From the IMG/VR virus record IMGVR_UViG_3300025699_000004: a DNA stretch of 64,000 nucleotides. One strand, 5' to 3'. The position numbers and the translations under genes were made by a program. How positions within the stretch are numbered: position 1 is the first letter of the stretch; the number at the start of each line of letters is the position of its first letter. The notes beneath the pieces are model-generated. The model made no database searches, was not told the DNA's origin, and was given only the letters and a program-made list of their open reading frames with translations. Below, one piece after another: positions 1 to 64,000 of the stretch. The stretch comes from a virus.

Positions 1-322
1 GAGTAGGTGTTGGAGTGGGAGTAGGTGTTGGAGTGGGAGTAGGTGTTGGAGTGGGAGTAGGTGTTGGAGTGGGAGTAGGTGTTGGAGTAGGTGTTGGAGT
101 GGGAGTAGGTGTTGGAGTGGGAGTAGGTGTTGGAGTGGGAGTAGGTGTTGGAGTGGGAGTAGGTGTTGGAGTGGGAGTAGGTGTTGGAGTAGGTGTTGGA
201 GTGGGAGTAGGTGTTGGAGTGGGAGTAGTTGTTGGAGTGGGAGTAGTTGTTGGAGTAGGTGTTGGAGTAGGTGTTGGAGTAGGTGCAGGTGTTAGAGTGG
301 GTGTAGGAGTAGGTGTTGGAGT
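1..322. repeat. Tandem 18-nt/12-nt repeat (gagtaggtgttggagtgg) encoding (Thr-Pro)n on the minus strand
   Basis: Directly visible near-perfect tandem array. Shorter degenerate TP tracts occur at about 657-700 and 765-860. Confidence 0.95.
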
Positions 323-1513
323 ATATTGAGGGTCACATGTGTTATCAAAAACAAGATTATCTTCTCCTCCCATATATCCGTCTGCGATGGATTGATAACT
401 TACCACTCCATAATCACCAAAAACTTTAAATATCACATCGCCCCAATACCACGTATATATTTTACCGTCTCGACCCTTTATATTAAACTGATAACCACTT
501 CCACTTGATTCATCAATTTGTATTAAAGCTTCTTTACCATGATTTAAAATAGTAAACGGATGGCTACTCGGTATATTCTTTAAAATGAAAGTGCCTACAT
601 TGGTTTTATATTTACCATAATTACCATTAAATATATAATGATCTCCCGCACTAATCGTAGGCGTCGGAGTAGGTGTTGGAGTGGGCCAAGGTGTGGGGCC
701 AACATTAGCAATTGTTACTAAATTATCATTATTTGGATCTAAGCAATAAGGGGGAAGTTGAGTGGGGGTTGGTGTCGGTGTTGGAGTGGGAGTAGGTGTC
801 GGAGTGGGAGTTGGGACGATGGTTAACGTAGGAGTCCAAGGTGTCGGAGTCGGTTGAGGGCAATGAGCGTATTTGGGATCATTTTCTTCTCCTGCAGGTA
901 TATTGAAACAACTTATGATATCATCTTGATCTTCATCGCAACCATCATCTTGAGCTCCTATTACCTCGTTACCGCTTGTAAATGTACCTGTTTTTCCATC
1001 ATCGCTAGTATGTAAAGTCCCCGCATTATTAACTCTTGATCCAGTACTACCTTCTGTAATAGTTCCTGTACTCCCCCTGCCTCCACCAGATACAGCTCTA
1101 CCGCCGCCCGTTGTTCTGGAAGGAACTCCCGCTCCTGTTTCTGAAGCTTTTCCTTGAACATTAGAAGTTACAGAATTTATGCCTGTACTATCACACTGTT
1201 CTTCAACTAAACTTCCACTTTCTGTATTTTGAACAGTTCCTGAAACTCCCCCTAAATTACCTGTTGCCTTTAGAGTGCTTCCAGAACTTCTGCTTGCCGC
1301 CCCGCTACCCCCTGTAGTGCTACTAATTTCATCTATTCCAGATGCTCTAGAACCTCTTTCTGAAATTAAATCCAAAGTCCCGTTGGATGCAGTTACTTTT
1401 TTATCAGCCTTAGGTTGTAAATTTCCTGAGCCTGCACCGCCTGCACCTCCACCGCCACCTCTCGATGTATTAGTGGTACTCCTTGTTGTTGCAGTTGCTC
1501 TTCCTCTAGCCAT
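1..1513 (-). CDS. Pro/Thr-repeat (mucin-like) putative virion protein, truncated by the window edge
   Basis: Missing from the ORF track because it has no stop in the window. I read it manually: ATG at 1513 overlaps the upstream TAA (TAATG) and the frame stays open to position 1. It has a Gly/Ser/Thr-rich N-terminus ([23 protein letters not shown]), three TP-repeat tracts and a globular domain ([12 protein letters not shown]...[31 protein letters not shown]). Confidence 0.85.
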
Positions 1514-1980
1514 TATGAATAAAGTCTAAATTTAACACTAATAACTGATTTTTTTGAAATTATTCCATTAATCCAAAATCGGCAGTATTTATGATTTAAC
1601 GGCGCATAATTTAATACACCTTCTATATTCTGTGGAGTTCCAAATGTTCTTACCTGCCTATGAAAAAGAGGTTCAAAACTTGTTTTTAAATAAGCATTTT
1701 TCACCTCCTGTGGGTGACTAATATCAAAAATATCATTCGGCTCAGGGTCTGTATTAGAAACGAGAAGGCGAAGATCCATATTACATAACTCATCTTCATT
1801 GAAATCTAATTGATAAGACCAGTGCCTATTATTCATGCAAGGATAAATAGGGCTATAAGCGCCGTATTTAAAATTATCCGCTCTGTATATAACTTTTCCA
1901 CCCCTTCTATCATTCCAGGGATGGTAGAATTGAAAGTCTATTTCAGCCCCAACTCGCTGTGATATGGAAATATTTGACAT
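1513..1980 (-). CDS. Hypothetical protein
   Basis: 155-aa ORF with a GAGGT Shine-Dalgarno upstream; its stop is coupled to the next start (TAATG). Confidence 0.75.
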
Positions 1981-1994
1981 ACCTCATCAAGCTA

Positions 1995-2735
1995 TTAAGC
2001 TGTGTGTTTCTCGATTACTTTTAAAGAATTAAGAGCGTTGCACCAGCTTCCAGTATGTGGAGCGGAACCTTTGTAGCCATCTCCTCCAACATTTCCGTAA
2101 ACATACCAAGGTTCAGAACCATCAGTGAATGGCAGGAGATCATCAGCTTCGATACCGAAATACATTCCAGGCTCTATTCTAAATTTAGCCCACTTGTAAC
2201 TCCATACATCTGAATATAAAATACCCTGAGGATAACTCAAGTCAAACCAAGAGCTATCTGTTGTACCCCATCCAATTCTAGCACTAAATGTAGGTATCCA
2301 GTTCTTTGGCTCCTCTTCATTAGTACCTAAAACGGTAAAGTTTAATGCCATTGCTGGGTCGTATTGATTAGGAGGAAGTCCAAAATTAGCTGTTCTACCT
2401 GCATTTGTTGAGGCGTGACGAGGATGATGCCCACTAGTAAAATACAAAAAATCTTCGTTCGGTTCGATTTTGGGAGGGTTCCCGACGGAGTCAAGATTTT
2501 CGTTTCCATCTTCATCAAATTTCCAATTAAAATTAGATGGTTTCGTTACGACATCTGGGTTTAAAGATACTTGGTAGGAATGGTTTAGGAAATTATCTGT
2601 ATAGAAAGGCTTGCTCTCTACATAATCATTTCTCACTACCGCTCCTATAACATCTCCTGAAGCCATACCGTTCCCACTATAAATAGCGGTAACTGGATCT
2701 GGTCCGATTGTTTCTGATACTTCTACTCTAGACAT
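1995..2735 (-). CDS. Hypothetical protein (possibly virion-associated)
   Basis: 246-aa ORF preceded by the GTGTA motif; first gene of the leftward unit. Confidence 0.75.
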   Translation of the reverse strand: MSRVEVSETIGPDPVTAIYSGNGMASGDVIGAVVRNDYVESKPFYTDNFLNHSYQVSLNPDVVTKPSNFNWKFDEDGNENLDSVGNPPKIEPNEDFLYFTSGHHPRHASTNAGRTANFGLPPNQYDPAMALNFTVLGTNEEEPKNWIPTFSARIGWGTTDSSWFDLSYPQGILYSDVWSYKWAKFRIEPGMYFGIEADDLLPFTDGSEPWYVYGNVGGDGYKGSAPHTGSWCNALNSLKVIEKHTA

Positions 2736-2767
2736 AATATTTTATGGGTTCAACTCTTGTACTTAGT

Positions 2768-2844
2768 TACACAAGAATTATACATAGAATAGTTTTTTTT
2801 TAAACTTTAATATATTTCAATAAAATAAAGTGTATATAGTATAT
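2768..2844. promoter_or_regulatory. Divergent pair of GTGTA putative phage late-promoter motifs
   Basis: Minus strand GTGTAACTAAGTA (2772->2768) lies upstream of 2735. Plus strand GTGTATATAGTATAT (2830-2844) lies 10 nt before the ATG at 2845. Confidence 0.45.
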
Positions 2845-3069
2845 ATGTCAACATCTAAAACTATACCCTCTAAGATTAGTTCGGCGAGTTCGATGAACTC
2901 TTCTAGCCTTAGTTATTTTTATATTACGGCAATACTTTCTTCAACAAATATAACAATCGACGGTGGTTCATCATTATCCGTTTCAGCTATTAATCTTACT
3001 TCCCCTATAAGATGCAAGAAGTTTACTAGCACTAATCCTGGCGAAGTAGCTTACTACGAGTCAAATTAG
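2845..3069 (+). CDS. Small Ser/Thr-rich hypothetical protein
   Basis: The track ORF begins at GTG 2830, but ATG 2845 (MSTSKTIP) is preferred because 2830 is the GTGTA motif. The stop overlaps the nrdB stop by 4 nt. Confidence 0.6.
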   Translation: MSTSKTIPSKISSASSMNSSSLSYFYITAILSSTNITIDGGSSLSVSAINLTSPIRCKKFTSTNPGEVAYYESN

Positions 3070-4091
3070 AAATCGTCTTCTAAAGATCCGCTTTGTTGAT
3101 ATTCCCTCACTCTTCTTTCAAAGAAGTTACCCATAGCCTGGACATCTACTACCTCACCTAACCATGGAAACGGGTTGTTGTCGCTAGGGAATCTATAGTC
3201 TAATCCTATAGCTTCAAGCCTTCGATTGCCTATGTAATGCATATAGTCTACAAACATTTCTGCATTGAGTCCCAATATTCCAGTTGGTAATACATCGTGA
3301 GCGTAAGCTATTTCAAGCTCCACAGCTTTTTTAATATGTTCCACAAATTCGTCTTGAATTTTTTTAGTCCAAATAGAGGGGTTTTGTTCGATCAAAGTAT
3401 TAATTAGATACGTTCCAAATGCAATATGAGAACTCTCATCTCTTAAAGTGTATTTTATTTGATCAGAGATGCCCTGAAGTTTGTTCTGTCTTCCTAAAGC
3501 CAATAACATGGCAAAGCCGCTGAAAAAGAAAGTTCCTTCACATACTATCCAGTAAGTTAAAAAATTTCGCAAAATTTCTTGTTTCCCTGCTTTTGTGTTA
3601 GGATTGAAATCTTGCCCACTAATGTCATTAGTAATTGACATTAAGAAATCATCTTTAGCTTTTATGCTCGGGATTGTTTCGTATGCTGTGAAAACCTCTT
3701 CGACATCCAAGTCCAAGCTGTCACATATATATACGACGGTAAGGTTATGAAGGCTTTCTTCAAAAGCTTGGCGCAGAATATATTGACGACACTCAGCGTC
3801 CGTAACAAATCTGAAAGCAGAAAGAAGCAGGTTATTACCAACCAAAGACTCGCTTCCAGCAAAAAATCCAAGGCACCGCTTAACCAAAAGTTTTTCGTCG
3901 TCTGTAATTTCATTATTTTTCCATTGCTTGATGTCGTCCTGCATGCTTATTTCTGTAGGCATCCAGTTGTTCGCACAGCTTTTTAAGAATAAATCCCATG
4001 CATATTTATGCTTATGTGGTAATATTCTATTAACCCCAGCTGTATTTTCTGTGAGAAGTTCTCCTGTTTTAGTATCCATAATATATAACAA
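3066..4091 (-). CDS. nrdB: Ribonucleotide reductase small (beta/R2) subunit, class Ic-like (lacks radical Tyr)
   Basis: Ferritin-like metal ligands FFAGSE, EESLH, VCEG and RDESSH, with C-terminal NFFERRVREY. It closely parallels Chlamydia-type R2 as I recall it. The H+4 position is Val. Confidence 0.95.
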   Translation of the reverse strand: MLYIMDTKTGELLTENTAGVNRILPHKHKYAWDLFLKSCANNWMPTEISMQDDIKQWKNNEITDDEKLLVKRCLGFFAGSESLVGNNLLLSAFRFVTDAECRQYILRQAFEESLHNLTVVYICDSLDLDVEEVFTAYETIPSIKAKDDFLMSITNDISGQDFNPNTKAGKQEILRNFLTYWIVCEGTFFFSGFAMLLALGRQNKLQGISDQIKYTLRDESSHIAFGTYLINTLIEQNPSIWTKKIQDEFVEHIKKAVELEIAYAHDVLPTGILGLNAEMFVDYMHYIGNRRLEAIGLDYRFPSDNNPFPWLGEVVDVQAMGNFFERRVREYQQSGSLEDDF

Positions 4092-4093
4092 CG

Positions 4094-4122
4094 ATTATAA
4101 CATTAAAAAAGTTCTTTTGCAA
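4094..4122 (-). promoter_or_regulatory. Sigma70-like promoter upstream of nrdB
   Basis: TTGCAA-N17-TATAAT with a TGn extended -10 on the minus strand. Confidence 0.65.
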
Positions 4123-4130
4123 GCTTAAAA

Positions 4131-4700
4131 TTATTTTATTCTAACCTCTTTCCAGAAGACTTTATTGTCGGCAACCAGATTTTTTATCTGTTTTTGTTTC
4201 GAGCTCAACTGACTTTCGCCGCTTTTTACTTCTATGAATGTAATTCCATCGTCATTAAAGGATATATAATCTATAGGCTTACCTAAGAAAGTACAGGTTT
4301 CTGGGTCGAAATCAAACTGATCTAAAAATGGAGCTAATGTCTCTGCTATATGTCCCAGCCTTACTTCACTACTTTTCTTTTGGGATAAAATTTTCTTTCT
4401 ATCTTCGCTTTCTTTTAGAAATTTAGCCTCCATCTCAGAGAATTTAGTTAAAAAAACTTCTTCTTTTTTGATTAAATCTTGTTTTTTTTCATCTATTAAT
4501 TTTTGTTCCGAAGCTGAAGAATCTTTCAATGCCTGCATTGCAGAAGAATAATATTCCTCCATGACTGATTGGTCTTTGCTCAGCTGATTTAAAACTTCCT
4601 CGTGGGAAATTTTCAGATTAGACGTCTTGCTTTTGAAAAAAAAGTATACAAAGAAAACTAAGCAAAATAACGCCAGATTTAAAAAGATCCAAAAATCCAT
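4131..4700 (-). CDS. Membrane-anchored PD-(D/E)xK nuclease, Holliday-junction-resolvase-like (Endonuc_Holl-like)
   Basis: N-terminal hydrophobic helix and coiled coil, then SEVRLGHIAETLAPF...FLGKPIDYISF...FIEVKSGESQLSSKQKQIK. Confidence 0.8.
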   Translation of the reverse strand: MDFWIFLNLALFCLVFFVYFFFKSKTSNLKISHEEVLNQLSKDQSVMEEYYSSAMQALKDSSASEQKLIDEKKQDLIKKEEVFLTKFSEMEAKFLKESEDRKKILSQKKSSEVRLGHIAETLAPFLDQFDFDPETCTFLGKPIDYISFNDDGITFIEVKSGESQLSSKQKQIKNLVADNKVFWKEVRIK

Positions 4701-4704
4701 AGAT

Positions 4705-5139
4705 TTATCTTTTCGAACTTGGTATGGCGTAAAAACCTACTATCATAAAACAAAGATCCATAAAGGAAGCTAAGAGCAATCCACCCGTTAACGTTACCAC
4801 ATCCCAATCTTTACTGCCAAAAATCCAACCAAAAAAACCAACGCTAGAGGAATCTCCCTTTGGAACTATCACTTGGTATGAAATATGAGGGTTGGTTGCA
4901 TAATATATCATTAGATAACACATAGTAAGAGTTATGCTTAGAAATAATATTCTTCTTGTGACTTTTACAAAAGCATCTGTGGAGTTTTTTGACTGATTTT
5001 GAATCAAGGCATTCATCATTTCAGAATCTCTGGAAGCAAGGATCATTTGATCTTGGCGTTTTTGATCTAGCCACGCATTAATTAGATTGGCAACTAATTT
5101 TATCCCGCATCCAATTATTGTATTTAAAATTGGACCCAT
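4705..5139 (-). CDS. Small membrane protein, possibly holin-like
   Basis: 144 aa with 2-3 hydrophobic segments and a basic C-terminus. The holin call rests on layout only. Confidence 0.5.
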   Translation of the reverse strand: MGPILNTIIGCGIKLVANLINAWLDQKRQDQMILASRDSEMMNALIQNQSKNSTDAFVKVTRRILFLSITLTMCYLMIYYATNPHISYQVIVPKGDSSSVGFFGWIFGSKDWDVVTLTGGLLLASFMDLCFMIVGFYAIPSSKR

Positions 5140-5148
5140 TACATTTAT

Positions 5149-5346
5149 TTATTTTACAGAATCATAATCAGACTTACTGCAAAATTTAGCTAAATTAGTT
5201 CCATCTTCGTCTTTAGCTTTAAAGCCATATCTGATAGTCTTTTTTCCCGCTTTAGAGACTTTTTCATAAGTGACTTTTTTTACATCTGATGTCGAGATTT
5301 TGACCTTAACTTTTTTCTTTACATTATAAAATTCTATCGTATTCAT
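5149..5346 (-). CDS. Small basic hypothetical protein
   Basis: 65-aa Lys-rich ORF in the operon (IEFYNVKKK...RYGFKA...TNLAKFCSKSDYD). Confidence 0.7.
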   Translation of the reverse strand: MNTIEFYNVKKKVKVKISTSDVKKVTYEKVSKAGKKTIRYGFKAKDEDGTNLAKFCSKSDYDSVK

Positions 5347-5890
5347 TATTAATATAAGTTGTGTATCCTGATTTTTTTTCTAATATTTGTTTAATGTTAA
5401 TTACACTAGTTTTTGAGTTTGTTCTTGTTTTTAAATTAGGTATTGTGCAACTATAAGTATTTGAAAAGAAATATTCAATTAATTCGTCTTGGCTATTGTA
5501 TATTTTTTCATGTTCAGGCAGTAAGGGTTTGCAGTTTTTAAGGTCGAATTCTAAGTCGGGTAAAGATAGATCGAGAGTATCTTCAGTCGGAAGGAAAGAT
5601 AAATAAATTTCTAGTCTATTGTTTATGCTGTATAAGTACCAAATTAATTTTTGGACTTGTTTTATTTTTTCTTCGTCGTAAGAGTTCATTAAACCAAAAT
5701 GTAGCAAAGATACATCCGAGCATTCTATTGTGTTTTTAAGATTATAATCCCCTAGAAGGCAATCTAGAAAACTAACTGGACATTCCGCTTTTTGAAAAGA
5801 AACTTTAAACTGAAGGGCATTTAGAATATCATTATATAAATTTAAATGATTTTCGCCAATCAATAGAGTGCTTTTATTGACAGCTCTCAC
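5324..5890 (-). CDS. Hypothetical protein
   Basis: 188-aa ORF with a GTG start overlapping the end of nrdA. Confidence 0.7.
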   Translation of the reverse strand: MRAVNKSTLLIGENHLNLYNDILNALQFKVSFQKAECPVSFLDCLLGDYNLKNTIECSDVSLLHFGLMNSYDEEKIKQVQKLIWYLYSINNRLEIYLSFLPTEDTLDLSLPDLEFDLKNCKPLLPEHEKIYNSQDELIEYFFSNTYSCTIPNLKTRTNSKTSVINIKQILEKKSGYTTYINNEYDRIL

Positions 5891-8315
5891 AAGACTCTCC
5901 GTTTTTCATGGCTTCTATACTGCATGCAGAAGGCTCTTCTTTCGATTGGTTGGTTTCGGTTGAAGTGGATTTCTCTATTTTAGACGCAGCTCTGTTTCTT
6001 AAATAGTAAGTCGTTTTTAACCCAGCTTCCCAGCAAGACATATAGATATCATTTAAATATTTCAAAGAAGTTTCTTTGTTGTATAAGTTGAAGCTGATGG
6101 CTTGATCTATCCATTTTTGCCTAACTGCATTACATTGTATTAATTTAAACATATCCCTATCGAAAGCTGTTTTGTATTTTAATTTTATCCAATCGGGAAT
6201 ATCTCCATTTAATACAGAAAGATCTCCGTCAGCATCTTTAACTAGTTTTGCTGTATTGGAATTCCACAACCCCTCATTCTTCATATCGTTTATGAAATGT
6301 TGATTAGTTATGTAGAAATTACCACTCTTGTTCTCGTAAACAAACAACACAGAGAAATTAGGCTCAACACTTTGCTCCACCCCGTTTATATAACCTATGG
6401 TTGCTGTGGGAGCAATAGCCATTACATTAGAGTTCCTCATTCCGAACTCTTTGATATGAGCTCTTACCTCGACCCAATCTAATAAAGATTTAACATTCGA
6501 ACTCTTGCCTTTGTATTTCATTAGATCCGAGTAAGAATCAATTGGCAGCTTGTTTTTACTCCACAATGACCCTTCGTATGTTTCATACGACCCTTTCTCT
6601 TTAGCAAGTAGAGAGCTAGCAAGAATAGAGTGATAAGAATAAAACTCAAACAATTCATCATTAAATTTAATAGCTTCATCACTATCAATATTTATATTCA
6701 TTCGATGTAATACGTCATGCAACGCCATCATTCCTAGGCCAATAGGTCTGTTTTTTAAATTAGAGTTGCTAGCTTCTTTTGTGGGGTAAAAATTCAAATC
6801 TATTACATTGTCTAATGCTCTAATAGCTGTATGAATTGTATTTTTTAATTTTTCGTAATCAATCGTATTATCATCATTCATATGATTGAGGATATTGATT
6901 GAGCCAAGATTGCAAACCGCCGTTTCTCCGATTTCAGTCTTCTCTCCAGACTTATATTTAGAGGCTTTTGTGTGAAGAGTGATTTCCGTACAAAGATTGC
7001 TGCTGTGAACCACTCCTTCGTGTTGATTTGTGTATCGTATGTTGCACGGGTCTTTAAAAGTATTCCACGGGTGAGAGGTTTCGAATAATACTTTAAGCAT
7101 TTTTTTCCACAATTCTTTAGCAGTAGTTTTTCTGTAATTTTTTATCAAACCTTCTTCCGCTTGGTTGCATAAGTATAAATATCTATCATCAAACTCTTTA
7201 CCGAAGCAATCATGAAGATTTTTTCCTCCATCATGTTCGGTGTCTTTTGGGTCAAAGAAATACCAGTCATCTTCATTCTGAACCCTACGCATAAATTCAT
7301 CAGGAATCCAAGATGCTGTATTCATGTCGTGACAACGCAAGCGATCATCACCAGTGTTTCTCCTTAAGTTAAGGAAATCTTCATAGTCTAAATGCCAAGG
7401 CTCAAGATAAGCGCATCCCGCCCCAGGCCTTTTCCCACCTTGATTAACTGCAACAAGAAGATCGTTGTAAATTTTTAGCCAAGGAATTAAACCTCCAGAT
7501 GTACCATTTGTACCCTTAATATGAGAGCCTGAAGACCTGAACGGAGTAACATCAAAGCCTAATCCTCCTGCAAATTTTGACTTGCGAGCCTCTTGCCATG
7601 CCCCATCAAAGATGCCATCAATGCTATCGTCAAAAGTATTAAGATAGCAAGAGCTTAATTGGGAATGTGTGGATCCGCTATTAAAAAGAGTAGGAGTGGA
7701 AGATGTGTACAAAAACTGACTAAACATGTCATATATTTTAATCGCACTTTCTTCTTTGTCTTCTTCATTTAAAGATAGACCCATTGCTACTCTCATCCAA
7801 AAACATTGAGGAGCTTCCATTATTTTGTCGTCTTGCCTGATGAAGTATCTATCAGCTAAAATCTGAATACCTAAGTATTTAAAAGATTCATCTCTTTTAA
7901 TCCTTATCGCTTCTGACAATTTCTCGAGATCAAACTCGAGCATCTTTGGGTTGAGCTTTTCTAGCTTTACTAATTTTTTTATATTTTGTATGAAACTTTT
8001 TCTGTATTGAAGCCTAAATGTATCTGAGTCAACTCCTTCTTTAAAAACTTCTTTGTATATAGTATTTAATAATAACCTAGCACCTGCAAAACTATAGTTT
8101 GGCTCTTTTTCTATTTTCTCTCTAGCGGAAAGGATGAGAGCTGTATCTATTTGAGTTGTTGTTATCTTGTCGAAAAGTTGCAACTGGGCATCTAGCACAA
8201 TCTCGCTAGCGGATACATCTTCTATATTCTCACAAGCTCTCTGCACACATGCATTAATTTTATCAACTTGGAATTCTTGCAATCTTCCGTTTCTTTTTTT
8301 TACAAATATTTCCAT
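5874..8315 (-). CDS. nrdA: Class I ribonucleotide reductase large (alpha) subunit with N-terminal ATP cone
   Basis: VKKRNG ATP cone, STPTLFNSG, SSCYL, SSNLCTEI, VCNLGS, MAIAPTAT, KTTYYLR and C-terminal CESCQ. Confidence 0.97.
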   Translation of the reverse strand: MEIFVKKRNGRLQEFQVDKINACVQRACENIEDVSASEIVLDAQLQLFDKITTTQIDTALILSAREKIEKEPNYSFAGARLLLNTIYKEVFKEGVDSDTFRLQYRKSFIQNIKKLVKLEKLNPKMLEFDLEKLSEAIRIKRDESFKYLGIQILADRYFIRQDDKIMEAPQCFWMRVAMGLSLNEEDKEESAIKIYDMFSQFLYTSSTPTLFNSGSTHSQLSSCYLNTFDDSIDGIFDGAWQEARKSKFAGGLGFDVTPFRSSGSHIKGTNGTSGGLIPWLKIYNDLLVAVNQGGKRPGAGCAYLEPWHLDYEDFLNLRRNTGDDRLRCHDMNTASWIPDEFMRRVQNEDDWYFFDPKDTEHDGGKNLHDCFGKEFDDRYLYLCNQAEEGLIKNYRKTTAKELWKKMLKVLFETSHPWNTFKDPCNIRYTNQHEGVVHSSNLCTEITLHTKASKYKSGEKTEIGETAVCNLGSINILNHMNDDNTIDYEKLKNTIHTAIRALDNVIDLNFYPTKEASNSNLKNRPIGLGMMALHDVLHRMNINIDSDEAIKFNDELFEFYSYHSILASSLLAKEKGSYETYEGSLWSKNKLPIDSYSDLMKYKGKSSNVKSLLDWVEVRAHIKEFGMRNSNVMAIAPTATIGYINGVEQSVEPNFSVLFVYENKSGNFYITNQHFINDMKNEGLWNSNTAKLVKDADGDLSVLNGDIPDWIKLKYKTAFDRDMFKLIQCNAVRQKWIDQAISFNLYNKETSLKYLNDIYMSCWEAGLKTTYYLRNRAASKIEKSTSTETNQSKEEPSACSIEAMKNGESCESCQ

Positions 8316-8350
8316 GAATTTAGGGTGGGTTTTAATGTTTTAATACATTA

Positions 8351-8379
8351 ATGATAACACAAAAAAAACTTTAAATCAA
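8351..8379 (-). promoter_or_regulatory. Sigma70-like promoter upstream of nrdA
   Basis: TTGATT-N17-TATCAT with a TGn extended -10 on the minus strand. Confidence 0.55.
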
Positions 8380-8389
8380 GCTTTTTTTA

Positions 8390-9331
8390 TTAACATCTGG
8401 AATCGGCTTCTTTTTTGTTTGGCAAATACCACTTTAAAGTTTTCCTAAGTCCCTCTTGGAAAGTGATTGGGGCAAATCCTGGAAATACTTTAGCCATTCG
8501 AGAAACATCTAGAACTTTTCTCGCCACTCCATTTGGTTTAGATGTGTCCCATTCTAGAGCCCCTTTAAATCCCAAGTTTTTAGCGACGATTTCAGCCAAC
8601 TCTTTTATGGATGTTCCTATTCCAGTGCCTATATTGATAGGTTTTAAGTCGTGATTTAATTCGATTGACATAGCTAAGGCTTTAGCCGCATCACCTACAT
8701 ATATAAATTCTCTTTCGGGAGTTCCATCCCCCCAGTTTACTATTTTTTCTGACCCTTTTTCTATCTCATCGGAAAAGCGTTTGATTAATGCCGCTACAAC
8801 ATGAGATCTGTAGGCGGTAAAAACATCATCTTCTCCGTAAAGGTTTGTTAAAATTAAATGATTTCCCTTTAATCCATATTGTTTGTAATATGCATTTTGA
8901 GCAATCAGCTGGATCTTCTTGGAAGACCCGTAAGCCTCAACGGTTTCGTGGAATTCCCCGTTCCAAAAGTCGTCTTCACTCATGTTTCCGTCTACCAAAG
9001 CTGGGTAGGCACACGCCGACCCTACTGCTACAACCTTATCTACCCCACATTCGGCAGCCGCCTTATAGAGATTAGCTGTCATTAATGTGTTGTTATTAAA
9101 AAGGTTAGCTGGTTCGGAATTGCATATTCCTATCCCTCCGTAATACGCTGCTGAATGAACAATAACTTCTGGATTATTATTTTTTAAAAATTTTTTTAAA
9201 TTTTCAATATCGTAGAGATCCATCTCTTTGGATCTTGGGAATAAAACTTCATAACCAAGATTCATGCATTCATCGACAATCCTTCTTCCTAAAAAGCCGC
9301 TTCCCCCTGTAACTAAAACTTTTTTATACAT
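8390..9331 (-). CDS. fcl: GDP-L-fucose synthase (GDP-4-keto-6-deoxymannose epimerase/reductase)
   Basis: VTGGSGFLG, HSAAYYGGI, GSACAYP, YGSSK, LTNLYGEDD, SHVVAALI, WGDGTPEREF, DTSKPNG. Start placed at ATG 9331 (MYKKVL); the track extends to 9343. Confidence 0.9.
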   Translation of the reverse strand: MYKKVLVTGGSGFLGRRIVDECMNLGYEVLFPRSKEMDLYDIENLKKFLKNNNPEVIVHSAAYYGGIGICNSEPANLFNNNTLMTANLYKAAAECGVDKVVAVGSACAYPALVDGNMSEDDFWNGEFHETVEAYGSSKKIQLIAQNAYYKQYGLKGNHLILTNLYGEDDVFTAYRSHVVAALIKRFSDEIEKGSEKIVNWGDGTPEREFIYVGDAAKALAMSIELNHDLKPINIGTGIGTSIKELAEIVAKNLGFKGALEWDTSKPNGVARKVLDVSRMAKVFPGFAPITFQEGLRKTLKWYLPNKKEADSRC

Positions 9332-10256
9332 TTTTATAAGCACTCCTTACATCTAAAGCTGGAGAAGCTTCTACCAGCTCCTTAATTCCCTCTTCAACTG
9401 TTTTATTGATGAAGAAACCTGCATCATTTATTTTTTTATAAGAAACTTCGTAGTTCCTCTTGTCTTCATCCTCACCTACTTCGGCAAAATGCAGGTAATA
9501 ATCTATTTTTTCTTTTATCATTAAAGCTATTTCTTCTTTACTGTAGTTATTTGAATCCCCTCCTACATTGTAAGTGTTGTTCTTCATTGAGTCGTAGTTA
9601 TCAATAGCATGTATAATCGCATTAGCCATGTCAGAGACATGAATAAAAGTTCTTTTGAATGTTTTCTCGAACATTACAAGAAGTTTATTATTTATTGCTT
9701 GATAAACAAAGTCATTAATTAATAAGTCTAATCTCATTCTAGGCGATAAACCAAATGCAGTAGCGAATCTATAAGCTACCGCTTGATTCTCATTCAGGAA
9801 GATATTTTCAGCTTCTGTCTTTGTTTTCCCGTATAAACTTATTGGATTTAAAGGGGTCTCCTCTGTGCAAATTTCATTTTCTATAATTCCATAATTAGAA
9901 CCTGTCGATGCATAGACCGTGCCCTGCTCTTTCGACATTAATGATGAAATTAACTTAGAGGAGTCCACATTAACTGTTTGAGCTAAGTGCGGGTTTTTCC
10001 TGCATGCAGGGAATCCCACGATAGCCGCCAAGTGAATGACGAAATCGAAATTATGGACAAGACCTTTCATCAAACCCTCGTCTCTCACATCCCCTTTTAT
10101 GAATTTAAATTTTGACGTTCCGAAAAAAGGTAATATAGAGTGTCCGTTATCGTACATTAAGTTGTCAACAACACAAACCTTTATGTTTTTCTCTAATAAT
10201 TTTTTAACTAAGACTGATCCAACATAACCAGCTCCTCCTGTGACTAATATTTTCAT
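9324..10256 (-). CDS. NAD-dependent nucleotide-sugar epimerase/dehydratase (extended SDR)
   Basis: GGAGYVGS, IHLAAIVG, ASTGSNYG, SLYGKTK, RFATAFG.SPRMRLDL. Confidence 0.9.
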   Translation of the reverse strand: MKILVTGGAGYVGSVLVKKLLEKNIKVCVVDNLMYDNGHSILPFFGTSKFKFIKGDVRDEGLMKGLVHNFDFVIHLAAIVGFPACRKNPHLAQTVNVDSSKLISSLMSKEQGTVYASTGSNYGIIENEICTEETPLNPISLYGKTKTEAENIFLNENQAVAYRFATAFGLSPRMRLDLLINDFVYQAINNKLLVMFEKTFKRTFIHVSDMANAIIHAIDNYDSMKNNTYNVGGDSNNYSKEEIALMIKEKIDYYLHFAEVGEDEDKRNYEVSYKKINDAGFFINKTVEEGIKELVEASPALDVRSAYKNV

Positions 10257-11290
10257 GAAATTTCTTTTATATCGTTATTAAACATTTTACACACTAAACT
10301 TTTAAAATCGCAATTCCTTTTCCAGTTTAATTCTCTTATAGCGCAAGAAGGGTCTCCCTTCAGTAGGTTAACCTCGGCTGGCCTGTAGAATTTCGGATTA
10401 ACTTTGACTAACAGCTTCCCATCTTTAGTGAATATTTTCTCCTCCTCGCCTTTTCCTGAAAATTTTATTTCAATTTCGGCGAATTTAAAACATAATTTAA
10501 TAAACCTCCTAACATTGTTAACTTCACCACTAGATAAAACATAATCTTTGGGGGTTTGTTGGTTTAACATTAGCCATATTCCACTCATGAAATCCTCGGC
10601 ATCACTCCAGTCTCTTTCGGCATCCATATTGCCCACCTCAAGAGGCTTGAAGTCTGAGTCGCTACTTAAAGACTTTTTTATACTAGCTATCGTTGATGTT
10701 ATTTTTCTTGTTACGAATTCCTTGCCTCTTCTTGTTCCTTCATGGTTGAATAGCCATCCTTGCACACAATATATACCATAAGATTCTCTATAAACTTTTA
10801 TCAAATGCCTGGAGGCAGCTTTAGATGCTCCGTATGGGCTCCTTGGTCTAAGGGGGTGGTTTTCGTTCTGGGGTGAGGATATCACATCTCCAAACTCTTC
10901 GGAGGAGCCTGCGTTATAAACTCTGCATGTAGGGTGATGGGTTCTGACGGCTTCAAGTATATCTAAGACTGCCGTGGCATTAACCTCAAAGGTTTGTTTG
11001 GGGAAGTCCCAACTAGAACCAACGAAACTTTGGGCGGCAAAATTAATAAAATAATCTGGCTTGTATTTTAATATAGACTGCTCTATGCTGTGAGAGTCCG
11101 AAAGATCTATATTTATTAGTTCAAACCTCTCGCTATTGTCCATGTCTATGTGTTCTAAATTCTTATGGTTAGAGACACTTAGCCTTCTGATACCTCCGTA
11201 TATTTTTAAATCTGTATTTTCAAGTAAAAAGTCTACCATGTGGCTGCCATCTTGGCCTGTGACTCCAGTTATTATTACCGTATTACTCAT
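10253..11290 (-). CDS. gmd: GDP-mannose 4,6-dehydratase
   Basis: ITGVTGQDGSH, NFAAQSFV, SSEEFG, PRSPYGASK, FNHEG.RRG.EFVTRKI, RDWSDAED, YRPAEV.LL.GD. Confidence 0.95.
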   Translation of the reverse strand: MSNTVIITGVTGQDGSHMVDFLLENTDLKIYGGIRRLSVSNHKNLEHIDMDNSERFELINIDLSDSHSIEQSILKYKPDYFINFAAQSFVGSSWDFPKQTFEVNATAVLDILEAVRTHHPTCRVYNAGSSEEFGDVISSPQNENHPLRPRSPYGASKAASRHLIKVYRESYGIYCVQGWLFNHEGTRRGKEFVTRKITSTIASIKKSLSSDSDFKPLEVGNMDAERDWSDAEDFMSGIWLMLNQQTPKDYVLSSGEVNNVRRFIKLCFKFAEIEIKFSGKGEEEKIFTKDGKLLVKVNPKFYRPAEVNLLKGDPSCAIRELNWKRNCDFKSLVCKMFNNDIKEIS

Positions 11291-11946
11291 CGATCAAAAG
11301 GTTTTTTAAAGTTGAAAAATTCTATATCTTTTTTGAAGAAAGTCTCTACAAGCTCTTCTGATTCGGAATTATATACATCTTCTAAATTAGAATGCTTTCT
11401 CGTTTTATTTTTATGCGGCAAGTTTTGCTTGGGTATATTTAATTTATCGCATAAATTATTAAAATCTTCTTGTAGATTAGATTGATTTATAGTTAAATCA
11501 ATATTAAACTCTTTATCTGCTTTGTCATTTAAGGATAAACAGTAATCGTAGCATGGCAATATGTGCTTGATCGGGTTTTTGGGGTTCCTGTTAATCATTG
11601 AATTTAAAAAATTTAAAAAGTCAACAGGGCTTTTGGCTGAGATCTTGCCTCGCCTAATTCTTTTAAAGTTATGGAACTTAAAAAGAGAATACATCCTAGA
11701 CCAAGGATCTCTTACCGAGCAGACTTTGAAATATTTGTCAAAGTGATTGACTCTTAATTCCTTAACTTCTAAAAAAGTCTTTGATCGATATTTCTCAAAA
11801 GAATAAAACATCTGTTGGACCTCCGACAAGGTGCAGTGTTTTCCTGGAGCGTTAATTTCAAAATAAGGCTCCAAGCAATGCTCTACGCTTGTTCCTCCTG
11901 TTTTAGTTGGGTGGATGAATATTAACTTTAGGCCATGAGAGATCAT
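11287..11946 (-). CDS. Carbohydrate sulfotransferase (Sulfotransfer_2-like)
   Basis: PAPS-binding motifs FIHPTKTGGTS and VRDPWSRMYS; C-terminal VETFFKKDIEFFNF. Confidence 0.85.
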   Translation of the reverse strand: MISHGLKLIFIHPTKTGGTSVEHCLEPYFEINAPGKHCTLSEVQQMFYSFEKYRSKTFLEVKELRVNHFDKYFKVCSVRDPWSRMYSLFKFHNFKRIRRGKISAKSPVDFLNFLNSMINRNPKNPIKHILPCYDYCLSLNDKADKEFNIDLTINQSNLQEDFNNLCDKLNIPKQNLPHKNKTRKHSNLEDVYNSESEELVETFFKKDIEFFNFKKPFDR

Positions 11947-12872
11947 TCTATACCTAAATCTTTTTTGTATTTAGGCATCCAGTCCTCAAGGGATATTGTT
12001 GAGCTCCAATTTAAAAGTTCTCTAGCTCTGGTGTTATCCGCTAATGTTTCACGAGGCTCTATTACTGGATCCCTGTTGGTGGTTTCTCCCCCTATCAATC
12101 TAGCGATATCATTGACAGATCGATTGTCGGAATTGCCGATATTAATAGCTTCTCCTTGCCCCACCTTTTCGGACTGAGAGGCTAAAATGTTTGCTATGGC
12201 GACATCTTTTACATATGTGAAATCTCTTCTTTGTTCTCCGTCACCGTTGATAGTTAGAGTTTTTCCTTCTAGCTTTTGTTTTGCAAAAGTCCCCATCACT
12301 AAAGCGTAAGCTCCCGTAAGGGGCTGTCTTTCTCCATATACATTAAAGTATCTAAGGCATACTGTTTCGATATTGTATATCCTTGAATACAGTCTGCAAT
12401 ATTCCTCTCCGACAAGCTTGTTTAATGCATATGGACTCATAGGATTAAAAGAGTTTGTTTCTTTTGTGGGCAATTCTTCTTCTGTTACGTCTCCGTAAAC
12501 AGAGGAAGACGAACTGAATACGAATCTTCTTACTCCTGCATTAGCGGCGACCTCGAGCATGTTAAGAGTGCCTCCTTCGTTGATTTGATTAAACTTGTAG
12601 GGGTTTTCTATCGAAGGCTGAACTCTAGCTAGAGCAGCTAAATGAAAAACAGTGTCCACCCCTTTCATCATTTCTTCAGCGAGCTTTCTAAAAGAGCCAG
12701 ATTTATTGCATGAAGATATGTCGCATACAACTAGCTTGGCTTTTGAGTTTACATTTGACTCCAGGCCAGTTGACAAGTTATCTAGCACGACAACTTCATG
12801 CCCTTGCATTACTAATTCATCAACTAAATTGCTTCCTATGAATCCAGCCCCTCCTGTTACTATATATTTCAT
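11943..12872 (-). CDS. NAD-dependent UDP-sugar 4-epimerase-like SDR
   Basis: VTGGAGFIGSNL, HLAALARVQPS, FSSSSSVYG, SPYALNK, LRYFNVYG, GDGEQRRDFTYV. Confidence 0.9.
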   Translation of the reverse strand: MKYIVTGGAGFIGSNLVDELVMQGHEVVVLDNLSTGLESNVNSKAKLVVCDISSCNKSGSFRKLAEEMMKGVDTVFHLAALARVQPSIENPYKFNQINEGGTLNMLEVAANAGVRRFVFSSSSSVYGDVTEEELPTKETNSFNPMSPYALNKLVGEEYCRLYSRIYNIETVCLRYFNVYGERQPLTGAYALVMGTFAKQKLEGKTLTINGDGEQRRDFTYVKDVAIANILASQSEKVGQGEAINIGNSDNRSVNDIARLIGGETTNRDPVIEPRETLADNTRARELLNWSSTISLEDWMPKYKKDLGIE

Positions 12873-12878
12873 AAATTA

Positions 12879-13751
12879 TTATAATTTTTCATCGATAGAT
12901 TTCCATCTATATATTAATTTTTCTGGAGATAGCATTTCTTTTGCTTGTCCCATGATCTGTTTAGATAAAAAATATTCTTCTGTTTTGTTTTTAATATCTT
13001 GTTTGCATTTGTTTAATTTTTCTTTAAGCTCTGTTAAAGTGTCTGCGTAATATGGATAGTCTTCTCCTAGTATTTCTAACGAGGATGGGGATCTGCTGGA
13101 TATAATTAAGTTGTCTAGCATGGCTGCCGTAGCAACTTTTGTTGATGTTTCCCAGCTTGCGAGTACATCGTGGTGATCCCCTGATGATGTATAGCCTTTT
13201 CTTATTGATATGTTAATTGAACCATCATAGATAACTGAGTCCATATTTTTGTGGTTATGTAAATCATATTCTCCTTTAAGAGTTTTTGCATCAATAATTC
13301 CTAAGTCTGGAAAATCCTTGTAAAAATAAGTTTTGTCAGGACAGCCAAAAAAATAAGCTTTTAATTCTTTAGAAGGTTCTAATTTTATTTTTTTATGTAA
13401 ATCTGAATCCCACCCATGATATATCGTGTGTGTTTTAGTTTTGAAAAACCTATTCATGTCCTTGTTATTAGTGATAATAAGGTCAAACCAGTTTTCGTTT
13501 TTTATCGCAAGCTCTGAGGAGTCTAAAAAATCAAGAATAATTTTATTATTATTTGATTTTAAGTGGTTGATGATTGATGTACTTAAGTGCGGAGGATGTC
13601 TTCTAATGAAAATAACATTTGAGTTTTTGATTGTTTTATAATCCTGTTCGATATCGCCAAAGCGGCAGTCAAGCATTTTTGCTATATTTAAACCCCTCAT
13701 TCTTCTAGAGCCTTTTAATGGTGGGGTTGATGTGTCTATATAAAGATTCAT
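12879..13751 (-). CDS. Hypothetical protein, possibly a GT-B glycosyltransferase
   Basis: 290 aa within the glycan cluster; KVATAAMLDNLIIS resembles a GT-B C-terminal motif. Weak. Confidence 0.45.
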   Translation of the reverse strand: MNLYIDTSTPPLKGSRRMRGLNIAKMLDCRFGDIEQDYKTIKNSNVIFIRRHPPHLSTSIINHLKSNNNKIILDFLDSSELAIKNENWFDLIITNNKDMNRFFKTKTHTIYHGWDSDLHKKIKLEPSKELKAYFFGCPDKTYFYKDFPDLGIIDAKTLKGEYDLHNHKNMDSVIYDGSINISIRKGYTSSGDHHDVLASWETSTKVATAAMLDNLIISSRSPSSLEILGEDYPYYADTLTELKEKLNKCKQDIKNKTEEYFLSKQIMGQAKEMLSPEKLIYRWKSIDEKL

Positions 13752-14323
13752 GATAAATTATACAGGCAAGAATAGTAATTTTCTACATGGGGTTCAAAAA
13801 AATCCACCTCTATACCTTCAAAGTAATTCATGTCTAAGTAATCTTTTCCTGATGGACCGCTTATGTATTTTTTAGCGCCAATTTTTTTAAGAATATTTGC
13901 AAGTAATTCAGATTTATGTCCAGAAACATTAAGATCGCTAGCAAATATAATTTCTTTCTGAATATTTAATTTATGAAAAGCCCACATAATACTTTCCATG
14001 TTAATATCTATCAAAAAATTGTGTTTATATATGTGAGATAAATCTATATTAAAATTCTCTTTAATTTTTAAATTTATCTTTCTTCTCCAATTAGAGTCAT
14101 TAGACACACAAACATCTTTTATAATTTTTGATGTGGCTTTTTTTTCTACTGGGGCGGTAATCCATTCATCTGTACCATCTTTTAATTTTATTTTATTACG
14201 GTTTTGAAAATAATTTTTTCTGTAATTAACATTATCTAAGACTACAAACACATCAGCTTGGGAAATTTTTTGAAAAAATCCCATATATGGAAAATGTTCG
14301 GGCTGATGAATTGTTGCCTTCAA
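13748..14323 (-). CDS. WbqC-like protein
   Basis: IHQPEHFPYMGFFQKI..ADVFVVLD.V.Y.K..FQNRNKI and YISGPSGKDYLD. Confidence 0.88.
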   Translation of the reverse strand: MKATIHQPEHFPYMGFFQKISQADVFVVLDNVNYRKNYFQNRNKIKLKDGTDEWITAPVEKKATSKIIKDVCVSNDSNWRRKINLKIKENFNIDLSHIYKHNFLIDINMESIMWAFHKLNIQKEIIFASDLNVSGHKSELLANILKKIGAKKYISGPSGKDYLDMNYFEGIEVDFFEPHVENYYSCLYNLS

Positions 14324-14411
14324 AGATCAGTATTTTCTTCTATAACAGCTTTTCCAAAATGCTGCTCTTCATTTAATTTCTTGAATTTTCATAATGTTTT
14401 TTTTATTTAAA

Positions 14412-14969
14412 TTAGTTTGGGCGGCCAATTATTAATATGTTGTCGTAATTTTTAATAAATCTTTCATGTCTTAGGTCAATAATTTCTAAGTTTAATTTTG
14501 AAGTAGTATTATTTATTAAACGATGAGCCAAGTCAATTCCATTGACATCTTCTACAATTAGTATGCCAGAAGGATTGATTAAATCTGAAAAGTGGTCTAG
14601 AAAAAACAGTTGCGACTCCTCTGTATGAGGCCCATCATCTACAATAACATCAAATTTTTTATTGTTAAAATTTTCATTAATAAATGATAGGTCGTAAGCA
14701 TTTTGATTAAAAAAAGGAACTATCCTTTCTTGATTCATTAGTACAGATCTAGTGTCTGATCTATCACCGATATCCACACAGTAAACTGTGGCATTATCAA
14801 AAAAATCACGAAACATAAGAGCTCCACCACCGCCTGCTATACCTATTTCTAGAATATTTTGACTAGAAGATCTAATGGGGTTAAATAATTTTTTGTAGGT
14901 GTTGATGTATGAATGCCTTGTGTTTTTATCAGTTAACTGATTATTTATAATTTGATCTAATTCTCTCAT
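14412..14969 (-). CDS. Class I SAM-dependent (sugar O-)methyltransferase
   Basis: ILEIGIAGGG, YCVDI, FDVIVDDGPHT, LIVEDV. Start placed at ATGA-coupled 14969. Confidence 0.85.
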   Translation of the reverse strand: MRELDQIINNQLTDKNTRHSYINTYKKLFNPIRSSSQNILEIGIAGGGGALMFRDFFDNATVYCVDIGDRSDTRSVLMNQERIVPFFNQNAYDLSFINENFNNKKFDVIVDDGPHTEESQLFFLDHFSDLINPSGILIVEDVNGIDLAHRLINNTTSKLNLEIIDLRHERFIKNYDNILIIGRPN

Positions 14970-15601
14970 AGCCATTTTATTATTTTATATATTTCATATG
15001 TTTGATAGTCATCAAAAGCAAAATTTTCTAATACATGTGCTCGTCCTATATTGTAATGCTCTTCGCTTTGTAAATAATATCCCCATTTTGTATAAGACTG
15101 ATCTTTATTGATGTCGTATCTATCTAAAGATTTCTTTTTAAGATTGTAAAGATCTTCATCAATACCTATATAGTAATTACTTTGAAAATTAACACTAGAT
15201 GGGGAGTATAAAGTGACATAACGACTGCAATATTTATACATTCCCTTAGATATAAAGCTCAATGCGACATGATCTGTGTGTGAATCATCGTGATCGTGAG
15301 TAAGGAGATCAAATCTTTTGTTAAAGTCAATAGATTTGTAAAAACAATCTTTGACCTTATCTAAATTGTTAAATAAAGTTCTTTGTTCAAATCCTAAATT
15401 AATATCCACTAATTTAGAAGTAATTTCAAGAGGTAGATTATTTTTGTTTTCTTCCCATACTGGTTCTTTTTTACTCCATGTCGTTGCTGTTATAATTTTG
15501 ATCTTATCATACTCATGATAATGTTTAAATAAGTAACCGTAAGCCGCACATTCAACATCATCAATGTGGGCAATAAAAATTATAAGATCTTTTTTAATCA
15601 T
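14966..15601 (-). CDS. PIG-L/LmbE-family de-N-acetylase-like protein
   Basis: FIAHIDDVE and THDHDDSHTDH metal-binding motifs. Confidence 0.8.
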   Translation of the reverse strand: MIKKDLIIFIAHIDDVECAAYGYLFKHYHEYDKIKIITATTWSKKEPVWEENKNNLPLEITSKLVDINLGFEQRTLFNNLDKVKDCFYKSIDFNKRFDLLTHDHDDSHTDHVALSFISKGMYKYCSRYVTLYSPSSVNFQSNYYIGIDEDLYNLKKKSLDRYDINKDQSYTKWGYYLQSEEHYNIGRAHVLENFAFDDYQTYEIYKIIKWL

Positions 15602-16601
15602 TAATATGTTCTTTGTGAGATTCTATAATTTGGTTATATGCACTTTCACAGGCAAAGTTCATGTTTAGGCATTCTTTAGAAAAGTCATGCATTTCTTTAG
15701 AGAGTTCTGGGGAAAAATCATTTAGCATTTTTTTTAAATTCTCATTGAACGAGTTCCTGTCTCCTTTTTTATAAACATGCCCAAATTTATAATGATCTTT
15801 ATGTATTAATACTGTATCCCTAATTAAGAAGGAGTTTCCAGAATAAATAGATTCTGGTATTACTCTTGGAGAAGGGTCATAGGGCTGGGGAGCAGCTTCA
15901 GTAGACAAGGCAGTGTGTTTGGCTTTTAAATACTCTTGGGCTAAATCGTCTTTAGATATTGCGTTGGAAATGGAAAAATTAATACCTTTGCTTTTAAGTA
16001 AGCTTTCCATCTGGAGTTTATATTTTGCCCTTCTTATCGGGCCAAAAAATTTAACTTCATATTCCGAAATTAGACTGGGGTCTATAAGGTTTATAAATTC
16101 AATCTGATTTTTGTCAATGCCAATTGAACCCACATAAAGTATGGTGTTAGTTTTTTGTTGGGCATCAAAATTATTTTCAAAATAATTTGTCAACTCAAAG
16201 CTAGGAGGCTTTATTAAATCTCCGTCATCGAAAGTGGTGTCGCAATTTATTTTGTTTCGTGGCAAACCTAAGGGAGTTATATTGATTTTGAAATCGCATT
16301 TTTTAAAATATTGCTGGTTGTAAGAAGAAAAACTTGAGCTTTTTCCTATACATATATCGAAATTATTACCAAAAATTTCTTGAGGACTTGCATCTACAAA
16401 AACACCTTTTTCAATTTTACAAATATAGTTTCTATTGCCTTTATGAAAAACGGAATAAACATTATGACCCTTAGCTGCAAAATGTAAAGGGAGTTCGGAC
16501 CCCTCAATCTGTGTGTTCATTACTCCATCGTCAGGCCTTATATGAGAAAAGTGAACAAACAAAACATTTAAAAAATGTTCTTCAACCTTTTTTGATTTCA
16601 T
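15594..16601 (-). CDS. Putative GT-B (GT4-like) glycosyltransferase
   Basis: ILYVGSIGIDKNQ and SPRVIPESIYSG. Confidence 0.65.
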   Translation of the reverse strand: MKSKKVEEHFLNVLFVHFSHIRPDDGVMNTQIEGSELPLHFAAKGHNVYSVFHKGNRNYICKIEKGVFVDASPQEIFGNNFDICIGKSSSFSSYNQQYFKKCDFKINITPLGLPRNKINCDTTFDDGDLIKPPSFELTNYFENNFDAQQKTNTILYVGSIGIDKNQIEFINLIDPSLISEYEVKFFGPIRRAKYKLQMESLLKSKGINFSISNAISKDDLAQEYLKAKHTALSTEAAPQPYDPSPRVIPESIYSGNSFLIRDTVLIHKDHYKFGHVYKKGDRNSFNENLKKMLNDFSPELSKEMHDFSKECLNMNFACESAYNQIIESHKEHIND

Positions 16602-16626
16602 GATCTAAGATGTGGTACAGATTGCT

Positions 16627-17391
16627 TTAAAAGCAACACGGACTATCGTTTTTATCAATGTTCGTGGTTGTTTTTTGTGGGTTGTTATTATTAAAGAAAG
16701 AGTATAGAGCTTGAGCTACAGAAAAATCTTCATTGGTGTCAATGTCTACTCTTGGATTATGTGCATGATGCCAGTATGGGTTTTGACCAACATGATAGCC
16801 CACTTTTTTAATTGACTCTCTCGTTAATATCGACAGGGTAAACGTTAGTTGGTATGTGCATGGTAGTAATTGAGATTTAGTATGCCAAGGACCAAAACCA
16901 AACCCTATAGGTTTATGGTTGCTATCTAGATAATAATCTTTATGGGGATACACAACAACCAAAGAATCAAAAGTTTTTCTCAAGGGGGTTTTTTTATATC
17001 TGTTGAAGAGATGGAGGCTTTGACTTTCTGGCTCGCCTTCATTCCATAATGCAAAACACTCCTTATACGAGTCAAACATAGGGTCAATAACTTGACACCA
17101 AGCAATATCATCATCTCCTGGCACTTGATCGCATATACCATTAAATACATCATAGAATTTTGTGTCATTATTAGCTAAGATAGGGTCTCTGAGAATAAAG
17201 TTAATACCATATTTTTTAGCTTCTAACTTGAATTTTTCATCTTCGCAACTCATATAAATATCGCTTGGTTTTAGCTCCTTAAGTATTTTTTTTGCAGTAA
17301 TATCAAACAGGGAATCACCTTTATAAAATTCTTTAAAATTTTTATTAATCACCCTACTGGATGATGCTTTTACTGGTATTATTGCTTTCAT
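16627..17391 (-). CDS. Acylneuraminate/Kdo-type cytidylyltransferase (CMP-sugar synthetase family)
   Basis: AIIPVKASSSRVINKNF and VDIDTNEDF motifs. Confidence 0.85.
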   Translation of the reverse strand: MKAIIPVKASSSRVINKNFKEFYKGDSLFDITAKKILKELKPSDIYMSCEDEKFKLEAKKYGINFILRDPILANNDTKFYDVFNGICDQVPGDDDIAWCQVIDPMFDSYKECFALWNEGEPESQSLHLFNRYKKTPLRKTFDSLVVVYPHKDYYLDSNHKPIGFGFGPWHTKSQLLPCTYQLTFTLSILTRESIKKVGYHVGQNPYWHHAHNPRVDIDTNEDFSVAQALYSFFNNNNPQKTTTNIDKNDSPCCF

Positions 17392-18176
17392 AATTGTTTT
17401 AAAGTTAAGTTTATTTTGCTAAACTCTTCGATTGAAAAGCTTTTCATTTCTAATACCCTAGTTAATATTGGGTCGATTTCTATTGTATCCTTATTTAACA
17501 ATTCCTTAATATAGAGCCATTGATTTGATTGTATGTGTCTTTTGGAATTTAAAAAACCTTTTACGCATTCATCGTAAGTTTTACCAACATTTTCTTTCAT
17601 AGTCTCAAGTCCTTTTTTATACATGTCGTAATAACCATCTAGAAGAAAGCTAAAACCGTATATCTTTAAGCATTTTCTTTGCTCTGTTAAGTTTAAGAGG
17701 TGATGTATCGCAATGATTCCTGTATTTGGTTTGCATCGAATTCGTTTTGATAAATCATTATATAAATTATAATCTATCATGTCTAGGGGAAGGTAACGTT
17801 TTACATTTTTAACATTTTCGAGTTTAACACATGGTGAGTATTGATTTTGAGAAGCTATTCCATTAAAAGAAGAATTTGGTAGGCTAAATACTTGCTTTAT
17901 TCCTTTTTTTAACCAAAATTCTGGCTTTATAAATCCAAAATGACCTCCATGTGAATCTTTGGAGTCTTCCTGCATGCAATGGTACAATATGTCTGATTTA
18001 CTTCCTAAATTAAGCCTTAGGTCTTGATTTAAATGGTCTAAGGACTTATTTAGTCTTACGACAATATCTGAATCATCGATAGCTTTCCCAAAATTATTTT
18101 TCTGCAAATAATTGGCGGGGCCGACAATACTAATTGTTTTATTTTTATAAAAATCTTTATCTAAATATAAACTCAT
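17388..18176 (-). CDS. GT29-like sialyltransferase-family protein
   Basis: L-sialylmotif-like ISIVGPA...GKAIDDSDIVVRLN...LGSKSD and S-motif-like KPNTGIIAI...IYGFSF; distal His. Confidence 0.75.
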   Translation of the reverse strand: MSLYLDKDFYKNKTISIVGPANYLQKNNFGKAIDDSDIVVRLNKSLDHLNQDLRLNLGSKSDILYHCMQEDSKDSHGGHFGFIKPEFWLKKGIKQVFSLPNSSFNGIASQNQYSPCVKLENVKNVKRYLPLDMIDYNLYNDLSKRIRCKPNTGIIAIHHLLNLTEQRKCLKIYGFSFLLDGYYDMYKKGLETMKENVGKTYDECVKGFLNSKRHIQSNQWLYIKELLNKDTIEIDPILTRVLEMKSFSIEEFSKINLTLKQL

Positions 18177-18198
18177 AATGTTGTGTTTGCCTGTTTGA

Positions 18199-18936
18199 TT
18201 AATACCATACAGCTTGCTCCTTTAAACTTTGCTCCAGCTCTTCTAAATTACTTACTGTAAATTTGCCTCTATAAACATCTGGATTGTGATGCATGTGGTA
18301 GATTCTTGGGGCCATATGCTGTTCCCCAAATTGATGTTTAAATCTGTCTTGCTTTTCTCTGTTAGCCTTACTTCTTATATTGTATTCAAAAGGGAAGTGA
18401 TGTATAAGAGCTTCGCTTTTCCATAAAGATATTCTTAAGCTGACTTGATCCCAGCCGCTTGTTTTGTTGTAATATTTATAAAAATATTTTTTCCATAATT
18501 CCAAGAAATCAATAGTTCTTTGGGAGTTGTTGTAGGCCATAATCCCCCCATTCACTTCAGAGAAAGAATAAGGAATTTCGCTGTACTCAGGTATTACATC
18601 TGAGTATTTTTTTCTTTTTCTTGCATAGTCGTGAGTAAATGCAACATCAAATCTATCTAATACTTCGAACATATCTGAAATATCCCTAACTATCAATGTG
18701 TCTGAATCTAAGTAAATAGTCTTTTCAAAAGGAGTTTCTGAGACAAGATCGACTTTACTTCTTGCATGTTTTATCTTTTTTATTATAACTTGATCTATAA
18801 ATGGACTGGATAATTCTTGGTTGGTTATTAGTGCAACAGGTATTTCAGGCATATATCTTTTTAGAGACTCAGCCGAAAGAAGTGTTTCTTTAATGTAAGC
18901 TTCATTAAAAGCTATATATAAAATTCCTTTTTTCAT
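18199..18936 (-). CDS. GT-A (GT8-like) glycosyltransferase
   Basis: SAESLKR, TIYLDSDT (DxD), VNGGIMAY, WDQVSLR. Confidence 0.8.
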   Translation of the reverse strand: MKKGILYIAFNEAYIKETLLSAESLKRYMPEIPVALITNQELSSPFIDQVIIKKIKHARSKVDLVSETPFEKTIYLDSDTLIVRDISDMFEVLDRFDVAFTHDYARKRKKYSDVIPEYSEIPYSFSEVNGGIMAYNNSQRTIDFLELWKKYFYKYYNKTSGWDQVSLRISLWKSEALIHHFPFEYNIRSKANREKQDRFKHQFGEQHMAPRIYHMHHNPDVYRGKFTVSNLEELEQSLKEQAVWY

Positions 18937-19913
18937 AATTTTAATATTTTATTGTAAAATTTTTGGGCCCAATCTAATGGATTGTAAAGTCTATCAAATT
19001 CTTTTTTTGCATTAGTTCCGATAAAGTTCCTGTAGTTTTTACAAGCTAATTCTCTTAACGCATTTAACCAACCATCTTTAGACATAGCAATATGCCCACA
19101 ATCAGGATTGCCTAATATGTGGAAATGACTTGGAGTTAAATCTGCGATAACAGGTATACCTAATTGATGAAACACAAAAGCTCTTCCTGCATTAGATTTG
19201 TTTTTAAATCGAATTGAATAATCTGTGTCATAAAGACCTAGATCTGTGGATGTTTGCAGGGTATTTCTTGGTAGGCTTGTGGCATTAGGGCAGAGACCTA
19301 TATCGCAAGACAATATATCTTCATAAATAGTTTTAACATTCCAACTCTTAAATAAAACTTTCACATCAGGCTTTCCATGTCGCCATTTAAAGTTGGAGTT
19401 TCCATGTATTGTTAAAAGTTCAATTTTCTGTTCTTTGGAAAACTCGTCGAGCGCTGATTTTAGAAAAGGCTCGAATTTCGATAAATGAGGGTAGTGGCCA
19501 TGAAAACATAGCCTTAAGACTTTTTTGTCTTGGTGGTCTTTTATTTTTTTATTTTGAAAAAGACTTTCGATCAAGGGGAATAAAATTACATTTTTATTAA
19601 TCGACAAGCTATCTTTTTCTTCTAAAGAACCTGCTATAATGAAGTCAGAATCATAAAGCCTGTTTCCTGGAGGGTTTATTAATCCAGCCTTCTTTCCTTG
19701 ATCTTTAATGATTTTTACTTTTGGATTGTTTGATTTGCCTAATATTACTATGTCATAATTTTGTATATCGGATGCTGAGCCTATTTTGCATTTTACTCCA
19801 AGCTCTGATAAATAAAAACTAAGATCTTTAATCCATATTCTATAAGATCCTGTATTAATTGAGGATGCACTTGGGATAAAAAGTATACTTGGATTATTCA
19901 TGTCTATATCCAA
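18933..19913 (-). CDS. Putative GT-B glycosyltransferase
   Basis: CDIGLCP...KSNAGRAFVFHQLGIPVIA...W..AL..L. Confidence 0.6.
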   Translation of the reverse strand: MDIDMNNPSILFIPSASSINTGSYRIWIKDLSFYLSELGVKCKIGSASDIQNYDIVILGKSNNPKVKIIKDQGKKAGLINPPGNRLYDSDFIIAGSLEEKDSLSINKNVILFPLIESLFQNKKIKDHQDKKVLRLCFHGHYPHLSKFEPFLKSALDEFSKEQKIELLTIHGNSNFKWRHGKPDVKVLFKSWNVKTIYEDILSCDIGLCPNATSLPRNTLQTSTDLGLYDTDYSIRFKNKSNAGRAFVFHQLGIPVIADLTPSHFHILGNPDCGHIAMSKDGWLNALRELACKNYRNFIGTNAKKEFDRLYNPLDWAQKFYNKILKL

Positions 19914-20464
19914 TCCAAATTAATGTTATTAATGTTCAGATCTTTTATTCTTTTTTTTAAAAGCTCCTCTTTTTCTTTAAGTTGAGGAATTTTTTTCGCA
20001 TGAATCTCTACTTTAATCGAATTAATTCGATCTACTAATTTAAGATCTATAAGTTTGTTGAGTATTTCGTACTCTACTCCCTCAACATCAATTTTTAAAA
20101 TATTAATTTCCCCCTCTAGGTTAGAGATGAAAGAGCTTAGGTCGATAGCTTCTACTTCAACAAACTTATCTCTTAAAACATTACCTTTGAAGTCTAGCAA
20201 AGAAGATCCAGTTGACCAATGAACTTCATTTTTATCTGAATTTTCATGCAGAAATAATTTTACTGTTTTTTTAACATCTAAAACGGCATTTTGATGACAA
20301 ATAACCTTTGGGTTAAATAAGAAACGGTTTTTAAGTTTTTCAAAGGCATAAGGGTTTGGCTCAAATGCATGAACCTCATCAGAAGAATCTAATAATTCTT
20401 CAGTTACATTCCCTACATTCGCTCCACAATCAATGTTTATAATTTTCACAACCCTTTTCTCCAC
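19904..20464 (-). CDS. FkbM-family methyltransferase
   Basis: IDCGANVG, VHAFEPNP, CHQNAV, ILKIDVEGVEYEIL, VEIH. Confidence 0.9.
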   Translation of the reverse strand: MEKRVVKIINIDCGANVGNVTEELLDSSDEVHAFEPNPYAFEKLKNRFLFNPKVICHQNAVLDVKKTVKLFLHENSDKNEVHWSTGSSLLDFKGNVLRDKFVEVEAIDLSSFISNLEGEINILKIDVEGVEYEILNKLIDLKLVDRINSIKVEIHAKKIPQLKEKEELLKKRIKDLNINNINLDWI

Positions 20465-21060
20465 GTCAGGTTTACTTCTTCGGGGTTATCCGTATCTAAT
20501 ATTTTAATTAATGTAAGGCCAAACCCATAAGGTAGCGTTAGTATTTCGTGTTTATAATTCTTGATGTTTGAATTAGAGATACCCCTCATCATTTCTGCCC
20601 CTAATGAAAGATGGTTAGTGTCATGCAATAATAATACCCCCCCTTTTTTGATATAAGGTAAAATGTTATTTATATCTTGAGTTACTACTTTACCTGTATG
20701 AGAGCCATCATGTAAAACTAAATCATAAGGAGGGTGATCAAAATCAGGAACTGTTTTAAGAGAATCCCCCTGTATGAACTGCCACTTTTCGTCTTGGCAA
20801 TTTAGCATTTCCTCAGAAAACCAAGATGCATTCTCACTCTTGTCTCTTTGCTCAAAATTGATTAAAGTCCCTTCCGTGAGTTTTAATGCTGTCCATATGC
20901 ATTGCGTGGAAAATCCACTGCCGAACTCAGCAACACTCTTAGCTTCCATTCCCAAAACTAAAGAATAAAGAAACATGTAATGTCTGCAAAAGCCTGTATT
21001 ATTTTTGTGTGTTTGATCGGTGATGAATTTTAAATCAGGAGGTGATATATTGTGATTCAT
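20446..21060 (-). CDS. Class I SAM methyltransferase (Methyltransf_24-like)
   Basis: AEFGSGFST, FIQGDS, DLVLHDGSH, GGVLLLHD. Confidence 0.85.
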   Translation of the reverse strand: MNHNISPPDLKFITDQTHKNNTGFCRHYMFLYSLVLGMEAKSVAEFGSGFSTQCIWTALKLTEGTLINFEQRDKSENASWFSEEMLNCQDEKWQFIQGDSLKTVPDFDHPPYDLVLHDGSHTGKVVTQDINNILPYIKKGGVLLLHDTNHLSLGAEMMRGISNSNIKNYKHEILTLPYGFGLTLIKILDTDNPEEVNLTWRKGL

Positions 21061-21063
21061 ATT

Positions 21064-21972
21064 TTATATAAATAAATTACTATATTGTAAAGATGTGTTG
21101 CTTATTTTCAAGTCTTTCCTCTCTTGTATCTTTGGAATGTTCAAGGTTTTTAACATACCCTCAACTATAATATTGGTATCTACTTTGGGAGGTTGGTATA
21201 AGTAAACCTCTTCTCCGATTTTATAGTCCTCTTCTAATTGTATTACTACTCCATCGTTTTTAACTAATTCTTTTGTTCCTCCATTGTGACTGCATAAAAC
21301 TGGCAGTCTGCTAGCTAAACCTTCTACGACTGTATTAGGACACCAGTCGAGCCAGGCTAAGTGAATCATGGCATCTGCCATTTGGTAGTATTTGGGCAAG
21401 TCGGAGTGAGGTATTCTTGGTAAGCAGAATACATTAGGCATGTCTACGTTTTTATACCCACCTAGTATAACTAAAGCTACATTTTTTAATCTTTTATCTT
21501 TAAATGCATTGATACATTCTTTTATTCTTTTGTGTCGCCTCCATTTTGAAGACGCTATAACTACTTTGTCAAAACCTTCAGGTCTTGTGGCTGAAATCGA
21601 CTCTTTAAAGAATGAAATGGGGGCTCCGTTATTTATAATATAGTTTTCTTTTTTTATTCCCGTAAATGCTTCGTAACATTCTCTGGAGAACTCAGACTGA
21701 AATACTATTTTGTCAAATCTCCGATAGCTTTTAAAAATTCTTTTGTTTAAGATCTCTGATTTGCCCTCTTTGCCTCCTGCATCTAAATACAAACCATCTA
21801 GCCTTAATATATTATTAGCTCCCTTTTTTGTTTTTCCGCTGATTATGCATACTCTATTATTGGAATTTTCATTAAATAAAAGTCCGTCTTTTTCCAGTTG
21901 CTCTTTTAATCTTAAACCGAATATAGTAGGACCATTTTCGCCTGAAGTTTTATCTATATAAAAATCCTTCAT
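21064..21972 (-). CDS. GT4-family glycosyltransferase
   Basis: WRRHKRIKE, ADAMIHLAWLDWCPNTVVEGLASRLPVLCSHNGGTKELV. Confidence 0.85.
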   Translation of the reverse strand: MKDFYIDKTSGENGPTIFGLRLKEQLEKDGLLFNENSNNRVCIISGKTKKGANNILRLDGLYLDAGGKEGKSEILNKRIFKSYRRFDKIVFQSEFSRECYEAFTGIKKENYIINNGAPISFFKESISATRPEGFDKVVIASSKWRRHKRIKECINAFKDKRLKNVALVILGGYKNVDMPNVFCLPRIPHSDLPKYYQMADAMIHLAWLDWCPNTVVEGLASRLPVLCSHNGGTKELVKNDGVVIQLEEDYKIGEEVYLYQPPKVDTNIIVEGMLKTLNIPKIQERKDLKISNTSLQYSNLFI

Positions 21973-22691
21973 TTTAAGTAACCCCTTGTTCTGATAAAGG
22001 ATTCATATTCTAATTGCTTTTGTCTGTACTCGCTCTCTTCCTTTATGTTCCCCCTGTATATATAGTGAACCTTGTTTAAGAATTTAGTTCGCCCCCCTCT
22101 CGAGATTACATTGTGTAAAATTGGAAGCATTAAGGCTTGGTCGTAGCAAGCCTCGAACCACTTCCCGTCACCGTTCTTGAAATTTTTTTTAGGTACAGAT
22201 TTATAATCAGACAATTTAAATGTTTTGAAATGACTAGTTACCCAAGGGTGTTTGTATACATCACAGTCTTTTGCTAGTGGGCCAGAATGGTTTAAGCCTA
22301 AACCTTCCCACTCGTTTGCGGTCCACACACAGTCGAAGCCTTTTTTGTATTCATTTATAATATTTGAAAAACAATTTTTTCCCCAGAGGTAGTCGTCGGA
22401 ATCCAATATTCCTATGATTGTTTCTTCTGAATCCTCTTCCGTGCGAACCAAATCATCTAAAACTCGACAAATATTAAAAAGCCCGAAGAGTCTTTTTCGT
22501 CTATGGTTTTCAACTAAAAATTTTGAACCTTTTACTTGTTCTAATTGTTTCCTAAAGCTATCTTCCACTACATCTTCGCAGAAGAAGACCTCATATTTCT
22601 CAGGAGCTAAGTCTTGTGTGTCTATGCTAGAAATTAAATTTCTAAAATTATCAGAATTATCTCCGTGACACGGAACAATTAGTTTAAGCAT
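21969..22691 (-). CDS. GT2-family glycosyltransferase
   Basis: LIVPCH, ILDSDDYL, ACYDQALMLP, FLNKVHYIY. Start placed at ATG 22691 (MLKLIVP); the track extends to 22766. Confidence 0.8.
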   Translation of the reverse strand: MLKLIVPCHGDNSDNFRNLISSIDTQDLAPEKYEVFFCEDVVEDSFRKQLEQVKGSKFLVENHRRKRLFGLFNICRVLDDLVRTEEDSEETIIGILDSDDYLWGKNCFSNIINEYKKGFDCVWTANEWEGLGLNHSGPLAKDCDVYKHPWVTSHFKTFKLSDYKSVPKKNFKNGDGKWFEACYDQALMLPILHNVISRGGRTKFLNKVHYIYRGNIKEESEYRQKQLEYESFIRTRGYLK

Positions 22692-23578
22692 CTTAGTTTT
22701 TCCCAAAAATATTTCGGTCGAGATTTTACGAAATCGAAAGCTTGGTCGTAGCTCCCGTTCCACCAATCTTCTTTCGTATGCTGAGACATTTCATTTGTTA
22801 TAACTTCCATCCCCATTAGTTTGGCTTCTATTGTTATTCTTGGGCAAGTATCATGTATGATCGGCATAGATATTAACCCTTTATAATTCGATAAAACATC
22901 AAGCATTTCTTTATGAGTGTCAGTTTTAATTAAGTCAAACTCCAGAGAATTGCATTTTGCATATTCAATACTTTCATTAATCCCTTTCGCTTTGCTGTGC
23001 CAGCCTCCTTGGCCATCGATGATCGCGTATCTTTCATTTTTATTTTTTTGTTTAAGCTTTCTGAAGAGTAATAAGTTTTCTTTGGAAAAACAAGAAGATA
23101 ATATTGATTGCTCATTTGTAAACTTACCCGTTATGTTTTTGTATCTCGATAAATCTTCGTTATGCATTAACATTTGTTGCTCAGACATGTAAAACGTGTG
23201 AAGAGATTGAGAATGAATTGATTCGTAAATCGATGCAAGGTCTTGGTTTTTGTCGCAATCACAAGAAACTCCTCCCAGTATTTGATGAGGTACCCTGCCT
23301 CTGTATTGACAATACCCATAATCAAATTCAATTTTAACAAAAGGCTTTTCTTTCATTATCAAATTCAAGACATCGATATTGTTTCGATCTAAATTCATTA
23401 TGTTTCCAAAAATAAATAAATCAAAAAGCCCAAATGCATCTTTGAGTTTTAAATCTCTAGTTGGAATGAAGTTTAACTTTTCTAAATTCGATTCGAATAT
23501 AGCTTCCAATGTTAATCTGGTTCCGCCGACTCCCGAAGCTGAATCGTCAACGACACAAATTTTTTGAAAATCGCGCAT
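22679..23578 (-). CDS. Putative GT-B glycosyltransferase
   Basis: VVDD...GVGGTRLT and PIIHDTCPRITIEAKLMG.EVITN; first gene of the glycan operon. Confidence 0.7.
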   Translation of the reverse strand: MRDFQKICVVDDSASGVGGTRLTLEAIFESNLEKLNFIPTRDLKLKDAFGLFDLFIFGNIMNLDRNNIDVLNLIMKEKPFVKIEFDYGYCQYRGRVPHQILGGVSCDCDKNQDLASIYESIHSQSLHTFYMSEQQMLMHNEDLSRYKNITGKFTNEQSILSSCFSKENLLLFRKLKQKNKNERYAIIDGQGGWHSKAKGINESIEYAKCNSLEFDLIKTDTHKEMLDVLSNYKGLISMPIIHDTCPRITIEAKLMGMEVITNEMSQHTKEDWWNGSYDQAFDFVKSRPKYFWEKLRCLN

Positions 23579-23624
23579 ATATTATATATTATATTATAAA
23601 GGATTATTATTGTAGATAGAATCT

Positions 23625-23652
23625 ATTATACAAATATAATTCTTATTATCAA
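23625..23652 (-). promoter_or_regulatory. Possible sigma70-like promoter for the glycan operon
   Basis: TTGATA-N16-TATAAT on the minus strand. The region is very AT-rich, so a chance match is possible. Confidence 0.4.
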
Positions 23653-23674
23653 TAAAATAAATTATAAAATATCC

Positions 23675-23703
23675 TTGATTTTTTGATCAAGCCATGTTAT
23701 AAT
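23675..23703 (+). promoter_or_regulatory. Sigma70-like promoter for the dut operon
   Basis: TTGATT-N17-TATAAT with TGn extended -10, 8 nt before ATG 23712. Confidence 0.65.
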
Positions 23704-23711
23704 CCAAACTG

Positions 23712-24029
23712 ATGACCGAAGAAACCGAAAACGATAAAAGCATTTTTTTTGTATCCTGCGCCAATTGGTCAACGATAATTAATGCCGATGACAAAAACGA
23801 AGCTAGTGCTTTAGCGATAGAACAAGCAAGCTCTAAGTATGGAAAAGAATTGTGCTTAGCTCCAACCATAGGAGTTATGGATGTTAAGTCTGCGTATGAA
23901 GAGGTTGATGCTGTAAACAACATTCACTTTATGTTTACCCCAACTGTTTTAGCAAACGCTGGAATGTTAGACTTGGCCGCAAAATATTCTAAAGTTATTG
24001 GCTTAATGAAGGGTGACGATGAATCTTAA
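23712..24029 (+). CDS. Hypothetical protein
   Basis: 105-aa ORF, first gene after a sigma70-like promoter. Confidence 0.75.
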   Translation: MTEETENDKSIFFVSCANWSTIINADDKNEASALAIEQASSKYGKELCLAPTIGVMDVKSAYEEVDAVNNIHFMFTPTVLANAGMLDLAAKYSKVIGLMKGDDES

Positions 24030-24555
24030 GGTTAATAACAAAAACATTCCGAGGCATTCGAAAGGAGAAATAAAGCTTCCCGAAAATAAAGGGGATGCTG
24101 GTTACGATCTGATATCTTCTAGTGCCCCAAAAGTAGTCGGAGAAATTTACCAAGGTTATCTTTTTAAGAATATTTCCTACATAGAGTACGAGACGAATAT
24201 CTCAATAGAGCCTAACTCTGACGAATTTGAAGATTATGATTTCTTTTCCTACTTGTTTCCGAGATCAAGCATTAGTAAATACAATCTATCTCTATGTAAC
24301 TCAGTTGGGGTTATCGATTCTGGTTACAGAGGAACAATAAAAGTTAGATTTAATTACTTAATCCAGCCAGAAAACATTTCTATTGTAGATGGCAAACATT
24401 TGCTTACAAGTATTGATAAGTCTAAAATTTATCAAAAGGGAGATAAGATTTGTCAATTAATTTTTTCAAGACATATTCACCCAAAAATATTTATGACAAA
24501 AAAGACAAATCAAACAAAAAGAAACAAAGGCGGTTTTGGGAGCACAGGTAAATGA
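24013..24555 (+). CDS. dut: Trimeric dUTPase
   Basis: GDAGYDL, PRSSIS, GVIDSGYRG, KICQLIF, RNKGGFGSTG. Confidence 0.93.
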   Translation: MTMNLKVNNKNIPRHSKGEIKLPENKGDAGYDLISSSAPKVVGEIYQGYLFKNISYIEYETNISIEPNSDEFEDYDFFSYLFPRSSISKYNLSLCNSVGVIDSGYRGTIKVRFNYLIQPENISIVDGKHLLTSIDKSKIYQKGDKICQLIFSRHIHPKIFMTKKTNQTKRNKGGFGSTGK

Positions 24556-25097
24556 TTATAGGTTTAAGTGGATTAGCTAGATGCGGCAAAGACAGTTTTT
24601 TTAACTTCTCAAAAGAACTTTTTGACGAAAAGCACATAGAATGCAAAAGGCTAGCCTTTGCAGACGAATTGAAAAAAGAATTAGATTCTTTCTTGATGGA
24701 TAATTTCGGAATCAGCAGTTTCTCGGAATGCACGGAAGAAAAAGAAATCATTAGGCCAATCATGGTTTCGTATGGCATGGCAAAAAGGGAGTTAAGTAAT
24801 GGCCTTTATTGGATCTCTAAAATAGAAAAGGAATTAAGAGTTCTCAAGGATGAATGTGAATATTATTTCATAACTGACGTCAGATTTCCAAATGAAATAC
24901 AAAAGATAAAAGATATGAACGGAATTTCTATACATATAACTAGAGAGTTAAATCTACCTCCAAACGAAGAGGAGGCATTAAACGATCCTATCGTCAAGGA
25001 ATTGTCGGATTTTAATTTTTACTGGGAGAATTTTGATAATATCGAAAGTAAGAAACCGAAACAACTAGTTGATCAATTCTTAAAAAAAATATTATGA
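24552..25097 (+). CDS. Phage deoxynucleoside monophosphate kinase
   Basis: IIGLSGLARCGKDS P-loop, LAFADELK, ITDVRFPNE. Confidence 0.88.
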   Translation: MIIGLSGLARCGKDSFFNFSKELFDEKHIECKRLAFADELKKELDSFLMDNFGISSFSECTEEKEIIRPIMVSYGMAKRELSNGLYWISKIEKELRVLKDECEYYFITDVRFPNEIQKIKDMNGISIHITRELNLPPNEEEALNDPIVKELSDFNFYWENFDNIESKKPKQLVDQFLKKIL

Positions 25098-25714
25098 AAG
25101 AAGATTTAGAACTCGTTAAGAATTTAAAAAACAGGATAAATCCTAGCGTGAGTTTGGATGAGTTGCATAAATTGCACACAGGAATTTTTTACAAAATATT
25201 ACATCAATACATTCCTGATAACTCTCCTCCATTAATAATGGATATAAAAAAAGAAATCATAAATGAAATTAAGTATCATATTTATATCGCTGCTTTAGAT
25301 TTCGATTTCAGCAAAAATGTAAAATTTTCAACTTATTTAGGGAACAGGGTTAGATGGATGTGTTTAAATAAAATTAATAAATTAAAATCAACCCCCGAAG
25401 TTGCCGTGTCTTTTATAAATAACTTGGGATTGAAAGAGGATTCTCAAGAAAGTTTGCATGGATTAAATTTCAACCACTCTTTAAATTCTGACTTCTCAAA
25501 AAGAGAATACTTTGAAGAGATTTTTAATTCTATATTTAAGCAAAAAGATAAAAGAGTTAAAAGAATATTTAACATGAGGTACAAACAAGGAAAGAGTAAT
25601 AAATTAACTCCATGGAAAAATATAAGTAAAAAAATGAACTTAAGCATACAGGGTTGTATAAATATACACAACTCATTTTTAAAAAAAATAAAACACGAAA
25701 AATATGATAAATAA
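25094..25714 (+). CDS. Sigma70-like RNA polymerase sigma factor
   Basis: Region-2-like FDFSKNVKFSTYLGNRVRW and region-4-like HTH RVKRIFNMRY...TPWKNISKKMNLSIQGCINIH. Confidence 0.7.
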   Translation: MKEDLELVKNLKNRINPSVSLDELHKLHTGIFYKILHQYIPDNSPPLIMDIKKEIINEIKYHIYIAALDFDFSKNVKFSTYLGNRVRWMCLNKINKLKSTPEVAVSFINNLGLKEDSQESLHGLNFNHSLNSDFSKREYFEEIFNSIFKQKDKRVKRIFNMRYKQGKSNKLTPWKNISKKMNLSIQGCINIHNSFLKKIKHEKYDK

Positions 25715-26132
25715 ATACATCTGCATGGGGTATATGTCCTCAGATCCAGAATTAAAAACTTTCAATTCTGGGAAAGCTAAATGCACCTTCTCTATGGGAA
25801 TGAACTCTGGGAAAGAAACCACTTGGGTCGATATCGAGTGCTGGGACAAGATAGCGGCTAATTGTTCAAAAATCCTAAAGAAAGGGTCTTTGGTTTTCAT
25901 AGAAGGTAAATTGAAATACCTTTCCTGGAAAGATAAAAACGGCCACTCTAAAAATAAAATTATTTGCTGTGCAGAATTCGTTAAAGCTATAAATGTAAAG
26001 AATGACGGGGAGAAAAAGCAATTCATTTCCGAAACAGAGATAAATGAAATTACAAAAAAATCGGAGCAGCCTTCTAAAGAATTTCAAAAAGATATTGAAA
26101 TGCAAGAAGATTTAGATAACATACCTTGGTAA
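25704..26132 (+). CDS. ssb: Single-stranded DNA-binding protein
   Basis: GYMSSDPELK, TTWVDIECW, KKGSLVFIEGKL, acidic tail DLDNIPW. Confidence 0.9.
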   Translation: MINKYICMGYMSSDPELKTFNSGKAKCTFSMGMNSGKETTWVDIECWDKIAANCSKILKKGSLVFIEGKLKYLSWKDKNGHSKNKIICCAEFVKAINVKNDGEKKQFISETEINEITKKSEQPSKEFQKDIEMQEDLDNIPW

Positions 26133-27223
26133 CAATGAAAAAAATAATATTAAAAGCGGCCTTCAATAGTTTGTCTTTCGGCAATGTTTCATACAATATT
26201 GCAAGAGAATTATACAAAAAAGAAATTAGTGCATCTATATTTCCTATATCAAATAACTTCGATTTTTCGGCATTTGATAAAATGGATAATGATTTTAAAT
26301 CCTGGATTGAATCCTCCACTAACTCTAGACTGACAAGTATTAAAAAAGACACTCCTTGTCTGACTATTTGGCATATCAATGGTAGCGAAGAGTCTATAGG
26401 TTCAAGGAACACTCTCTATTCTTTTTATGAACTAGATAGCCCGACCTTAACGGAGAAAAACCTAGTTGACATGCAGGAGAATACGATCTTCAGCAGCTCT
26501 TCAGCCAAAGAATCTTTTGAGTTAGTCGGTTGTGAAAATGTCCATAACGTTCCCTTGGGTTTTGATTGCGATCTTTTTGAGACCAATAAAGAATACCTAA
26601 AAGATAAAATTCATTATGGTATCATGGGAAAATGGGAGAAAAGGAAACATACAGGTAAAATAATAAAGGCTTGGGCAAAAAAATACGGAAATAATTCAGA
26701 CTATCATCTTACATGTTGTGTTATAAATCCTTTCTTTAAGCCAGAGCAAATGAATCAAATAGTTTCTCAGACACTTGAAGGCAAGCAGTATTCAAACATT
26801 ACTTTCCTTAATAGGCTCGCTACCAACTCAGAAGTGAATGAGTATTACAATGCTATAGATTTTGACTTAAGTGGGTTAAGTGGGGCTGAAGGATGGAACC
26901 TTCCCGCCTTTAACTCTACCTGCTTAGGTAAGTGGAGCTTCGTCCTTAATTCCTCTTCTCATAAAGATTGGGCAAATAGTTCGAACTCGATCTTAATAGA
27001 GCCCTCTGCGACAGAATCTTCTGAAGATGGAGTTTTCTTCAAATCTGGCATTCCATTCAATCAAGGCGAAATATCTTGTTTTGATACTGACGAATTAATA
27101 TCCAAAATGGAACAGGCTGAGAAAAAATATTCCGAAAAGAACTTGGAGGGTGTAAAATTAAAAGAAGTATTCTCTTACGAAAACACTTTGAATTCGATAC
27201 TAAAGATAATGGAAAATGCCTAA
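26126..27223 (+). CDS. GT4-like glycosyltransferase
   Basis: VPLGFD, GKWEKRK, EGWNLPAFNSTCLGK. Confidence 0.75.
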   Translation: MVTMKKIILKAAFNSLSFGNVSYNIARELYKKEISASIFPISNNFDFSAFDKMDNDFKSWIESSTNSRLTSIKKDTPCLTIWHINGSEESIGSRNTLYSFYELDSPTLTEKNLVDMQENTIFSSSSAKESFELVGCENVHNVPLGFDCDLFETNKEYLKDKIHYGIMGKWEKRKHTGKIIKAWAKKYGNNSDYHLTCCVINPFFKPEQMNQIVSQTLEGKQYSNITFLNRLATNSEVNEYYNAIDFDLSGLSGAEGWNLPAFNSTCLGKWSFVLNSSSHKDWANSSNSILIEPSATESSEDGVFFKSGIPFNQGEISCFDTDELISKMEQAEKKYSEKNLEGVKLKEVFSYENTLNSILKIMENA

Positions 27224-27608
27224 TTATATTTTTAAACACCCAAGTAAAGAAGAGCATGTAGAAGTATTTTTCCACATGAATGATAAAAAAATCTACAAAG
27301 ATAAAGATGGGGTTGAATGGAATAGGGTTTTTACATCATCTCAACTCCAGACAACTAGTCAATTTAATGAATGGGACAGTAAAAGTTTCGCCGAAAAAAC
27401 AGGAAAAATGAAAGGCAGTTATGGAGACTTACTAGATGCTAGCGCGGAAATGTCTTCAGCAAGGGCCGAAAAAAATGGAGGCATAGACCCTATAAAAGAA
27501 AAAGCTTATAAAAAATACTCTAAAGAAAGAGGAGGAGTTCTTCACCCACAGCAAAAAAAAGAACAATTCAATAGAAAAATGAAAGACAAAGGAATCTCAA
27601 TAGAATGA
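27216..27608 (+). CDS. FmdB-like protein lacking the Zn-ribbon cysteines
   Basis: N-terminal MPNYIFKHP...VEVFFHM resembles FmdB starts but has no CxxC. Confidence 0.5.
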   Translation: MPNYIFKHPSKEEHVEVFFHMNDKKIYKDKDGVEWNRVFTSSQLQTTSQFNEWDSKSFAEKTGKMKGSYGDLLDASAEMSSARAEKNGGIDPIKEKAYKKYSKERGGVLHPQQKKEQFNRKMKDKGISIE

Positions 27609-27817
27609 ATGAAAAAGAAAGAATTCAAATAATTGAAGGCTTTCATGCTCATGAATTTGATTGCAAGAATTATCCTTGGTTCAAAGAGTGCGAGGAAATG
27701 AAGACTAACTTCTACAATGATTATAATAAAAAAGGAGGATGTACTCCATGCAGAAGAAGAGGGGTTTTAAAAAAACACAAATCTTATTTTGCTTTTGCTA
27801 TAAAAAAATATGAATGA
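27605..27817 (+). CDS. Small Cys-containing hypothetical protein
   Basis: 70 aa with four Cys, including GGCTPC; coupled overlaps on both sides. Confidence 0.7.
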   Translation: MNEKERIQIIEGFHAHEFDCKNYPWFKECEEMKTNFYNDYNKKGGCTPCRRRGVLKKHKSYFAFAIKKYE

Positions 27818-28157
27818 TCTAATCTTATTGTATTTTTTAGGCGCCGCAATTGTTTCTAATATCATTTTGATATGGATGGAGACTAATTTGCCTGTTCATT
27901 TTTATGATATTAAAAATGCATTTAATAAACAAAAAAAGCCAATTTACACTAGGGATGATTGGGAGTCTCATGTGATGTTAAGATGCGGTTATTTAGGAGA
28001 ACTAATAACATGCCCCCTGTGTCTAGCCACGCATTTATCCTGGGTGACTGGCCTGATCATATATTTAGTATCAAACTGCTCTCCTTGGTTTATATTGTGC
28101 GGAGCTTTTTCTTGGCCTATTTTTTCTTATTTTTTATATAAAAAAATTTTAGATTAG
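27810..28157 (+). CDS. DUF1360-like membrane protein
   Basis: Hydrophobic segments flanking GELITCPLCLATHLSW. Confidence 0.6.
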   Translation: MNDLILLYFLGAAIVSNIILIWMETNLPVHFYDIKNAFNKQKKPIYTRDDWESHVMLRCGYLGELITCPLCLATHLSWVTGLIIYLVSNCSPWFILCGAFSWPIFSYFLYKKILD

Positions 28158-29311
28158 TTTTCAGCGGCCTGATCTTCGCATTCAGAACCATCATCGCAGC
28201 ATGTTGTAGTTTCATAATCATTTGCAGACCCTTCAAATTTTTGAATAAAACAACTAGATATGTCACTTGGAGCCTCTGCGGATATAGGCGTAGACTTTTT
28301 TAATTCTGTATTAGTGTTGCACTCTATTTCGCAAGATGGATAAACCCCCAGTATTGAATTTACAACACCTAGTGTGTCATCCAATAATTCTTTGCCTTTT
28401 GTTAAAATTAGGTTAGTGTAATTACTGCTATGAACCATTGCTTTTGCACTATGAGAACTTCGGCCTTCATCATATCTTACCATATCCCTTAATCCATATT
28501 GACTTGTTTCATCAAGAATCCTAATTGTGGCCCTCGGGTCCTTTATTCTTTCATTAGTTAAGGTCCTTCTAATCATATTAGATTTCTCTAAAGTTTTTCT
28601 ATCTCTTGCGCTTAATTTACTTAAAGTGCTCAAATCACTAGAGGTAACTTCAAAAAATTCGATGTTATCCTGATTAAGCGAGTCGATGTTTTCAATGTAC
28701 TCCAAGCCAACTGGTTGTTTTCCGTTTTTAGTATATTCCTTCAAGGATGTCATTGAGGATGAAGCCCCTTCATTAAGATGAGGATGCTTATCTTTACGGA
28801 AGTTGCTATTCCAACGCTTTATTCCATTATATTCTATGATTGTTTCTTCAATGTCTCTTTCGTAAATATAAGAAGACACAAGCCTTCCGTTAAAAACTCT
28901 TTTTACTAACACAGGAAGGTTCATTGGCCTTCCCTTTATTATCATAATTTCATTATAAGCTATAGCTTTTTTATTTGTTGCTGATTCATAAGCGGTCAAT
29001 TTTAAATTCACATAAAAAACTTCACCCTCCCTCATGTTTTTGATTAAAAAATAAGGATTTTTTTTTGTAGTCTTGAATCCTGGGTTTACATTTAACAAAC
29101 CTTCGTCGCCCCCACTATAATATTGTATGATAGCATTTGATCTAAATTTATAAGATTCAGAGAAGGAACTTCTTGTTTTCTCAAATTCCCATTCTACATT
29201 ATCAGGAACAAACCCCCTATATTTAAACCTAGGCACATAAGGGCATGCAGATGCATCAGGGCACCTTAGCAAAGACTGATCGAATTTTATTTCTGGTATT
29301 TTTTCGCTCAT
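28154..29311 (-). CDS. Hypothetical protein
   Basis: Start placed at ATG 29311 (MSEKIPEIK), 1 nt after the upstream stop; the track extends to 29350. Cys clusters at both ends. Confidence 0.75.
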   Translation of the reverse strand: MSEKIPEIKFDQSLLRCPDASACPYVPRFKYRGFVPDNVEWEFEKTRSSFSESYKFRSNAIIQYYSGGDEGLLNVNPGFKTTKKNPYFLIKNMREGEVFYVNLKLTAYESATNKKAIAYNEIMIIKGRPMNLPVLVKRVFNGRLVSSYIYERDIEETIIEYNGIKRWNSNFRKDKHPHLNEGASSSMTSLKEYTKNGKQPVGLEYIENIDSLNQDNIEFFEVTSSDLSTLSKLSARDRKTLEKSNMIRRTLTNERIKDPRATIRILDETSQYGLRDMVRYDEGRSSHSAKAMVHSSNYTNLILTKGKELLDDTLGVVNSILGVYPSCEIECNTNTELKKSTPISAEAPSDISSCFIQKFEGSANDYETTTCCDDGSECEDQAAEN

Positions 29312-29312
29312 T

Positions 29313-30827
29313 TTAGTATTTAATCTCCCATCCCATGTCAACAAAGGCATCTATAAGCTCAATTAAATTTTGATCGTAAATTATAGGAGGGGTTTGATCT
29401 CTTAGATCTAAATATCCAGTATACCCATTGTCTATACTAGTCAGTATATTCAAAACTCCCGTAGCATCAAGCTTATTATTACTTATGTTTAAATTTTGTA
29501 TTTTATTATCTTCATCTAGACCTGGCGCATAATAATAAGGCACTGAAGAAGGGTTTTCTACCCACATAGCGTACCCTAATGTATTAAGGCCAGTTATCGA
29601 GCAATCCTGCAAGAATAATCCAGTTAGGTTTTTCGTAAAAGATTCTATATTAAAATGTGTTAAATTTGAGCAGCCAGATAAATCAATTGATTTTACATAT
29701 TCGGTTGTTGGGAAGTCGTTTTCCTTAATATTAAAACTTTTTAAATTTAATTCGTTATTTATTTTTATAGAACTCAAATTCAAGTAATTAGATCCAGTAA
29801 ACATATTTGACCCCCCCCCAAGATAGAAGTAATCAACATTAAAAGAATTATTACCTTGCAGATCTATGTTTATGTCTAAATTGCCAAACCCAATAGAAGT
29901 ATGCACTGAAACATTTCTCGTGGGAACAACTCCAGTTATATAGATCTCTTCATTTTTATCTCCCAAGATGTCTCCTTGCACTAATGGCAGTAATCCCGAA
30001 TAAACATTACCGATATCTATCGAAAAAGGCTGTATGATTGTATCTTCTGGAGTTGCAGGATAATCAATGACTGTGGAATAATTTTTAGATGTAGGGTTTA
30101 AATCTTTCCACTCAGTAGTTCCAGATAAACTATAAGCACCTATACTTAGGTCGTATATTCTGTAAACCCCCTTGTATTGCCACTTTTGACTGAATGTATG
30201 ATCTAACTCGGAGAAATTAATACCATAATTAAAGATGGCTCTGCTTGGGGTTTCGAATTTTAAAGACTGAAGAGAAGGGAATCCTACCCCTCCAGGGCTA
30301 TCAACTTGTAATGTTGCATTTATTTCGTTTTCATCAAAATTTTCAGAGACTTGTATTTGGTTTTTTGCCCCATTAGTTTTAGCTATAAAATTATATGGCC
30401 CAAAACTCTTATCAGACAAAGAGCCTACATTGGTTACATAAAAATCTGACCCAAGATCTTCTCTAAATATTTGATTTAAATCTGTGCTATTTAAGTAATA
30501 AGGTATTTTTCTTGTCTCAGACCCATTATAATTTAGCTTGTAATAGCCTGTATACGGGTGATCGGCGACAGTTAAATCTACATCCGCTTCAAATTCAGAT
30601 ATATTCTCTGGAGGCTCTATTGTTCCATCCATGTTGAAATCGTGAGGCACGTCAAATTGTTTAGATAATGTTTTGGCTATTCTATTAAAACTGTTTTGAA
30701 CATCCCTTATCGAAAATGCATCTCCAGTCGAAGTCCAACCCCTGAAGTGATTTATGGTTCCCCCTCCTAACTGAAGATTTCCACCCCCAAATCTAATTTT
30801 TTTAACTGGATTACGTTTCTTAGCCAT
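29313..30827 (-). CDS. Protein with C-terminal leucine-rich repeats
   Basis: LNLKSFNIKEN, VKSIDLSGCSNLTHFNI, LTGLFLQDCSITGL, IQNLNISNNKLD. Confidence 0.7.
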   Translation of the reverse strand: MAKKRNPVKKIRFGGGNLQLGGGTINHFRGWTSTGDAFSIRDVQNSFNRIAKTLSKQFDVPHDFNMDGTIEPPENISEFEADVDLTVADHPYTGYYKLNYNGSETRKIPYYLNSTDLNQIFREDLGSDFYVTNVGSLSDKSFGPYNFIAKTNGAKNQIQVSENFDENEINATLQVDSPGGVGFPSLQSLKFETPSRAIFNYGINFSELDHTFSQKWQYKGVYRIYDLSIGAYSLSGTTEWKDLNPTSKNYSTVIDYPATPEDTIIQPFSIDIGNVYSGLLPLVQGDILGDKNEEIYITGVVPTRNVSVHTSIGFGNLDINIDLQGNNSFNVDYFYLGGGSNMFTGSNYLNLSSIKINNELNLKSFNIKENDFPTTEYVKSIDLSGCSNLTHFNIESFTKNLTGLFLQDCSITGLNTLGYAMWVENPSSVPYYYAPGLDEDNKIQNLNISNNKLDATGVLNILTSIDNGYTGYLDLRDQTPPIIYDQNLIELIDAFVDMGWEIKY

Positions 30828-30850
30828 ATATTATTTTCCTTTATTCGTAT

Positions 30851-30885
30851 TACACGTATTTTCTTAATATGTGTATATATAATAT
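30851..30885. promoter_or_regulatory. Back-to-back GTGTA putative late-promoter motifs
   Basis: Minus GTGTAATACG (30855->30851) upstream of 30827; plus GTGTATATAT (from 30871) 10 nt before GTG 30886. Confidence 0.45.
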
Positions 30886-32034
30886 GTGAGTAAAAGCATA
30901 TTGAGATACGGTTCAGCTAGGTTATTTGCGTCTTCTCATAAAAACCCAGGAAGTATAGACGCCTTAAGTTTAATTTTTGATGTGGAATTCGGATTTTCTT
31001 TGCCCAGGAAATCTAATAAGTCGATTGGATATTCATCAATTACTAAAGATATTATATCTTCTCCAAAGCCTTACATATCATTCTCTTATTACTTATCAGA
31101 TATCGATAACGAAAGTTATTTTAGAATACCCGTCACATCTGCCCAAAGTATAACATTAGGTCAACCAATGTTATCTCAAATAGAGCCTTTTGATCTAGCT
31201 TTTGCAACAGACGAAGAAGGATCTGATTTCAATTTAAAGAAAAATTATTCAGAAGTATCTATATGTGTTATAAAAAATGTTTATTTAGAAAATTACTCTA
31301 TGTCTCTGGATTCTTCGGGAATCACAATTGTCAATGTCTCCTTCTCAGGTGACGATATTTTATTTAAAACATTTAAAAATTTAACTGAATATAAAATATT
31401 AACTTATGATTTGTCCGATGTGCAGGCAACAAATGAAACTGATTTTGTAATAAACGATGAAATATTAGAGCCTAATAGAAATATTGGTGGCGCTAAAATA
31501 ATAAATCGAGTCGATAATTTTAATTTTTCCCTTAGTATACCATATATAGAATTATCTGACTTTGGCCAGATATCACACAAAAGAAAAGTTAATTTTCCTG
31601 TAGCAGGTTCTTTGGATTTAAGCGCCTGGGTTAACCCTATGATGGAGGGAGAGTTAAGGAATATATTATGCAACGATGTTTCGAATGATTTCATGATTAC
31701 ATTTAAAAGAAGAGACTGCCCTGGTTTAATTTACAACGATAAAGCGGCGATGTTATTCAAAGGCTCTAGATTAATATCTCAAAAATACAAACAATCAATA
31801 AACAACTTATTAAAAGTTGACTTATCATTTGATATATATACAGATAGGAATTGCGGAATATATTTCACTCAACATATTGGAGTAAGCGAGCCTTTTGGTT
31901 TGGAGGAAAATAATAATTTCGGAATATTGCTTGAGAACGGTTCTGGCGGATTCTTAATGCAGGATGCTATACTAGACATGCTAACCTCTCTGACTAAATT
32001 TAAAGACGAAAAAGCTTGTCCAGTACCTAATTAA
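30886..32034 (+). CDS. Paralog of the major tail tube protein
   Basis: By-eye alignment to 61836..63398: FSYYLSDIDNE vs FTYYPTDGFNE; NFNFSLSIP...RKVNFPV vs NFSLSLP...RVVDFPV; FKGSRL...VDLSF vs FKGARI...VDLSF. Confidence 0.75.
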   Translation: MSKSILRYGSARLFASSHKNPGSIDALSLIFDVEFGFSLPRKSNKSIGYSSITKDIISSPKPYISFSYYLSDIDNESYFRIPVTSAQSITLGQPMLSQIEPFDLAFATDEEGSDFNLKKNYSEVSICVIKNVYLENYSMSLDSSGITIVNVSFSGDDILFKTFKNLTEYKILTYDLSDVQATNETDFVINDEILEPNRNIGGAKIINRVDNFNFSLSIPYIELSDFGQISHKRKVNFPVAGSLDLSAWVNPMMEGELRNILCNDVSNDFMITFKRRDCPGLIYNDKAAMLFKGSRLISQKYKQSINNLLKVDLSFDIYTDRNCGIYFTQHIGVSEPFGLEENNNFGILLENGSGGFLMQDAILDMLTSLTKFKDEKACPVPN

Positions 32035-32036
32035 TT

Positions 32037-32051
32037 GTGTAATTTCAGTAA
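32037..32051 (+). promoter_or_regulatory. GTGTA putative late-promoter motif
   Basis: GTGTAATTTCAGTAA with GTG start at 32052, exactly 10 nt after GTGTA. Confidence 0.45.
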
Positions 32052-34727
32052 GTGTCTAATAAAAAAATATCAGATTTACAAAAACTCGACATTCCATCGA
32101 ATGACGACCTTTTTGTTTATGCAAGAGAAGATCAGTCTAATTTTAAGATAGAATTCGTTGACCTAGCTCAGGTCTCTGCAGAAAGCGCGAATTCTGTTTT
32201 TGTAACTGGAGATCAATTAATATTAGGCAACAAAACTTTTGCAAACCCTATATTAGGAAATTTAGATGGAAACATTAGTGGTAATGCAGAAACGGTCACG
32301 AACGGAGTATACCTCATTGGAGATCAAACTATTTCAGGTGTTAAAACTTTTGACTCGCCTATTGTTGGCAACCTAGACGGAAGCATCAGTGGTAATGCTG
32401 AATCTGTAACTCATGGGGTTTATGTTACGGGTAATCAAATCATATCGGGAGTTAAAATTTTTGACTCGCCAATCGTTGGCAATCTAGATGGAAACATCAG
32501 CGGTAATGCTGAAACAGTTACTCATGGAGTTTACCTAACAGGCAACCAGTTTATATCTGGAATCAAGACTTTCGAATTGCCAATCGTTGGCAATCTAGAT
32601 GGAAACATCAGCGGTAATGCTGAAACAGTTACTCATGGAGTTTACCTAACAGGCAACCAGTTTATCTCTGGAATCAAGACTTTCGAATTGCCAATCGTTG
32701 GCAACCTAGACGGAAACATCAGTGGTAATGCTGAAACGGTTACTCATGGAGTTTACCTAACGGGCAACCAGTTTATCTCTGGAATCAAGACTTTCGAATT
32801 GCCAATCGTTGGCAATCTAGACGGAAGCATCAGTGGTAATGCTGAAACAGTTACTCACGGGGTTTACGTTACGGGCGATCAAGTGGTATCTGGGATCAAG
32901 AATTATTCGGGTCAATTATTAGTAAGTGGTCATAATGTTATTACAGAGCATACTATTTACGATTTCTCAACTGGAGTTTCTTTAGTTCTCGCAGATATTG
33001 ATCAATTAGCTAGCGGAAAAAAAACCTTTCTAGACCAGATAAAACCCTCTGGGCACATAGTAACAGCTAATGAATCAGGAAGTTTAGTTATAACTAACGA
33101 CCCTAACCCTAATCAGTATGCTAAAAATAATGCATTAACCCTAGGGTTTGAGAGCGGCGTATTCGTTACTGGATCGAAACTATACGTTGATCAAGGAATA
33201 GTAACCGACGAGATTGAGTCTCTTGATAATATCATAGGAGATTCAGGAGCTATGGTTATAACTGATGGACGAGACCCTGATCTCTTCGAAGGTCCTGATG
33301 AATCGTTAACTTTAGCATTCAAAAGCGGTGTATTCGTTACTGGATCGAAACTATACGTTGATCAAGGAATAGTAACCGACGAGATTGAGTCTCTTGATAA
33401 TATCATAGGAGATTCAGGAGCTATGGTTATAACTGATGGACGAGACCCTGATCTCTTCGAAGGTCCTGATGAATCGTTAACTTTAGCATTCAAAAGCGGT
33501 GTATTCGTTACTGGATCGAAACTATACGTTGAGCAAGGAATAGTAACTGACGAGATTGAGTCTCTTGATAATATCATAGGAGATTCAGGAGCTATGGTTA
33601 TAACTGATGGACGAGACCCTGATCTCTTCGAAGGTCCTGATGAATCGTTAACTTTAGCATTCAGAAGCGGCGTATTCGTTACTGGATCGAAACTATACGT
33701 TGAGCAAGGAATAGTAACTGACGAGATTGAGTCTCTTGATAATATCATAGGAGATTCGGGAGCTATGGTTATAACTGATGGACGAGACCCTGATCTCTTC
33801 GAAGGTCCTGATGAATCGTTAACTTTAGCATTCAAAAGTGGAGTTTTCATTACTGGAGCTCCTTTGTATTCAGAGTTTTCAATAATCGGTAATTTAAGTG
33901 GGAATATAAGCGGCAATGCCGAGACTGTTACTCACGGAGTTTATGTTACGGGCGACCAGGTAATTTCTGGAATTAAGACTTTTGACTCTTCAATTCTTGG
34001 GAATCTAGATGGGGATATCAGCGGTAATGCTGAGACGGTAACCTCTGGAGTTTATGTTTCTGGAGACCAAATCATATCTGGACTTAAAACTTTTGATTCA
34101 TCAATCGTTGGTAATTTAAGTGGAAATATAAGTGGTAATGCTGAGACAGTTACCGATGGAGTTTATACGACAGGAGACCAATCAATTTTTGGACATAAAA
34201 CATTCAAGGGGGATGTTACTATAGAGGGGAATCTTGATGCTACATCTATAGTAAATTTAAAATTATCTGATTATGTTCATATATATTTTAATGATAATGA
34301 TTCAGGTAAAACAATATATTTACCACTTCACCCAGGAGAATCAGCTACGAAAGAAAGAGCCACTGCATTAACTCAATCTTCTCACATAATAGTGGCTCCT
34401 CAAGACGGAAGAATAGTAAGAGCTCTATGCCGACCCAGGGCTCAAAAAGGAATAGCAACTAAATCTAGAGATTTTGAATTCAACATACTTACTGGAGTTC
34501 AAAATCAAGCGGTTGATGGAGATCCCACCGATATCGGTATTATAGAGACTACCCCGCTACAAACTATACCCGTAAACCCAAATCAAACTTATAATTTTGA
34601 ATTTTCTCAACTTCAACATTTTTCAAGTGGCGATGCATTCTTAATTTCTATTAACAGGCCCTCTGCTTCAGAAGGAGATACTCAATGCCACATCAATGTA
34701 ACTATGGAATTTCAATATTTCATTTAA
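32052..34727 (+). CDS. Repeat-rich tail fibre-like protein
   Basis: N-terminal KKISDL..L, fibre-like GDQxISGxKTF repeats, a C-terminal beta-rich head, and nested 37-aa and 57-aa repeat arrays. Confidence 0.75.
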   Translation: MSNKKISDLQKLDIPSNDDLFVYAREDQSNFKIEFVDLAQVSAESANSVFVTGDQLILGNKTFANPILGNLDGNISGNAETVTNGVYLIGDQTISGVKTFDSPIVGNLDGSISGNAESVTHGVYVTGNQIISGVKIFDSPIVGNLDGNISGNAETVTHGVYLTGNQFISGIKTFELPIVGNLDGNISGNAETVTHGVYLTGNQFISGIKTFELPIVGNLDGNISGNAETVTHGVYLTGNQFISGIKTFELPIVGNLDGSISGNAETVTHGVYVTGDQVVSGIKNYSGQLLVSGHNVITEHTIYDFSTGVSLVLADIDQLASGKKTFLDQIKPSGHIVTANESGSLVITNDPNPNQYAKNNALTLGFESGVFVTGSKLYVDQGIVTDEIESLDNIIGDSGAMVITDGRDPDLFEGPDESLTLAFKSGVFVTGSKLYVDQGIVTDEIESLDNIIGDSGAMVITDGRDPDLFEGPDESLTLAFKSGVFVTGSKLYVEQGIVTDEIESLDNIIGDSGAMVITDGRDPDLFEGPDESLTLAFRSGVFVTGSKLYVEQGIVTDEIESLDNIIGDSGAMVITDGRDPDLFEGPDESLTLAFKSGVFITGAPLYSEFSIIGNLSGNISGNAETVTHGVYVTGDQVISGIKTFDSSILGNLDGDISGNAETVTSGVYVSGDQIISGLKTFDSSIVGNLSGNISGNAETVTDGVYTTGDQSIFGHKTFKGDVTIEGNLDATSIVNLKLSDYVHIYFNDNDSGKTIYLPLHPGESATKERATALTQSSHIIVAPQDGRIVRALCRPRAQKGIATKSRDFEFNILTGVQNQAVDGDPTDIGIIETTPLQTIPVNPNQTYNFEFSQLQHFSSGDAFLISINRPSASEGDTQCHINVTMEFQYFI
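32256..32921 (+). repeat. Six tandem 111-nt (37-aa) repeats, block A1
   Basis: The ggtaatgc anchor recurs at 32280, 32391, 32502, 32613, 32724 and 32835; unit GNLDGNISGNAETVTHGVYLTGNQFISGIKTFELPIV. Confidence 0.95.
33189..33872 (+). repeat. Four near-identical tandem 171-nt (57-aa) repeats, block B
   Basis: Units start at 33189, 33360, 33531 and 33702. One diverged copy precedes them. Confidence 0.95.
33888..34220 (+). repeat. Three tandem 111-nt (37-aa) repeats, block A2
   Basis: Anchors at 33912, 34023 and 34134; same unit as block A1. Confidence 0.9.
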
Positions 34728-34742
34728 AACCAGGAAATAATA

Positions 34743-35864
34743 ATGTCAAATAATGTAACAGTAAAAAAAACCTCTTCATTTATTAGTGATTTTGATGCTC
34801 TTGAACGTCGGTTCAACCGTCTTAGTGGAAAGATACAAGCTGCAGAAGACAGAGCGAAAGCCTTAAACGACAGAAACATCAGTAGTTACGATAGTAAAGC
34901 TCAAGTTTGCAAAAAAAAGCTGTATGGAGAATTACAAGGAACTTCAGTCGTAGCTCCAAGAACTCCTGACCTGAGATATAAATACAAGGTTGATGAGCTC
35001 AAGCAACAACAAGTAGACTTTACAGCTCATCAAGAGATAATCACAAGGAAAAAACTTGACTCAAATTTTAATCAGATAGGAAACGCTGATAAAGTTTACG
35101 GTGCGGTAAAAGTAACTGGTTTAGTAAAACAAATAAAGCGGGTCACACAGATTCGAGAAACAGTGACTTTATCAAAAAAAGAAAAATGTTTCGAAGTCAA
35201 AGGGGGGCAATTCACTACTATACGAAATAGCAAAGGAGATATTTTAACTGGAGATGCAAAGCAAAAAGTACTCCAGCAGTTTAATGCAAACCCATCATCG
35301 TTTATTCAAAACAAAACCGAGGCGATAGAGGCGGCTGAAGTAAACTTCGCAAGGATCCCCGTACATTACACAAAAAGATTCACGGGCGACTACGGAGATG
35401 TTTCTATTCTAGGTGGATACAGTGTAATGTCAGGAACTGTTAAGGAATACAATAGGACTAGTGGAATTTCCCTTGGTAACGCCCACTTCTTACAGAGCCA
35501 AACCACAGGCCCGAGAAGTGTGGTGACTGAAGATCTTATTGTCGATAAAGCTAGGCAGACTCAGGTAGTAAATCAGAGCACTCGAGGTTTAAGCGGAAAA
35601 GCTCTAGATCTAGGGCTTGCCTACAAAGTTGATGTTACTGATAACTTTTCGATTGAAGCTTCAATTACTTCTAAATATATTTTAGATTCTAGCGATTCTT
35701 TTATCAAAGAAGATTCTTTCATGGGTACAAGTGCAAAACTTGCAATGAACCTTCATAACTTCACCAAGTCTTTATCCTTTGGAGTGGAAACGCAGTTCAA
35801 CTTCGCAGACCAACTTAGAGATAGCAGCGAAGAATACCGCGCTAATCTGCTTTGGACGTTTTAA
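34743..35864 (+). CDS. Hypothetical protein with a putative C-terminal outer-membrane-type beta-barrel
   Basis: AGGA SD upstream; alternating amphipathic strands; ends EEYRANLLWTF; no N-terminal signal peptide visible. Confidence 0.55.
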   Translation: MSNNVTVKKTSSFISDFDALERRFNRLSGKIQAAEDRAKALNDRNISSYDSKAQVCKKKLYGELQGTSVVAPRTPDLRYKYKVDELKQQQVDFTAHQEIITRKKLDSNFNQIGNADKVYGAVKVTGLVKQIKRVTQIRETVTLSKKEKCFEVKGGQFTTIRNSKGDILTGDAKQKVLQQFNANPSSFIQNKTEAIEAAEVNFARIPVHYTKRFTGDYGDVSILGGYSVMSGTVKEYNRTSGISLGNAHFLQSQTTGPRSVVTEDLIVDKARQTQVVNQSTRGLSGKALDLGLAYKVDVTDNFSIEASITSKYILDSSDSFIKEDSFMGTSAKLAMNLHNFTKSLSFGVETQFNFADQLRDSSEEYRANLLWTF

Positions 35865-37465
35865 TTCTTAGCCATTAAAATTAACTGATATCTCATATCT
35901 GCAAATTTAAAATTAGGGCTTTTCTCGTAAGACAAAGTTGATAAGGCCACGCTAAATACATCTCCAGGCGCAATAACCTCGTCTGTTTCCCATAAAGTTA
36001 AATAATGATCTGCTGTATTTGGTCGTGGAAAAGGATCGTCAAATCCATATTGTGCTAAACAAAAGGGGTAAGCATTTCTAGCTAAAATTTCATCATTATC
36101 CTCCTGAAAACCCGCTCCAGTATCCTCTTTTAGTCCAACAGAACATCTTGTCAATTTTGGGCTGTCTCTATTTAATACAGGTACAGGAAGTCGTCCTGCA
36201 TTTGCTCTCGCACTTAACGCTCCAATATCATTTCCGTAACAAGGCCAAGCGGCAGAGCTTTTTCTAAGATTTGCTCCAAACCCTCTGACATCGTAAAGAA
36301 ACACCTGCGTTGTTCCTTGTTGCTGATATTCACTTGAAAACATACTATATTGATCAAGTCGCCCTGGCGTATCATGGACTGAGTCTCCATCAAAATCCCA
36401 CCATCCATTGAACGTAGTATCCTGTGATCCTGGAAAAACGTCTAGGAATCGACTAAATAAAGGATGTTCTAATGGCCAATAATTACCTTCAGATACACCG
36501 TTTTTAGTGGTATCTCTAAAAACATTATTTACAACATTTCCATTAACCAGAGCATCTTTTACACAAAATAATCCCCAAGTTGCATTGTTGCCTTGGCCCT
36601 GCACTCCAGCAGCTCTGTAATCTCTACCTCGTATAGCTAATTGATTACTTGTAGAAACAGCACAGTCATCAACATCTGGAGATCCACACGCTATGTCTAT
36701 AGAAAAGGTGGCTGCCGTAAAATTAGCTACAGTACTATCCGTCGTTGCCGTGGTGATGCTATCTATACTAGTTATATTTAATCTATTTGCACCTTGAACT
36801 ACAACAAAATTAGGTAACAAGTAAGTTCTTATATCTACATTTGCAAAGGTTAAAGTAGTTCCCGCTTTAGCTACCGTTGCAGTAGCGGGTAAAGTGCTAT
36901 TTGCACTAGTTATATTAACAAATCTCCTGCCCGCATGATTTGATTCCCTCGGTCTTTGTAATACATTATTTTTATAAACCGAAAAACTTTTAAAATCAAA
37001 TGATTCAACTAGATTATCTTCCGCAGTACCGCCTCCCACTAAATTAGTAGTAAAAGTAGGCCTTCCTGCTGCATAACCAAATTCAGTTCTCAAAATTAAT
37101 CGACATCCATTATAAGGAATTCCAGCATGAGTAACACTAATTCTATTACTGTCATGAACTCCCATGAAAAATGTATCATTAGAATTATTTGCTATAAAAT
37201 CTGCGTATGCAGGGGTATTGGAGTATCCCTGCCTACTACCTGTAACAGCTAAATAATCAGAAATTGATGCCTGATTCGGATCTTGCGCAGTGGGCTCTGT
37301 CTGTAAGTTGTTTAGATCTTCAACGGCAGGGTGGGGGGTAAATAAGCTATCTGGATGACTGTTTGCAGTTTTACCTACAACCATTCGTTGTTGAGCTGAT
37401 GTTATATATTCCCCTGGATCTTCAAAGCCTCCTCCTCCGTTCCAATATATTTGGTCGTAAGGCAT
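35861..37465 (-). CDS. Hypothetical virion-associated protein
   Basis: 534-aa beta-rich (Gly/Thr/Asn) ORF downstream of the tail tip gene. Confidence 0.7.
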   Translation of the reverse strand: MPYDQIYWNGGGGFEDPGEYITSAQQRMVVGKTANSHPDSLFTPHPAVEDLNNLQTEPTAQDPNQASISDYLAVTGSRQGYSNTPAYADFIANNSNDTFFMGVHDSNRISVTHAGIPYNGCRLILRTEFGYAAGRPTFTTNLVGGGTAEDNLVESFDFKSFSVYKNNVLQRPRESNHAGRRFVNITSANSTLPATATVAKAGTTLTFANVDIRTYLLPNFVVVQGANRLNITSIDSITTATTDSTVANFTAATFSIDIACGSPDVDDCAVSTSNQLAIRGRDYRAAGVQGQGNNATWGLFCVKDALVNGNVVNNVFRDTTKNGVSEGNYWPLEHPLFSRFLDVFPGSQDTTFNGWWDFDGDSVHDTPGRLDQYSMFSSEYQQQGTTQVFLYDVRGFGANLRKSSAAWPCYGNDIGALSARANAGRLPVPVLNRDSPKLTRCSVGLKEDTGAGFQEDNDEILARNAYPFCLAQYGFDDPFPRPNTADHYLTLWETDEVIAPGDVFSVALSTLSYEKSPNFKFADMRYQLILMAKN

Positions 37466-37467
37466 TA

Positions 37468-37611
37468 TTATTTACTTTCTTCTTTAACCTCGTTCCTCTT
37501 TTTTAATTCTTCTTGAAATATTCTTATACTATTATCAATTTTTTGTTTCTCAATAAACAAATCATATAACAAAGCTTTAATCTCTATTCCTGATAATTCT
37601 TTTACATTCAT
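37468..37611 (-). CDS. Small coiled-coil protein (47 aa), below the ORF-track cutoff
   Basis: Read manually: MNVKELSGIEIKALLYDLFIEKQKIDNSIRIFQEELKKRNEVKEESK*; its stop abuts the next ATG (TAATAATG). Confidence 0.7.
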   Translation of the reverse strand: MNVKELSGIEIKALLYDLFIEKQKIDNSIRIFQEELKKRNEVKEESK

Positions 37612-37639
37612 AATAAATTATAAAAAATTTTTTTAAAAA

Positions 37640-40600
37640 TTAAACATCAGGTCTGCTCAGTCCGATATTAAAACAGAATTTTGTAGCCCCATTTGTACTA
37701 TTAGGCATTGTGACAGTAAGGTCATCGCCAATATTTATATTACCAGCGGATGGATTAAAACCCCCTACACAGGCTGCAAATGCAGTTGTTCCTATTCCAG
37801 CACTTTGATCTATTGACAATATATTATAATTAACTTTACTTCCGCTAATTATATGATATGTTCTATTCGCTAAAGGAAATGGAATTTCTCCACATAATTG
37901 AGTATCTATTAAGCTTGCAATTCCAGAAGCACTCGCAGGGTCCGTCTTAAAATTAGACACAAAAGAGCCCGCATTGGAACCTCTTAAATAAAAACCTCTA
38001 GCCTTTCCCCCAACAAGAGCTGTGCTGAAATCATTACTTTGTATTCCTGTTATACTTACGAAATCATTATTCCCAGCATATTCAATTATATTTCCTTTTC
38101 CATTTGCCAATGAAAATGTACCATCTTTTCCAATATATATACCTGTATTATCTGTATCTGTATAATGATTTCTAGCCGTTGAGGTTGAGACATCAAAAGT
38201 AGAAATGTAATTCTCTGTTAATTCTAATCCGCCAATTCGTCCTGCACTTCCACTTATAGTACCACTAACAACTGCATTTACTGCATACAAATCGCCATCA
38301 TTATTTACGTGAAACTTGTTTCTAACATCATCATATACAGTTCCAGGTCCTATACTTATATTTCCCTCATTATCAGCTCTAAAAAAATTGCTCTGATCGC
38401 ACTTGCCGACATTAATACTAGAACCACTTATCATTCCAGACAGAACTTTCAAGTCCCAAAATGTTGCGGTTCCATCTCCTCTTAGTTGAAACCCAGATGG
38501 TATAACATCGCAATTTTCATTACTCCTGAACCCAAAGCTTTCTATAACACTTAGTTCGGGATTAACTTCGTCTCCTAAAATTATAGTTTGTCTAGGTTCA
38601 AAATGATTAGCTGTTACAGTTCCTGCTATGTTGGCATTTTGTGCATATAAGGTTCCCTCATTTGTGACTAAAAATCTAACATCTACTATTCTCCACCAAT
38701 CTCTATCTTCTCCAGCTGCAACATGAGACCAGCCCGTATCAACCTGATAATCTAATATTGGCGATGTTAATTGAACATATCCAAATTTTTCATGCTGACC
38801 ACCTCCCTCAGTGTAGTCCAGAACTGGAGAGGTTCCCATATCATTGTAAGTGAAATAAGTAGAGGAGGTAGTTATACCTCTTATATCTTGCCCTCCATTT
38901 CCATAATTAATTTCTAAAAATGCCCCCCTGTTTATAGCGGCTTTTACTGCATCAATTTTGTCCCTGAATTGATTTTTCCCTAAAGGTAAATAATCATCTA
39001 AATTCAACTGTACATTAACTGGCTTAGCATTACCTCTTATGTGCGGTTGGTTGATAGCTCCAGCTCCTCCAGTAAAATATCCAGATATCCTAAGAGCCTG
39101 ATTTCCTATGCTAAGTTCACCATCTTCTTTAATTCTTAGCTGAGTAGATGGATCGCTACCTATAGAGATGCTTCCAGCTGTCATATCTCCTCTAATTTCA
39201 AGAGTATTAGGTTCTATATCATGACCTAAAAGCCCATTTCCTATATCTGTCCATGTGGGTTGCTTGAAATCCCCATTGCCCAGCTTCTCACCTGTCCAGA
39301 ACAGTCCCTGCTCACCCAAGGAAGGGTTCCCTATTCTTAGCATTCTATGGTCCAAATACAGCCCCTCACCGATGCCATACATATATTTAGGATCTGCCAA
39401 GCCTTTTGCATAAACATTATCGCTAACCATTCTTCCACTAGGGTTAGCTAGAATTATCGTATTTGAAGTTATTGAATCTGTTAATATTTTACTAGCTCTT
39501 ATATTTCCAAGATAAGAATCGTCAATAGCCCCCCCAGTTACATAACCTAAATTATGAGGAACTACTCCGTATTTTTGATTAACGAAAGAAGATGTTTTTT
39601 GTTTTGCGGGATCTGAAAAATAAGAATTATGAGTGTTGCTAGCTATTCCCGAAACAAAACCTATACCTGTATTATTAGATCTATCTACAGTCCTAAGGAA
39701 GTAATGGTACAGAACTTCTTGTCTAGGTTGATCGTGTATATCGCCCGCTCCTACTCCATAACCACTAAAGATCCCAGTCTCTACATCGCTATCTATAAAT
39801 GCGGTTCCTGGATTTAATATATACGAATACTCATCTTTGTTATTATCGAAATACCCACTAATATCTTGAGTCTTCCAGCAATATTTCCCCTGTGTTGAGT
39901 TTTCGTTCAGCCTTCCTGTTGGAATACCTGTTTTATAAACAACCACACTTGCTAAATCAGAATCAGCTCCATTGGGCCAATCCCATTCTAGAAAAATTTG
40001 TTTAGGCCCAGATGTTATATAAAAATTTTCGGGATTACTAGGGTTGGTGTTATCTTTTGGCGTTGTAAAGGGCCTAGGTTTAGCTACTGTATAAGCACTA
40101 TATCGTCCGTCATTCTCTTTTATTCTTGCACGGAAAAAATAATCTTCATTAGCAAGAAGGTTTGAAAACACCCCGCTGCCAGTCATTGTTGGTGGATTAA
40201 TTCCGTACTCTATATCTGCTAACTGAGAACCAACCAAAGGGCTGAATCCTAAATTTTTTGCTAGATCTACTTTGTAATGAGAATGATCATAGTTTAATTT
40301 TCCAGTAATTACATACTCTACATAAGCAAATGAAGAACCGTCGCCCTTTGTATCATTTTCTATTCCAGTTATTAATTGTATATGTTCAGGTCTTAATGGA
40401 GTAGTTTTTTGTATTTTTAATTTTTGTCCACTATGATGAGGAAGAACTTCATTTAATAATCCTCCAGGAAATGTTACTGGATCTGTATTACCAACACTAA
40501 ATAAGCCAGTGTTATTAGATGAATCCACCCCTCTTAACCAAAAATATAAATCTTTATTTTGATCTCCTCCGAAATCTCTTAATGGTATAACCTCTGATTG

Positions 40601-43600
40601 AAATTTAGATATTTGATGTATATTAGTTCCCGCAGCAACACCCGTATCATTAGCAACCCCTGTATATAATATAGTTAAATCTAAATCGTTATCAGGAGGA
40701 TTAGCCCATGATAAAAATATATTATTTGAACTTTTATTAGTTTCTTTCCAGAGATGCTGGCCAGGAGGAGATTCATCATTTAGTGCTCTTAAATCTTTAC
40801 TAACTTCTGCACTCTTGTTTCCCTGAATATCATGAGAAGTCAACCTAAAGGTATATGTCCTTCCTCCAACAGCTAAATAATCATACTGACCAGAACAAGT
40901 TACACATCCTCCGTCATCAACTCTAGGTAAAGACCTACTATATATTTCGTTATTTGTGTTATTTTGTATTTTTAAATTGTACTCTTTAAAATCTGAATGA
41001 TCGTTAAAATCTCCAGAATAAAAAGCTGTTATATATGAATTTTGCGTTCCATCATTACCCAATCTAACACTACCTGATAATATTAAATCCACTCCGCCGA
41101 ATTGCATTATAGATATATCATTACTGTTATCAGCTTCCCCAGTATTTCCAGCATGATCTAAAGCTCTTATATGAAAACTTCCATTCAAGTCGGGGCCAAA
41201 ACCCCTATTTTTGTTAAACTGGTCTAAAGGATACACCGCAAAATTAGAGCTTGATTTAATTAAGAAATCATCTTTTCCATTTGTATACAGTGGAGCTATA
41301 TCGTGTTTGCCCGTATATATTCTTGCGTGATTTAAATCTGTATCACTAGGATTATCCCAGTTAAAATGAATATTATCAAATACAATTTTTGCTCGGAAAT
41401 TAGAGCAGGCTCCAGGAGGAGTTCTGTCTCTTTCAGCCCTGAAGAACATTATTTTTTCAGGACCTTGCCCGAAACTATTATATTCAGACCATCTTAATTC
41501 ATAATATTTATCTGGATTCGCCAGCTCAAATTCTCCAGAAAGAATGTTTCCAGTTATCACGTCTTGAGATTTTGTACCAAATACAGAACACCCAGAAAGA
41601 TTACCCTTTCCAGTTTCATTCATTACCCGAGGTCTCTCTATGATATAATCTTGTTTAAAATCTCCATCTAGATAATTTGGAACCGAAAGCATTTTATTCG
41701 CCTGCCCGCCAACCACGGCTTTATCTGACCCATCGTATAAAACTTCATACTCTCCACAATCTTGAACTCCTGATATGCAATATTCTCCGTCCTGCAAGAC
41801 GCCAGGTGTTGCGGCTAAATTTCCGTAATAAGTGTCCGTAACCTCTTGAACTCTAATTCTGTATCCAGCTGAATTAGACTGTCCTTTGCTATAATATTTT
41901 CCATTCTCTTGTGTGTTGTGAAAAAAGAATTCTACCTTGGATTTATTAACTCCTTCTGTATTAACGAAACCAGTCGCTCTAACCACAAGATCCACCGTAT
42001 TTTCTTCTGGAAAACCAAAGCTTACTGGCTGCTTAATGATTTCTGGAGTTGCTGGATTTGGATCTGGACCACCATCGCCAGGAGGTGGGTCAGTCGGTTC
42101 CAGCTCAAAATCGGATTCTTTATAGATCGTATTTAGTTTTTCAACATCCTTGAACTTGTCTTGATCATACTCTAACCCAACAATTCCATAACTTCCGTCT
42201 TCATTAGATGATACAGATAATACTTTAAATTGTTTTGTCGTTACTCCTGCTCCGCACAAATAACCAGCATCCCCAGTTCCTTCAAGTATGTATATATCCC
42301 CTTCTCTTATTTTTTGAGTATTAGTGATTCTATTAGCTCCATCTCTTAAGTTTGATAAAACAGAGTCGTCTAGTAAATAATCATTAAATGTTTTTAAACC
42401 TAAGCCTAGTTTATTATTTACATAATCTCCAGTGATCCCCGTTGATAGAATTAAATCTTGAGTTTCATGTGTTAATATCTTAGCTCCAGAAGGAGTATTC
42501 TCTATGTAATTATTTAAACTAGGATTTAAAGAGGCACTAGAATCTAAATTTGTAAAAGGAAAATTTCTTAAGTTATTGTCGGCTGACCCTATTGAGTGGC
42601 CATTTCTATGTATAAAAGTTTTAAATTGCTTAGACTGTTCTTCTAAGTCTTCCCCAGGTATATTAAAACTTATCGATTGAAAATTATAATCATTTGTATC
42701 TACTGTATCGTCTAATAAAATATAATTATCGCTGGCAACATTTTTATTATTAACAACCTTCTTAACTCTTCCGCCTCCTTTGTAGCCATTTCTTATAGAG
42801 TCAGATACCTCAAAAACATAACCTGGCCTTAAATGCTCCGCAATTTTATCAGTTACGAAAGATACCGTTTCCTCTTCTTTATTTGATGTTAATAAAACCC
42901 ATCTGCCCAACCTTAAAGCTTGATCTTTTGAAGTACAACCAACGGCAGCTAATTCTTTTTCTATAATTCCATGCCTTATTATTCCTTCTGCATCTTCTAC
43001 ATATGCATATTTAGGTAAATAATTTTCTTCTTTATCTTTATAAGCAACCTTTATTGCTGTAAACCTTGTCTGCTTAGATGTTCCAGAATATTGAAAATCA
43101 CCCTGCTTTACATTTGCATTTGTAAATTTCAAACAAGGCTCAGTTATATTATCTTGAGTTATTACAATTTTATTCGCATCAAAATAAACCATTCCCTGGA
43201 AAACCGAAGCTATTTCCTGTATAGCTTTATAAGCCTCCATTCTATTCTGTATCAAAACATTACAAGAATATCTCCTCTCTTTCCTGAATCTATCAGGGTC
43301 AGTATTTGTTGCGAATTTCTTTAACTTTGAAGTGGGAACTAACTGATCGCAATATTTGGCTATCTTGTAAAGCTCAAATTTATTTATGTCGGAATCAGTT
43401 ATATATTCCCCAAGCCCAAACCTATCGTTTGTAATTAAGTCGTATAATATCCATGCTGGATTATCTGTCCACTCTAAATCGTCTTTAAATCTACCATCCC
43501 AGACCCCCACATGCCTATCTTCCACGACTGGGCCGTTTGGCCCATCCCCTGAATCCTCATAATTAGAAGGTACTTTTACTTTTTTTAATTTTAAATCAAA

Positions 43601-44551
43601 AGTTCTTCTGGGTATTTGAGAAAAGCTTTCGGCGCTCAATACGGTTCCCACATAAGCGGAATTAGGATAACTTAAATTAGATTTAGTGATTTCTGTTACT
43701 GTAGCAAGTCTGGCGGAAAATTTAGATCTAAAATTAGTAGGTTCATCTGTTAAATTCCTTATGTATATTTGTCTAGATCTTTTAGAGGAGTCTGCTCCAA
43801 ATTCAGGATCCCTTAATTTAAATAGAATATCTTCCTTATATGAAGATGTGCATACTCCAGTAAAATGAACATAAGCATGGTATTCTGTAGATACAGGGGG
43901 AATGGGTAGTATTTTTTTTGTAGATCGATGATAGTATCCCGTAATGTCTCCCCATATGTGAACCATTCCATGATTGCCCGTCAACCAACCGTCGTTCTCA
44001 GTAAAACTGCATTGCCCCAGCTCTAAAGTAACTCCAATCCAATCTACATCATGATCAATCACACTATGAGAGGTTCTGAAAACAGAAGTTTCATTACCCG
44101 CCAACATCTTTGAATTCGGCAAATTAACGTTTTTAGTGATTGTTTTAGAAGCATACGAAAAATCTTCCAACCAATAAAAGTTATCAACATCAACAATACC
44201 TGCATTACCTTGACCAGTATAAACCCCAGATTGACTTTCTTCGCCGTGCTTAAAAACTGTATTTATACTCCTGAAATTATACAAATCAGGCTTAGCCAAA
44301 TCTGTGGTTATTTTTACAGGTACATCATTTAAATATACTCCTTTTAAAATATCAGAACCGCTAACTAACCTTCCTGTCGCATCGCAAAAACCCTCCACGG
44401 GACCTTCTGATAAAAGGTCTACAGCCTTGAAGTAAGATGTAGACTCGTAAAGGTTTTTTTCATAAGGGGTAACATTACCATGTCCAGTAACAGCCCTAAA
44501 TCCAACATGAGGATTAAGTCCCGTAGCAGCGGCATTTATATAAACAGGCAT
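37640..44551 (-). CDS. J: Lambda gpJ-like tail tip/central fibre protein with fibronectin type III-like repeats
   Basis: DLLSEGPVEG, YPNSAYVG, WDGRFK...WTDNPAWILYDLITNDRFGLG, IAKYCDQLV, RRYSCN, GCTSKDQALRLGRW; repeated D.TPP....W.NP.D.DL units. Confidence 0.9.
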   Translation of the reverse strand: MPVYINAAATGLNPHVGFRAVTGHGNVTPYEKNLYESTSYFKAVDLLSEGPVEGFCDATGRLVSGSDILKGVYLNDVPVKITTDLAKPDLYNFRSINTVFKHGEESQSGVYTGQGNAGIVDVDNFYWLEDFSYASKTITKNVNLPNSKMLAGNETSVFRTSHSVIDHDVDWIGVTLELGQCSFTENDGWLTGNHGMVHIWGDITGYYHRSTKKILPIPPVSTEYHAYVHFTGVCTSSYKEDILFKLRDPEFGADSSKRSRQIYIRNLTDEPTNFRSKFSARLATVTEITKSNLSYPNSAYVGTVLSAESFSQIPRRTFDLKLKKVKVPSNYEDSGDGPNGPVVEDRHVGVWDGRFKDDLEWTDNPAWILYDLITNDRFGLGEYITDSDINKFELYKIAKYCDQLVPTSKLKKFATNTDPDRFRKERRYSCNVLIQNRMEAYKAIQEIASVFQGMVYFDANKIVITQDNITEPCLKFTNANVKQGDFQYSGTSKQTRFTAIKVAYKDKEENYLPKYAYVEDAEGIIRHGIIEKELAAVGCTSKDQALRLGRWVLLTSNKEEETVSFVTDKIAEHLRPGYVFEVSDSIRNGYKGGGRVKKVVNNKNVASDNYILLDDTVDTNDYNFQSISFNIPGEDLEEQSKQFKTFIHRNGHSIGSADNNLRNFPFTNLDSSASLNPSLNNYIENTPSGAKILTHETQDLILSTGITGDYVNNKLGLGLKTFNDYLLDDSVLSNLRDGANRITNTQKIREGDIYILEGTGDAGYLCGAGVTTKQFKVLSVSSNEDGSYGIVGLEYDQDKFKDVEKLNTIYKESDFELEPTDPPPGDGGPDPNPATPEIIKQPVSFGFPEENTVDLVVRATGFVNTEGVNKSKVEFFFHNTQENGKYYSKGQSNSAGYRIRVQEVTDTYYGNLAATPGVLQDGEYCISGVQDCGEYEVLYDGSDKAVVGGQANKMLSVPNYLDGDFKQDYIIERPRVMNETGKGNLSGCSVFGTKSQDVITGNILSGEFELANPDKYYELRWSEYNSFGQGPEKIMFFRAERDRTPPGACSNFRAKIVFDNIHFNWDNPSDTDLNHARIYTGKHDIAPLYTNGKDDFLIKSSSNFAVYPLDQFNKNRGFGPDLNGSFHIRALDHAGNTGEADNSNDISIMQFGGVDLILSGSVRLGNDGTQNSYITAFYSGDFNDHSDFKEYNLKIQNNTNNEIYSRSLPRVDDGGCVTCSGQYDYLAVGGRTYTFRLTSHDIQGNKSAEVSKDLRALNDESPPGQHLWKETNKSSNNIFLSWANPPDNDLDLTILYTGVANDTGVAAGTNIHQISKFQSEVIPLRDFGGDQNKDLYFWLRGVDSSNNTGLFSVGNTDPVTFPGGLLNEVLPHHSGQKLKIQKTTPLRPEHIQLITGIENDTKGDGSSFAYVEYVITGKLNYDHSHYKVDLAKNLGFSPLVGSQLADIEYGINPPTMTGSGVFSNLLANEDYFFRARIKENDGRYSAYTVAKPRPFTTPKDNTNPSNPENFYITSGPKQIFLEWDWPNGADSDLASVVVYKTGIPTGRLNENSTQGKYCWKTQDISGYFDNNKDEYSYILNPGTAFIDSDVETGIFSGYGVGAGDIHDQPRQEVLYHYFLRTVDRSNNTGIGFVSGIASNTHNSYFSDPAKQKTSSFVNQKYGVVPHNLGYVTGGAIDDSYLGNIRASKILTDSITSNTIILANPSGRMVSDNVYAKGLADPKYMYGIGEGLYLDHRMLRIGNPSLGEQGLFWTGEKLGNGDFKQPTWTDIGNGLLGHDIEPNTLEIRGDMTAGSISIGSDPSTQLRIKEDGELSIGNQALRISGYFTGGAGAINQPHIRGNAKPVNVQLNLDDYLPLGKNQFRDKIDAVKAAINRGAFLEINYGNGGQDIRGITTSSTYFTYNDMGTSPVLDYTEGGGQHEKFGYVQLTSPILDYQVDTGWSHVAAGEDRDWWRIVDVRFLVTNEGTLYAQNANIAGTVTANHFEPRQTIILGDEVNPELSVIESFGFRSNENCDVIPSGFQLRGDGTATFWDLKVLSGMISGSSINVGKCDQSNFFRADNEGNISIGPGTVYDDVRNKFHVNNDGDLYAVNAVVSGTISGSAGRIGGLELTENYISTFDVSTSTARNHYTDTDNTGIYIGKDGTFSLANGKGNIIEYAGNNDFVSITGIQSNDFSTALVGGKARGFYLRGSNAGSFVSNFKTDPASASGIASLIDTQLCGEIPFPLANRTYHIISGSKVNYNILSIDQSAGIGTTAFAACVGGFNPSAGNINIGDDLTVTMPNSTNGATKFCFNIGLSRPDV

Positions 44552-44553
44552 TA

Positions 44554-45330
44554 CTATATATTATGATGCTGAACCGCTTCTGTTTTCAATTTCACTTTCC
44601 CCCCAGGGGCAGATGGAGAGTCTGACTCTATAGAATCAATCACCATATAAGGAAACTTGACTAATCTAGAGTTGAAAACAGACGAAGAAATCATACTGCT
44701 GCCTACCCTCAATCTACCATAACCCACTGGAACAGATACTCCTTGTTTAACATTATTTCCTGGTTGAGAAAAAATAAAAGAAGAGCTTGATGGGTTTGAT
44801 GATTGTTCGTCCGCAACCTCAGGGTGTTCTGGCTCGTCAGTCAATGCCTCAATTGCTCCCTGCAACATCATTGCTATACCGATCTCTTGAGCGAACTCCC
44901 CAACCCCAATCATTAAATCCCCTAATGAAAAATCATCAACGAACGGAATCCAATCCAGAGATATGTCTTGGAAAAAATCTAATCCACCAGCCCACTCCAG
45001 GCCCATCCCCCCTGCAGTAGTATAAGTTCCATACCTGCCCATATCTGTGTCCCAAAAATCCCCCAAAAACCCTGCTCCTTTTAAGGCTGGTACCACATGA
45101 ATTTCATCGACGTTACTCAGGCTCAAACTAACCTGCTCCCTAGAGAGAGGAGCTTTGTCAATAAATATATTGTAAACAACTCCTTGCTGCTCTTTCTTAA
45201 TAACTTCATTTAAAAAATTTTCAGAATTAGCATCTATAGCGCTAAAAATCTCACTGGGGCTATTTATTTCAAACTCCCAATCTTTTCCAAATTTATCTCC
45301 CAAGAAACCGTGTAAAAATACCTTTTTCAT
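44554..45330 (-). CDS. I: Lambda gpI-like tail assembly protein
   Basis: KVFLHGFLGDKFG, EIHVVPALKGAG, SFIFSQPGN...QGVSVPVGYGRLRVGS. Confidence 0.85.
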   Translation of the reverse strand: MKKVFLHGFLGDKFGKDWEFEINSPSEIFSAIDANSENFLNEVIKKEQQGVVYNIFIDKAPLSREQVSLSLSNVDEIHVVPALKGAGFLGDFWDTDMGRYGTYTTAGGMGLEWAGGLDFFQDISLDWIPFVDDFSLGDLMIGVGEFAQEIGIAMMLQGAIEALTDEPEHPEVADEQSSNPSSSSFIFSQPGNNVKQGVSVPVGYGRLRVGSSMISSSVFNSRLVKFPYMVIDSIESDSPSAPGGKVKLKTEAVQHHNI

Positions 45331-45346
45331 CCTTTATCCTATAATA

Positions 45347-45730
45347 TTATACACCATATTCTTTCCTGATTCTTTTTAAAAAATTACAAAGAGATTTTGT
45401 CGCTTTTTTGAGATTTAAACTTTTCGGTATATATAAATTACTCTTTTTAGTTTTAAAGCTATAAACAAAATAGGGCACCATTAATTCTTCAGAATGAATA
45501 ACATCCTTACTAGAGAAGCTTTCGTCAAATTCTATATGAGAATGATATAAACCAAAAATTTGAAATTCTTTCTTCAAATCTAAGTAATCCTTTATAGATA
45601 TTTCGAAGTTCTCAAAACGTCTACTTGCTATATTTTCACACTTTTTTAACTTTACTTTTTTATCAAAATAAATTATACCACATTCTTCATTTTTAAAATC
45701 TGAAAATTGTTTTTTTATAGCCTCTTTCAT
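45347..45730 (-). CDS. K: JAB/MPN-domain tail tip protein (gpK N-domain only)
   Basis: EECGII and intact JAMM motif HSHIEFDESFSSKD (H-x-H-x7-S-x2-D); no NlpC/P60 domain. Confidence 0.8.
   Translation of the reverse strand: MKEAIKKQFSDFKNEECGIIYFDKKVKLKKCENIASRRFENFEISIKDYLDLKKEFQIFGLYHSHIEFDESFSSKDVIHSEELMVPYFVYSFKTKKSNLYIPKSLNLKKATKSLCNFLKRIRKEYGV
45350..45354 (-). promoter_or_regulatory. GTGTA motif upstream of the I-like gene
   Basis: GTGTATAATATTATAGGATAAAGG-ATG. It overlaps the last codons of the K-like gene, so it may be coincidental. Confidence 0.3.
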
Positions 45731-46638
45731 TAAAAAATTCTGCTTCCTGGGAACCCTCCAAACGGCAAATGCTCCCCATCATCCCCCTTAAACCTAAACT
45801 TGCATCCCTTTAATTTTTTGGAGCATTCGTCTGCAGCCCAAAACTCAGTACTCACGGTGGGTCTGTTTTCTGAATCGGAATTGTTATCTGACACACAAAT
45901 ATAAAAAACCTTCCTTAATTTACTCCCTTCGGTAACCTCGACATAAACAAAATCTCCTTTTGCATAAGCTATAGATTCTTGCCATTGCCCCCTGTCATTT
46001 AAAACCGATGTAAACAAAGCGTCGTTAGCATCAGCTACAGGAGGCCCAGAGTAACCGCAGCTCTCTCCTCTATACTTCCAGAAGCAATAATTGTTTATAA
46101 CCTGCCTCCTAGGTACTTTTAAATTTTCTAGGTCTAAAGGTGAAATCAACTCATACTCAACAAATATTTTATTTTCAGATGACTTTCTATTAATTATCCA
46201 GTTTTGATCTTCAAGCTTTGAAGTCGGGTCAGGATTGATCCCAAGAGAGTTCCAATAATCTATATCCTTATCATAATTTATAAAATTATCTTTATCCAAA
46301 AACCTTAAAAAAGTTCTTTCTCTTCTTACTTTCGCTCCCAATAAGTCTTCCTTATCTTTTATATAACCAGAGAAGAAACCTTTTAAGTTAATTAATTTCA
46401 AGGAGGGTCTAGCTAAAGATCCACTCGTTTTTAAATCAAACCCTTCAGCTTCAAAAGGTAAATACTTATAAACATTCCCGCTAAATATAATGTTTTTATT
46501 AACTTCACTAACACCTCCGTGAAATCTAATGATATCAGTAGTATTAGGTATATCGTATATAGTGTAAAAATCTATTAAAAGATTCGGGTCATTTCCGAAA
46601 AGTTCTCTATTTATATTCTCTGTTTTTCGACTTGTCAT
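45730..46638 (-). CDS. L: Lambda gpL-like minor tail protein (Fe-S cysteines)
   Basis: LPFEAEGFD, RERTF.RFLD, CFWKYRGESCGY, DECSKKLKGCKFRF, LPFGGFPG. Confidence 0.92.
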   Translation of the reverse strand: MTSRKTENINRELFGNDPNLLIDFYTIYDIPNTTDIIRFHGGVSEVNKNIIFSGNVYKYLPFEAEGFDLKTSGSLARPSLKLINLKGFFSGYIKDKEDLLGAKVRRERTFLRFLDKDNFINYDKDIDYWNSLGINPDPTSKLEDQNWIINRKSSENKIFVEYELISPLDLENLKVPRRQVINNYCFWKYRGESCGYSGPPVADANDALFTSVLNDRGQWQESIAYAKGDFVYVEVTEGSKLRKVFYICVSDNNSDSENRPTVSTEFWAADECSKKLKGCKFRFKGDDGEHLPFGGFPGSRIF

Positions 46639-46660
46639 TCAATTATATTTTAAATTTTTT

Positions 46661-48382
46661 TTAAAAAACTTCCAATATCTTAACTCTTACTGTATGGTTG
46701 TTTTTGAAAACATAGTTGTGATTAACTCCTCTACATAAAAATGTACCTTCCTTCACATAAGGCTCTTTTATTTTAAAATTAAATTTTTTAACACCCATTC
46801 TATAAACATAAAAATTGAGAACCTCTAATAATTCCTCGTTATTTAAATTATTATACGTTAAGTCATAGGAATTGGCCAAGGAATTTATTCCATCACTTTC
46901 AGTAAAATTTCTAGAATTTCTCGATGCGAATCTTTGGGATTTCAAATTGGTTGTTATAGGTAATGAATGGGACGGTTTTATTCCTAAGGAGTCCGCTGAT
47001 CTTGCTCCAGATATAATCTGTCTTTGCGATTCTGGCATGCAAGGCATTTCCAATATATTTTTCATAGAAAAAATAGACAAGTTTTCATTAACTAAAAACA
47101 TGCTTACATCATTATTATCTTTGAATTTTTTATCAACATTCAAACTTTCACATCTAAAATCTTGTACGAAATATGGAGGAACAGAATATAATGATTTATA
47201 AGCCTCTTGATTAGTCAGACCTATTCTATCTTTAACTTGATAAGGAAACTTCCCGTGACTACCAGCATTTTCAATGTATGTCGATATACCACTGGCTTGC
47301 TCGTCTGATTTATCTGTAAAATTTAAATTCATAGAGAATCTAATATTATTTAAGTGTACAGGATCAAAAGATGAATAACTTTCGCCGTATTCAATAATGT
47401 CATTATCAAAAGATATATCTACAGATGAACCATAAGACGGAATATAATTAAATGGGCTCTCATATGTGAAGTTTTTTAAAGTTGAATCGGTTCTTATACC
47501 ACTTGAGAATTGTTCGAAATTATTGTAAAACCCCCCTGCCGAATTAACGCTTTCATCAAAGTAAGATTTTTTTAAATCCCAAAATTTTCCGCTTTGAAAA
47601 GACTCGTCGCATATATCTCTAGGGCTAATCGTAGCAGGTTTAGCCTCAACTTCCAGGAGTGTAAATCTCCAATTATTCCTCGACGCACCCCAAAAGGAAG
47701 CGGTCTCAGTAAGGATATAACTACTTCCATCGCTCTCCCAACCAGAAGTTATGGTTTTAATTACTGATGTTCCAAGCGCTAAATTCTCAATCTTTATTTT
47801 TTTGATTCTAAAATTAGTCGCATTAGTAGATAGCATCCTGAAGTGTAAGCTTTTCATTCTTGCTGGCTCAACTTTCACATACTTATGAACATTTTCAGAT
47901 AATGATTGGTTAAACAATGGCGACACACCAATATTGTCATCAGGAATAACCTGCATGGTTACTAATGCAAATCTGCTGGTAGAAAAAACTCCACCATAAG
48001 AAGGGTCCACGTCGAATGTTACTATATCAGCATCGCTAATACTCCTAGCTTCAATATTCCAGACTGAGTCTGGCTCAGATCCAAATGTATGCCTAGCACT
48101 CCATCCAAGGTAATTCGTCATTGTTCCATTTAAAAGAGGTCCCCAACCAGCATCTGTCGTGTTAGTTATTAATAATGAGTCTATGTGTTGTCCATTTGGA
48201 TGAGTTAATCTAGAATATGCCCAGTTAGCTCCAACAGTTGTGGATGTTTGCCCGATTGATAATTCTTGAATAACATTCCAAGACGAATCAAGAAGCTTAA
48301 GTCTAAGTAAAGAGCTGTCGTTTATAACTCCGCCAGGAGTCCCTGCTCCGACATTGTTTATAAAATTTACAGTATGTGCCAT
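46661..48382 (-). CDS. Distal tail protein-like with two lambda gpM-like domains and an extra N-terminal domain
   Basis: FNYIPSYGSS...YGESYS...MNLNFTD...ISTYIENAG..KFPY and IKPSHS...SDGINSL..YDLTYN...ILEVF. Confidence 0.65.
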   Translation of the reverse strand: MAHTVNFINNVGAGTPGGVINDSSLLRLKLLDSSWNVIQELSIGQTSTTVGANWAYSRLTHPNGQHIDSLLITNTTDAGWGPLLNGTMTNYLGWSARHTFGSEPDSVWNIEARSISDADIVTFDVDPSYGGVFSTSRFALVTMQVIPDDNIGVSPLFNQSLSENVHKYVKVEPARMKSLHFRMLSTNATNFRIKKIKIENLALGTSVIKTITSGWESDGSSYILTETASFWGASRNNWRFTLLEVEAKPATISPRDICDESFQSGKFWDLKKSYFDESVNSAGGFYNNFEQFSSGIRTDSTLKNFTYESPFNYIPSYGSSVDISFDNDIIEYGESYSSFDPVHLNNIRFSMNLNFTDKSDEQASGISTYIENAGSHGKFPYQVKDRIGLTNQEAYKSLYSVPPYFVQDFRCESLNVDKKFKDNNDVSMFLVNENLSIFSMKNILEMPCMPESQRQIISGARSADSLGIKPSHSLPITTNLKSQRFASRNSRNFTESDGINSLANSYDLTYNNLNNEELLEVLNFYVYRMGVKKFNFKIKEPYVKEGTFLCRGVNHNYVFKNNHTVRVKILEVF

Positions 48383-49149
48383 TATCTAACCCTCTCTGTT
48401 ATGCTAATTGATCCACCTAAGACATCTCCCTTTGATACCGAAAGGTTCTGGGAATATATCACCCCCTCACACTCTATTACCTCGCCCCTTCTGGAGTTAT
48501 TCATTGATTTGGGGGTTAATGAAACCTTAGCTATATTCTTTCCTGAAAAATCAATAAAAGATCCTATGTTTTCGCCGTCTATAGAAAGGCTTTTTGTGAC
48601 CGTTCCATACCTAACACCGCAAGCGAATTCACTTCCTATTTCATAACTCGGCACTCTTTCACAATCAACGGAATAATTTATTGAAACAGGGTAATCAATA
48701 CCGACATTAATTGAATCTATATTATTAATATCAGTATAAGCCCCGTTGGCGAAGTCTAATGCATTTCCAGAAAAAGAATCTGGAGTTATAGAGCTTTCAT
48801 CGTAACCGCTAAATATAGAGAAATTCGCCGAAAAGACAACTGGCACATAAGGCTCAATATCTACAGAATATTTATTTAGATATGCTCCAGAAAACTTAAT
48901 TCCACCAAAAGATCCGCTGCATGAATGGTCTCCAGTGAGTGATGATATATGATCTTCTAGACCAGTCACATAATAACTAACATTCAACGATGCACTCAAT
49001 GCTGCATTAGCCCTATAATCCACAGAGTTAACCTCTATTGGTTTACTAGGAGCCAAGGAGGCATCAGCGTTTAAATCCGCAGATAAACCGAGCATTTTCT
49101 TGCCATTGATCTCGACCAAGCATTCGTTATATTTTATATACTTACTCAT
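48382..49149 (-). CDS. Tail tube/baseplate-fold minor tail protein (putative)
   Basis: Position after the TMP; beta-strand pattern PVSINYSVDCERVPSYEIG resembles tube proteins. Confidence 0.5.
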   Translation of the reverse strand: MSKYIKYNECLVEINGKKMLGLSADLNADASLAPSKPIEVNSVDYRANAALSASLNVSYYVTGLEDHISSLTGDHSCSGSFGGIKFSGAYLNKYSVDIEPYVPVVFSANFSIFSGYDESSITPDSFSGNALDFANGAYTDINNIDSINVGIDYPVSINYSVDCERVPSYEIGSEFACGVRYGTVTKSLSIDGENIGSFIDFSGKNIAKVSLTPKSMNNSRRGEVIECEGVIYSQNLSVSKGDVLGGSISITERVR

Positions 49150-49970
49150 ATATATCTTATACTCGGTGGGTTATGGGTAGACAAAGAATAACTGAGAGAT
49201 ACAGTTACTGAATTTTCCGTAGATGCAGATAAAACTTCAGAAGTTAATTTAGCTCCGCTTAGATTATATATAATTTTTTTATTAATGTCACACTTATCTG
49301 ATAAAGAAATTTCTATATTTTTCTCATGTATTCCTGTTTTTATATAACCATAAAGATCTCTAGATTCATAATCATCAACTTCTATATTAACTGCGAAGTT
49401 ACATCTATAAGGAGTCATTCTTAAAACTTCACATGGATAAAAACTCCCTATTTTAAATGCTGGTTTATTTTCTAATGAAATAGAGTAAGAAAAGCTTGTA
49501 ACTCTATTAGTTTGCCTTCCATCGCAATTTATCATTATACCACTAGACGCAGGGACAAATGGCCCCTGTTGCTCTCGTGTGTTGCTAAAAACCACATTAG
49601 GCCCCATATCGCCATACACATCAAAAGATATTGAAGAAGACGGTATCTCATCAACTTGAAATGAAGCAGAATAAGAAGATAGAAATCCACTATTAAAAGC
49701 TAATTTCCTATTATTATATAAAACTGCTCCTCCAAATCCTGAGCCAGTAACTAAGTCAGTTATCTCTTCGTCAGATGTCAACATCTGTTTCTCGAAAGAA
49801 AAATTAGCCCTACCAGGAGCATTTTGTATTAAATTTGGATCTCCCTCGTATCCTAAAAATAAATTCTCTTGAGTTGGTATCGAATAATTACCCCTTACAG
49901 AAGATACCCCAGATAATTTTGTGCCATCAATCACGAAGCCCTGATCTTCAGTATAAACCAAGCCTTTCAT
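49146..49970 (-). CDS. Tail tube-fold minor tail protein (putative)
   Basis: RVTSFSYSISLENKPAFKIGSFYP and LSGAKLTSEVLSAS.ENSVTVSLSY echo motifs in the major tube protein. Confidence 0.55.
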   Translation of the reverse strand: MKGLVYTEDQGFVIDGTKLSGVSSVRGNYSIPTQENLFLGYEGDPNLIQNAPGRANFSFEKQMLTSDEEITDLVTGSGFGGAVLYNNRKLAFNSGFLSSYSASFQVDEIPSSSISFDVYGDMGPNVVFSNTREQQGPFVPASSGIMINCDGRQTNRVTSFSYSISLENKPAFKIGSFYPCEVLRMTPYRCNFAVNIEVDDYESRDLYGYIKTGIHEKNIEISLSDKCDINKKIIYNLSGAKLTSEVLSASTENSVTVSLSYSLSTHNPPSIRYI

Positions 49971-49971
49971 T

Positions 49972-52900
49972 TTACCTCAAGGAACCGCCTACTCTTTTTT
50001 CTTGTTGTATTACTTGCAATACCGCAGCTTTTACTTTTTCTGCAAATTTCTTTGGGTTTTCTGGAGAACTTCCGCCTGAAGAGGTTTTTGCTGACCCAGA
50101 AGAATCTACATTAACATTGATATTAACTTCGTTGTTATTATTAACACCTTGAGCGCTTGATCCTGACGAACCAGTATTTAAAGTTCCATTGTTTATTTTA
50201 GACATCGTGGAGCTTCCGTACTTGTTAACGGCAGAAGGATTCATTACGTATTCTCCTCCCTGAAGCATCGCTGGAACTTTCCCCCCAGAAGAGTTATATA
50301 TAACTCTACCGCTCTTACTTATGCTTGTTTTAATCCCTGACTCTTGAGCCGCAATTGCTGCCTGAGTCGGATTTTGTTTAGCCATTCTGTTTATAAACGA
50401 CTTGGCCGAATATACATCATCTGGATTTTGGTAGACCTTACCAATAGAGTTTCCCTTTGTGTTGACAAACCCTTTTTTATCCATTTGTGATGTGACCCCT
50501 TTTCTTGCCCTGGATTTTGAAAAATCTGTATTCTTATACCAATCCATTCCCTTTGATAAAGCAACACCTCCCGCTATACCTAACAATGCACCCTGCCAAG
50601 CTTTTCTTTTTTGAGTGCGAGCCCTTTGGTAATTCTCATCTCTGCTTTTCCTTTGCTTAACGGTCTGAAGGTCTTGCCTGAATTGATTTTCCTGCTCGTC
50701 AAAATACTCTTGAATAGTTCTGTCGTTAGCTCTTGCGTAACCACTGAGCCTAGAGTCCATTCCTGTATCCGCGCTTTTAGTCTTGTAAGTAGTTATATCT
50801 CCGTATTTACTTTCATCTACCACGGCTTCTCTAACAGCTGCTCTTGGAGAACTCATTGATAATGATACGGGCCCTCCTTTGGCATATCCAGATATTTCTC
50901 CATTATTTAATTTATTTAAAAAATCAGATCCGTATCTTTGAACAGCGCTTTTCTTGATAACATATTCTCCGCCCATCAGCATTGCTGGAACATCATCTCG
51001 AACACCACTACCTCCTGAGACATAACCGCCTTCAGCTTTCCCTAAACCAAACAAACCTTGCATTCCTCCCACCAACCTACTAGAAGCACTTTGCAAAAAT
51101 GCTTGTTGTACCATTTGCAACAAAGATATTCCAATTTCTTTTATTTTTCCACTTAAATCGTCCGCTTTATTTAAAGCTAAAGTCATGGCGCTAGTAAGCC
51201 CATCCCTAAATGCAAAAGGAAGATCCTGCCCAAGCTTTACATAAATAGATTCTGCCTGAGAATCCAAAGCGGCAAATCCTTGACCAAGGCCTAGATTCAT
51301 GTTTGTTCTAAACTCATTTCCAAATCCCCCATCCCTAGGAGTGACTCTTTCCATTTGCCCTGTCAATTCAACAATCTGTTCCTCCAAGCTAACCATTGCT
51401 TCTGCAGCTTTCCTCCTTTCTTCTGAACCTATAGCAGAATCACTAAAATTTTTCGTTTCGCTTACGAAATCTTTGTTCATTTGTATAAGAGAAGATCTTT
51501 GTTTTACAGTTCCTATGCTTTGCCTTCCTGCGGCAAGCCTTGCATTTTGCACCTCCAGCCTACTTGCTCCTGGATCATTTTGCAAAACCTTAAAAGCTTT
51601 TTCCGCTTCGGCTTGCTTGGCTATCCTGTCAATGCTTGATATTCTTCCCGCCGAAACATTATCCATGTCTCTTAGGTCGTTCAATCTATTAATTGATCCT
51701 CTTGATCCAGACATCACCCTGAAATCAGCCACTTTATTTTTTAAATTTGTGTTTTTTAGTGTGAGATTGTTTGCCTTCTTAAATGCGTCTTCCGCTATAA
51801 TCAAAGCTTCAATACCTTCTATAGCAGTATCTATTTGAAGTTCCAACTGTTCCCCAGAATCTCCACCTTTAGCAGACATTGTCTTTAGCTCTTTTAATTT
51901 ATTCTTTGAATTTTCAAGCCCCATTGAATCAAGTGAAATTGCCTCGACTTTTCCTGCAAAAGCATCGGTACTCTTAAAATTAATTCCGCCATTGGGGTTC
52001 ATCATCTCCCTGGTTACTTTATCAACTTCCGCTTGAACATCTTTAAGAGTTATAACCTTTTGATTTGCTGGATCGGTTGACACTCGTTCAACTTGTTTTT
52101 GAGCGTCTCTAAGTTTTTTCTTATTTCTTAATACTTCTTCTCGTGCTGACGTATCAATCACTCTACTTGCATTTAATTTTGCTTGAGTATTTTTTAGATC
52201 TTTTTCAGCTTTATCCATTTCTGTCTTGAGGTCTGTTACTCTTCTTGGCCCGATTGCCTGACCCTTACCCGCTTCGTATCTTTCCTCTGCTTTTGCAAAC
52301 GCTTGCTTGTCTACATTTAACATATCTCCCAAAAATTGTTTCCTGCTTCCAGTATCGTTAGCTTTTTTTTGGGATGAATTCAATTCTTTTTGAATATTAG
52401 TTCTTTTTGAGATGGCTTCCTTTTTCTTAAGTAATCCAGTTTCATTTAATCCTAAATTTATTTTCTTATCCAGATTGGGGGGATTTTTTCCAGTCAGAGG
52501 CTCTAGTAAATCTTTAACAGCACTTCCTAAATTATTTAAAGCAAAAATCACTTTTTGGTCACTTAATAACCTTCTTATTTCCATCTTTGCTCTGGCCGCT
52601 AATTCTTTACCCTGGATCGATTCTTGCTCTTTAAATATTTTTTCTTGAATATCAGTTTGTCTTCTATTCTCTTGCCTAGTTGAGCCAGATCTAAATATAC
52701 CATCTTTTTCAAAATTTAAATTTGCTTGAGTTAACTTCGATTTAGCTTGAGCCCTAGCTATCGTATTATCTTCTTTCGATGCATTAAAAGACATCCTCAT
52801 TGATTGAGTCGTCATTAATTCATTAATTCTTGCTGAAATAATATTTTGAGATTCTTGCAATATAAGAGCTTCTTGTTGAACTTTTATTTTTTCTAGTTCT

Positions 52901-55900
52901 AATTCTTTTTGTCTGTCAATTACAGAAATTATATCTTGTATAACTTTAATAGTTGCATCGTCAGTTTGTTTCTCAAAATCTAAATTAAACTCAGCTCCCT
53001 GGGCGAACTTTCCGCCCACACCTGCTTTTGCTGCGTCCGCCAGTTTGATAGTTAATTTATTTATCTGTTCATCGGAAAGAGCGACTAAGTCCCTAAGCTC
53101 GCTCATGTCATCTCTGTTCTTAAGATTATTCCTTATGCCATTGGGAGTCCCTATAAATGATTTCCGCATCTTATTGATCTGTTCGAGCCTAGCTTCAGGA
53201 GTCTCCGCTCCACCCAGAATATCCATCGTTCCAGTTATTTTTCCAGAATTCAACTGATCTCTTAATACTTGAAACCCTTCAGTTGCTACTTTATTAAGTA
53301 TCGCTGCTTGCTGGGTAATTTGTAAATTAGTTCCTTTTAATTTTTGCTGAAACTTTGTCGCAAAACCTGCTCTAGAATTTAAGTCATTAGCTTCGATTTG
53401 AGATGATCTCAACGCTTCAGTCGAAGATATTGTTCTTCTTGACATTCTTTTTTGAATATCAGAACCTTGGAATCCCGAAAATTGAGACGAAAATCTTATT
53501 GCACTATTTTGTCTTTGTCCAACACCAGCTGATCTTATCGACTTTATTTGAGCTTCTTGTTTTAAATTAGCTATAGTCGTAGCAAAAGCTTTATCTAAAT
53601 TAAATATCCTTCCAGATAACTTTTCACTCTCTTTCCTCATTTTAAGATTAGCTTCTACAGTTTTTTCTGTTGATTTTAACAGAGCATCGAATGATTGATC
53701 TCCTTTGTTGTAGGCCGCTATTAAAGATTGAAACTGCCTATCTGTTAGTGCCGCAGCTTCAGCTAGCTTGCCAAGATGTTGAGCGGCATCAGCTTCCTGG
53801 TCTCTTATTATTTCTAGTTCAGTTTTAGCGATTTCCTGTTCTCCATATTGTCCCACCGCATACCCCGCAGATGCGCCCGCAGCCATCGTTGCTCCTACCG
53901 CAGTGAGACCCAAGGAGGCTCCAAAAGTAGGTATGGCTGCTAGTGCGCCAACTACTGCGAGACCTATGCCCGCACCTATTCCTAGTCCCCATCCGCCCAA
54001 TCCTTCGAAAGTTCCTACATCTCCACTCGCTCTTCTTTTTATACCTTCTAATTCTTCTGGAGTTCTCAACAAACCTTTAGAGCTTAATTCTTTTCTTTGA
54101 TTTCTTATTCCAGCTATAGCGTCCTTAAATTTATCCTCTTTAAGTAAGCCTGAAGAAATTTGTTGGGCGACAATATTACCAAAAGCTAAACCTTGAGACT
54201 TTGAGTCTTTATTTTTTGTTGCAACTGAAAAATTTTGAATTGATGCGTCTATGCTTAATCTATCTTGAAGCCTTTTGTTCAAATTTTTCATTGCGTCAGC
54301 ATTGCCCATAGCATTAGACATTTCGTCAAAAACTTCGACATCAGCAATCTGTCCCAATGTGGCATTTATAGCCGCGTCAATTCTTTTCAACCCTTGTTCA
54401 TCTCCTTGCCCAAACGCTGTAGCTCTTGTGCCCATTAATCCTTCTAATTGAGTTCCAGCCTGAACACTTCTACTTAAAAGTTGCAATTGCTTTTCTTGTT
54501 TTTGAACTATTTCATCTATAGAAAGAGTCATCTTCTTTGATGAAGAGACAAAACCTATTGCTGCTCCAACTAGCATTCCAGGTAAACCGAAAAGAGCTCC
54601 TATACCTGCCCCCATCATTGTTGAGGACATTCTTTCTTTATCTCCACCCTCTGTTATTTCAAAATTACCGCTTTGCTGATTAAAAGTAGCTCTTTCATCC
54701 CTCGCTCTTGTTGGAGAAACCATTCCAGCTAACATAGGTAATGCAAAAGATAGGCCTAGCCCAAGCTGGCCTCCCATACCGCCCATCTTTCCAAAACTAC
54801 CAAGAGCCCCTTTACCTCTTGTAACTAACCCTCCCGCTCTATTAGCTATACCTGACCCCATCCCACCTTGACCAGACATTCCTCCAAAAAAACCAGCTCT
54901 TATATTATTACCTCTAGCTAAGTGTGATTGAGCTTTTGCCGCAAATCCAGAAGGCTGTGCTCTTTGCTGCTGGGCAGCGTTAACGACCTCTTTCCTTACC
55001 GCCTCCAACCTCTTGAAAGCTGCGGGATTCGCCGCTATTCTTGCAGCTTCTTTTTGAAGCCCTTTAGTTAAACTTTTGATTTGTTTTTTATTACCGTCTG
55101 CAACAGCTTTTTCTAAGGATTTTAAATCTCTTGTAAATCCAGTAGAGGTTGTTCTTACGCCTTTTTGGTCTGTAGTTAATTTCCCGAATTCGCCCTTCAT
55201 TAAACCTCCTCTAGCCAGAACACCCGAAGAAGAAGTGACTCCTGCTGAAGCTGCGAATTTAGAAAAATCACTAGCTGCCCCTCTGCCTCCAGCCATCATT
55301 ACTGAATTCATCGCTTTAGTTCCCATGCCTTCGGTATTAACTCCTTTTTGCCCTAAGTAATCCCGAAGAAATACTTTATTTAAATCTGACTTAGAATACC
55401 CTTTTGTTCCAAACACCCTATCGGAAACCTTGTTCATAGCCGCTTGATTAGCTATTCCACTGCCCAATTGCTGGCCCAAGAATTTAGGCGAATTCATAGA
55501 TGCTTTTGCTGATTTGTCTAAAGTTTTATTCAGGTTCTGTAAAGCTCTTAATGTAGTATTATCCCCAGAGGCTTTAGCTGTAACCATTTTTTCCTTCAAC
55601 ATGTCTTCGTTAAGCTTTCCTCCGCTCATAACGCTAGACATTAAAGGGCCAACTCTGCTATCTTTCATCATTGCTTGAGCAGCATCGTTTCTAAATAACT
55701 GCCTAGCAAAACCTTTATTTCTGTCGCTTAAATTTCCCCTGGATGATTGAGTCCTGACTTCAGCCTCTTTAGCTGATTTAGCTGTATTACCAAATGAAAT
55801 AGCTGCTTTTTGCATTTCGGCTTTTAATTTTTTAGAGCTTGCAGTAGCAGCATCTATTGCTTGGCTGGCATTATAAAAAGATTTCTCCATAGATTTCAAA

Positions 55901-58900
55901 CCCATAGATTCATTAGTCTTATAAGCCATTCTTTTGTTCGCCAAAAAATCTTGAGCCGTTAGTGGAGTTGCATAATTTGGAATCACTCCTTTCGATGAAC
56001 CCTGTCTTGGATTTAATCTCCCATGCAATTTTCTAGCATTCGCTAGCTTTCCGCCTTCTTGCTCGTTATTAACCACAGCAAGCCCAGGATTGGTAAGGCT
56101 TTTTAGAGATGGAGCTGTTACAACTTTAGGAGTTACGCCAAAAGATGCTTCTCTCGATACAGCATTAGACACGGCGTTTGTGAATTCAGGTTTTGTAGAT
56201 AATACATCTCTTGCTCCTGGACCAAATAAGCTATAATTAGGTATATGCCCGTCGCCTTTCAATCCAAACTTCCTTCTTGTTCTAGCGCTTAACGGCTGGC
56301 TAAATAAATTTCTATCAAAACCAGAGCCGCGCGGAGCACCTGTTTGTTTTTTCTTCTCGAAAAGGTCTTTATAAATCTTGTTTATTCTATCTGACTCAAC
56401 CCCCGCTAAAGTCGCAGCCCGCCTAGCTGAATAATTTTCTTTCTCCATTAAATCTTGAGCTTTTATAGAAGCGATCCCGCCTTTACCCAATGCTGAGCCC
56501 AATACAGCGTCTCGTGCCGACATCCCAGTTGAGTTGCCAAAAGAAGCTCCTTGATTTATTCCTATTATATCTCGCAATAATCCAGAATCTACAGCTCGAC
56601 GTGTAATAGCCTCATCCCCTCTAAATCTTCCGCTTGTCGCACCAAATTTATTATTTACAGTCTTAAGATTACCATCTTTATCTATATATTGCGACCCAAG
56701 GGCAAGCCCTCCTGATCCCCCTGGAGCTCTTGGATTGCCTGGGTTACCCAGTCTTGATAAAGCAGTTAGGACGTCAGGGTTTGATCTGGAAAGGTTGTGG
56801 AAAAGTCTTTTGCGCTTATCTAAATTGCTTAAATTTCTTTCTGGATCAAAAGGCAATCCAAGTGGGATCTTAGGTGCCATAGCTTCATTTTGACGAATAA
56901 GATGCGCCATTGGTATGTTCATTCTAAAAGAAGGATCAAGAACATGGCCACTTCCCCTCGTTTGTTTAAAAGCTTTTTGTATATACCCTTGAACAGACCC
57001 GCTCTTTGATCCAGGAGACGATGCTCCAGCAGTTAAAAAGTCTTCTCTTATTAAACTTAACCTGTCTTTCTTTTTTTGCCCAGGAATTAGGCCATCATCA
57101 ATACTTTTTACTCTTGGTATCATTCCATGCTTAGACATGAAATGTTTTTTCTCATCTGCTGTTAAGGCGGATTCTATTCCTATGGAAGTAGATTTTCCAG
57201 TGATATATCTAAAAAAAGATTTCATAACATCAGGGTTCTGCAGGATTTCTCCCTGCCTTTTATTGCTTAAATAATCTAATCCTAATGTATTAGAACTTCC
57301 TTTTGGGAAATTTGACTGAAAATCCTTCATTGACATTCCAGGATAAGATCCTTTAAAGTCAAAAATCCCCTCCTTGACATACATTTTCATAGCCTGTTTC
57401 AATTTCTGCTCAGGCATAAACTCTAAAGCTTTCAGAAATGATATTCGATCCCCCGTTCTTGGCATTGACATGGGGAGATTTTTATCATAATGGAAAGCTG
57501 AATAATTTGGAACGAATCCAGAATTTGCCATATTTGGATCAACTTTTAAATGCTTTCCTTGAGATACGACACTTTGAATTCTATTTAACTTTAGTTTTCT
57601 AAATGCATCAGCCCCTTCACCTGTTGATCCGATCCACATAGAGCGGGTGCCTGTAGCTTTATCCATTTCTCCATAAGAAACATAATTGCCAGGAGGAGGT
57701 GCTCCTTTTTTATATTTATTTACTCCCCATCTAGCATTTTTATAAGTTAAATCGTTGCCAGCTTTAGATGTATAGTTTAAAGATTTAAATAAGCCAGTTG
57801 TTAAGATATTATCCAACTCCTTCATTCCTATCGTATCATCAAACTTATTTGAATGTATTTTGCCTTGCCCTATACTTTTAATTTTATTCGCATTTAACCT
57901 CATTCCAAAATTAGGAACGAACCCTTCGCTAGTGCTCATGTCCCATTTTCCTGGTTTGTCTATTCTCAAACTGCCAAACATATTTTTTGGTATTAAAGTA
58001 TGAGGAAAAAGATGAGGAGGTATCGGTCTATCAGGTTTCATATAGCCAGATTTCCAATACATCATGGCCGCTTTCTCCATCATTGAAGGGCTAAGGTCTC
58101 TAAATCTTTTGCCTACAGATCTTCCTGATGAAACTTTTGGAGTAAAATACTTTTTAGGCCCAGGATTTCTCAAACTTGCATTCATCTCATCAAGCCAAGT
58201 ATTCATAGCTTTATCATCCGAATTCATTTGAGAAGGTAAACCTTTCCCCCTTCTTGCGAAATTAGGAATATGCCCGCCCGACATTCCTATTTTTTCTAAC
58301 ATTGCTTTGGGTACATTATTAGCTGATCCAAAATTATTAGGACCTCCTTTTACTCTTAACATTCCTATTGCGACTTTTTGCAAATCATCAGGAAGGTCTC
58401 TTATGCGTAAGTTTCCTCTATGTTTCCCCTTCGCTTTTAAGTCCGAGCCCACCTTGTTGTCTTTCCTCGTCTTATTCATCCTTAAGATATCGTCGGCCAG
58501 TGTAAGGCCCAAGACAGAGGCGGGAAGGGCTCCTCCAAGCACGGCAGATATTAAGTCTATATGGCTTGTTGGGTTTTGAAATACATCTAAAACTCCCTTC
58601 CCTAATTTTCCGCCCATCTCAAGAGCTTTAGGTCCATATTTACCTACAGCCCCCATGATTTGATCTTGAAATTTATACCCTAAACCTCCCCCTCCTCCAT
58701 AAAGAGTTGCTCTAGGAAATTTCTTCATAAGATCAAAACCTTTGCCTAATCCATGTTTTCCAGCTTCAAAAATGTTGGTATATGCATTATACCCCCCCTT
58801 TGCAGTGCCAATAATACCTCTCCTTATAAGGTCGCCGCCTTTATCAGCTATATTATACCCCCCTTTTAACAAAGAGCCTATATCTTTAAAAGGTGTGCTT

Positions 58901-61746
58901 ATTAATTTTCCTGCAGCGCCGAGTCCTTTACCCAAGAAATCTCTATCTGATGTTTTTGGCTTCTGCCTTCTAAAAAGATTTCCTAATCCGTAATTAGGAA
59001 CATGACCTTGATTTGATATCTTATATGTATAATTCTCGCCTCCCCACATTCCATTTTTTTCACCGATATCTTTTCGGAATTGTAGATCTCCAGCCTTTTC
59101 CACTTTAAATTTCTTTCCCTTGGCTATGCTATCAACAACTCTCATTGCAGAAATAGAAGTTCCTATATCTCCATATAATCCAGTGTATCCATTTTTTCTT
59201 GAATATTCAGCCATATGCTCGTACAAATCTTTTCCGTAACCTTTTCCTCTTAAAGATGGGTTGGCTTCTGAAGTCATTATTACCTGTAATGCTCTTTTGT
59301 TTGGATCTTTAAAGTCGGCGATATCTATAACATGAGATGTTGCAAAATTTTTCCCACCCACACTGGACTCAAAATATACTTGCTTAGGAGGTCCGTACTC
59401 ACTTGGCCCATCATCTCTAACCTGGGTTTTATATTTAGCTGGAATTCTTGCGCTTGCATAATTAGGAACATAACCCCCGCTGTAAGGCATTGGCAATTTC
59501 CTCGAAGACCTTCTAGCTCCGTTTAATGACTCCACCATTCCATAAACTAAATCTCCGCTACCTCCCCAAGACTTAGGAACATTTGCTCCGAAATTTCTAA
59601 GGGCAGCGTTAACATCATGCCTCATTTGGTCTCCCTTTCCCACTATAAAATTTTTGTAAATTTTCTCCCTAATGGAATTCATTTCAGTGCCCGTTGCCAT
59701 AGCTGGGCCATACGAGTGCCAAGTGTCCTTTAATTGTTTGTTGGGAGCTACCTGAAGACCCATGGCTGTTTTTCCTCCATAAATCAATCCTCTTGCTATA
59801 TTAGCGGCACTTTCTGGAGAGTACCTCATGGCGGCATAGTTAGGAATGTGTCCCTGATTTGCATACGGATTAAACCCATGAACTTTTTTAAATGCTTTTG
59901 TATAATTTTTTCCAGCATTACTTCTTTTAGGAGGCATTATTGCTGGCTGCTTCATCCCAGGGAAAGCTCTTACCGATTCAGCTGTATTATAAACAACCCT
60001 ACCCTGACCAGGCATGTTCATCGATTTCACAGCTCCAGGATTATAGCCAGCTGATTTAGCTCCTGCTCTTTCTGCGGAAGCCTCTTCTTTAGACGGATAA
60101 CCCTTAACAAGATTAAAGTTAGGAATGTGCCCTTCGCTCCTTGTTCTTTTTAAATTTTGATTAAACCCAGCTCTCATTACCGCTGGCCCTATAGCCGCAG
60201 CTGCAGCTGCAATTTTTTGCTGTTCCATTGATTGAGCTCTCAAAATCCCCAATATAGTTTTTTCTTGCGCGGCTCGATTTCCTTCTTGCGATAATATTTT
60301 TTGTTGAAGAGCTGAATTCTCAGAAAGTACAGCAACAATTGTTTTTTGTATTTCTTTTTGTTTTTGAGCTACCGTTGTGATTCCCAAAAGCTCTTTCATA
60401 CTACCCGCTAAAAATGAAAATGTTTTTCCAAAAAGTTTAACTAACACACCTAAGAAACTAAGCATGACTGGGCCAGCCAACACATTTCCGATACCCTTGA
60501 TTAACCCTCTTCCTATATCAGCCCCGAAACCTTCACCTGCTGATAAAAATTCTGCAGCGTTACCAAAACCATCTTTAATTATATTTAGAAAGAATCTTAT
60601 GGGCTCATCAAAAGCTAGTTTACCCATTACTGCACCCAATTGTTCTATAGAAGTAACTGTTTGAGAAGTTAAAGCCGCTATAGTCTGATTAAGAAGTGCA
60701 TTTTTTCTATAAGCTTCATCTGTAGCTTGACTTGCTATTTTTGTAGCTCTAGCTAAAATACTATTCTCTTCAGATAAATCTTTGATTGCCGCTTTTAAAA
60801 TATTGATTTGAAAAACTCCACCTACTTGCTCGGCAACAGCCGCTTTCGTTGTGTCTGCTAATGTGTCGTATGTTTTTGATAAATTTTCTAAGACTCTTAT
60901 GGCTGGTAGCGTATTTCCAGCTATATCTCTAACTGCTATGCCAAGCTCTTCAAGCCTTTGGATGGTACTCGCTCTTTGCACCCTAGTAAATATAGTCTTA
61001 AAACTATTACCTATAACTTTACCTCCTCTAGCAGTTTGTTGTTGAGCTGCGGTAACGGCGCCTAACAGCTGATCGAAACTAACTCCAGCATCTTGAGCTA
61101 CAGCACCAGCTCTTGCTATACCATCAATTAAATCTTCTGTACTAACTGCAAATTGAACATCAACAGCAGCCATCTTACTTAATATTTTTGTCGAATCTAA
61201 TCCAGCTTTATTAAATGTATTAATTGCCGCAGTTAAACCAGAAACCGCATTTGCTGCATCTAAACCAGTTAGCCTAGTTAAAATCAGGGCATCGTTAGTT
61301 CTTTTTAAGGTTTCTTCCATTGATAAACCCTGCCTTGCCAATTCAGTAGCCGCAGTAGCTACAGTTGAAAAGCTTTGAGCTGTATTTTTAGCCACTTTGA
61401 ACAAACCTCTGCTCATTTCGTCAAGTTCTTTATTGGTTACTCCCATAACCACATTAATTTCAGCTAATTTCCTCTCGACTTCTACTGTAGATTTTATCAA
61501 AGCGGAGAAAGCTCGTTGTACACCCTGTATAATTCCAACAGATGCACCAAACGCTAAAACTCTGGCATTAGATGCATCTAGTGATTTATTAAATTCACTT
61601 ACAGACCCCGTTATTTTACCAAGAGGCCTTGTAAACTGTTTGTCGTTTACAGACAGGTTTAACCCTCCCCTTCTATTTACGCTACTTACAGCTTTTCTAA
61701 TAGAAGCTTCTAGGCCCGTTTGAACTGTTTGAACTTTTAATGGCAT
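49972..61746 (-). CDS. Tail tape measure protein (3,924 aa) with an internal array of motif-delimited cassettes
   Basis: N-terminal TP901-type TMP core (TAATELARQGLS...AVSTEDL...GNSFKTIFTR), Gly/Ala hydrophobic segments and C-terminal GGYVSGGSGVRDDVPAML..GEYV; lies between the tube and tip genes. Confidence 0.93.
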   Translation of the reverse strand: MPLKVQTVQTGLEASIRKAVSSVNRRGGLNLSVNDKQFTRPLGKITGSVSEFNKSLDASNARVLAFGASVGIIQGVQRAFSALIKSTVEVERKLAEINVVMGVTNKELDEMSRGLFKVAKNTAQSFSTVATAATELARQGLSMEETLKRTNDALILTRLTGLDAANAVSGLTAAINTFNKAGLDSTKILSKMAAVDVQFAVSTEDLIDGIARAGAVAQDAGVSFDQLLGAVTAAQQQTARGGKVIGNSFKTIFTRVQRASTIQRLEELGIAVRDIAGNTLPAIRVLENLSKTYDTLADTTKAAVAEQVGGVFQINILKAAIKDLSEENSILARATKIASQATDEAYRKNALLNQTIAALTSQTVTSIEQLGAVMGKLAFDEPIRFFLNIIKDGFGNAAEFLSAGEGFGADIGRGLIKGIGNVLAGPVMLSFLGVLVKLFGKTFSFLAGSMKELLGITTVAQKQKEIQKTIVAVLSENSALQQKILSQEGNRAAQEKTILGILRAQSMEQQKIAAAAAAIGPAVMRAGFNQNLKRTRSEGHIPNFNLVKGYPSKEEASAERAGAKSAGYNPGAVKSMNMPGQGRVVYNTAESVRAFPGMKQPAIMPPKRSNAGKNYTKAFKKVHGFNPYANQGHIPNYAAMRYSPESAANIARGLIYGGKTAMGLQVAPNKQLKDTWHSYGPAMATGTEMNSIREKIYKNFIVGKGDQMRHDVNAALRNFGANVPKSWGGSGDLVYGMVESLNGARRSSRKLPMPYSGGYVPNYASARIPAKYKTQVRDDGPSEYGPPKQVYFESSVGGKNFATSHVIDIADFKDPNKRALQVIMTSEANPSLRGKGYGKDLYEHMAEYSRKNGYTGLYGDIGTSISAMRVVDSIAKGKKFKVEKAGDLQFRKDIGEKNGMWGGENYTYKISNQGHVPNYGLGNLFRRQKPKTSDRDFLGKGLGAAGKLISTPFKDIGSLLKGGYNIADKGGDLIRRGIIGTAKGGYNAYTNIFEAGKHGLGKGFDLMKKFPRATLYGGGGGLGYKFQDQIMGAVGKYGPKALEMGGKLGKGVLDVFQNPTSHIDLISAVLGGALPASVLGLTLADDILRMNKTRKDNKVGSDLKAKGKHRGNLRIRDLPDDLQKVAIGMLRVKGGPNNFGSANNVPKAMLEKIGMSGGHIPNFARRGKGLPSQMNSDDKAMNTWLDEMNASLRNPGPKKYFTPKVSSGRSVGKRFRDLSPSMMEKAAMMYWKSGYMKPDRPIPPHLFPHTLIPKNMFGSLRIDKPGKWDMSTSEGFVPNFGMRLNANKIKSIGQGKIHSNKFDDTIGMKELDNILTTGLFKSLNYTSKAGNDLTYKNARWGVNKYKKGAPPPGNYVSYGEMDKATGTRSMWIGSTGEGADAFRKLKLNRIQSVVSQGKHLKVDPNMANSGFVPNYSAFHYDKNLPMSMPRTGDRISFLKALEFMPEQKLKQAMKMYVKEGIFDFKGSYPGMSMKDFQSNFPKGSSNTLGLDYLSNKRQGEILQNPDVMKSFFRYITGKSTSIGIESALTADEKKHFMSKHGMIPRVKSIDDGLIPGQKKKDRLSLIREDFLTAGASSPGSKSGSVQGYIQKAFKQTRGSGHVLDPSFRMNIPMAHLIRQNEAMAPKIPLGLPFDPERNLSNLDKRKRLFHNLSRSNPDVLTALSRLGNPGNPRAPGGSGGLALGSQYIDKDGNLKTVNNKFGATSGRFRGDEAITRRAVDSGLLRDIIGINQGASFGNSTGMSARDAVLGSALGKGGIASIKAQDLMEKENYSARRAATLAGVESDRINKIYKDLFEKKKQTGAPRGSGFDRNLFSQPLSARTRRKFGLKGDGHIPNYSLFGPGARDVLSTKPEFTNAVSNAVSREASFGVTPKVVTAPSLKSLTNPGLAVVNNEQEGGKLANARKLHGRLNPRQGSSKGVIPNYATPLTAQDFLANKRMAYKTNESMGLKSMEKSFYNASQAIDAATASSKKLKAEMQKAAISFGNTAKSAKEAEVRTQSSRGNLSDRNKGFARQLFRNDAAQAMMKDSRVGPLMSSVMSGGKLNEDMLKEKMVTAKASGDNTTLRALQNLNKTLDKSAKASMNSPKFLGQQLGSGIANQAAMNKVSDRVFGTKGYSKSDLNKVFLRDYLGQKGVNTEGMGTKAMNSVMMAGGRGAASDFSKFAASAGVTSSSGVLARGGLMKGEFGKLTTDQKGVRTTSTGFTRDLKSLEKAVADGNKKQIKSLTKGLQKEAARIAANPAAFKRLEAVRKEVVNAAQQQRAQPSGFAAKAQSHLARGNNIRAGFFGGMSGQGGMGSGIANRAGGLVTRGKGALGSFGKMGGMGGQLGLGLSFALPMLAGMVSPTRARDERATFNQQSGNFEITEGGDKERMSSTMMGAGIGALFGLPGMLVGAAIGFVSSSKKMTLSIDEIVQKQEKQLQLLSRSVQAGTQLEGLMGTRATAFGQGDEQGLKRIDAAINATLGQIADVEVFDEMSNAMGNADAMKNLNKRLQDRLSIDASIQNFSVATKNKDSKSQGLAFGNIVAQQISSGLLKEDKFKDAIAGIRNQRKELSSKGLLRTPEELEGIKRRASGDVGTFEGLGGWGLGIGAGIGLAVVGALAAIPTFGASLGLTAVGATMAAGASAGYAVGQYGEQEIAKTELEIIRDQEADAAQHLGKLAEAAALTDRQFQSLIAAYNKGDQSFDALLKSTEKTVEANLKMRKESEKLSGRIFNLDKAFATTIANLKQEAQIKSIRSAGVGQRQNSAIRFSSQFSGFQGSDIQKRMSRRTISSTEALRSSQIEANDLNSRAGFATKFQQKLKGTNLQITQQAAILNKVATEGFQVLRDQLNSGKITGTMDILGGAETPEARLEQINKMRKSFIGTPNGIRNNLKNRDDMSELRDLVALSDEQINKLTIKLADAAKAGVGGKFAQGAEFNLDFEKQTDDATIKVIQDIISVIDRQKELELEKIKVQQEALILQESQNIISARINELMTTQSMRMSFNASKEDNTIARAQAKSKLTQANLNFEKDGIFRSGSTRQENRRQTDIQEKIFKEQESIQGKELAARAKMEIRRLLSDQKVIFALNNLGSAVKDLLEPLTGKNPPNLDKKINLGLNETGLLKKKEAISKRTNIQKELNSSQKKANDTGSRKQFLGDMLNVDKQAFAKAEERYEAGKGQAIGPRRVTDLKTEMDKAEKDLKNTQAKLNASRVIDTSAREEVLRNKKKLRDAQKQVERVSTDPANQKVITLKDVQAEVDKVTREMMNPNGGINFKSTDAFAGKVEAISLDSMGLENSKNKLKELKTMSAKGGDSGEQLELQIDTAIEGIEALIIAEDAFKKANNLTLKNTNLKNKVADFRVMSGSRGSINRLNDLRDMDNVSAGRISSIDRIAKQAEAEKAFKVLQNDPGASRLEVQNARLAAGRQSIGTVKQRSSLIQMNKDFVSETKNFSDSAIGSEERRKAAEAMVSLEEQIVELTGQMERVTPRDGGFGNEFRTNMNLGLGQGFAALDSQAESIYVKLGQDLPFAFRDGLTSAMTLALNKADDLSGKIKEIGISLLQMVQQAFLQSASSRLVGGMQGLFGLGKAEGGYVSGGSGVRDDVPAMLMGGEYVIKKSAVQRYGSDFLNKLNNGEISGYAKGGPVSLSMSSPRAAVREAVVDESKYGDITTYKTKSADTGMDSRLSGYARANDRTIQEYFDEQENQFRQDLQTVKQRKSRDENYQRARTQKRKAWQGALLGIAGGVALSKGMDWYKNTDFSKSRARKGVTSQMDKKGFVNTKGNSIGKVYQNPDDVYSAKSFINRMAKQNPTQAAIAAQESGIKTSISKSGRVIYNSSGGKVPAMLQGGEYVMNPSAVNKYGSSTMSKINNGTLNTGSSGSSAQGVNNNNEVNINVNVDSSGSAKTSSGGSSPENPKKFAEKVKAAVLQVIQQEKRVGGSLR
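55972..60132 (-). repeat. Nine dispersed G-[HYFV]-[IV]-P-N-[FY] peptide motifs in the TMP
   Basis: 60115-60132 GHIPNF; 59836-59853 GHIPNY; 59458-59475 GYVPNY; 58990-59007 GHVPNY; 58258-58275 GHIPNF; 57907-57924 GFVPNF; 57502-57519 GFVPNY; 56233-56250 GHIPNY; 55972-55989 GVIPNY. Confidence 0.92.
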
Positions 61747-61769
61747 TATCCTTAATCCTTAAAATGGAT

Positions 61770-61774
61770 TACAC
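61770..61774 (-). promoter_or_regulatory. GTGTA putative late promoter of the TMP operon
   Basis: GTGTAATCCATTTTAAGGATTAAGGATAATG, immediately after the terminator. Confidence 0.45.
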
Positions 61775-61783
61775 CAAAAAAAC

Positions 61784-61813
61784 AAAAACCCGACTAATAA
61801 AAGTCGGGTTTTT
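61784..61813 (-). terminator. Intrinsic terminator after the major tail protein gene
   Basis: Perfect 12-bp inverted repeat AAAAACCCGACT/AGTCGGGTTTTT with a 6-nt loop, followed by GTTTTTTT on the minus strand. Confidence 0.85.
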
Positions 61814-61835
61814 GAAGTAATGTGGCGGGAAAAAA

Positions 61836-63398
61836 CTATTTCCTTGGAATAGCGACGTGATCAGGAATGTCCACTCTATTGGCTCCTGAAATAAATACGC
61901 CGTGAAGTTTATCTTCTGGACCACCGATTTGGGTGGTGAAAGATAAGTCTACAGATTTATTACTACCAATGTCAGAGCTGATAGATTCACTATCTATTCT
62001 CGCTCCTTTGAAATCAATAATCATTGAATCTGTCGCATCTCCGACTCCGCAACTTTGATTAGCTTTCATTTTAACTTTGACATCATATTCGTCACAAGCA
62101 TCAATGATTTTTGCCAAGTTAGCTTCGTTAACTTCAGAAACAAGAGCGGAAACACTCATTGTTGCAACAACTGGAAAGTCTACAACTCTAGAAAATGCGA
62201 ACCTAGTTCCCAATCTGTCGATAGGACTTCTTGAGAGAGGTAATGAAAGACTAAAGTTTTGAATGTGAACGGATCCGTCTCCGCTTACATCAGTAAATAT
62301 AGAAAGTCCTGTCGGAATTTGCAATTCAATATCACCAGGCCTTAAAGCGGTAGCAGTAACATCTCCCGTAGAAGGAGCCGCTCCTTCACCATCACCCCTT
62401 AGGGTTGAGTGATGACCTACAGAGAAATTAATTCCTGTAACTGGCTTTCCGTCATCAAGAGTAACAGCTGGAATTTCTTTTCCAGTCGTTCCAATATCTG
62501 ACTTCGCATTAAAAAGTTCAACCGTACTAGAGACCGAAGGAATAGACCCTACAGAAGCGTCTAAAGAATAATCACTAAGGAAACCATTACCCAATGAAAT
62601 AACACTTCTTTCTGAAACTGAGCGCGTTGTATTAAAAGCATCAGTTCCTTCAGGAGTAGTTAAAATAAAGAAATTTCTTCCAGCACCATCATCTTGAAGG
62701 TGTCCAGATGAAGCATTAAGAATTGCAGTTCCCATTCCAACTCCCTTATTAGCTGCTCCTTGAATGTAAAATCCAAGATTTCTTTCGTTAAATCCGTCTG
62801 TTGGATAATAAGTGAAATCAAGATTTACTGTGGGTGGCTCAAGAGCGATAGCATCAATTCTAGCAAGCTGACCAAAAGTATTAACATCAGTTCTATTGAT
62901 AGAGAAGCTATAATTCGCGCTTTGTACTCTATGAATTTGTTGAACTAAATTTTCGTAATCTCCACTTATTGCTGGTTGAAGCATTACGCCAGTTGTAGAC
63001 GCTCCAGCCCCCGCTGTTACTGAAGTATCAGCAAATGTCTCAAAGCTCGATTTTTTTGTGAACAGAGCTGCGTTTCCTTGGCCCGCTGCTGTTCCATTAA
63101 TAGCTTGAATCAAATTGAAACCAGGCATCGCAGCTTTTACCGCCCCACTTATATTAACTAAATCAAATTCTTCAGGGCTTGCGGTCAAACTAGTAGAAGG
63201 CGTAACGTCGAACTGCTTTGTTACTTGTGGGTCTTGAGTTAATCCAATAGGACTAACAGGCATAACTGCTGAATGCCACTCGTTCAAGCCTGGCCCACCC
63301 TTCCCAGTTAAGACTCCATTACATATGAAGTGCGCTCCTGTCGAATTAGGGCTAACGAATACCGCTTCACTTTGATATATTACTCTATTTCTTGCCAT
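61836..63398 (-). CDS. Major tail tube protein
   Basis: 520 aa directly upstream of the TMP, with its own terminator; two similar half-domains (RVQSANYSFSINR..., HIQNFSLSLPLSR...); has a paralog at 30886. Confidence 0.8.
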   Translation of the reverse strand: MARNRVIYQSEAVFVSPNSTGAHFICNGVLTGKGGPGLNEWHSAVMPVSPIGLTQDPQVTKQFDVTPSTSLTASPEEFDLVNISGAVKAAMPGFNLIQAINGTAAGQGNAALFTKKSSFETFADTSVTAGAGASTTGVMLQPAISGDYENLVQQIHRVQSANYSFSINRTDVNTFGQLARIDAIALEPPTVNLDFTYYPTDGFNERNLGFYIQGAANKGVGMGTAILNASSGHLQDDGAGRNFFILTTPEGTDAFNTTRSVSERSVISLGNGFLSDYSLDASVGSIPSVSSTVELFNAKSDIGTTGKEIPAVTLDDGKPVTGINFSVGHHSTLRGDGEGAAPSTGDVTATALRPGDIELQIPTGLSIFTDVSGDGSVHIQNFSLSLPLSRSPIDRLGTRFAFSRVVDFPVVATMSVSALVSEVNEANLAKIIDACDEYDVKVKMKANQSCGVGDATDSMIIDFKGARIDSESISSDIGSNKSVDLSFTTQIGGPEDKLHGVFISGANRVDIPDHVAIPRK

Positions 63399-63488
63399 GA
63401 CTTATCTTTTGTTAAATTTAAATTTTTGGTGGGTTACTGTAAATTACAACCAACATCACTTAATGTGAAATATTTAATTGCTTTTTTA

Positions 63489-64000
63489 TTAGCATATTCT
63501 AGGATATCTTAGTTTAGTTACCTCGAAATCTATAAAACCGACAAAGAGAGACGGAGATATTGTATTCCTTATTGTCTCACTTATCTTCGAAGTATTAACT
63601 CTTTCTATATTAAAAATATTTTGATTATGTCTATTTTGTAAGTTTTCATACAAATATATCCCGCTCTTTAAATCCCCATATTCATTTATAGGATGTTCGG
63701 CAAATGAAACATGTGGATATGCGATATCTCTAGAGTCAGCGAATAATGATAATACTCCATCTAATTGGTATAAATTTTCAGCAAAAACAACAGATTTGAA
63801 ATTTAATATAGTTTTATCTTCCCCTCCAAATGAAAAAGGTTTATTTTCTATATATTCATTATTTACGAAAATAGCAGGAGTTACGAAATCATAAGGTGGT
63901 ATTCCAGTTTCGACTACTGTAAATCTACTATTTGTATCGTATTTATTTTCTATAACTAAATTTTCTTCAGATTGATTAGTGTTATATATATTAAAATCTT
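63489..64000 (-). CDS. Hypothetical tail/neck region protein, start beyond the window
   Basis: Missing from the track. I read an open frame from the window end (DFNIYNTNQSEENL...PYDFVTPAIF...LYQLDGVLSLFADS...FIDFEVTKLRYPRIC*) to TAA at 63491->63489. Confidence 0.8.
   Translation of the reverse strand, partial: DFNIYNTNQSEENLVIENKYDTNSRFTVVETGIPPYDFVTPAIFVNNEYIENKPFSFGGEDKTILNFKSVVFAENLYQLDGVLSLFADSRDIAYPHVSFAEHPINEYGDLKSGIYLYENLQNRHNQNIFNIERVNTSKISETIRNTISPSLFVGFIDFEVTKLRYPRIC

Follow-up and report, generated by a model that had tools for sequence, protein, structure and literature searches.

What is a long array of dissimilar protein segments, each set off by the same short motif, doing inside the tape measure protein of a phage? 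The question is raised by a 64,000-nucleotide stretch of viral DNA (IMG/VR record IMGVR_UViG_3300025699_000004), referred to here as the window, for which an initial annotation had proposed that the tape measure protein (TMP) delivers interchangeable domains into the host. Because its relatives hold different modules in different orders, this tail protein appears to carry a swappable payload. Our best explanation of the whole, which we hold tentatively, is that the array is a payload delivered at infection and that the motif is most likely a processing site.

The ORF is a genuine tape measure protein of the TP901 / PhageMin_Tail type, matching PF10145 (PhageMin_Tail) at 5.5e-25 (88.8 bits against a gathering cut-off of 33.2, residues 118-310; Pfam) and tape-measure PHROGs at values down to 1.9e-51. 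Downstream of it lie the Phage_min_tail (M-like), Phage_tail_L and tail assembly (I-like) genes and then the central fibre J genes, a tail gene order that is unchanged around the TMP in the relatives examined, and the tail tip is of the Gram-negative lambda type. The phage is an uncultured marine lambda-like siphovirus from a clade with contigs of up to ~195 kb. When the array was searched by tblastn against 50,697 records of cultured phages, nothing matched, and the clade has no cultured member among those records. A scan of genome contigs returned one match, a 61.5-kb contig of a Candidatus Neomarinimicrobiota MAG, which could be a weak lead to the host and could equally well be a binning artefact.

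Within this protein an array of independent modules is placed between a conserved N-terminal region of 520 aa, 73-76% identical to all 12 relatives compared, and a divergent, proline-poor C-terminal half, the ruler region of which is only 30-43% identical across the family (Table 1). At 0.15 nm per residue the calculated tail would be ~589 nm long for the full 3,924 aa and ~381 nm for the protein minus its array. PDB profile searches with the first cassette (the N-bookend) and with the 520-aa upstream protein gave nothing useful.

Table 1. The tape measure protein gene and the parts of its cassette array, with positions in the window and residues of the protein
Feature	Residues	Motif (position)	Position	Strand	Basis
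Tape measure protein (TMP) gene, P0001	3,924 aa		49972..61746	-	open frame, PF10145, tape-measure PHROGs
PhageMin_Tail domain, inside conserved N-terminal 520 aa	118-310		60817..61395	-	Pfam
Cassette array, nine motifs and eight cassettes	539-1925		55972..60132	-	motif and family analysis
Cassette 1, N-bookend	539-631	GHIPNF (60115-60132)	59854..60132	-	motif, family
Cassette 2	632-757	GHIPNY (59836-59853)	59476..59853	-	family 4
GNAT acetyltransferase-like cassette	758-913	GYVPNY (59458-59475)	59008..59475	-	Pfam, fold
Glycine-rich cassette	914-1157	GHVPNY (58990-59007)	58276..59007	-	composition
117-aa cassette	1158-1274	GHIPNF (58258-58275)	57925..58275	-	missing from 97%-identical relative
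WYL/Sm-like beta-barrel cassette	1275-1409	GFVPNF (57907-57924)	57520..57924	-	model, modest fold likeness
423-aa cassette	1410-1832	GFVPNY (57502-57519)	56251..57519	-	model
Cassette 8, C-bookend	1833-1919	GHIPNY (56233-56250)	55990..56250	-	family
Ninth, closing motif	1920-1925	GVIPNY	55972..55989	-	motif search
Three long uncharged Gly/Ala-rich membrane-type stretches, C-terminal to array	2328-2346, 2373-2403, 2582-2628		53863..54765	-	sequence composition only

The motif that delimits the modules, G-x-[IV]-P-N-[FY], occurs nine times, each cassette beginning with one copy and residue 1920 beginning the last, with start-to-start spacings of 93, 126, 156, 244, 117, 135, 423 and 87 aa. The residues and spacings that had been reported for it were exact, and 2,000 shuffles of the TMP gave a mean of 0.0045 copies and a maximum of 1. 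Even the looser core [IV]PN[FY] is found nowhere in the TMP beyond these nine motifs, and the G-prefixed motif is absent from the other ORFs of the window. All close relatives have the motif (45/45), and the consensus at every junction is a decapeptide, A-[SN]-x-G-[FLHY]-[IV]-P-N-[FY]-[ASG]. In a logo built from 259 distinct contexts the Gly and Pro are conserved at 100%, Asn at 98%, and Phe/Tyr and Ile/Val at 99%; of the flanking positions, -2 is S/N/A in 90%, +6 is mostly A/S and -1 is variable. Ser rarely takes the place of Asn (1% in the logo; four copies seen by eye in the list of relatives), and the closing copy lacks its Gly in many relatives (SGVPNY, SAVPNY, AAVPNY). The codons for Gly, Pro, Asn, Phe/Tyr and Ile/Val show synonymous variation broadly like that of the rest of the gene, and because synonymous codons vary freely while the residues stay invariant, selection is on the peptide and not on the DNA. 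All of the modelled motifs (7/7) fall in segments with pLDDT <50 (AlphaFold) and so sit in low-confidence linkers that are predicted to be flexible, with the reservation that the alignments were shallow (17-22 rows), which may account in part for the low pLDDT there. A periodic ruler repeat was rejected because the motifs follow one another at irregular distances (63-521 aa across the first 46 proteins), as was an N-glycosylation sequon, since position +6 is mostly Ala and N-x-S/T is therefore absent.

The segments between the motifs had been described as mutually unrelated, globular and unlike the ruler on either side, a description that holds with one qualification. They form eight separate similarity families, the first and last cassettes being the sole pair with a weak profile-level likeness (hhalign 90.9%, partly from the shared motif), and the array differs from its flanks in proline (5.8% vs 1.1-1.5%), aromatic (8.3% vs 4.6-4.9%) and helix-favouring residues (40% vs 49%). 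Globularity extends to some cassettes only, the N-bookend being modelled as disordered and cassette 914-1157 being rich in glycine (22.7% in residues 901-1050, with an uncharged stretch at residues 1065-1084). All eight cassettes are under purifying selection (dN/dS 0.11-0.27). The N-bookend is the first cassette in 79 loci, with a mean column identity of 72% and dN/dS of 0.20; its model has pLDDT of 26-53 (AlphaFold), and therefore no stable fold is predicted. The C-bookend is the last cassette in 70 loci and in 157 of the 172 motif-bearing proteins (dN/dS 0.12). Among the inner cassettes, cassette 2 belongs to a family with 20 copies in 19 loci (dN/dS 0.15), has a helical model (block pLDDT ~54-82, with a loop at model residues 142-153 below 50) and gave no Pfam match. 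The glycine-rich cassette is found in 11 loci (dN/dS 0.22), and the best score of its Atlas feature search, 0.86, was too low for a lead, while the 117-aa cassette has 7 copies in 6 loci. The 423-aa cassette always adjoins the WYL-like cassette, in one order in 9 loci and in the reverse order in another 9.

A profile search with the C-bookend extended the family to ~310 clusters (50% identity) at E<=1e-3, which, like the close relatives, consist mainly of giant proteins of TMP size. Motif copies number 0-18 per protein in the 140 new representatives listed; the maximum of 18 is reached by one relative of 5,354 aa, so that there are up to 17 inter-motif segments, and array size differs greatly among relatives. 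Across 172 proteins the inner cassettes form an open repertoire of 197 families, of which 122 are singletons. Looking for free-standing homologues, word-based searches turned up one 158-aa protein on a 2-kb contig with the GNAT cassette and none with the barrel cassette. One short match to the C-bookend (171 aa) is a fragment on a 514-nt contig.

That conserved flanks would enclose cassettes of variable number, order and identity, and that cargo domains could be added or swapped, are expectations borne out by architectures that vary, breakpoints at the motif, a one-cassette indel and incongruent similarities. The 56 complete arrays show 26 architectures, which have the first and last bookend cassettes in common and differ in inner cassettes that are permuted, duplicated, gained or lost; where neighbours differ, the homology boundaries lie at -4..0 and +6..+8 of the motifs. 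The TMP of one relative (L014), 97% identical to that of the window, is without the 117-aa cassette (1158-1274), a clean one-cassette difference whose junction is inside the motif (GGG CAT / GTT CCT AAT TTT, the stroke marking the junction) with only ~10 nt of microhomology. The similarity of individual cassettes is also incongruent with that of the N-terminal region, which is uniform at 73-76%: the GNAT cassette is 86% identical to that of one relative (P0005) against 47-58% for the others, and the barrel cassette 92% identical to that of another (P0003) against 45-72%.

At least three folded domains are predicted in the array, namely a GNAT fold, a WYL/Sm-like barrel and an alpha/beta domain without a match. 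The GNAT signature in the initial annotation proved real. The Pfam families Acetyltransf_1 (best E 1.6e-4) and Acetyltransf_CG (best E 1.6e-3) have matches in 6 cassettes apiece; the copy in the window falls below the curated Pfam cut-off (14.4 vs 20.7 bits) and, judged by sequence, is a divergent member of the family. In the motif A loop, R-G-x-G-Y-G, residues R82, G83, G85, Y86 and G87 are invariant in 8 sequences, and the cassette profile aligns on motif A to solved acetyltransferases. Its model (block pLDDT mostly 76-91) has 68 PDB matches at E<=1e-3 (Foldseek), of which those listed are acetyltransferases or related GNAT-fold, acetyl-CoA-binding proteins, among them HP0935, RimI, Naa50, EctA and the acetyl-CoA-binding domain of ICL2. 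Cassette 758-913 (dN/dS 0.11) has, as modelled, the fold of a GNAT acetyltransferase, together with an acetyl-CoA loop that does not vary.

The likeness of the barrel cassette to Sm/WYL domains that had been suggested is supported at modest scores. Its model (block pLDDT ~59-90) was compared by VIA-align, with the WYL domains of PafBC, BrxR, CapW and DriD at the top (Z 4.8-5.7, rmsd 2.8-3.6, 68-70 aligned) and Hfq/Lsm below them (Z 3.3-4.0). Foldseek gave probabilities of 0.6-0.7 with E>0.1, the Atlas shape matches were small viral proteins including one cluster that is 58% WYL_2, and Pfam gave no match at E<=0.05 among the best 25 of 27 families. The 423-aa cassette has an N-terminal alpha/beta domain (block pLDDT 78-96, mostly 84-96) followed by a low-confidence helical remainder, and has no PDB match by profile or fold. 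Cargo in the relatives includes a CI-like HTH domain (Phage_CI_repr, 5e-12), SNase (2.8e-7) and GNAT in Pfam, repressor, HTH and endonuclease families in PHROG, and a glucosaminidase (PF01832) in the precomputed annotation of two relatives (P0044 and P0045). A number of cassettes are genuine domains of kinds that act in the cytoplasm, with GNAT in the window and CI-like HTH and SNase among its relatives, and most, both bookends included, are without recognisable function.

Functional regions embedded in TMPs are not new in themselves, with examples in the Rpf-like motifs of mycobacteriophage TM4, the peptidase region of T5 pb2, and lysozyme or M23 domains. These proteins and the TP901-1 ruler (PMC5099701) resemble the present one in belonging to the PF10145 family, in their place in the tail module, in their hydrophobic segments and in having functional regions inside the ruler. 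Theirs, however, are one or two fixed regions directed at the cell wall, whereas the arrays described here have up to 17 shuffled segments, one invariant delimiter and cargo of cytoplasmic type (GNAT, HTH, SNase). Polyvalent proteins combine two to 15 unrelated conflict-type domains per polypeptide in variable architectures (Iyer et al. 2017, PMC5512222), are delivered with the invading DNA, and have been proposed to release their domains by proteolysis. The parallel lies in many unrelated domains, GNAT included, within a giant polypeptide (eight cassettes here); the difference is the conserved inter-domain delimiter, which is not described for polyvalent proteins in that paper, where tape measure proteins are never mentioned (PMC5512222). 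None of the polyvalent hallmark domains (MPTase or other peptidase, ART, ParB-like, ArdC-N, MuF) was listed by Pfam in the TMP, 100 cassettes or 14 further giant relatives.

Similar logic is seen outside phage tails. The MARTX toxins of Vibrio hold a strain-variable mosaic of effectors in one polypeptide that is cut between domains after delivery, by a cysteine protease domain of its own that cleaves after Leu in unconserved linkers. A mosaic array of variable number and identity is common to both, domain release being known there and proposed here; the present array, in contrast, has a strict decapeptide delimiter, a virion tail protein as carrier and no protease domain found. In actinobacterial contractile injection systems, Sle1-type TMP-related effectors have a single C-terminal functional domain (PMC13277306, PMC11126660). 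They share a tape-measure-like carrier in a tail-like tube and a swappable domain, for which action after ejection is known, but belong to a bacterial nanomachine and lack a multi-cassette array or delimiting motif. Finally, the internal proteins of T4 are injected, hypervariable anti-host cargo whose capsid-targeting sequence is a short conserved protease site. There too a short conserved peptide marks variable cargo with cassette-like gene turnover, although these are separate genes, packaged in the head, with an N-terminal leader cut by the prohead protease.

Tape measure proteins exit the tail first and form a conduit for the DNA, and we infer virion packaging and injection of the array from this known fate only. 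The TMP with its array would leave the tail ahead of the DNA, and because of this the array would reach the host ready-made at infection. Cargo such as GNAT, HTH and nuclease domains points to targets that would be cytoplasmic. It counts against this reading that the lumen of a tail tube cannot take three copies of folded domains, which forces the assumption that the array is stored unfolded; the many cassettes without recognisable function and the glycine-rich, rather than globular, one count against it too. After ejection the polyprotein would be cut at the motif into single modules; linkers that are the sole conserved element between the variable domains of a polyprotein are typically protease sites, and a plausible scissile reading would place Phe/Tyr at P1 and a small residue at P1'. 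The motif would also offer a common in-frame point at every junction, so that recombinants stay functional. Against such a cut, no peptidase was found among the best 25 of 28 Pfam families in the 35 other ORFs of the window, Pfam showed none in the TMP or in its relatives, and the TMP has no HExxH-like motif; the ten ORFs (10 kb) upstream of one relative's TMP held nothing recognisable as protease or head genes (Pfam, PHROGs), and to our knowledge the motif matches no known cleavage specificity. The most complete form of this reading, in which the TMP of a large uncultured marine siphovirus clade is a polyprotein vehicle whose host-manipulating cargo is stored unfolded in the tail tube, ejected before the DNA, freed module by module through cuts at a universal decapeptide and, by way of that peptide, exchanged between phages, we consider possible yet doubtful; its cargo would comprise an acetyltransferase, DNA binders, nucleases, a WYL-like decoy and ~200 families without assigned role.

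The main rival to a processing site is a docking site, a rather unlikely reading in which the TMP stays uncut and a chaperone or translocation factor, bound at each linker, holds the neighbouring cassette unfolded or pulls it across the envelope. This factor could be a prolyl isomerase-chaperone in the host periplasm, similar in type to SurA/FkpA, or an unfoldase of the cytoplasm, or else a tail protein conserved in the phage. Such a role is suited by the predicted flexible linkers, in which an invariant Pro has hydrophobic or aromatic neighbours, and by the Gram-negative lambda type of the tail tip, and the motif core Phi-[IV]-P-N-Phi recurs as YIPNV within WEYIPNV, a phage-display-selected binder of E. 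coli SurA with a Kd of 1-14 uM on the P1 prolyl-isomerase domain (PMC11401910). A periplasmic chaperone also has a precedent in HK97, whose genome injection requires FkpA and PtsG (as cited in PMC5099701). The SurA consensus Ar-X-Ar-X-Pro is, however, not matched, as its first aromatic corresponds to the variable position -1 and only the second aromatic/hydrophobic position, the I/V and the Pro are conserved; moreover the likeness was noticed after the fact. The sites that chaperones bind tend to be degenerate; this motif hardly varies in a family whose C-terminal ruler region has diverged to 30-43% identity, and the periplasm would offer no use for cargo of the GNAT, HTH and SNase kinds. The prediction of a complex between E. 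coli SurA and the N-bookend, with its two motifs, gave no answer (score 0.00) and weighs neither for nor against binding. Were the array purely a matter of structure or assembly, which we regard as unlikely, cassettes would be spacers of length or stiffness, the motif a hinge, trimer-register clamp or lumen contact, and cassette variation would vary tail length. TMP length does set tail length, at ~0.145-0.15 nm per residue with embedded regions counted (PMC5099701), array size varies greatly between relatives, and the bookends and the glycine-rich cassette look non-globular. Yet the motifs are spaced irregularly (63-521 aa), unlike ruler repeats, the array stands out from the remaining TMP by its high proline content, and the acetyl-CoA loop, the GNAT fold, the HTH and SNase domains and dN/dS of 0.11-0.27 indicate a biochemistry superfluous in a spacer.

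Two further readings concern the motif itself. Its Asn might be chemically reactive, through succinimide self-cleavage at Asn-Phe/Tyr, an isopeptide cross-link or glycosylation by phage sugar enzymes. Virion proteins of several viruses auto-cleave at Asn, nodavirus and tetravirus capsids maturing via succinimide, and the HK97 capsid is cross-linked by isopeptide bonds; the Asn here, with Phe or Tyr directly after it, is conserved at 98%, and a large glycan-synthesis island lies elsewhere in the window. We nevertheless judge this improbable: Ser substitutes in rare copies, there is no sequon and no catalytic partner residue was identified, the case draws wholly on analogies, and glycosylation is unlikely because the TMP is internal to the tail. 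The least credible reading, and one we disfavour strongly, makes the motif a scar or hotspot of DNA recombination with a functionless peptide. The proposal that the motif anchors recombination is upheld to the extent that breakpoints do fall inside it; a DNA-level signal as its sole role is rejected because the codons vary synonymously around invariant residues, and the observed junction shares only the ~10 nt noted above.

The wider interest of the payload reading lies in how phages survive the first minutes of infection, before phage gene expression, which is an open question. The known answers are head-packaged internal proteins and polyvalent proteins, and the array points to a third, modular route via the tail's own ruler. 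Its simple sequence signature makes the system searchable, and if the cassettes are effectors, these arrays, with ~310 clusters and with 197 cassette families that mostly have no known function, would be a ready catalogue of candidate anti-defence or host-takeover proteins. They also bear on how a ruler can tolerate a non-helical insert of more than 1,000 residues, and the bookends together with the motif could provide a natural scaffold with which phage tails are loaded with foreign proteins. If the vehicle reading is true, phages would have in the array their own counterpart of MARTX toxins, and with it a new counter-defence route that precedes phage transcription.

P0001, the 3,924-residue product of the minus-strand ORF 49972-61746, belongs to the tape measure protein (TMP) family. 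Its N-terminal TMP region matches PF10145 (PhageMin_Tail, 88.8 bits) as well as tape-measure PHROGs, and tail-tip genes (M-like, L, I-like and J-like) lie downstream, which together identify the gene, on sequence grounds, as the TMP of a lambda-like siphovirus with a Gram-negative-type host. What sets this protein apart is an array (residues 539-1925) in which nine copies of the motif G-x-[IV]-P-N-[FY], at residues 539, 632, 758, 914, 1158, 1275, 1410, 1833 and 1920 (window 55972-60132), separate eight segments that we refer to as cassettes. The nine-motif spacings claimed in the initial annotation were recounted in the TMP with exactly the same figures. Shuffled versions of the TMP contain a mean of 0.0045 motif matches, and no G-prefixed motif was found in the other ORFs of the window. 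The array is distinct in composition from both flanks, with proline 4-5 times as frequent, aromatic residues nearly twice as frequent and fewer helix-favouring residues.

Features of the tape measure protein
Feature	Window position (strand)	TMP residues	Description
First bookend	59854-60132 (-)	539-631	93 aa; predicted disordered when modelled alone
Helical cassette		632-757	model, moderate confidence
Divergent GNAT		758-913	invariant R-G-x-G-Y-G loop; weak but consistent Pfam matches; fold match
Glycine-rich cassette		914-1157	from sequence composition; holds an uncharged stretch
117-aa cassette		1158-1274	between two motifs
Small beta-barrel		1275-1409	modelled structure; structural comparison ranks WYL domains first (Z 4.8-5.7), then Sm/Hfq proteins
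423-aa cassette		1410-1832	opens with a confidently modelled alpha/beta domain
Last bookend	55990-56250 (-)	1833-1919	87 aa
V-P-A-M-L-x-G-G-E-Y-V copies	50245-50277 and 50959-50991 (-)	3586-3596, 3824-3834	two sites

A logo built from 259 distinct contexts extends the conserved element to about ten residues, A-[SN]-x-G-[FLHY]-[IV]-P-N-[FY]-[ASG], with a sharp drop in conservation on either side. Two AlphaFold models cover seven of the motifs, all of them in segments with pLDDT below 50, a few residues past the end of the preceding domain and 9-24 residues ahead of the next. All eight cassettes are under purifying selection (median dN/dS 0.11-0.27). Foldseek returned 68 PDB matches for the GNAT cassette at E<=1e-3, those listed being acetyltransferases or related GNAT-fold, acetyl-CoA-binding proteins; the ESM Atlas contains small, free-standing viral proteins similar to the barrel cassette, and structural searches with the alpha/beta domain of the 423-aa cassette gave no match. 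The barrel and 423-aa cassettes (56251-57924, minus strand, and 18 related loci) are always adjacent, barrel first in nine loci and in reverse order in nine, a constancy which suggests that they would work together. Cassettes of relatives match a CI-repressor HTH (5e-12), SNase (2.8e-7) and PGDYG, together with PHROG repressor families and one endonuclease family, and a glucosaminidase occurs in two relatives, while family searches gave no match for the majority of cassettes. Conservation within the array is highest in the first and last cassettes, or bookends, which may be distant paralogues, being alike in G-R-V-V-Y-N-x-A-E (first) and G-L-A-V-V-N-x-E-Q-E (last) and reaching 90.9% probability in hhalign, a score partly owed to the shared motif.

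Searching with TMP residues 520-1950 brought up 45 further giant TMPs (2,272-4,845 aa), all of which contain the motif, in 2-13 copies. When these proteins were cut at the motifs and the pieces clustered, the first and last cassettes proved conserved and the inner ones permuted. A metagenome scan with a first-cassette profile added 80 loci. Over all loci, 26 architectures are represented among the 56 complete arrays, the range running from bookend-X-bookend up to 13 cassettes, and some arrays contain duplicated cassettes. Among 1.84 billion proteins, the last-cassette profile found 310 clusters (50% identity level), mostly of 2,000-5,468 aa and with up to 18 motifs among the representatives listed; 812 cassettes from 172 such proteins cluster into 197 families, of which 122 have a single member. 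Where homologous cassettes have different neighbours, their alignment starts at -4 to 0 of the left motif and ends at +6 to +8 of the right one, and the motif is therefore the unit boundary. A near-identical relative, L014, matches the window TMP at 97% identity across the first 1,166 residues but is missing precisely the 117-aa cassette; at its junction, the left half of one window motif runs directly into the right half of the motif that follows. Over the N-terminal 520 aa, identity to all relatives compared stays within 73-76%, whereas for the GNAT cassette it reaches 86% with one relative against 47-58% with the others, and for the barrel cassette 92% with a second relative; this incongruence with the backbone points to cassettes having been exchanged between lineages.

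The relatives come from marine metagenomes, including Tara, on contigs of up to ~195-205 kb. The window's tail L protein shares at most 31% identity with cultured phages, and tblastn of the array against 50,697 phage records gave no match. A more distant subgroup (locus L008, with protein P0029, and proteins P0030-P0036), to which the HTH and SNase cassettes belong, retains the last bookend and the motif and has a 194-241-aa cassette in place of the first bookend, with the first motif near residue 606-646. The only match of the last-cassette profile in 185,579 species genomes, L094 (JAQXAG010000048.1, 61.5 kb), is a contig binned in a Candidatus Neomarinimicrobiota MAG, which either hints at the host or is an artefact of binning.

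Immediately upstream of the TMP gene lies that of P0047 (61836-63398, minus strand, 520 aa), a beta-rich protein type of 520-604 aa for which Pfam, PHROG and PDB sequence searches gave no match. With only 90 nt between the two genes, the customary pair of small G/GT-type tail assembly chaperone genes does not fit; P0047 is perhaps a tube protein of large size or an atypical chaperone. Known J families match only residues ~21-637 of the 2,303-aa J-like central tail fibre protein (37640-44551, minus strand), the long C-terminal remainder being unannotated. Close to the TMP C-terminus, each V-P-A-M-L-x-G-G-E-Y-V copy is followed by a similar 25-residue stretch, and the consensus of 13 distant TMP relatives has a similar V-P-A-x-L-x-x-G-E-Y pattern; by sequence comparison this is a conserved C-terminal TMP element. 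Elsewhere, about 20 consecutive genes (about 8390-23578, minus strand) and genes near 28154-35864 include several with Pfam matches for nucleotide-sugar or polysaccharide synthesis, which, pooled over ORFs, comprise GDP-mannose dehydratase-type (four, 1.6e-103), epimerases, RmlD-like, WbqC, FkbM-type and other methyltransferases, glycosyltransferases, sulfotransferase and cytidylyltransferase. This is a putative glycan-synthesis island in what would be a large (jumbo-sized) siphovirus; other matches listed for the 35 scanned ORFs are to ribonucleotide reductase large and small subunits, dUTPase and dNMP kinase.

TMPs leave the tail ahead of the DNA, and GNAT, HTH and nuclease domains require cytoplasmic substrates. 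Given this TMP behaviour, the array would exit before the DNA and its cassettes would arrive in the host ready-made, with the motif serving as a processing site between them. We favour this scenario as a whole, tentatively, because a strict peptide as the sole conserved element between variable domains is a hallmark of polyprotein cleavage sites, and because the aromatic-then-small residue pattern fits a P1/P1' pair. Family searches of the TMP, 14 further giant relatives and ten ORFs upstream of a relative's TMP found no protease, and no peptidase is among the Pfam families listed (25 of 28) for 35 other window ORFs.

The main rival, which we think rather unlikely, is that the motif is a docking site: its core equals the YIPNV portion of WEYIPNV, a peptide selected as a binder of the SurA prolyl-isomerase domain (PMC11401910), and HK97 injection, as cited in PMC5099701, requires the periplasmic chaperone FkpA, although the full SurA consensus is absent from the motif. 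A purely structural or length-tuning role is less probable still, fitting poorly with both the conserved catalytic loop of the GNAT cassette and the irregular spacing of the motifs. Synonymous codons at the invariant motif residues vary broadly like the rest of the gene, so that selection acts on the peptide; Asn-based chemistry at the motif is a minor and very improbable option, and a pure DNA scar is the least credible reading.

Closest in working to the array-bearing TMP are polyvalent proteins and MARTX toxins, but their hallmark domains are missing from it, and the account of polyvalent proteins leaves tape measure proteins unmentioned (PMC5512222). TMP-related effectors of contractile injection systems have one swappable domain each (PMC13277306), in contrast to the many cassettes here, and our literature search found no description of a TMP with cassettes arrayed between copies of a motif. 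Virion proteins carrying variable effector domains are already known as a general kind; new here are a universal delimiter, the framing by bookends and the fact that cassettes are shuffled. This TMP contains modular, exchangeable and selectively maintained cassettes, with a conserved bookend at either end of the set and an invariant linker peptide marking the boundaries.

Follow-up and report, generated by a model that had tools for sequence, protein, structure and literature searches.

The window analysed here is a 64,000-nucleotide stretch of viral DNA (IMG/VR record IMGVR_UViG_3300025699_000004). Its minus strand carries a gene for a giant tape measure protein (TMP), with the features listed in Table 1. 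The TMP assignment rests on the Pfam PhageMin_Tail family (E 5.5e-25) and on PHROG tail length tape measure families (E down to 1.9e-51), and genes for minor tail, tail assembly and J-like proteins lie downstream. The best cultured-phage match to the N-terminal domain of the TMP was SPbeta YomI, which is itself a TMP and carries a transglycosylase annotation; a search for a cultured relative of the phage itself found none. Transmembrane (TM)-like segments were located with a Kyte-Doolittle scan (19-residue window, mean >1.4).

Table 1. Features of the TMP gene and of its GNAT-fold cassette (nucleotide positions in the window; aa, TMP residues).
Feature	aa	Position	Strand	Basis
TMP gene, P0001	3,924 aa	49972..61746	(-)	Single ORF
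PhageMin_Tail domain	118-310	60817..61395	(-)	Pfam
Cassette array, eight modules	539-1925	55972..60132	(-)	Bounded by nine G-x-[IV]-P-N-[FY] hexapeptides
Upstream boundary hexapeptide GYVPNY	758-763	59458..59475	(-)	Motif position
GNAT-fold cassette	764-913	59008..59457	(-)	Between third and fourth of nine hexapeptides
Modelled fold core, β1-β2-β3-β4-α3-β5-α4-β6-β7, without α1-α2	770-911	59014..59439	(-)	AlphaFold2 model m32e7667fe13e, DSSP
Motif A pyrophosphate-binding loop R833-G-K-G836-Y-G838 (β4-α3)	833-838	59233..59250	(-)	Invariant R, G, Y, G (alignments A2, A4)
β5-α4 (motif B region)	856-877	59116..59181	(-)	Invariant G859, D860, T863, S864, M868, S873, K876
Downstream boundary hexapeptide GHVPNY	914-919	58990..59007	(-)	Motif position
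Gly-rich hydrophobic TM-like segments	2328-2346 and 2375-2403	54538..54765	(-)	Kyte-Doolittle; C-terminal to cassette array
Third hydrophobic TM-like segment	2582-2619	53890..54003	(-)	Kyte-Doolittle

The cassette array differs in composition from the ruler parts that flank it, with 5.8% Pro and 12.3% Gly, versus 1.1-1.5% Pro in the flanks, and the cassette region is rich in lysine (9.7%). Thirteen related giant TMPs or TMP fragments share this architecture, with a different order of modules. The cassette between hexapeptides 3 and 4, which a preliminary description had read as an embedded GNAT acetyltransferase-like domain, has exactly the coordinates and sequence given there. All 10 TMPs compared have a homologue of it, which is true of no other cassette in this TMP, and it occurs once per array in a slot that varies among the related giant TMPs (slots 2 to 6). 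The GNAT cassette is one fixed member of an array that is inserted into the N-terminal third of the ruler and whose modules are otherwise shuffled.

Sequence comparisons place this cassette among the GNATs. Pfam Acetyltransf_1 scored slightly under its gathering threshold (19.0 vs 20.7 bits, E 0.0017) over ∼29 residues covering motif A only; the second-best Pfam match, Acetyltransf_CG (PF14542), was also sub-threshold (18.8 vs a 30-bit cut-off), and a HMMER profile gave no significant match to PDB sequences (E 0.2). A phmmer search of 1.84 billion representatives with the cassette returned 22 matches. Among them were giant TMPs (3,231-3,778 aa) with the same cassette, at E 1e-39 to 1e-91, and proteins that pass Pfam GNAT thresholds (P0014 and P0017-P0022; E 2e-9 to 5e-4). 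A profile of the cassette family recognized the GNAT repeats of the latter proteins with domain E-values of 1e-7 to 1e-14 within that set, and hhalign of alignment A2 against A3 gave a probability of 98.2% (E 5.8e-14, 84 columns).

The preliminary description had also placed GNAT motif A at RGKGYG and motif B in the later S..A..V helix, and both placements are correct. Motif A lies in the context N829-P-S-L-R833-G-K-G836-Y-G838, its core (59221-59253) encodes LRGKGYGKDLY, and this region is the part matched by Acetyltransf_1, Acetyltransf_CG and Acetyltransf_7. The bare pattern [RQ]xxGx[GA] occurs in the TMP at chance frequency (8 sites vs 9.1±3.0 in 500 shuffles); the signal is real only when taken together with conservation. 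R833, G836, Y837 and G838 are invariant across 13 cassette homologues, down to 38% identity, and the 18 invariant columns of the family cluster in β4-α3-β5-α4. A dN/dS of 0.10-0.30 among close relatives shows purifying selection on the cassette.

Structure prediction for residues ∼764-913, which had been proposed as a check on the domain, produced a GNAT fold without the α1-α2 arm. The AlphaFold2 model is of moderate confidence (pLDDT 70.9, pTM 0.72), with query residues 129-147 unmodelled. GLYGD, previously read as a β-strand, is modelled as one (query 99-103), and SISAMRVVDSI lies in a helix (query 104-120). Both boundary hexapeptides have a pLDDT <50, which marks GYVPNY as a flexible linker outside the predicted fold. 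Foldseek returned 87 PDB matches at E≤1e-3, and the matches listed were GNATs or the acetyl-CoA-binding ICL2 domain. With VIA-align, the best 50 of 48,161 chains all belonged to the GNAT superfamily (Z 8.3-9.8, 101-131 residues aligned). In BFVD, the matches were GNATs of viruses, ART-PolyVal and RadC polyvalent proteins among them, and the nearest Atlas clusters, identified as language-model neighbours, consist of small viral proteins, 13-62% of whose members carry PF00583. A second model, built for a divergent family member (40% identity), reproduced the core through α4, and its top 50 matches were likewise all GNATs (Z 6.6-8.6), 5i0c and 1xmt among them (Z 7.6-7.7).

Could the cassette be a non-GNAT module whose glycine-rich loop and following helix resemble motif A by chance? 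The chance frequency of the bare motif and the sub-threshold Pfam score would fit such a coincidence, but it is contradicted by the phmmer matches to certified GNATs, by hhalign, by the all-GNAT best-50 lists of two structure models and by the language-model neighbours, and we consider it highly improbable. We conclude from sequence and modelled structure that aa 764-913 is a genuine minimal GNAT-superfamily domain, whose acyl-CoA pyrophosphate-binding loop is intact and whose predicted fold comprises a seven-stranded sheet and helices α3 and α4.

In the AlphaFold2 model, β1 and β2 are joined by only 11 residues; the α1-α2 arm, which normally shapes the acceptor site, is therefore absent. Alignment with 1y9k puts Val871 at the conserved α4 Tyr, and where the nearest certified GNATs (P0021) have the β4 Glu, the cassette has Gln821; at least 90% of family members keep each of these residues. 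With Val and Gln at the usual catalytic positions, the domain may be non-catalytic or weakly active, and together with the missing arm these substitutions mean that catalysis is not assured. An unlikely but still appreciable explanation is therefore a GNAT-fold pseudoenzyme that binds CoA or acyl-CoA, or nothing, and acts as a cytoplasm sensor, a conformational trigger of ejection, or a folded spacer or plug in the tail. Consistent with this idea, two C-terminal domains that sense acetyl-CoA but are not enzymes are among the tied top structural matches: that of M. tuberculosis ICL2 (6edw, Z 9.6), with the best Foldseek TM-score (0.56-0.57), and that of Rv1916 (8g8k, Z 9.4). However, Z-scores no more than 1 apart count as ties, which makes the ICL2 match unspecific, and many active GNATs lack both the Tyr and the Glu. 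Moreover, the invariant D860, T863 and S864 adjoin the thioester site, which is predicted where β5 ends and α4 starts, and could supply catalysis, and the strictly invariant pyrophosphate loop and low dN/dS fit a ligand-dependent function.

The explanation that we modestly favour is that a minimal GNAT cassette in the TMP array is expelled into the host cytoplasm, where it would acylate a host macromolecule. During infection, the TMP would be expelled through the envelope, its hydrophobic segments would insert into the inner membrane, and the GNAT module would reach the cytoplasm, the sole compartment with acetyl-CoA. There it may acylate a host macromolecule, probably a protein, before any phage gene expression, and so aid takeover or blunt defence. 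This proposal, in which we infer CoA binding, catalysis, the class of substrate, delivery and release from the TMP, counts the position of the TM-like segments C-terminal to the array in its favour. No result points specifically to tRNA or defence factors, which the preliminary description had named as possible targets. A folded domain of 150 aa, in several TMP copies, is a hard fit in a tail-tube lumen ∼4 nm wide, and this problem of riding in the tail tube, together with the missing arm and Val871/Gln821, weakens the case for an injected acetyltransferase. Nevertheless, such an enzyme is plausible in view of its polyvalent-protein relatives, which are predicted to be injected (PMC5512222), and of the experimentally established virion RNA polymerase fused to the TMP of phage P23-45 (PMC10770324). 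By analogy with these two systems, the phage probably delivers a protein-modifying enzyme to the host by way of its tail.

An active GNAT might instead work in the phage-producing cell, for instance by acetylating lysines of the TMP or of further tail proteins at assembly or by N-acetylating a precursor for the putative large glycan-decoration island of the phage. The cell that makes the TMP also has acetyl-CoA, lysine is abundant in the cassette region, and the ORF list of the same window includes a putative long glycan-synthesis operon. Yet an assembly enzyme needs no embedding in a virion protein and would have no need to persist in every TMP array while its neighbours swap. In addition, the nearest relatives outside TMPs lie beside ART, Zeta-toxin and mCpol domains, a context of conflict rather than of assembly or glycan synthesis, and a role in the producing cell thus appears improbable.

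In the literature searched, no TMP was described as containing a GNAT. Among the closest parallels to the proposed injected GNAT are the GNATs of polyvalent proteins from phages and conjugative elements, a RimI-like clade of protein modifiers predicted to enter the host with the DNA (Iyer, Burroughs, Anand, de Souza, Aravind 2017; PMC5512222). Like the cassette, these are small GNATs set among unrelated modules of one large virion-associated polypeptide, and GNAT repeats in phage polyvalent proteins are its nearest sequence relatives outside TMPs: P0018 (methyltransferase, three GNATs and ART-PolyVal), P0019 (two GNATs and Zeta toxin), and P0017 and P0020 (mCpol and GNAT repeats). The cassette and the matched repeats share the signature R-G-K-G-x-G ... 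L-Y ... G-D ... S-x-x-A-x-R-V. The carriers differ, in that the cassette lies in a TMP of the tail lumen and the polyvalent GNATs in a MuF- or portal-linked head protein or a T4SS substrate; TMPs are never mentioned in PMC5512222, and a fixed hexapeptide fences the modules here, unlike in polyvalent proteins.

In architecture, the TMP also resembles gp96 of Thermus phage P23-45, a TMP of 5,002 aa with a virion RNA polymerase as its N-terminal part; its presence in the virion and its transcription of pre-early genes were shown by experiment, and the enzyme works in the host (Chaban et al. 2024; PMC10770324). Both proteins are giant and place a cytoplasm-acting enzyme (putative in our case) in the N-terminal part, upstream of membrane segments, with the gp96 active site at aa 779-783 and the GNAT at aa 764-913. 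We claim no sequence relation. One enzyme is a two-barrel RNA polymerase and the other a GNAT, and gp96 is a single large fusion whereas the present array consists of small shuffled cassettes with a repeated linker. Effectors of the Sle1 type, which are related to TMPs, similarly combine a TMP-like scaffold in a tail-like tube with exchangeable domains that have cytoplasmic or membrane targets, but they are cargo of bacterial contractile injection systems rather than phage rulers, their functional domain is C-terminal, and the abstract reports no GNAT (Nagakubo et al. 2026; PMC13277306).

Minimal GNATs of the Acetyltransf_CG/YjdJ type (PF14542; 5i0c, 1xmt) share with the cassette a reduced topology lacking the full N-terminal arm, although the cassette retains β1 and its C-terminal part (β6-β7) is longer. 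Muralytic domains, namely lytic transglycosylase, M23 peptidase and Rpf-like motifs, are enzymatic domains known in TMPs. They too are enzyme folds built into a TMP, and the tail tip delivers them, as is predicted for the cassette. However, the substrate of muralytic domains is peptidoglycan, in the periplasm or cell wall, whereas a GNAT needs acyl-CoA and must therefore work in the cytoplasm.

The cassette sequence and the position of its RGKGYG motif read exactly as in the preliminary description, which had proposed a GNAT acetyltransferase-like domain embedded in the tape measure protein (TMP). The bare pattern [RQ]xxGx[GA] occurs at 8 sites in the TMP compared with 9.1±3.0 in shuffled sequences, and thus is not above chance. 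The Pfam family Acetyltransf_1 (PF00583) matched motif A only, scoring 19.0 bits (E 0.0017) against a cut-off of 20.7, and in HMMER searches of PDB sequences with either the single sequence or a profile, acetyltransferases ranked first at E-values of about 0.2-1.5, which are not significant; the second profile match was an unrelated glutathione S-transferase. An exhaustive phmmer search with the cassette against 1.84 billion representatives returned 22 proteins. The strong matches were the same cassette in giant TMPs (3,231-3,778 aa) or TMP fragments, most of them with the hexapeptide that delimits the modules of the array, and the weaker significant matches (E 2.4e-9 to 4.9e-4) were proteins passing the Pfam thresholds for PF00583. 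One matched protein, P0016 (phmmer E 7e-7), was discarded as spurious: it is repetitive, has scattered unrelated Pfam matches and gave zero against the family profile.

A 13-sequence alignment of the cassette family, which includes IMG/VR and metagenome loci with identity down to 38%, has 18 invariant columns (R833, G836, Y837, G838, L841, Y842, M845, G853, L857, G859, D860, T863, S864, M868, S873, K876, L888 and G914). All but two of these lie in β4-α3-β5-α4, the exceptions being L888 and G914, the latter being the Gly with which the downstream hexapeptide begins. Among close relatives the dN/dS of the cassette is 0.10-0.30. When the family alignment was compared by hhalign with an alignment containing certified GNATs, the two were related with a probability of 98.2% (E 5.8e-14). 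The nearest protein-atlas clusters consist of small viral proteins, in some of which 13-62% of members carry PF00583. The GNAT signal is real on the evidence of the family and not of the bare motif, and the cassette has the motif A loop, the core fold and the significant sequence relation to certified members by which the GNAT superfamily (Pfam clan Acetyltrans, CL0257) is recognized.

An AlphaFold2 model built on the family alignment (pLDDT 70.9, pTM 0.72) contains strands at residues 13-20, 32-39, 42-53 and 61-68, a loop, a helix at 80-94, a strand at 99-103, a helix at 104-120, and strands at 124-127 and 149-154, which is the GNAT order β1-β2-β3-β4-α3-β5-α4-β6-β7; the motif A loop sits between strand 61-68 and helix 80-94. 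The α1-α2 arm is absent, with β1 and β2 joined by only 11 residues in a stretch of variable length and low confidence. This arm is typical of GNATs but variable, and is absent in minimal GNATs, so that it is not strictly defining. Foldseek gave 87 PDB matches at E≤1e-3, those listed being either GNATs or the C-terminal domain with which M. tuberculosis ICL2 binds acetyl-CoA. The top 50 of 48,161 representative chains searched with VIA-align all belonged to the GNAT superfamily (Z 8.3-9.8, 101-131 residues aligned; for example, 3lod, 6edw, 1y9k and RimI 5isv). A second model, from the 40% identical cassette of the related locus L022 (pLDDT 63.8), reproduced the core through α4, with β6-β7 not confidently modelled, and its VIA-align top 50 were again all GNATs (Z 6.6-8.6), including the minimal GNATs YjdJ (5i0c) and 1xmt. 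In BFVD the matches were to GNATs of viruses, some of them in polyvalent proteins of the ART-PolyVal and RadC kinds. Thus, the preliminary interpretation is supported in part: the GNAT fold and family first suggested from the motif are borne out by the AlphaFold2 models, the all-GNAT structural top 50s, the hhalign probability and the phmmer matches to certified GNATs, and we consider the fold and homology of the cassette to be established with high confidence.

Several lines of evidence bear on the identity of the protein that carries the cassette. PhageMin_Tail (PF10145) matches residues 118-310 in Pfam (E 5.5e-25), six PHROG tail length tape measure families match the protein (best E 1.9e-51), and 3' of its gene lie genes for minor tail proteins, a tail assembly protein and a J-like central fibre of 2,303 aa. 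On the Pfam domain, the PHROG families and the neighbouring tail genes, the predicted product is a tape measure protein; besides the PF10145/PHROG domain, it has the location upstream of distal-tail genes and the hydrophobic segments by which TMPs are identified. A hydrophobicity scan placed Gly-rich hydrophobic segments C-terminal to the cassette array, at residues 2328-2403 and 2582-2619. Transmembrane-like segments were also seen immediately ahead of the array (residues 414-447) and within the 238-aa fourth cassette, and the motif V-P-A-M-L-x-G-G-E-Y-V is duplicated near the TMP C-terminus. Within the J-like fibre, PHROG 31 (E 3.5e-125) covers the first ~640 aa, and the long C-terminal part is without a family match. 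In a search for cultured relatives, the N-terminal domain of the TMP matched only generic TMPs at <27% identity; Megablast with the TMP gene and tblastn with the cassette gave no match among 50,697 phage records.

Coordinates of the TMP gene, its cassettes and motifs, and of related open frames at other viral loci
Feature	Coordinates	Strand	Residues or length	Remark
TMP ORF	49972-61746	-	3,924 codons	single open frame
Cassette array	55972-60132	-	aa 539-1925	8 modules delimited by nine G-x-[IV]-P-N-[FY]
GNAT cassette	59008-59457	-	aa 764-913	third module of array
Motif A loop R833-G-K-G836-Y-G838	59233-59250	-		pyrophosphate-binding loop pattern R/Q-x-x-G-x-G/A
Transmembrane-like segment	58495-58563	-	aa 1062-1084	within fourth cassette
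Duplicated C-terminal motif, copy 1	50959-50991	-	aa 3586-3596
Duplicated C-terminal motif, copy 2	50245-50277	-	aa 3824-3834
J-like central tail fibre	37640-44551	-	2,303 aa
L006 (IMGVR_UViG_3300031851_000186), open frame	4853-17272	+	4,140 codons	GNAT cassette at aa 1723-1872
L013 (IMGVR_UViG_3300015360_001190), viral ORF	2213-3829	+	539 aa	GNAT + type IB topoisomerase
L014, stand-alone ORF	9680-10213	+	179-aa class	marine viral contig

The array differs in composition from the rest of the TMP, with 5.8% Pro and 12.3% Gly compared with 1.1-1.5% Pro in the flanking ruler parts. Most of its modules are unrelated to one another in module clustering, and Pfam finds no family other than GNAT in the eight. 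We split 14 related TMPs and TMP fragments at the hexapeptide and clustered the resulting modules. The GNAT module was found once per complete array, in slot 2, 3, 4, 5 or 6, and was bounded by hexapeptides in every case. The first module (81-87 aa) was constant wherever the start of the array was present and the same 81-aa module closed most complete arrays. The other modules were variable. Each of the 10 TMPs compared had a detectable homologue of the GNAT module (40-90% identity), which held for no other of the eight modules of this TMP. In the TMP of locus L006, an 86%-identical GNAT cassette occupies slot 6 rather than slot 3, indicating that module order shifts even among close relatives. 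Base composition (37.3% GC, GC3 0.26) is within the range of the remaining TMP gene and gave no sign of a recent foreign origin, and no second copy of the GNAT domain was found in any frame of the window. The presence of one copy per array and of a homologue in every TMP compared, together with a base composition like that of the rest of the gene, argues that this TMP clade has long carried the GNAT module as a core component and did not acquire it recently.

Outside TMPs, the cassette has relatives with which it has in common the signature R-G-K-G-x-G, L-Y, Gly-Tyr before β5, G-D or S-D after it, and S-x-x-A-x-R-V. Five tandem GNATs make up P0014; P0017 (843 aa) and P0020 (1,090 aa) have an N-terminal mCpol (minimal CRISPR polymerase domain) followed by two or three GNAT repeats, with DUF5661 also in P0017; P0018 combines a methyltransferase, three GNATs and a weak ART-PolyVal match (E 0.0053); and P0019 carries two GNAT repeats and a Zeta toxin. 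These architectures are of the polyvalent-protein type and are the nearest relatives of the cassette outside TMPs. The cassette is related to the GNAT repeats of P0018, which also has the weak ART-PolyVal match, and may belong to one of the two published polyvalent GNAT families. A search meant to connect P0018 with a protein of an uncultured Mediterranean phage cited by Iyer et al. (2017, PMC5512222) yielded nothing beyond a methyltransferase match of 5% to a different record. Solo relatives of 151-185 aa were also recovered (P0021 and P0022). In addition, stand-alone ORFs of 177-189 aa occur in marine viral contigs (L014, L015, L024, L037, L064 and L065) and have motif A and a G-T-S-x-D-A-x-R-V-W helix in common with the TMP cassette; they fall below the Pfam GNAT threshold (19.3 bits), have a weak PHROG acetyltransferase match, and could be solo forms of the cassette. 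In the ORF of locus L013, a type IB topoisomerase (Topoisom_I, E 1.2e-19; Top1B_N_bact) is fused to a GNAT that belongs to the cassette subfamily (Acetyltransf_1, 24 bits; domain E 6e-9 with the family profile).

Whether the cassette is catalytically competent was considered from the alignments. In many GNATs a Tyr in α4 serves as general acid. The α4 Tyr of 1y9k aligns to Val871 in the HMMER alignment and the β4 Glu of the solo relative P0021 aligns to Gln821 in the hhalign alignment; at both positions, at least 90% of the members of the cassette family agree. The β4 position is not diagnostic, since it is variable among the polyvalent GNAT repeats. D860, T863 and S864, which are invariant and lie where β5 ends and α4 begins, are candidates to take over catalysis. 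On balance we lean slightly towards an active transferase, and regard a pseudoenzyme with a CoA-binding or structural role as rather unlikely. A toxin of the AtaT/TacT type, which acetylates aminoacyl-tRNA, was not adopted as a reading because the similarity of fold is at the level of a tie: AtaT (6gtp) was at VIA-align rank 43 with a Z of 8.4, level with dozens of other GNATs. For a domain within a TMP, an antitoxin-like partner cannot be defined.

GNATs need acyl-CoA, which is cytoplasmic, and the simplest reading is thus an injected acyltransferase that would act on a host macromolecule. The TMP would leave the tube tip-first, its hydrophobic segments inserting in the membrane, and the N-terminal third would come after, adjoining the DNA; the location of the hydrophobic segments C-terminal to the array is as expected for this order of exit. 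A bolder version of delivery treats the TMP as a segmented polyprotein in which the hexapeptides are release sites and the tail lumen delivers a train of free effectors, the GNAT being the wagon kept by all members of the clade and acetylating a host target within seconds of adsorption. A protease might bring about the release, or the chain might cut itself at N|F/Y in an Asn-dependent reaction, as occurs when some viral capsids mature. All nine boundary hexapeptides terminate in Pro-Asn-Phe/Tyr, and an Asn followed by an aromatic residue is reminiscent of the sites at which certain viral capsid proteins cleave themselves with the help of an Asn. The two hexapeptides flanking the cassette have pLDDT <50 in the AlphaFold2 model and so behave as linkers. 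Among the nine hexapeptides the codons vary from copy to copy, and thus the DNA is not a long repeat. We consider the polyprotein improbable, and favour the injected acyltransferase.

Phage TMPs are known to act as rulers and to form channels, and cell-wall hydrolases are present in some of them. In the literature searched, no link between a TMP and a GNAT or acetyltransferase domain was found; the concept joins two known things, the GNATs of polyvalent proteins and enzymes fused to TMPs, as one TMP has been shown to have an RNA polymerase and GNATs occur in head-packaged polyvalent proteins. A conserved CoA-type modifying domain, retained in the ruler of every related phage as neighbouring modules are exchanged, would add the tail lumen of uncultured marine-type giant siphophages to the routes by which virions deliver host modification, and the hexapeptide-fenced cassettes would be a natural modular scaffold with which to study or borrow protein delivery via the phage tail. 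If the polyprotein reading were true, delivery of a post-translational modifier through the tail of a siphophage would have its first example in the GNAT.

A parallel is Thermus phage P23-45, in which experiments identified the N-terminal part of a 5,002-aa TMP as a virion RNA polymerase responsible for transcription of pre-early genes; it was proposed to stay associated with the TMP pore (Chaban et al. 2024, PMC10770324). This is a direct precedent for a giant TMP that holds, at the same relative position as the GNAT, an enzyme acting in the cytoplasm. TMP-related effectors with exchangeable functional domains within a contractile injection system are described by Nagakubo et al. (2026, PMC13277306). 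For polyvalent proteins, Iyer et al. (2017, PMC5512222) defined two GNAT families (ART-associated and T4SS-associated), which they assigned to the RimI-like clade and for which they predicted that the substrates are proteins and that the domains are injected along with the DNA; their paper makes no mention of tape measure proteins. As in those proteins, which are virion- or transfer-associated, the GNAT shares a single polypeptide with modules biochemically unrelated to it, here the TMP, a virion protein. In contrast, the polyvalent-protein GNATs are packaged via the head (MuF/portal) or a T4SS, whereas the cassette is located in a TMP, together with PhageMin_Tail and with tail genes as neighbours.
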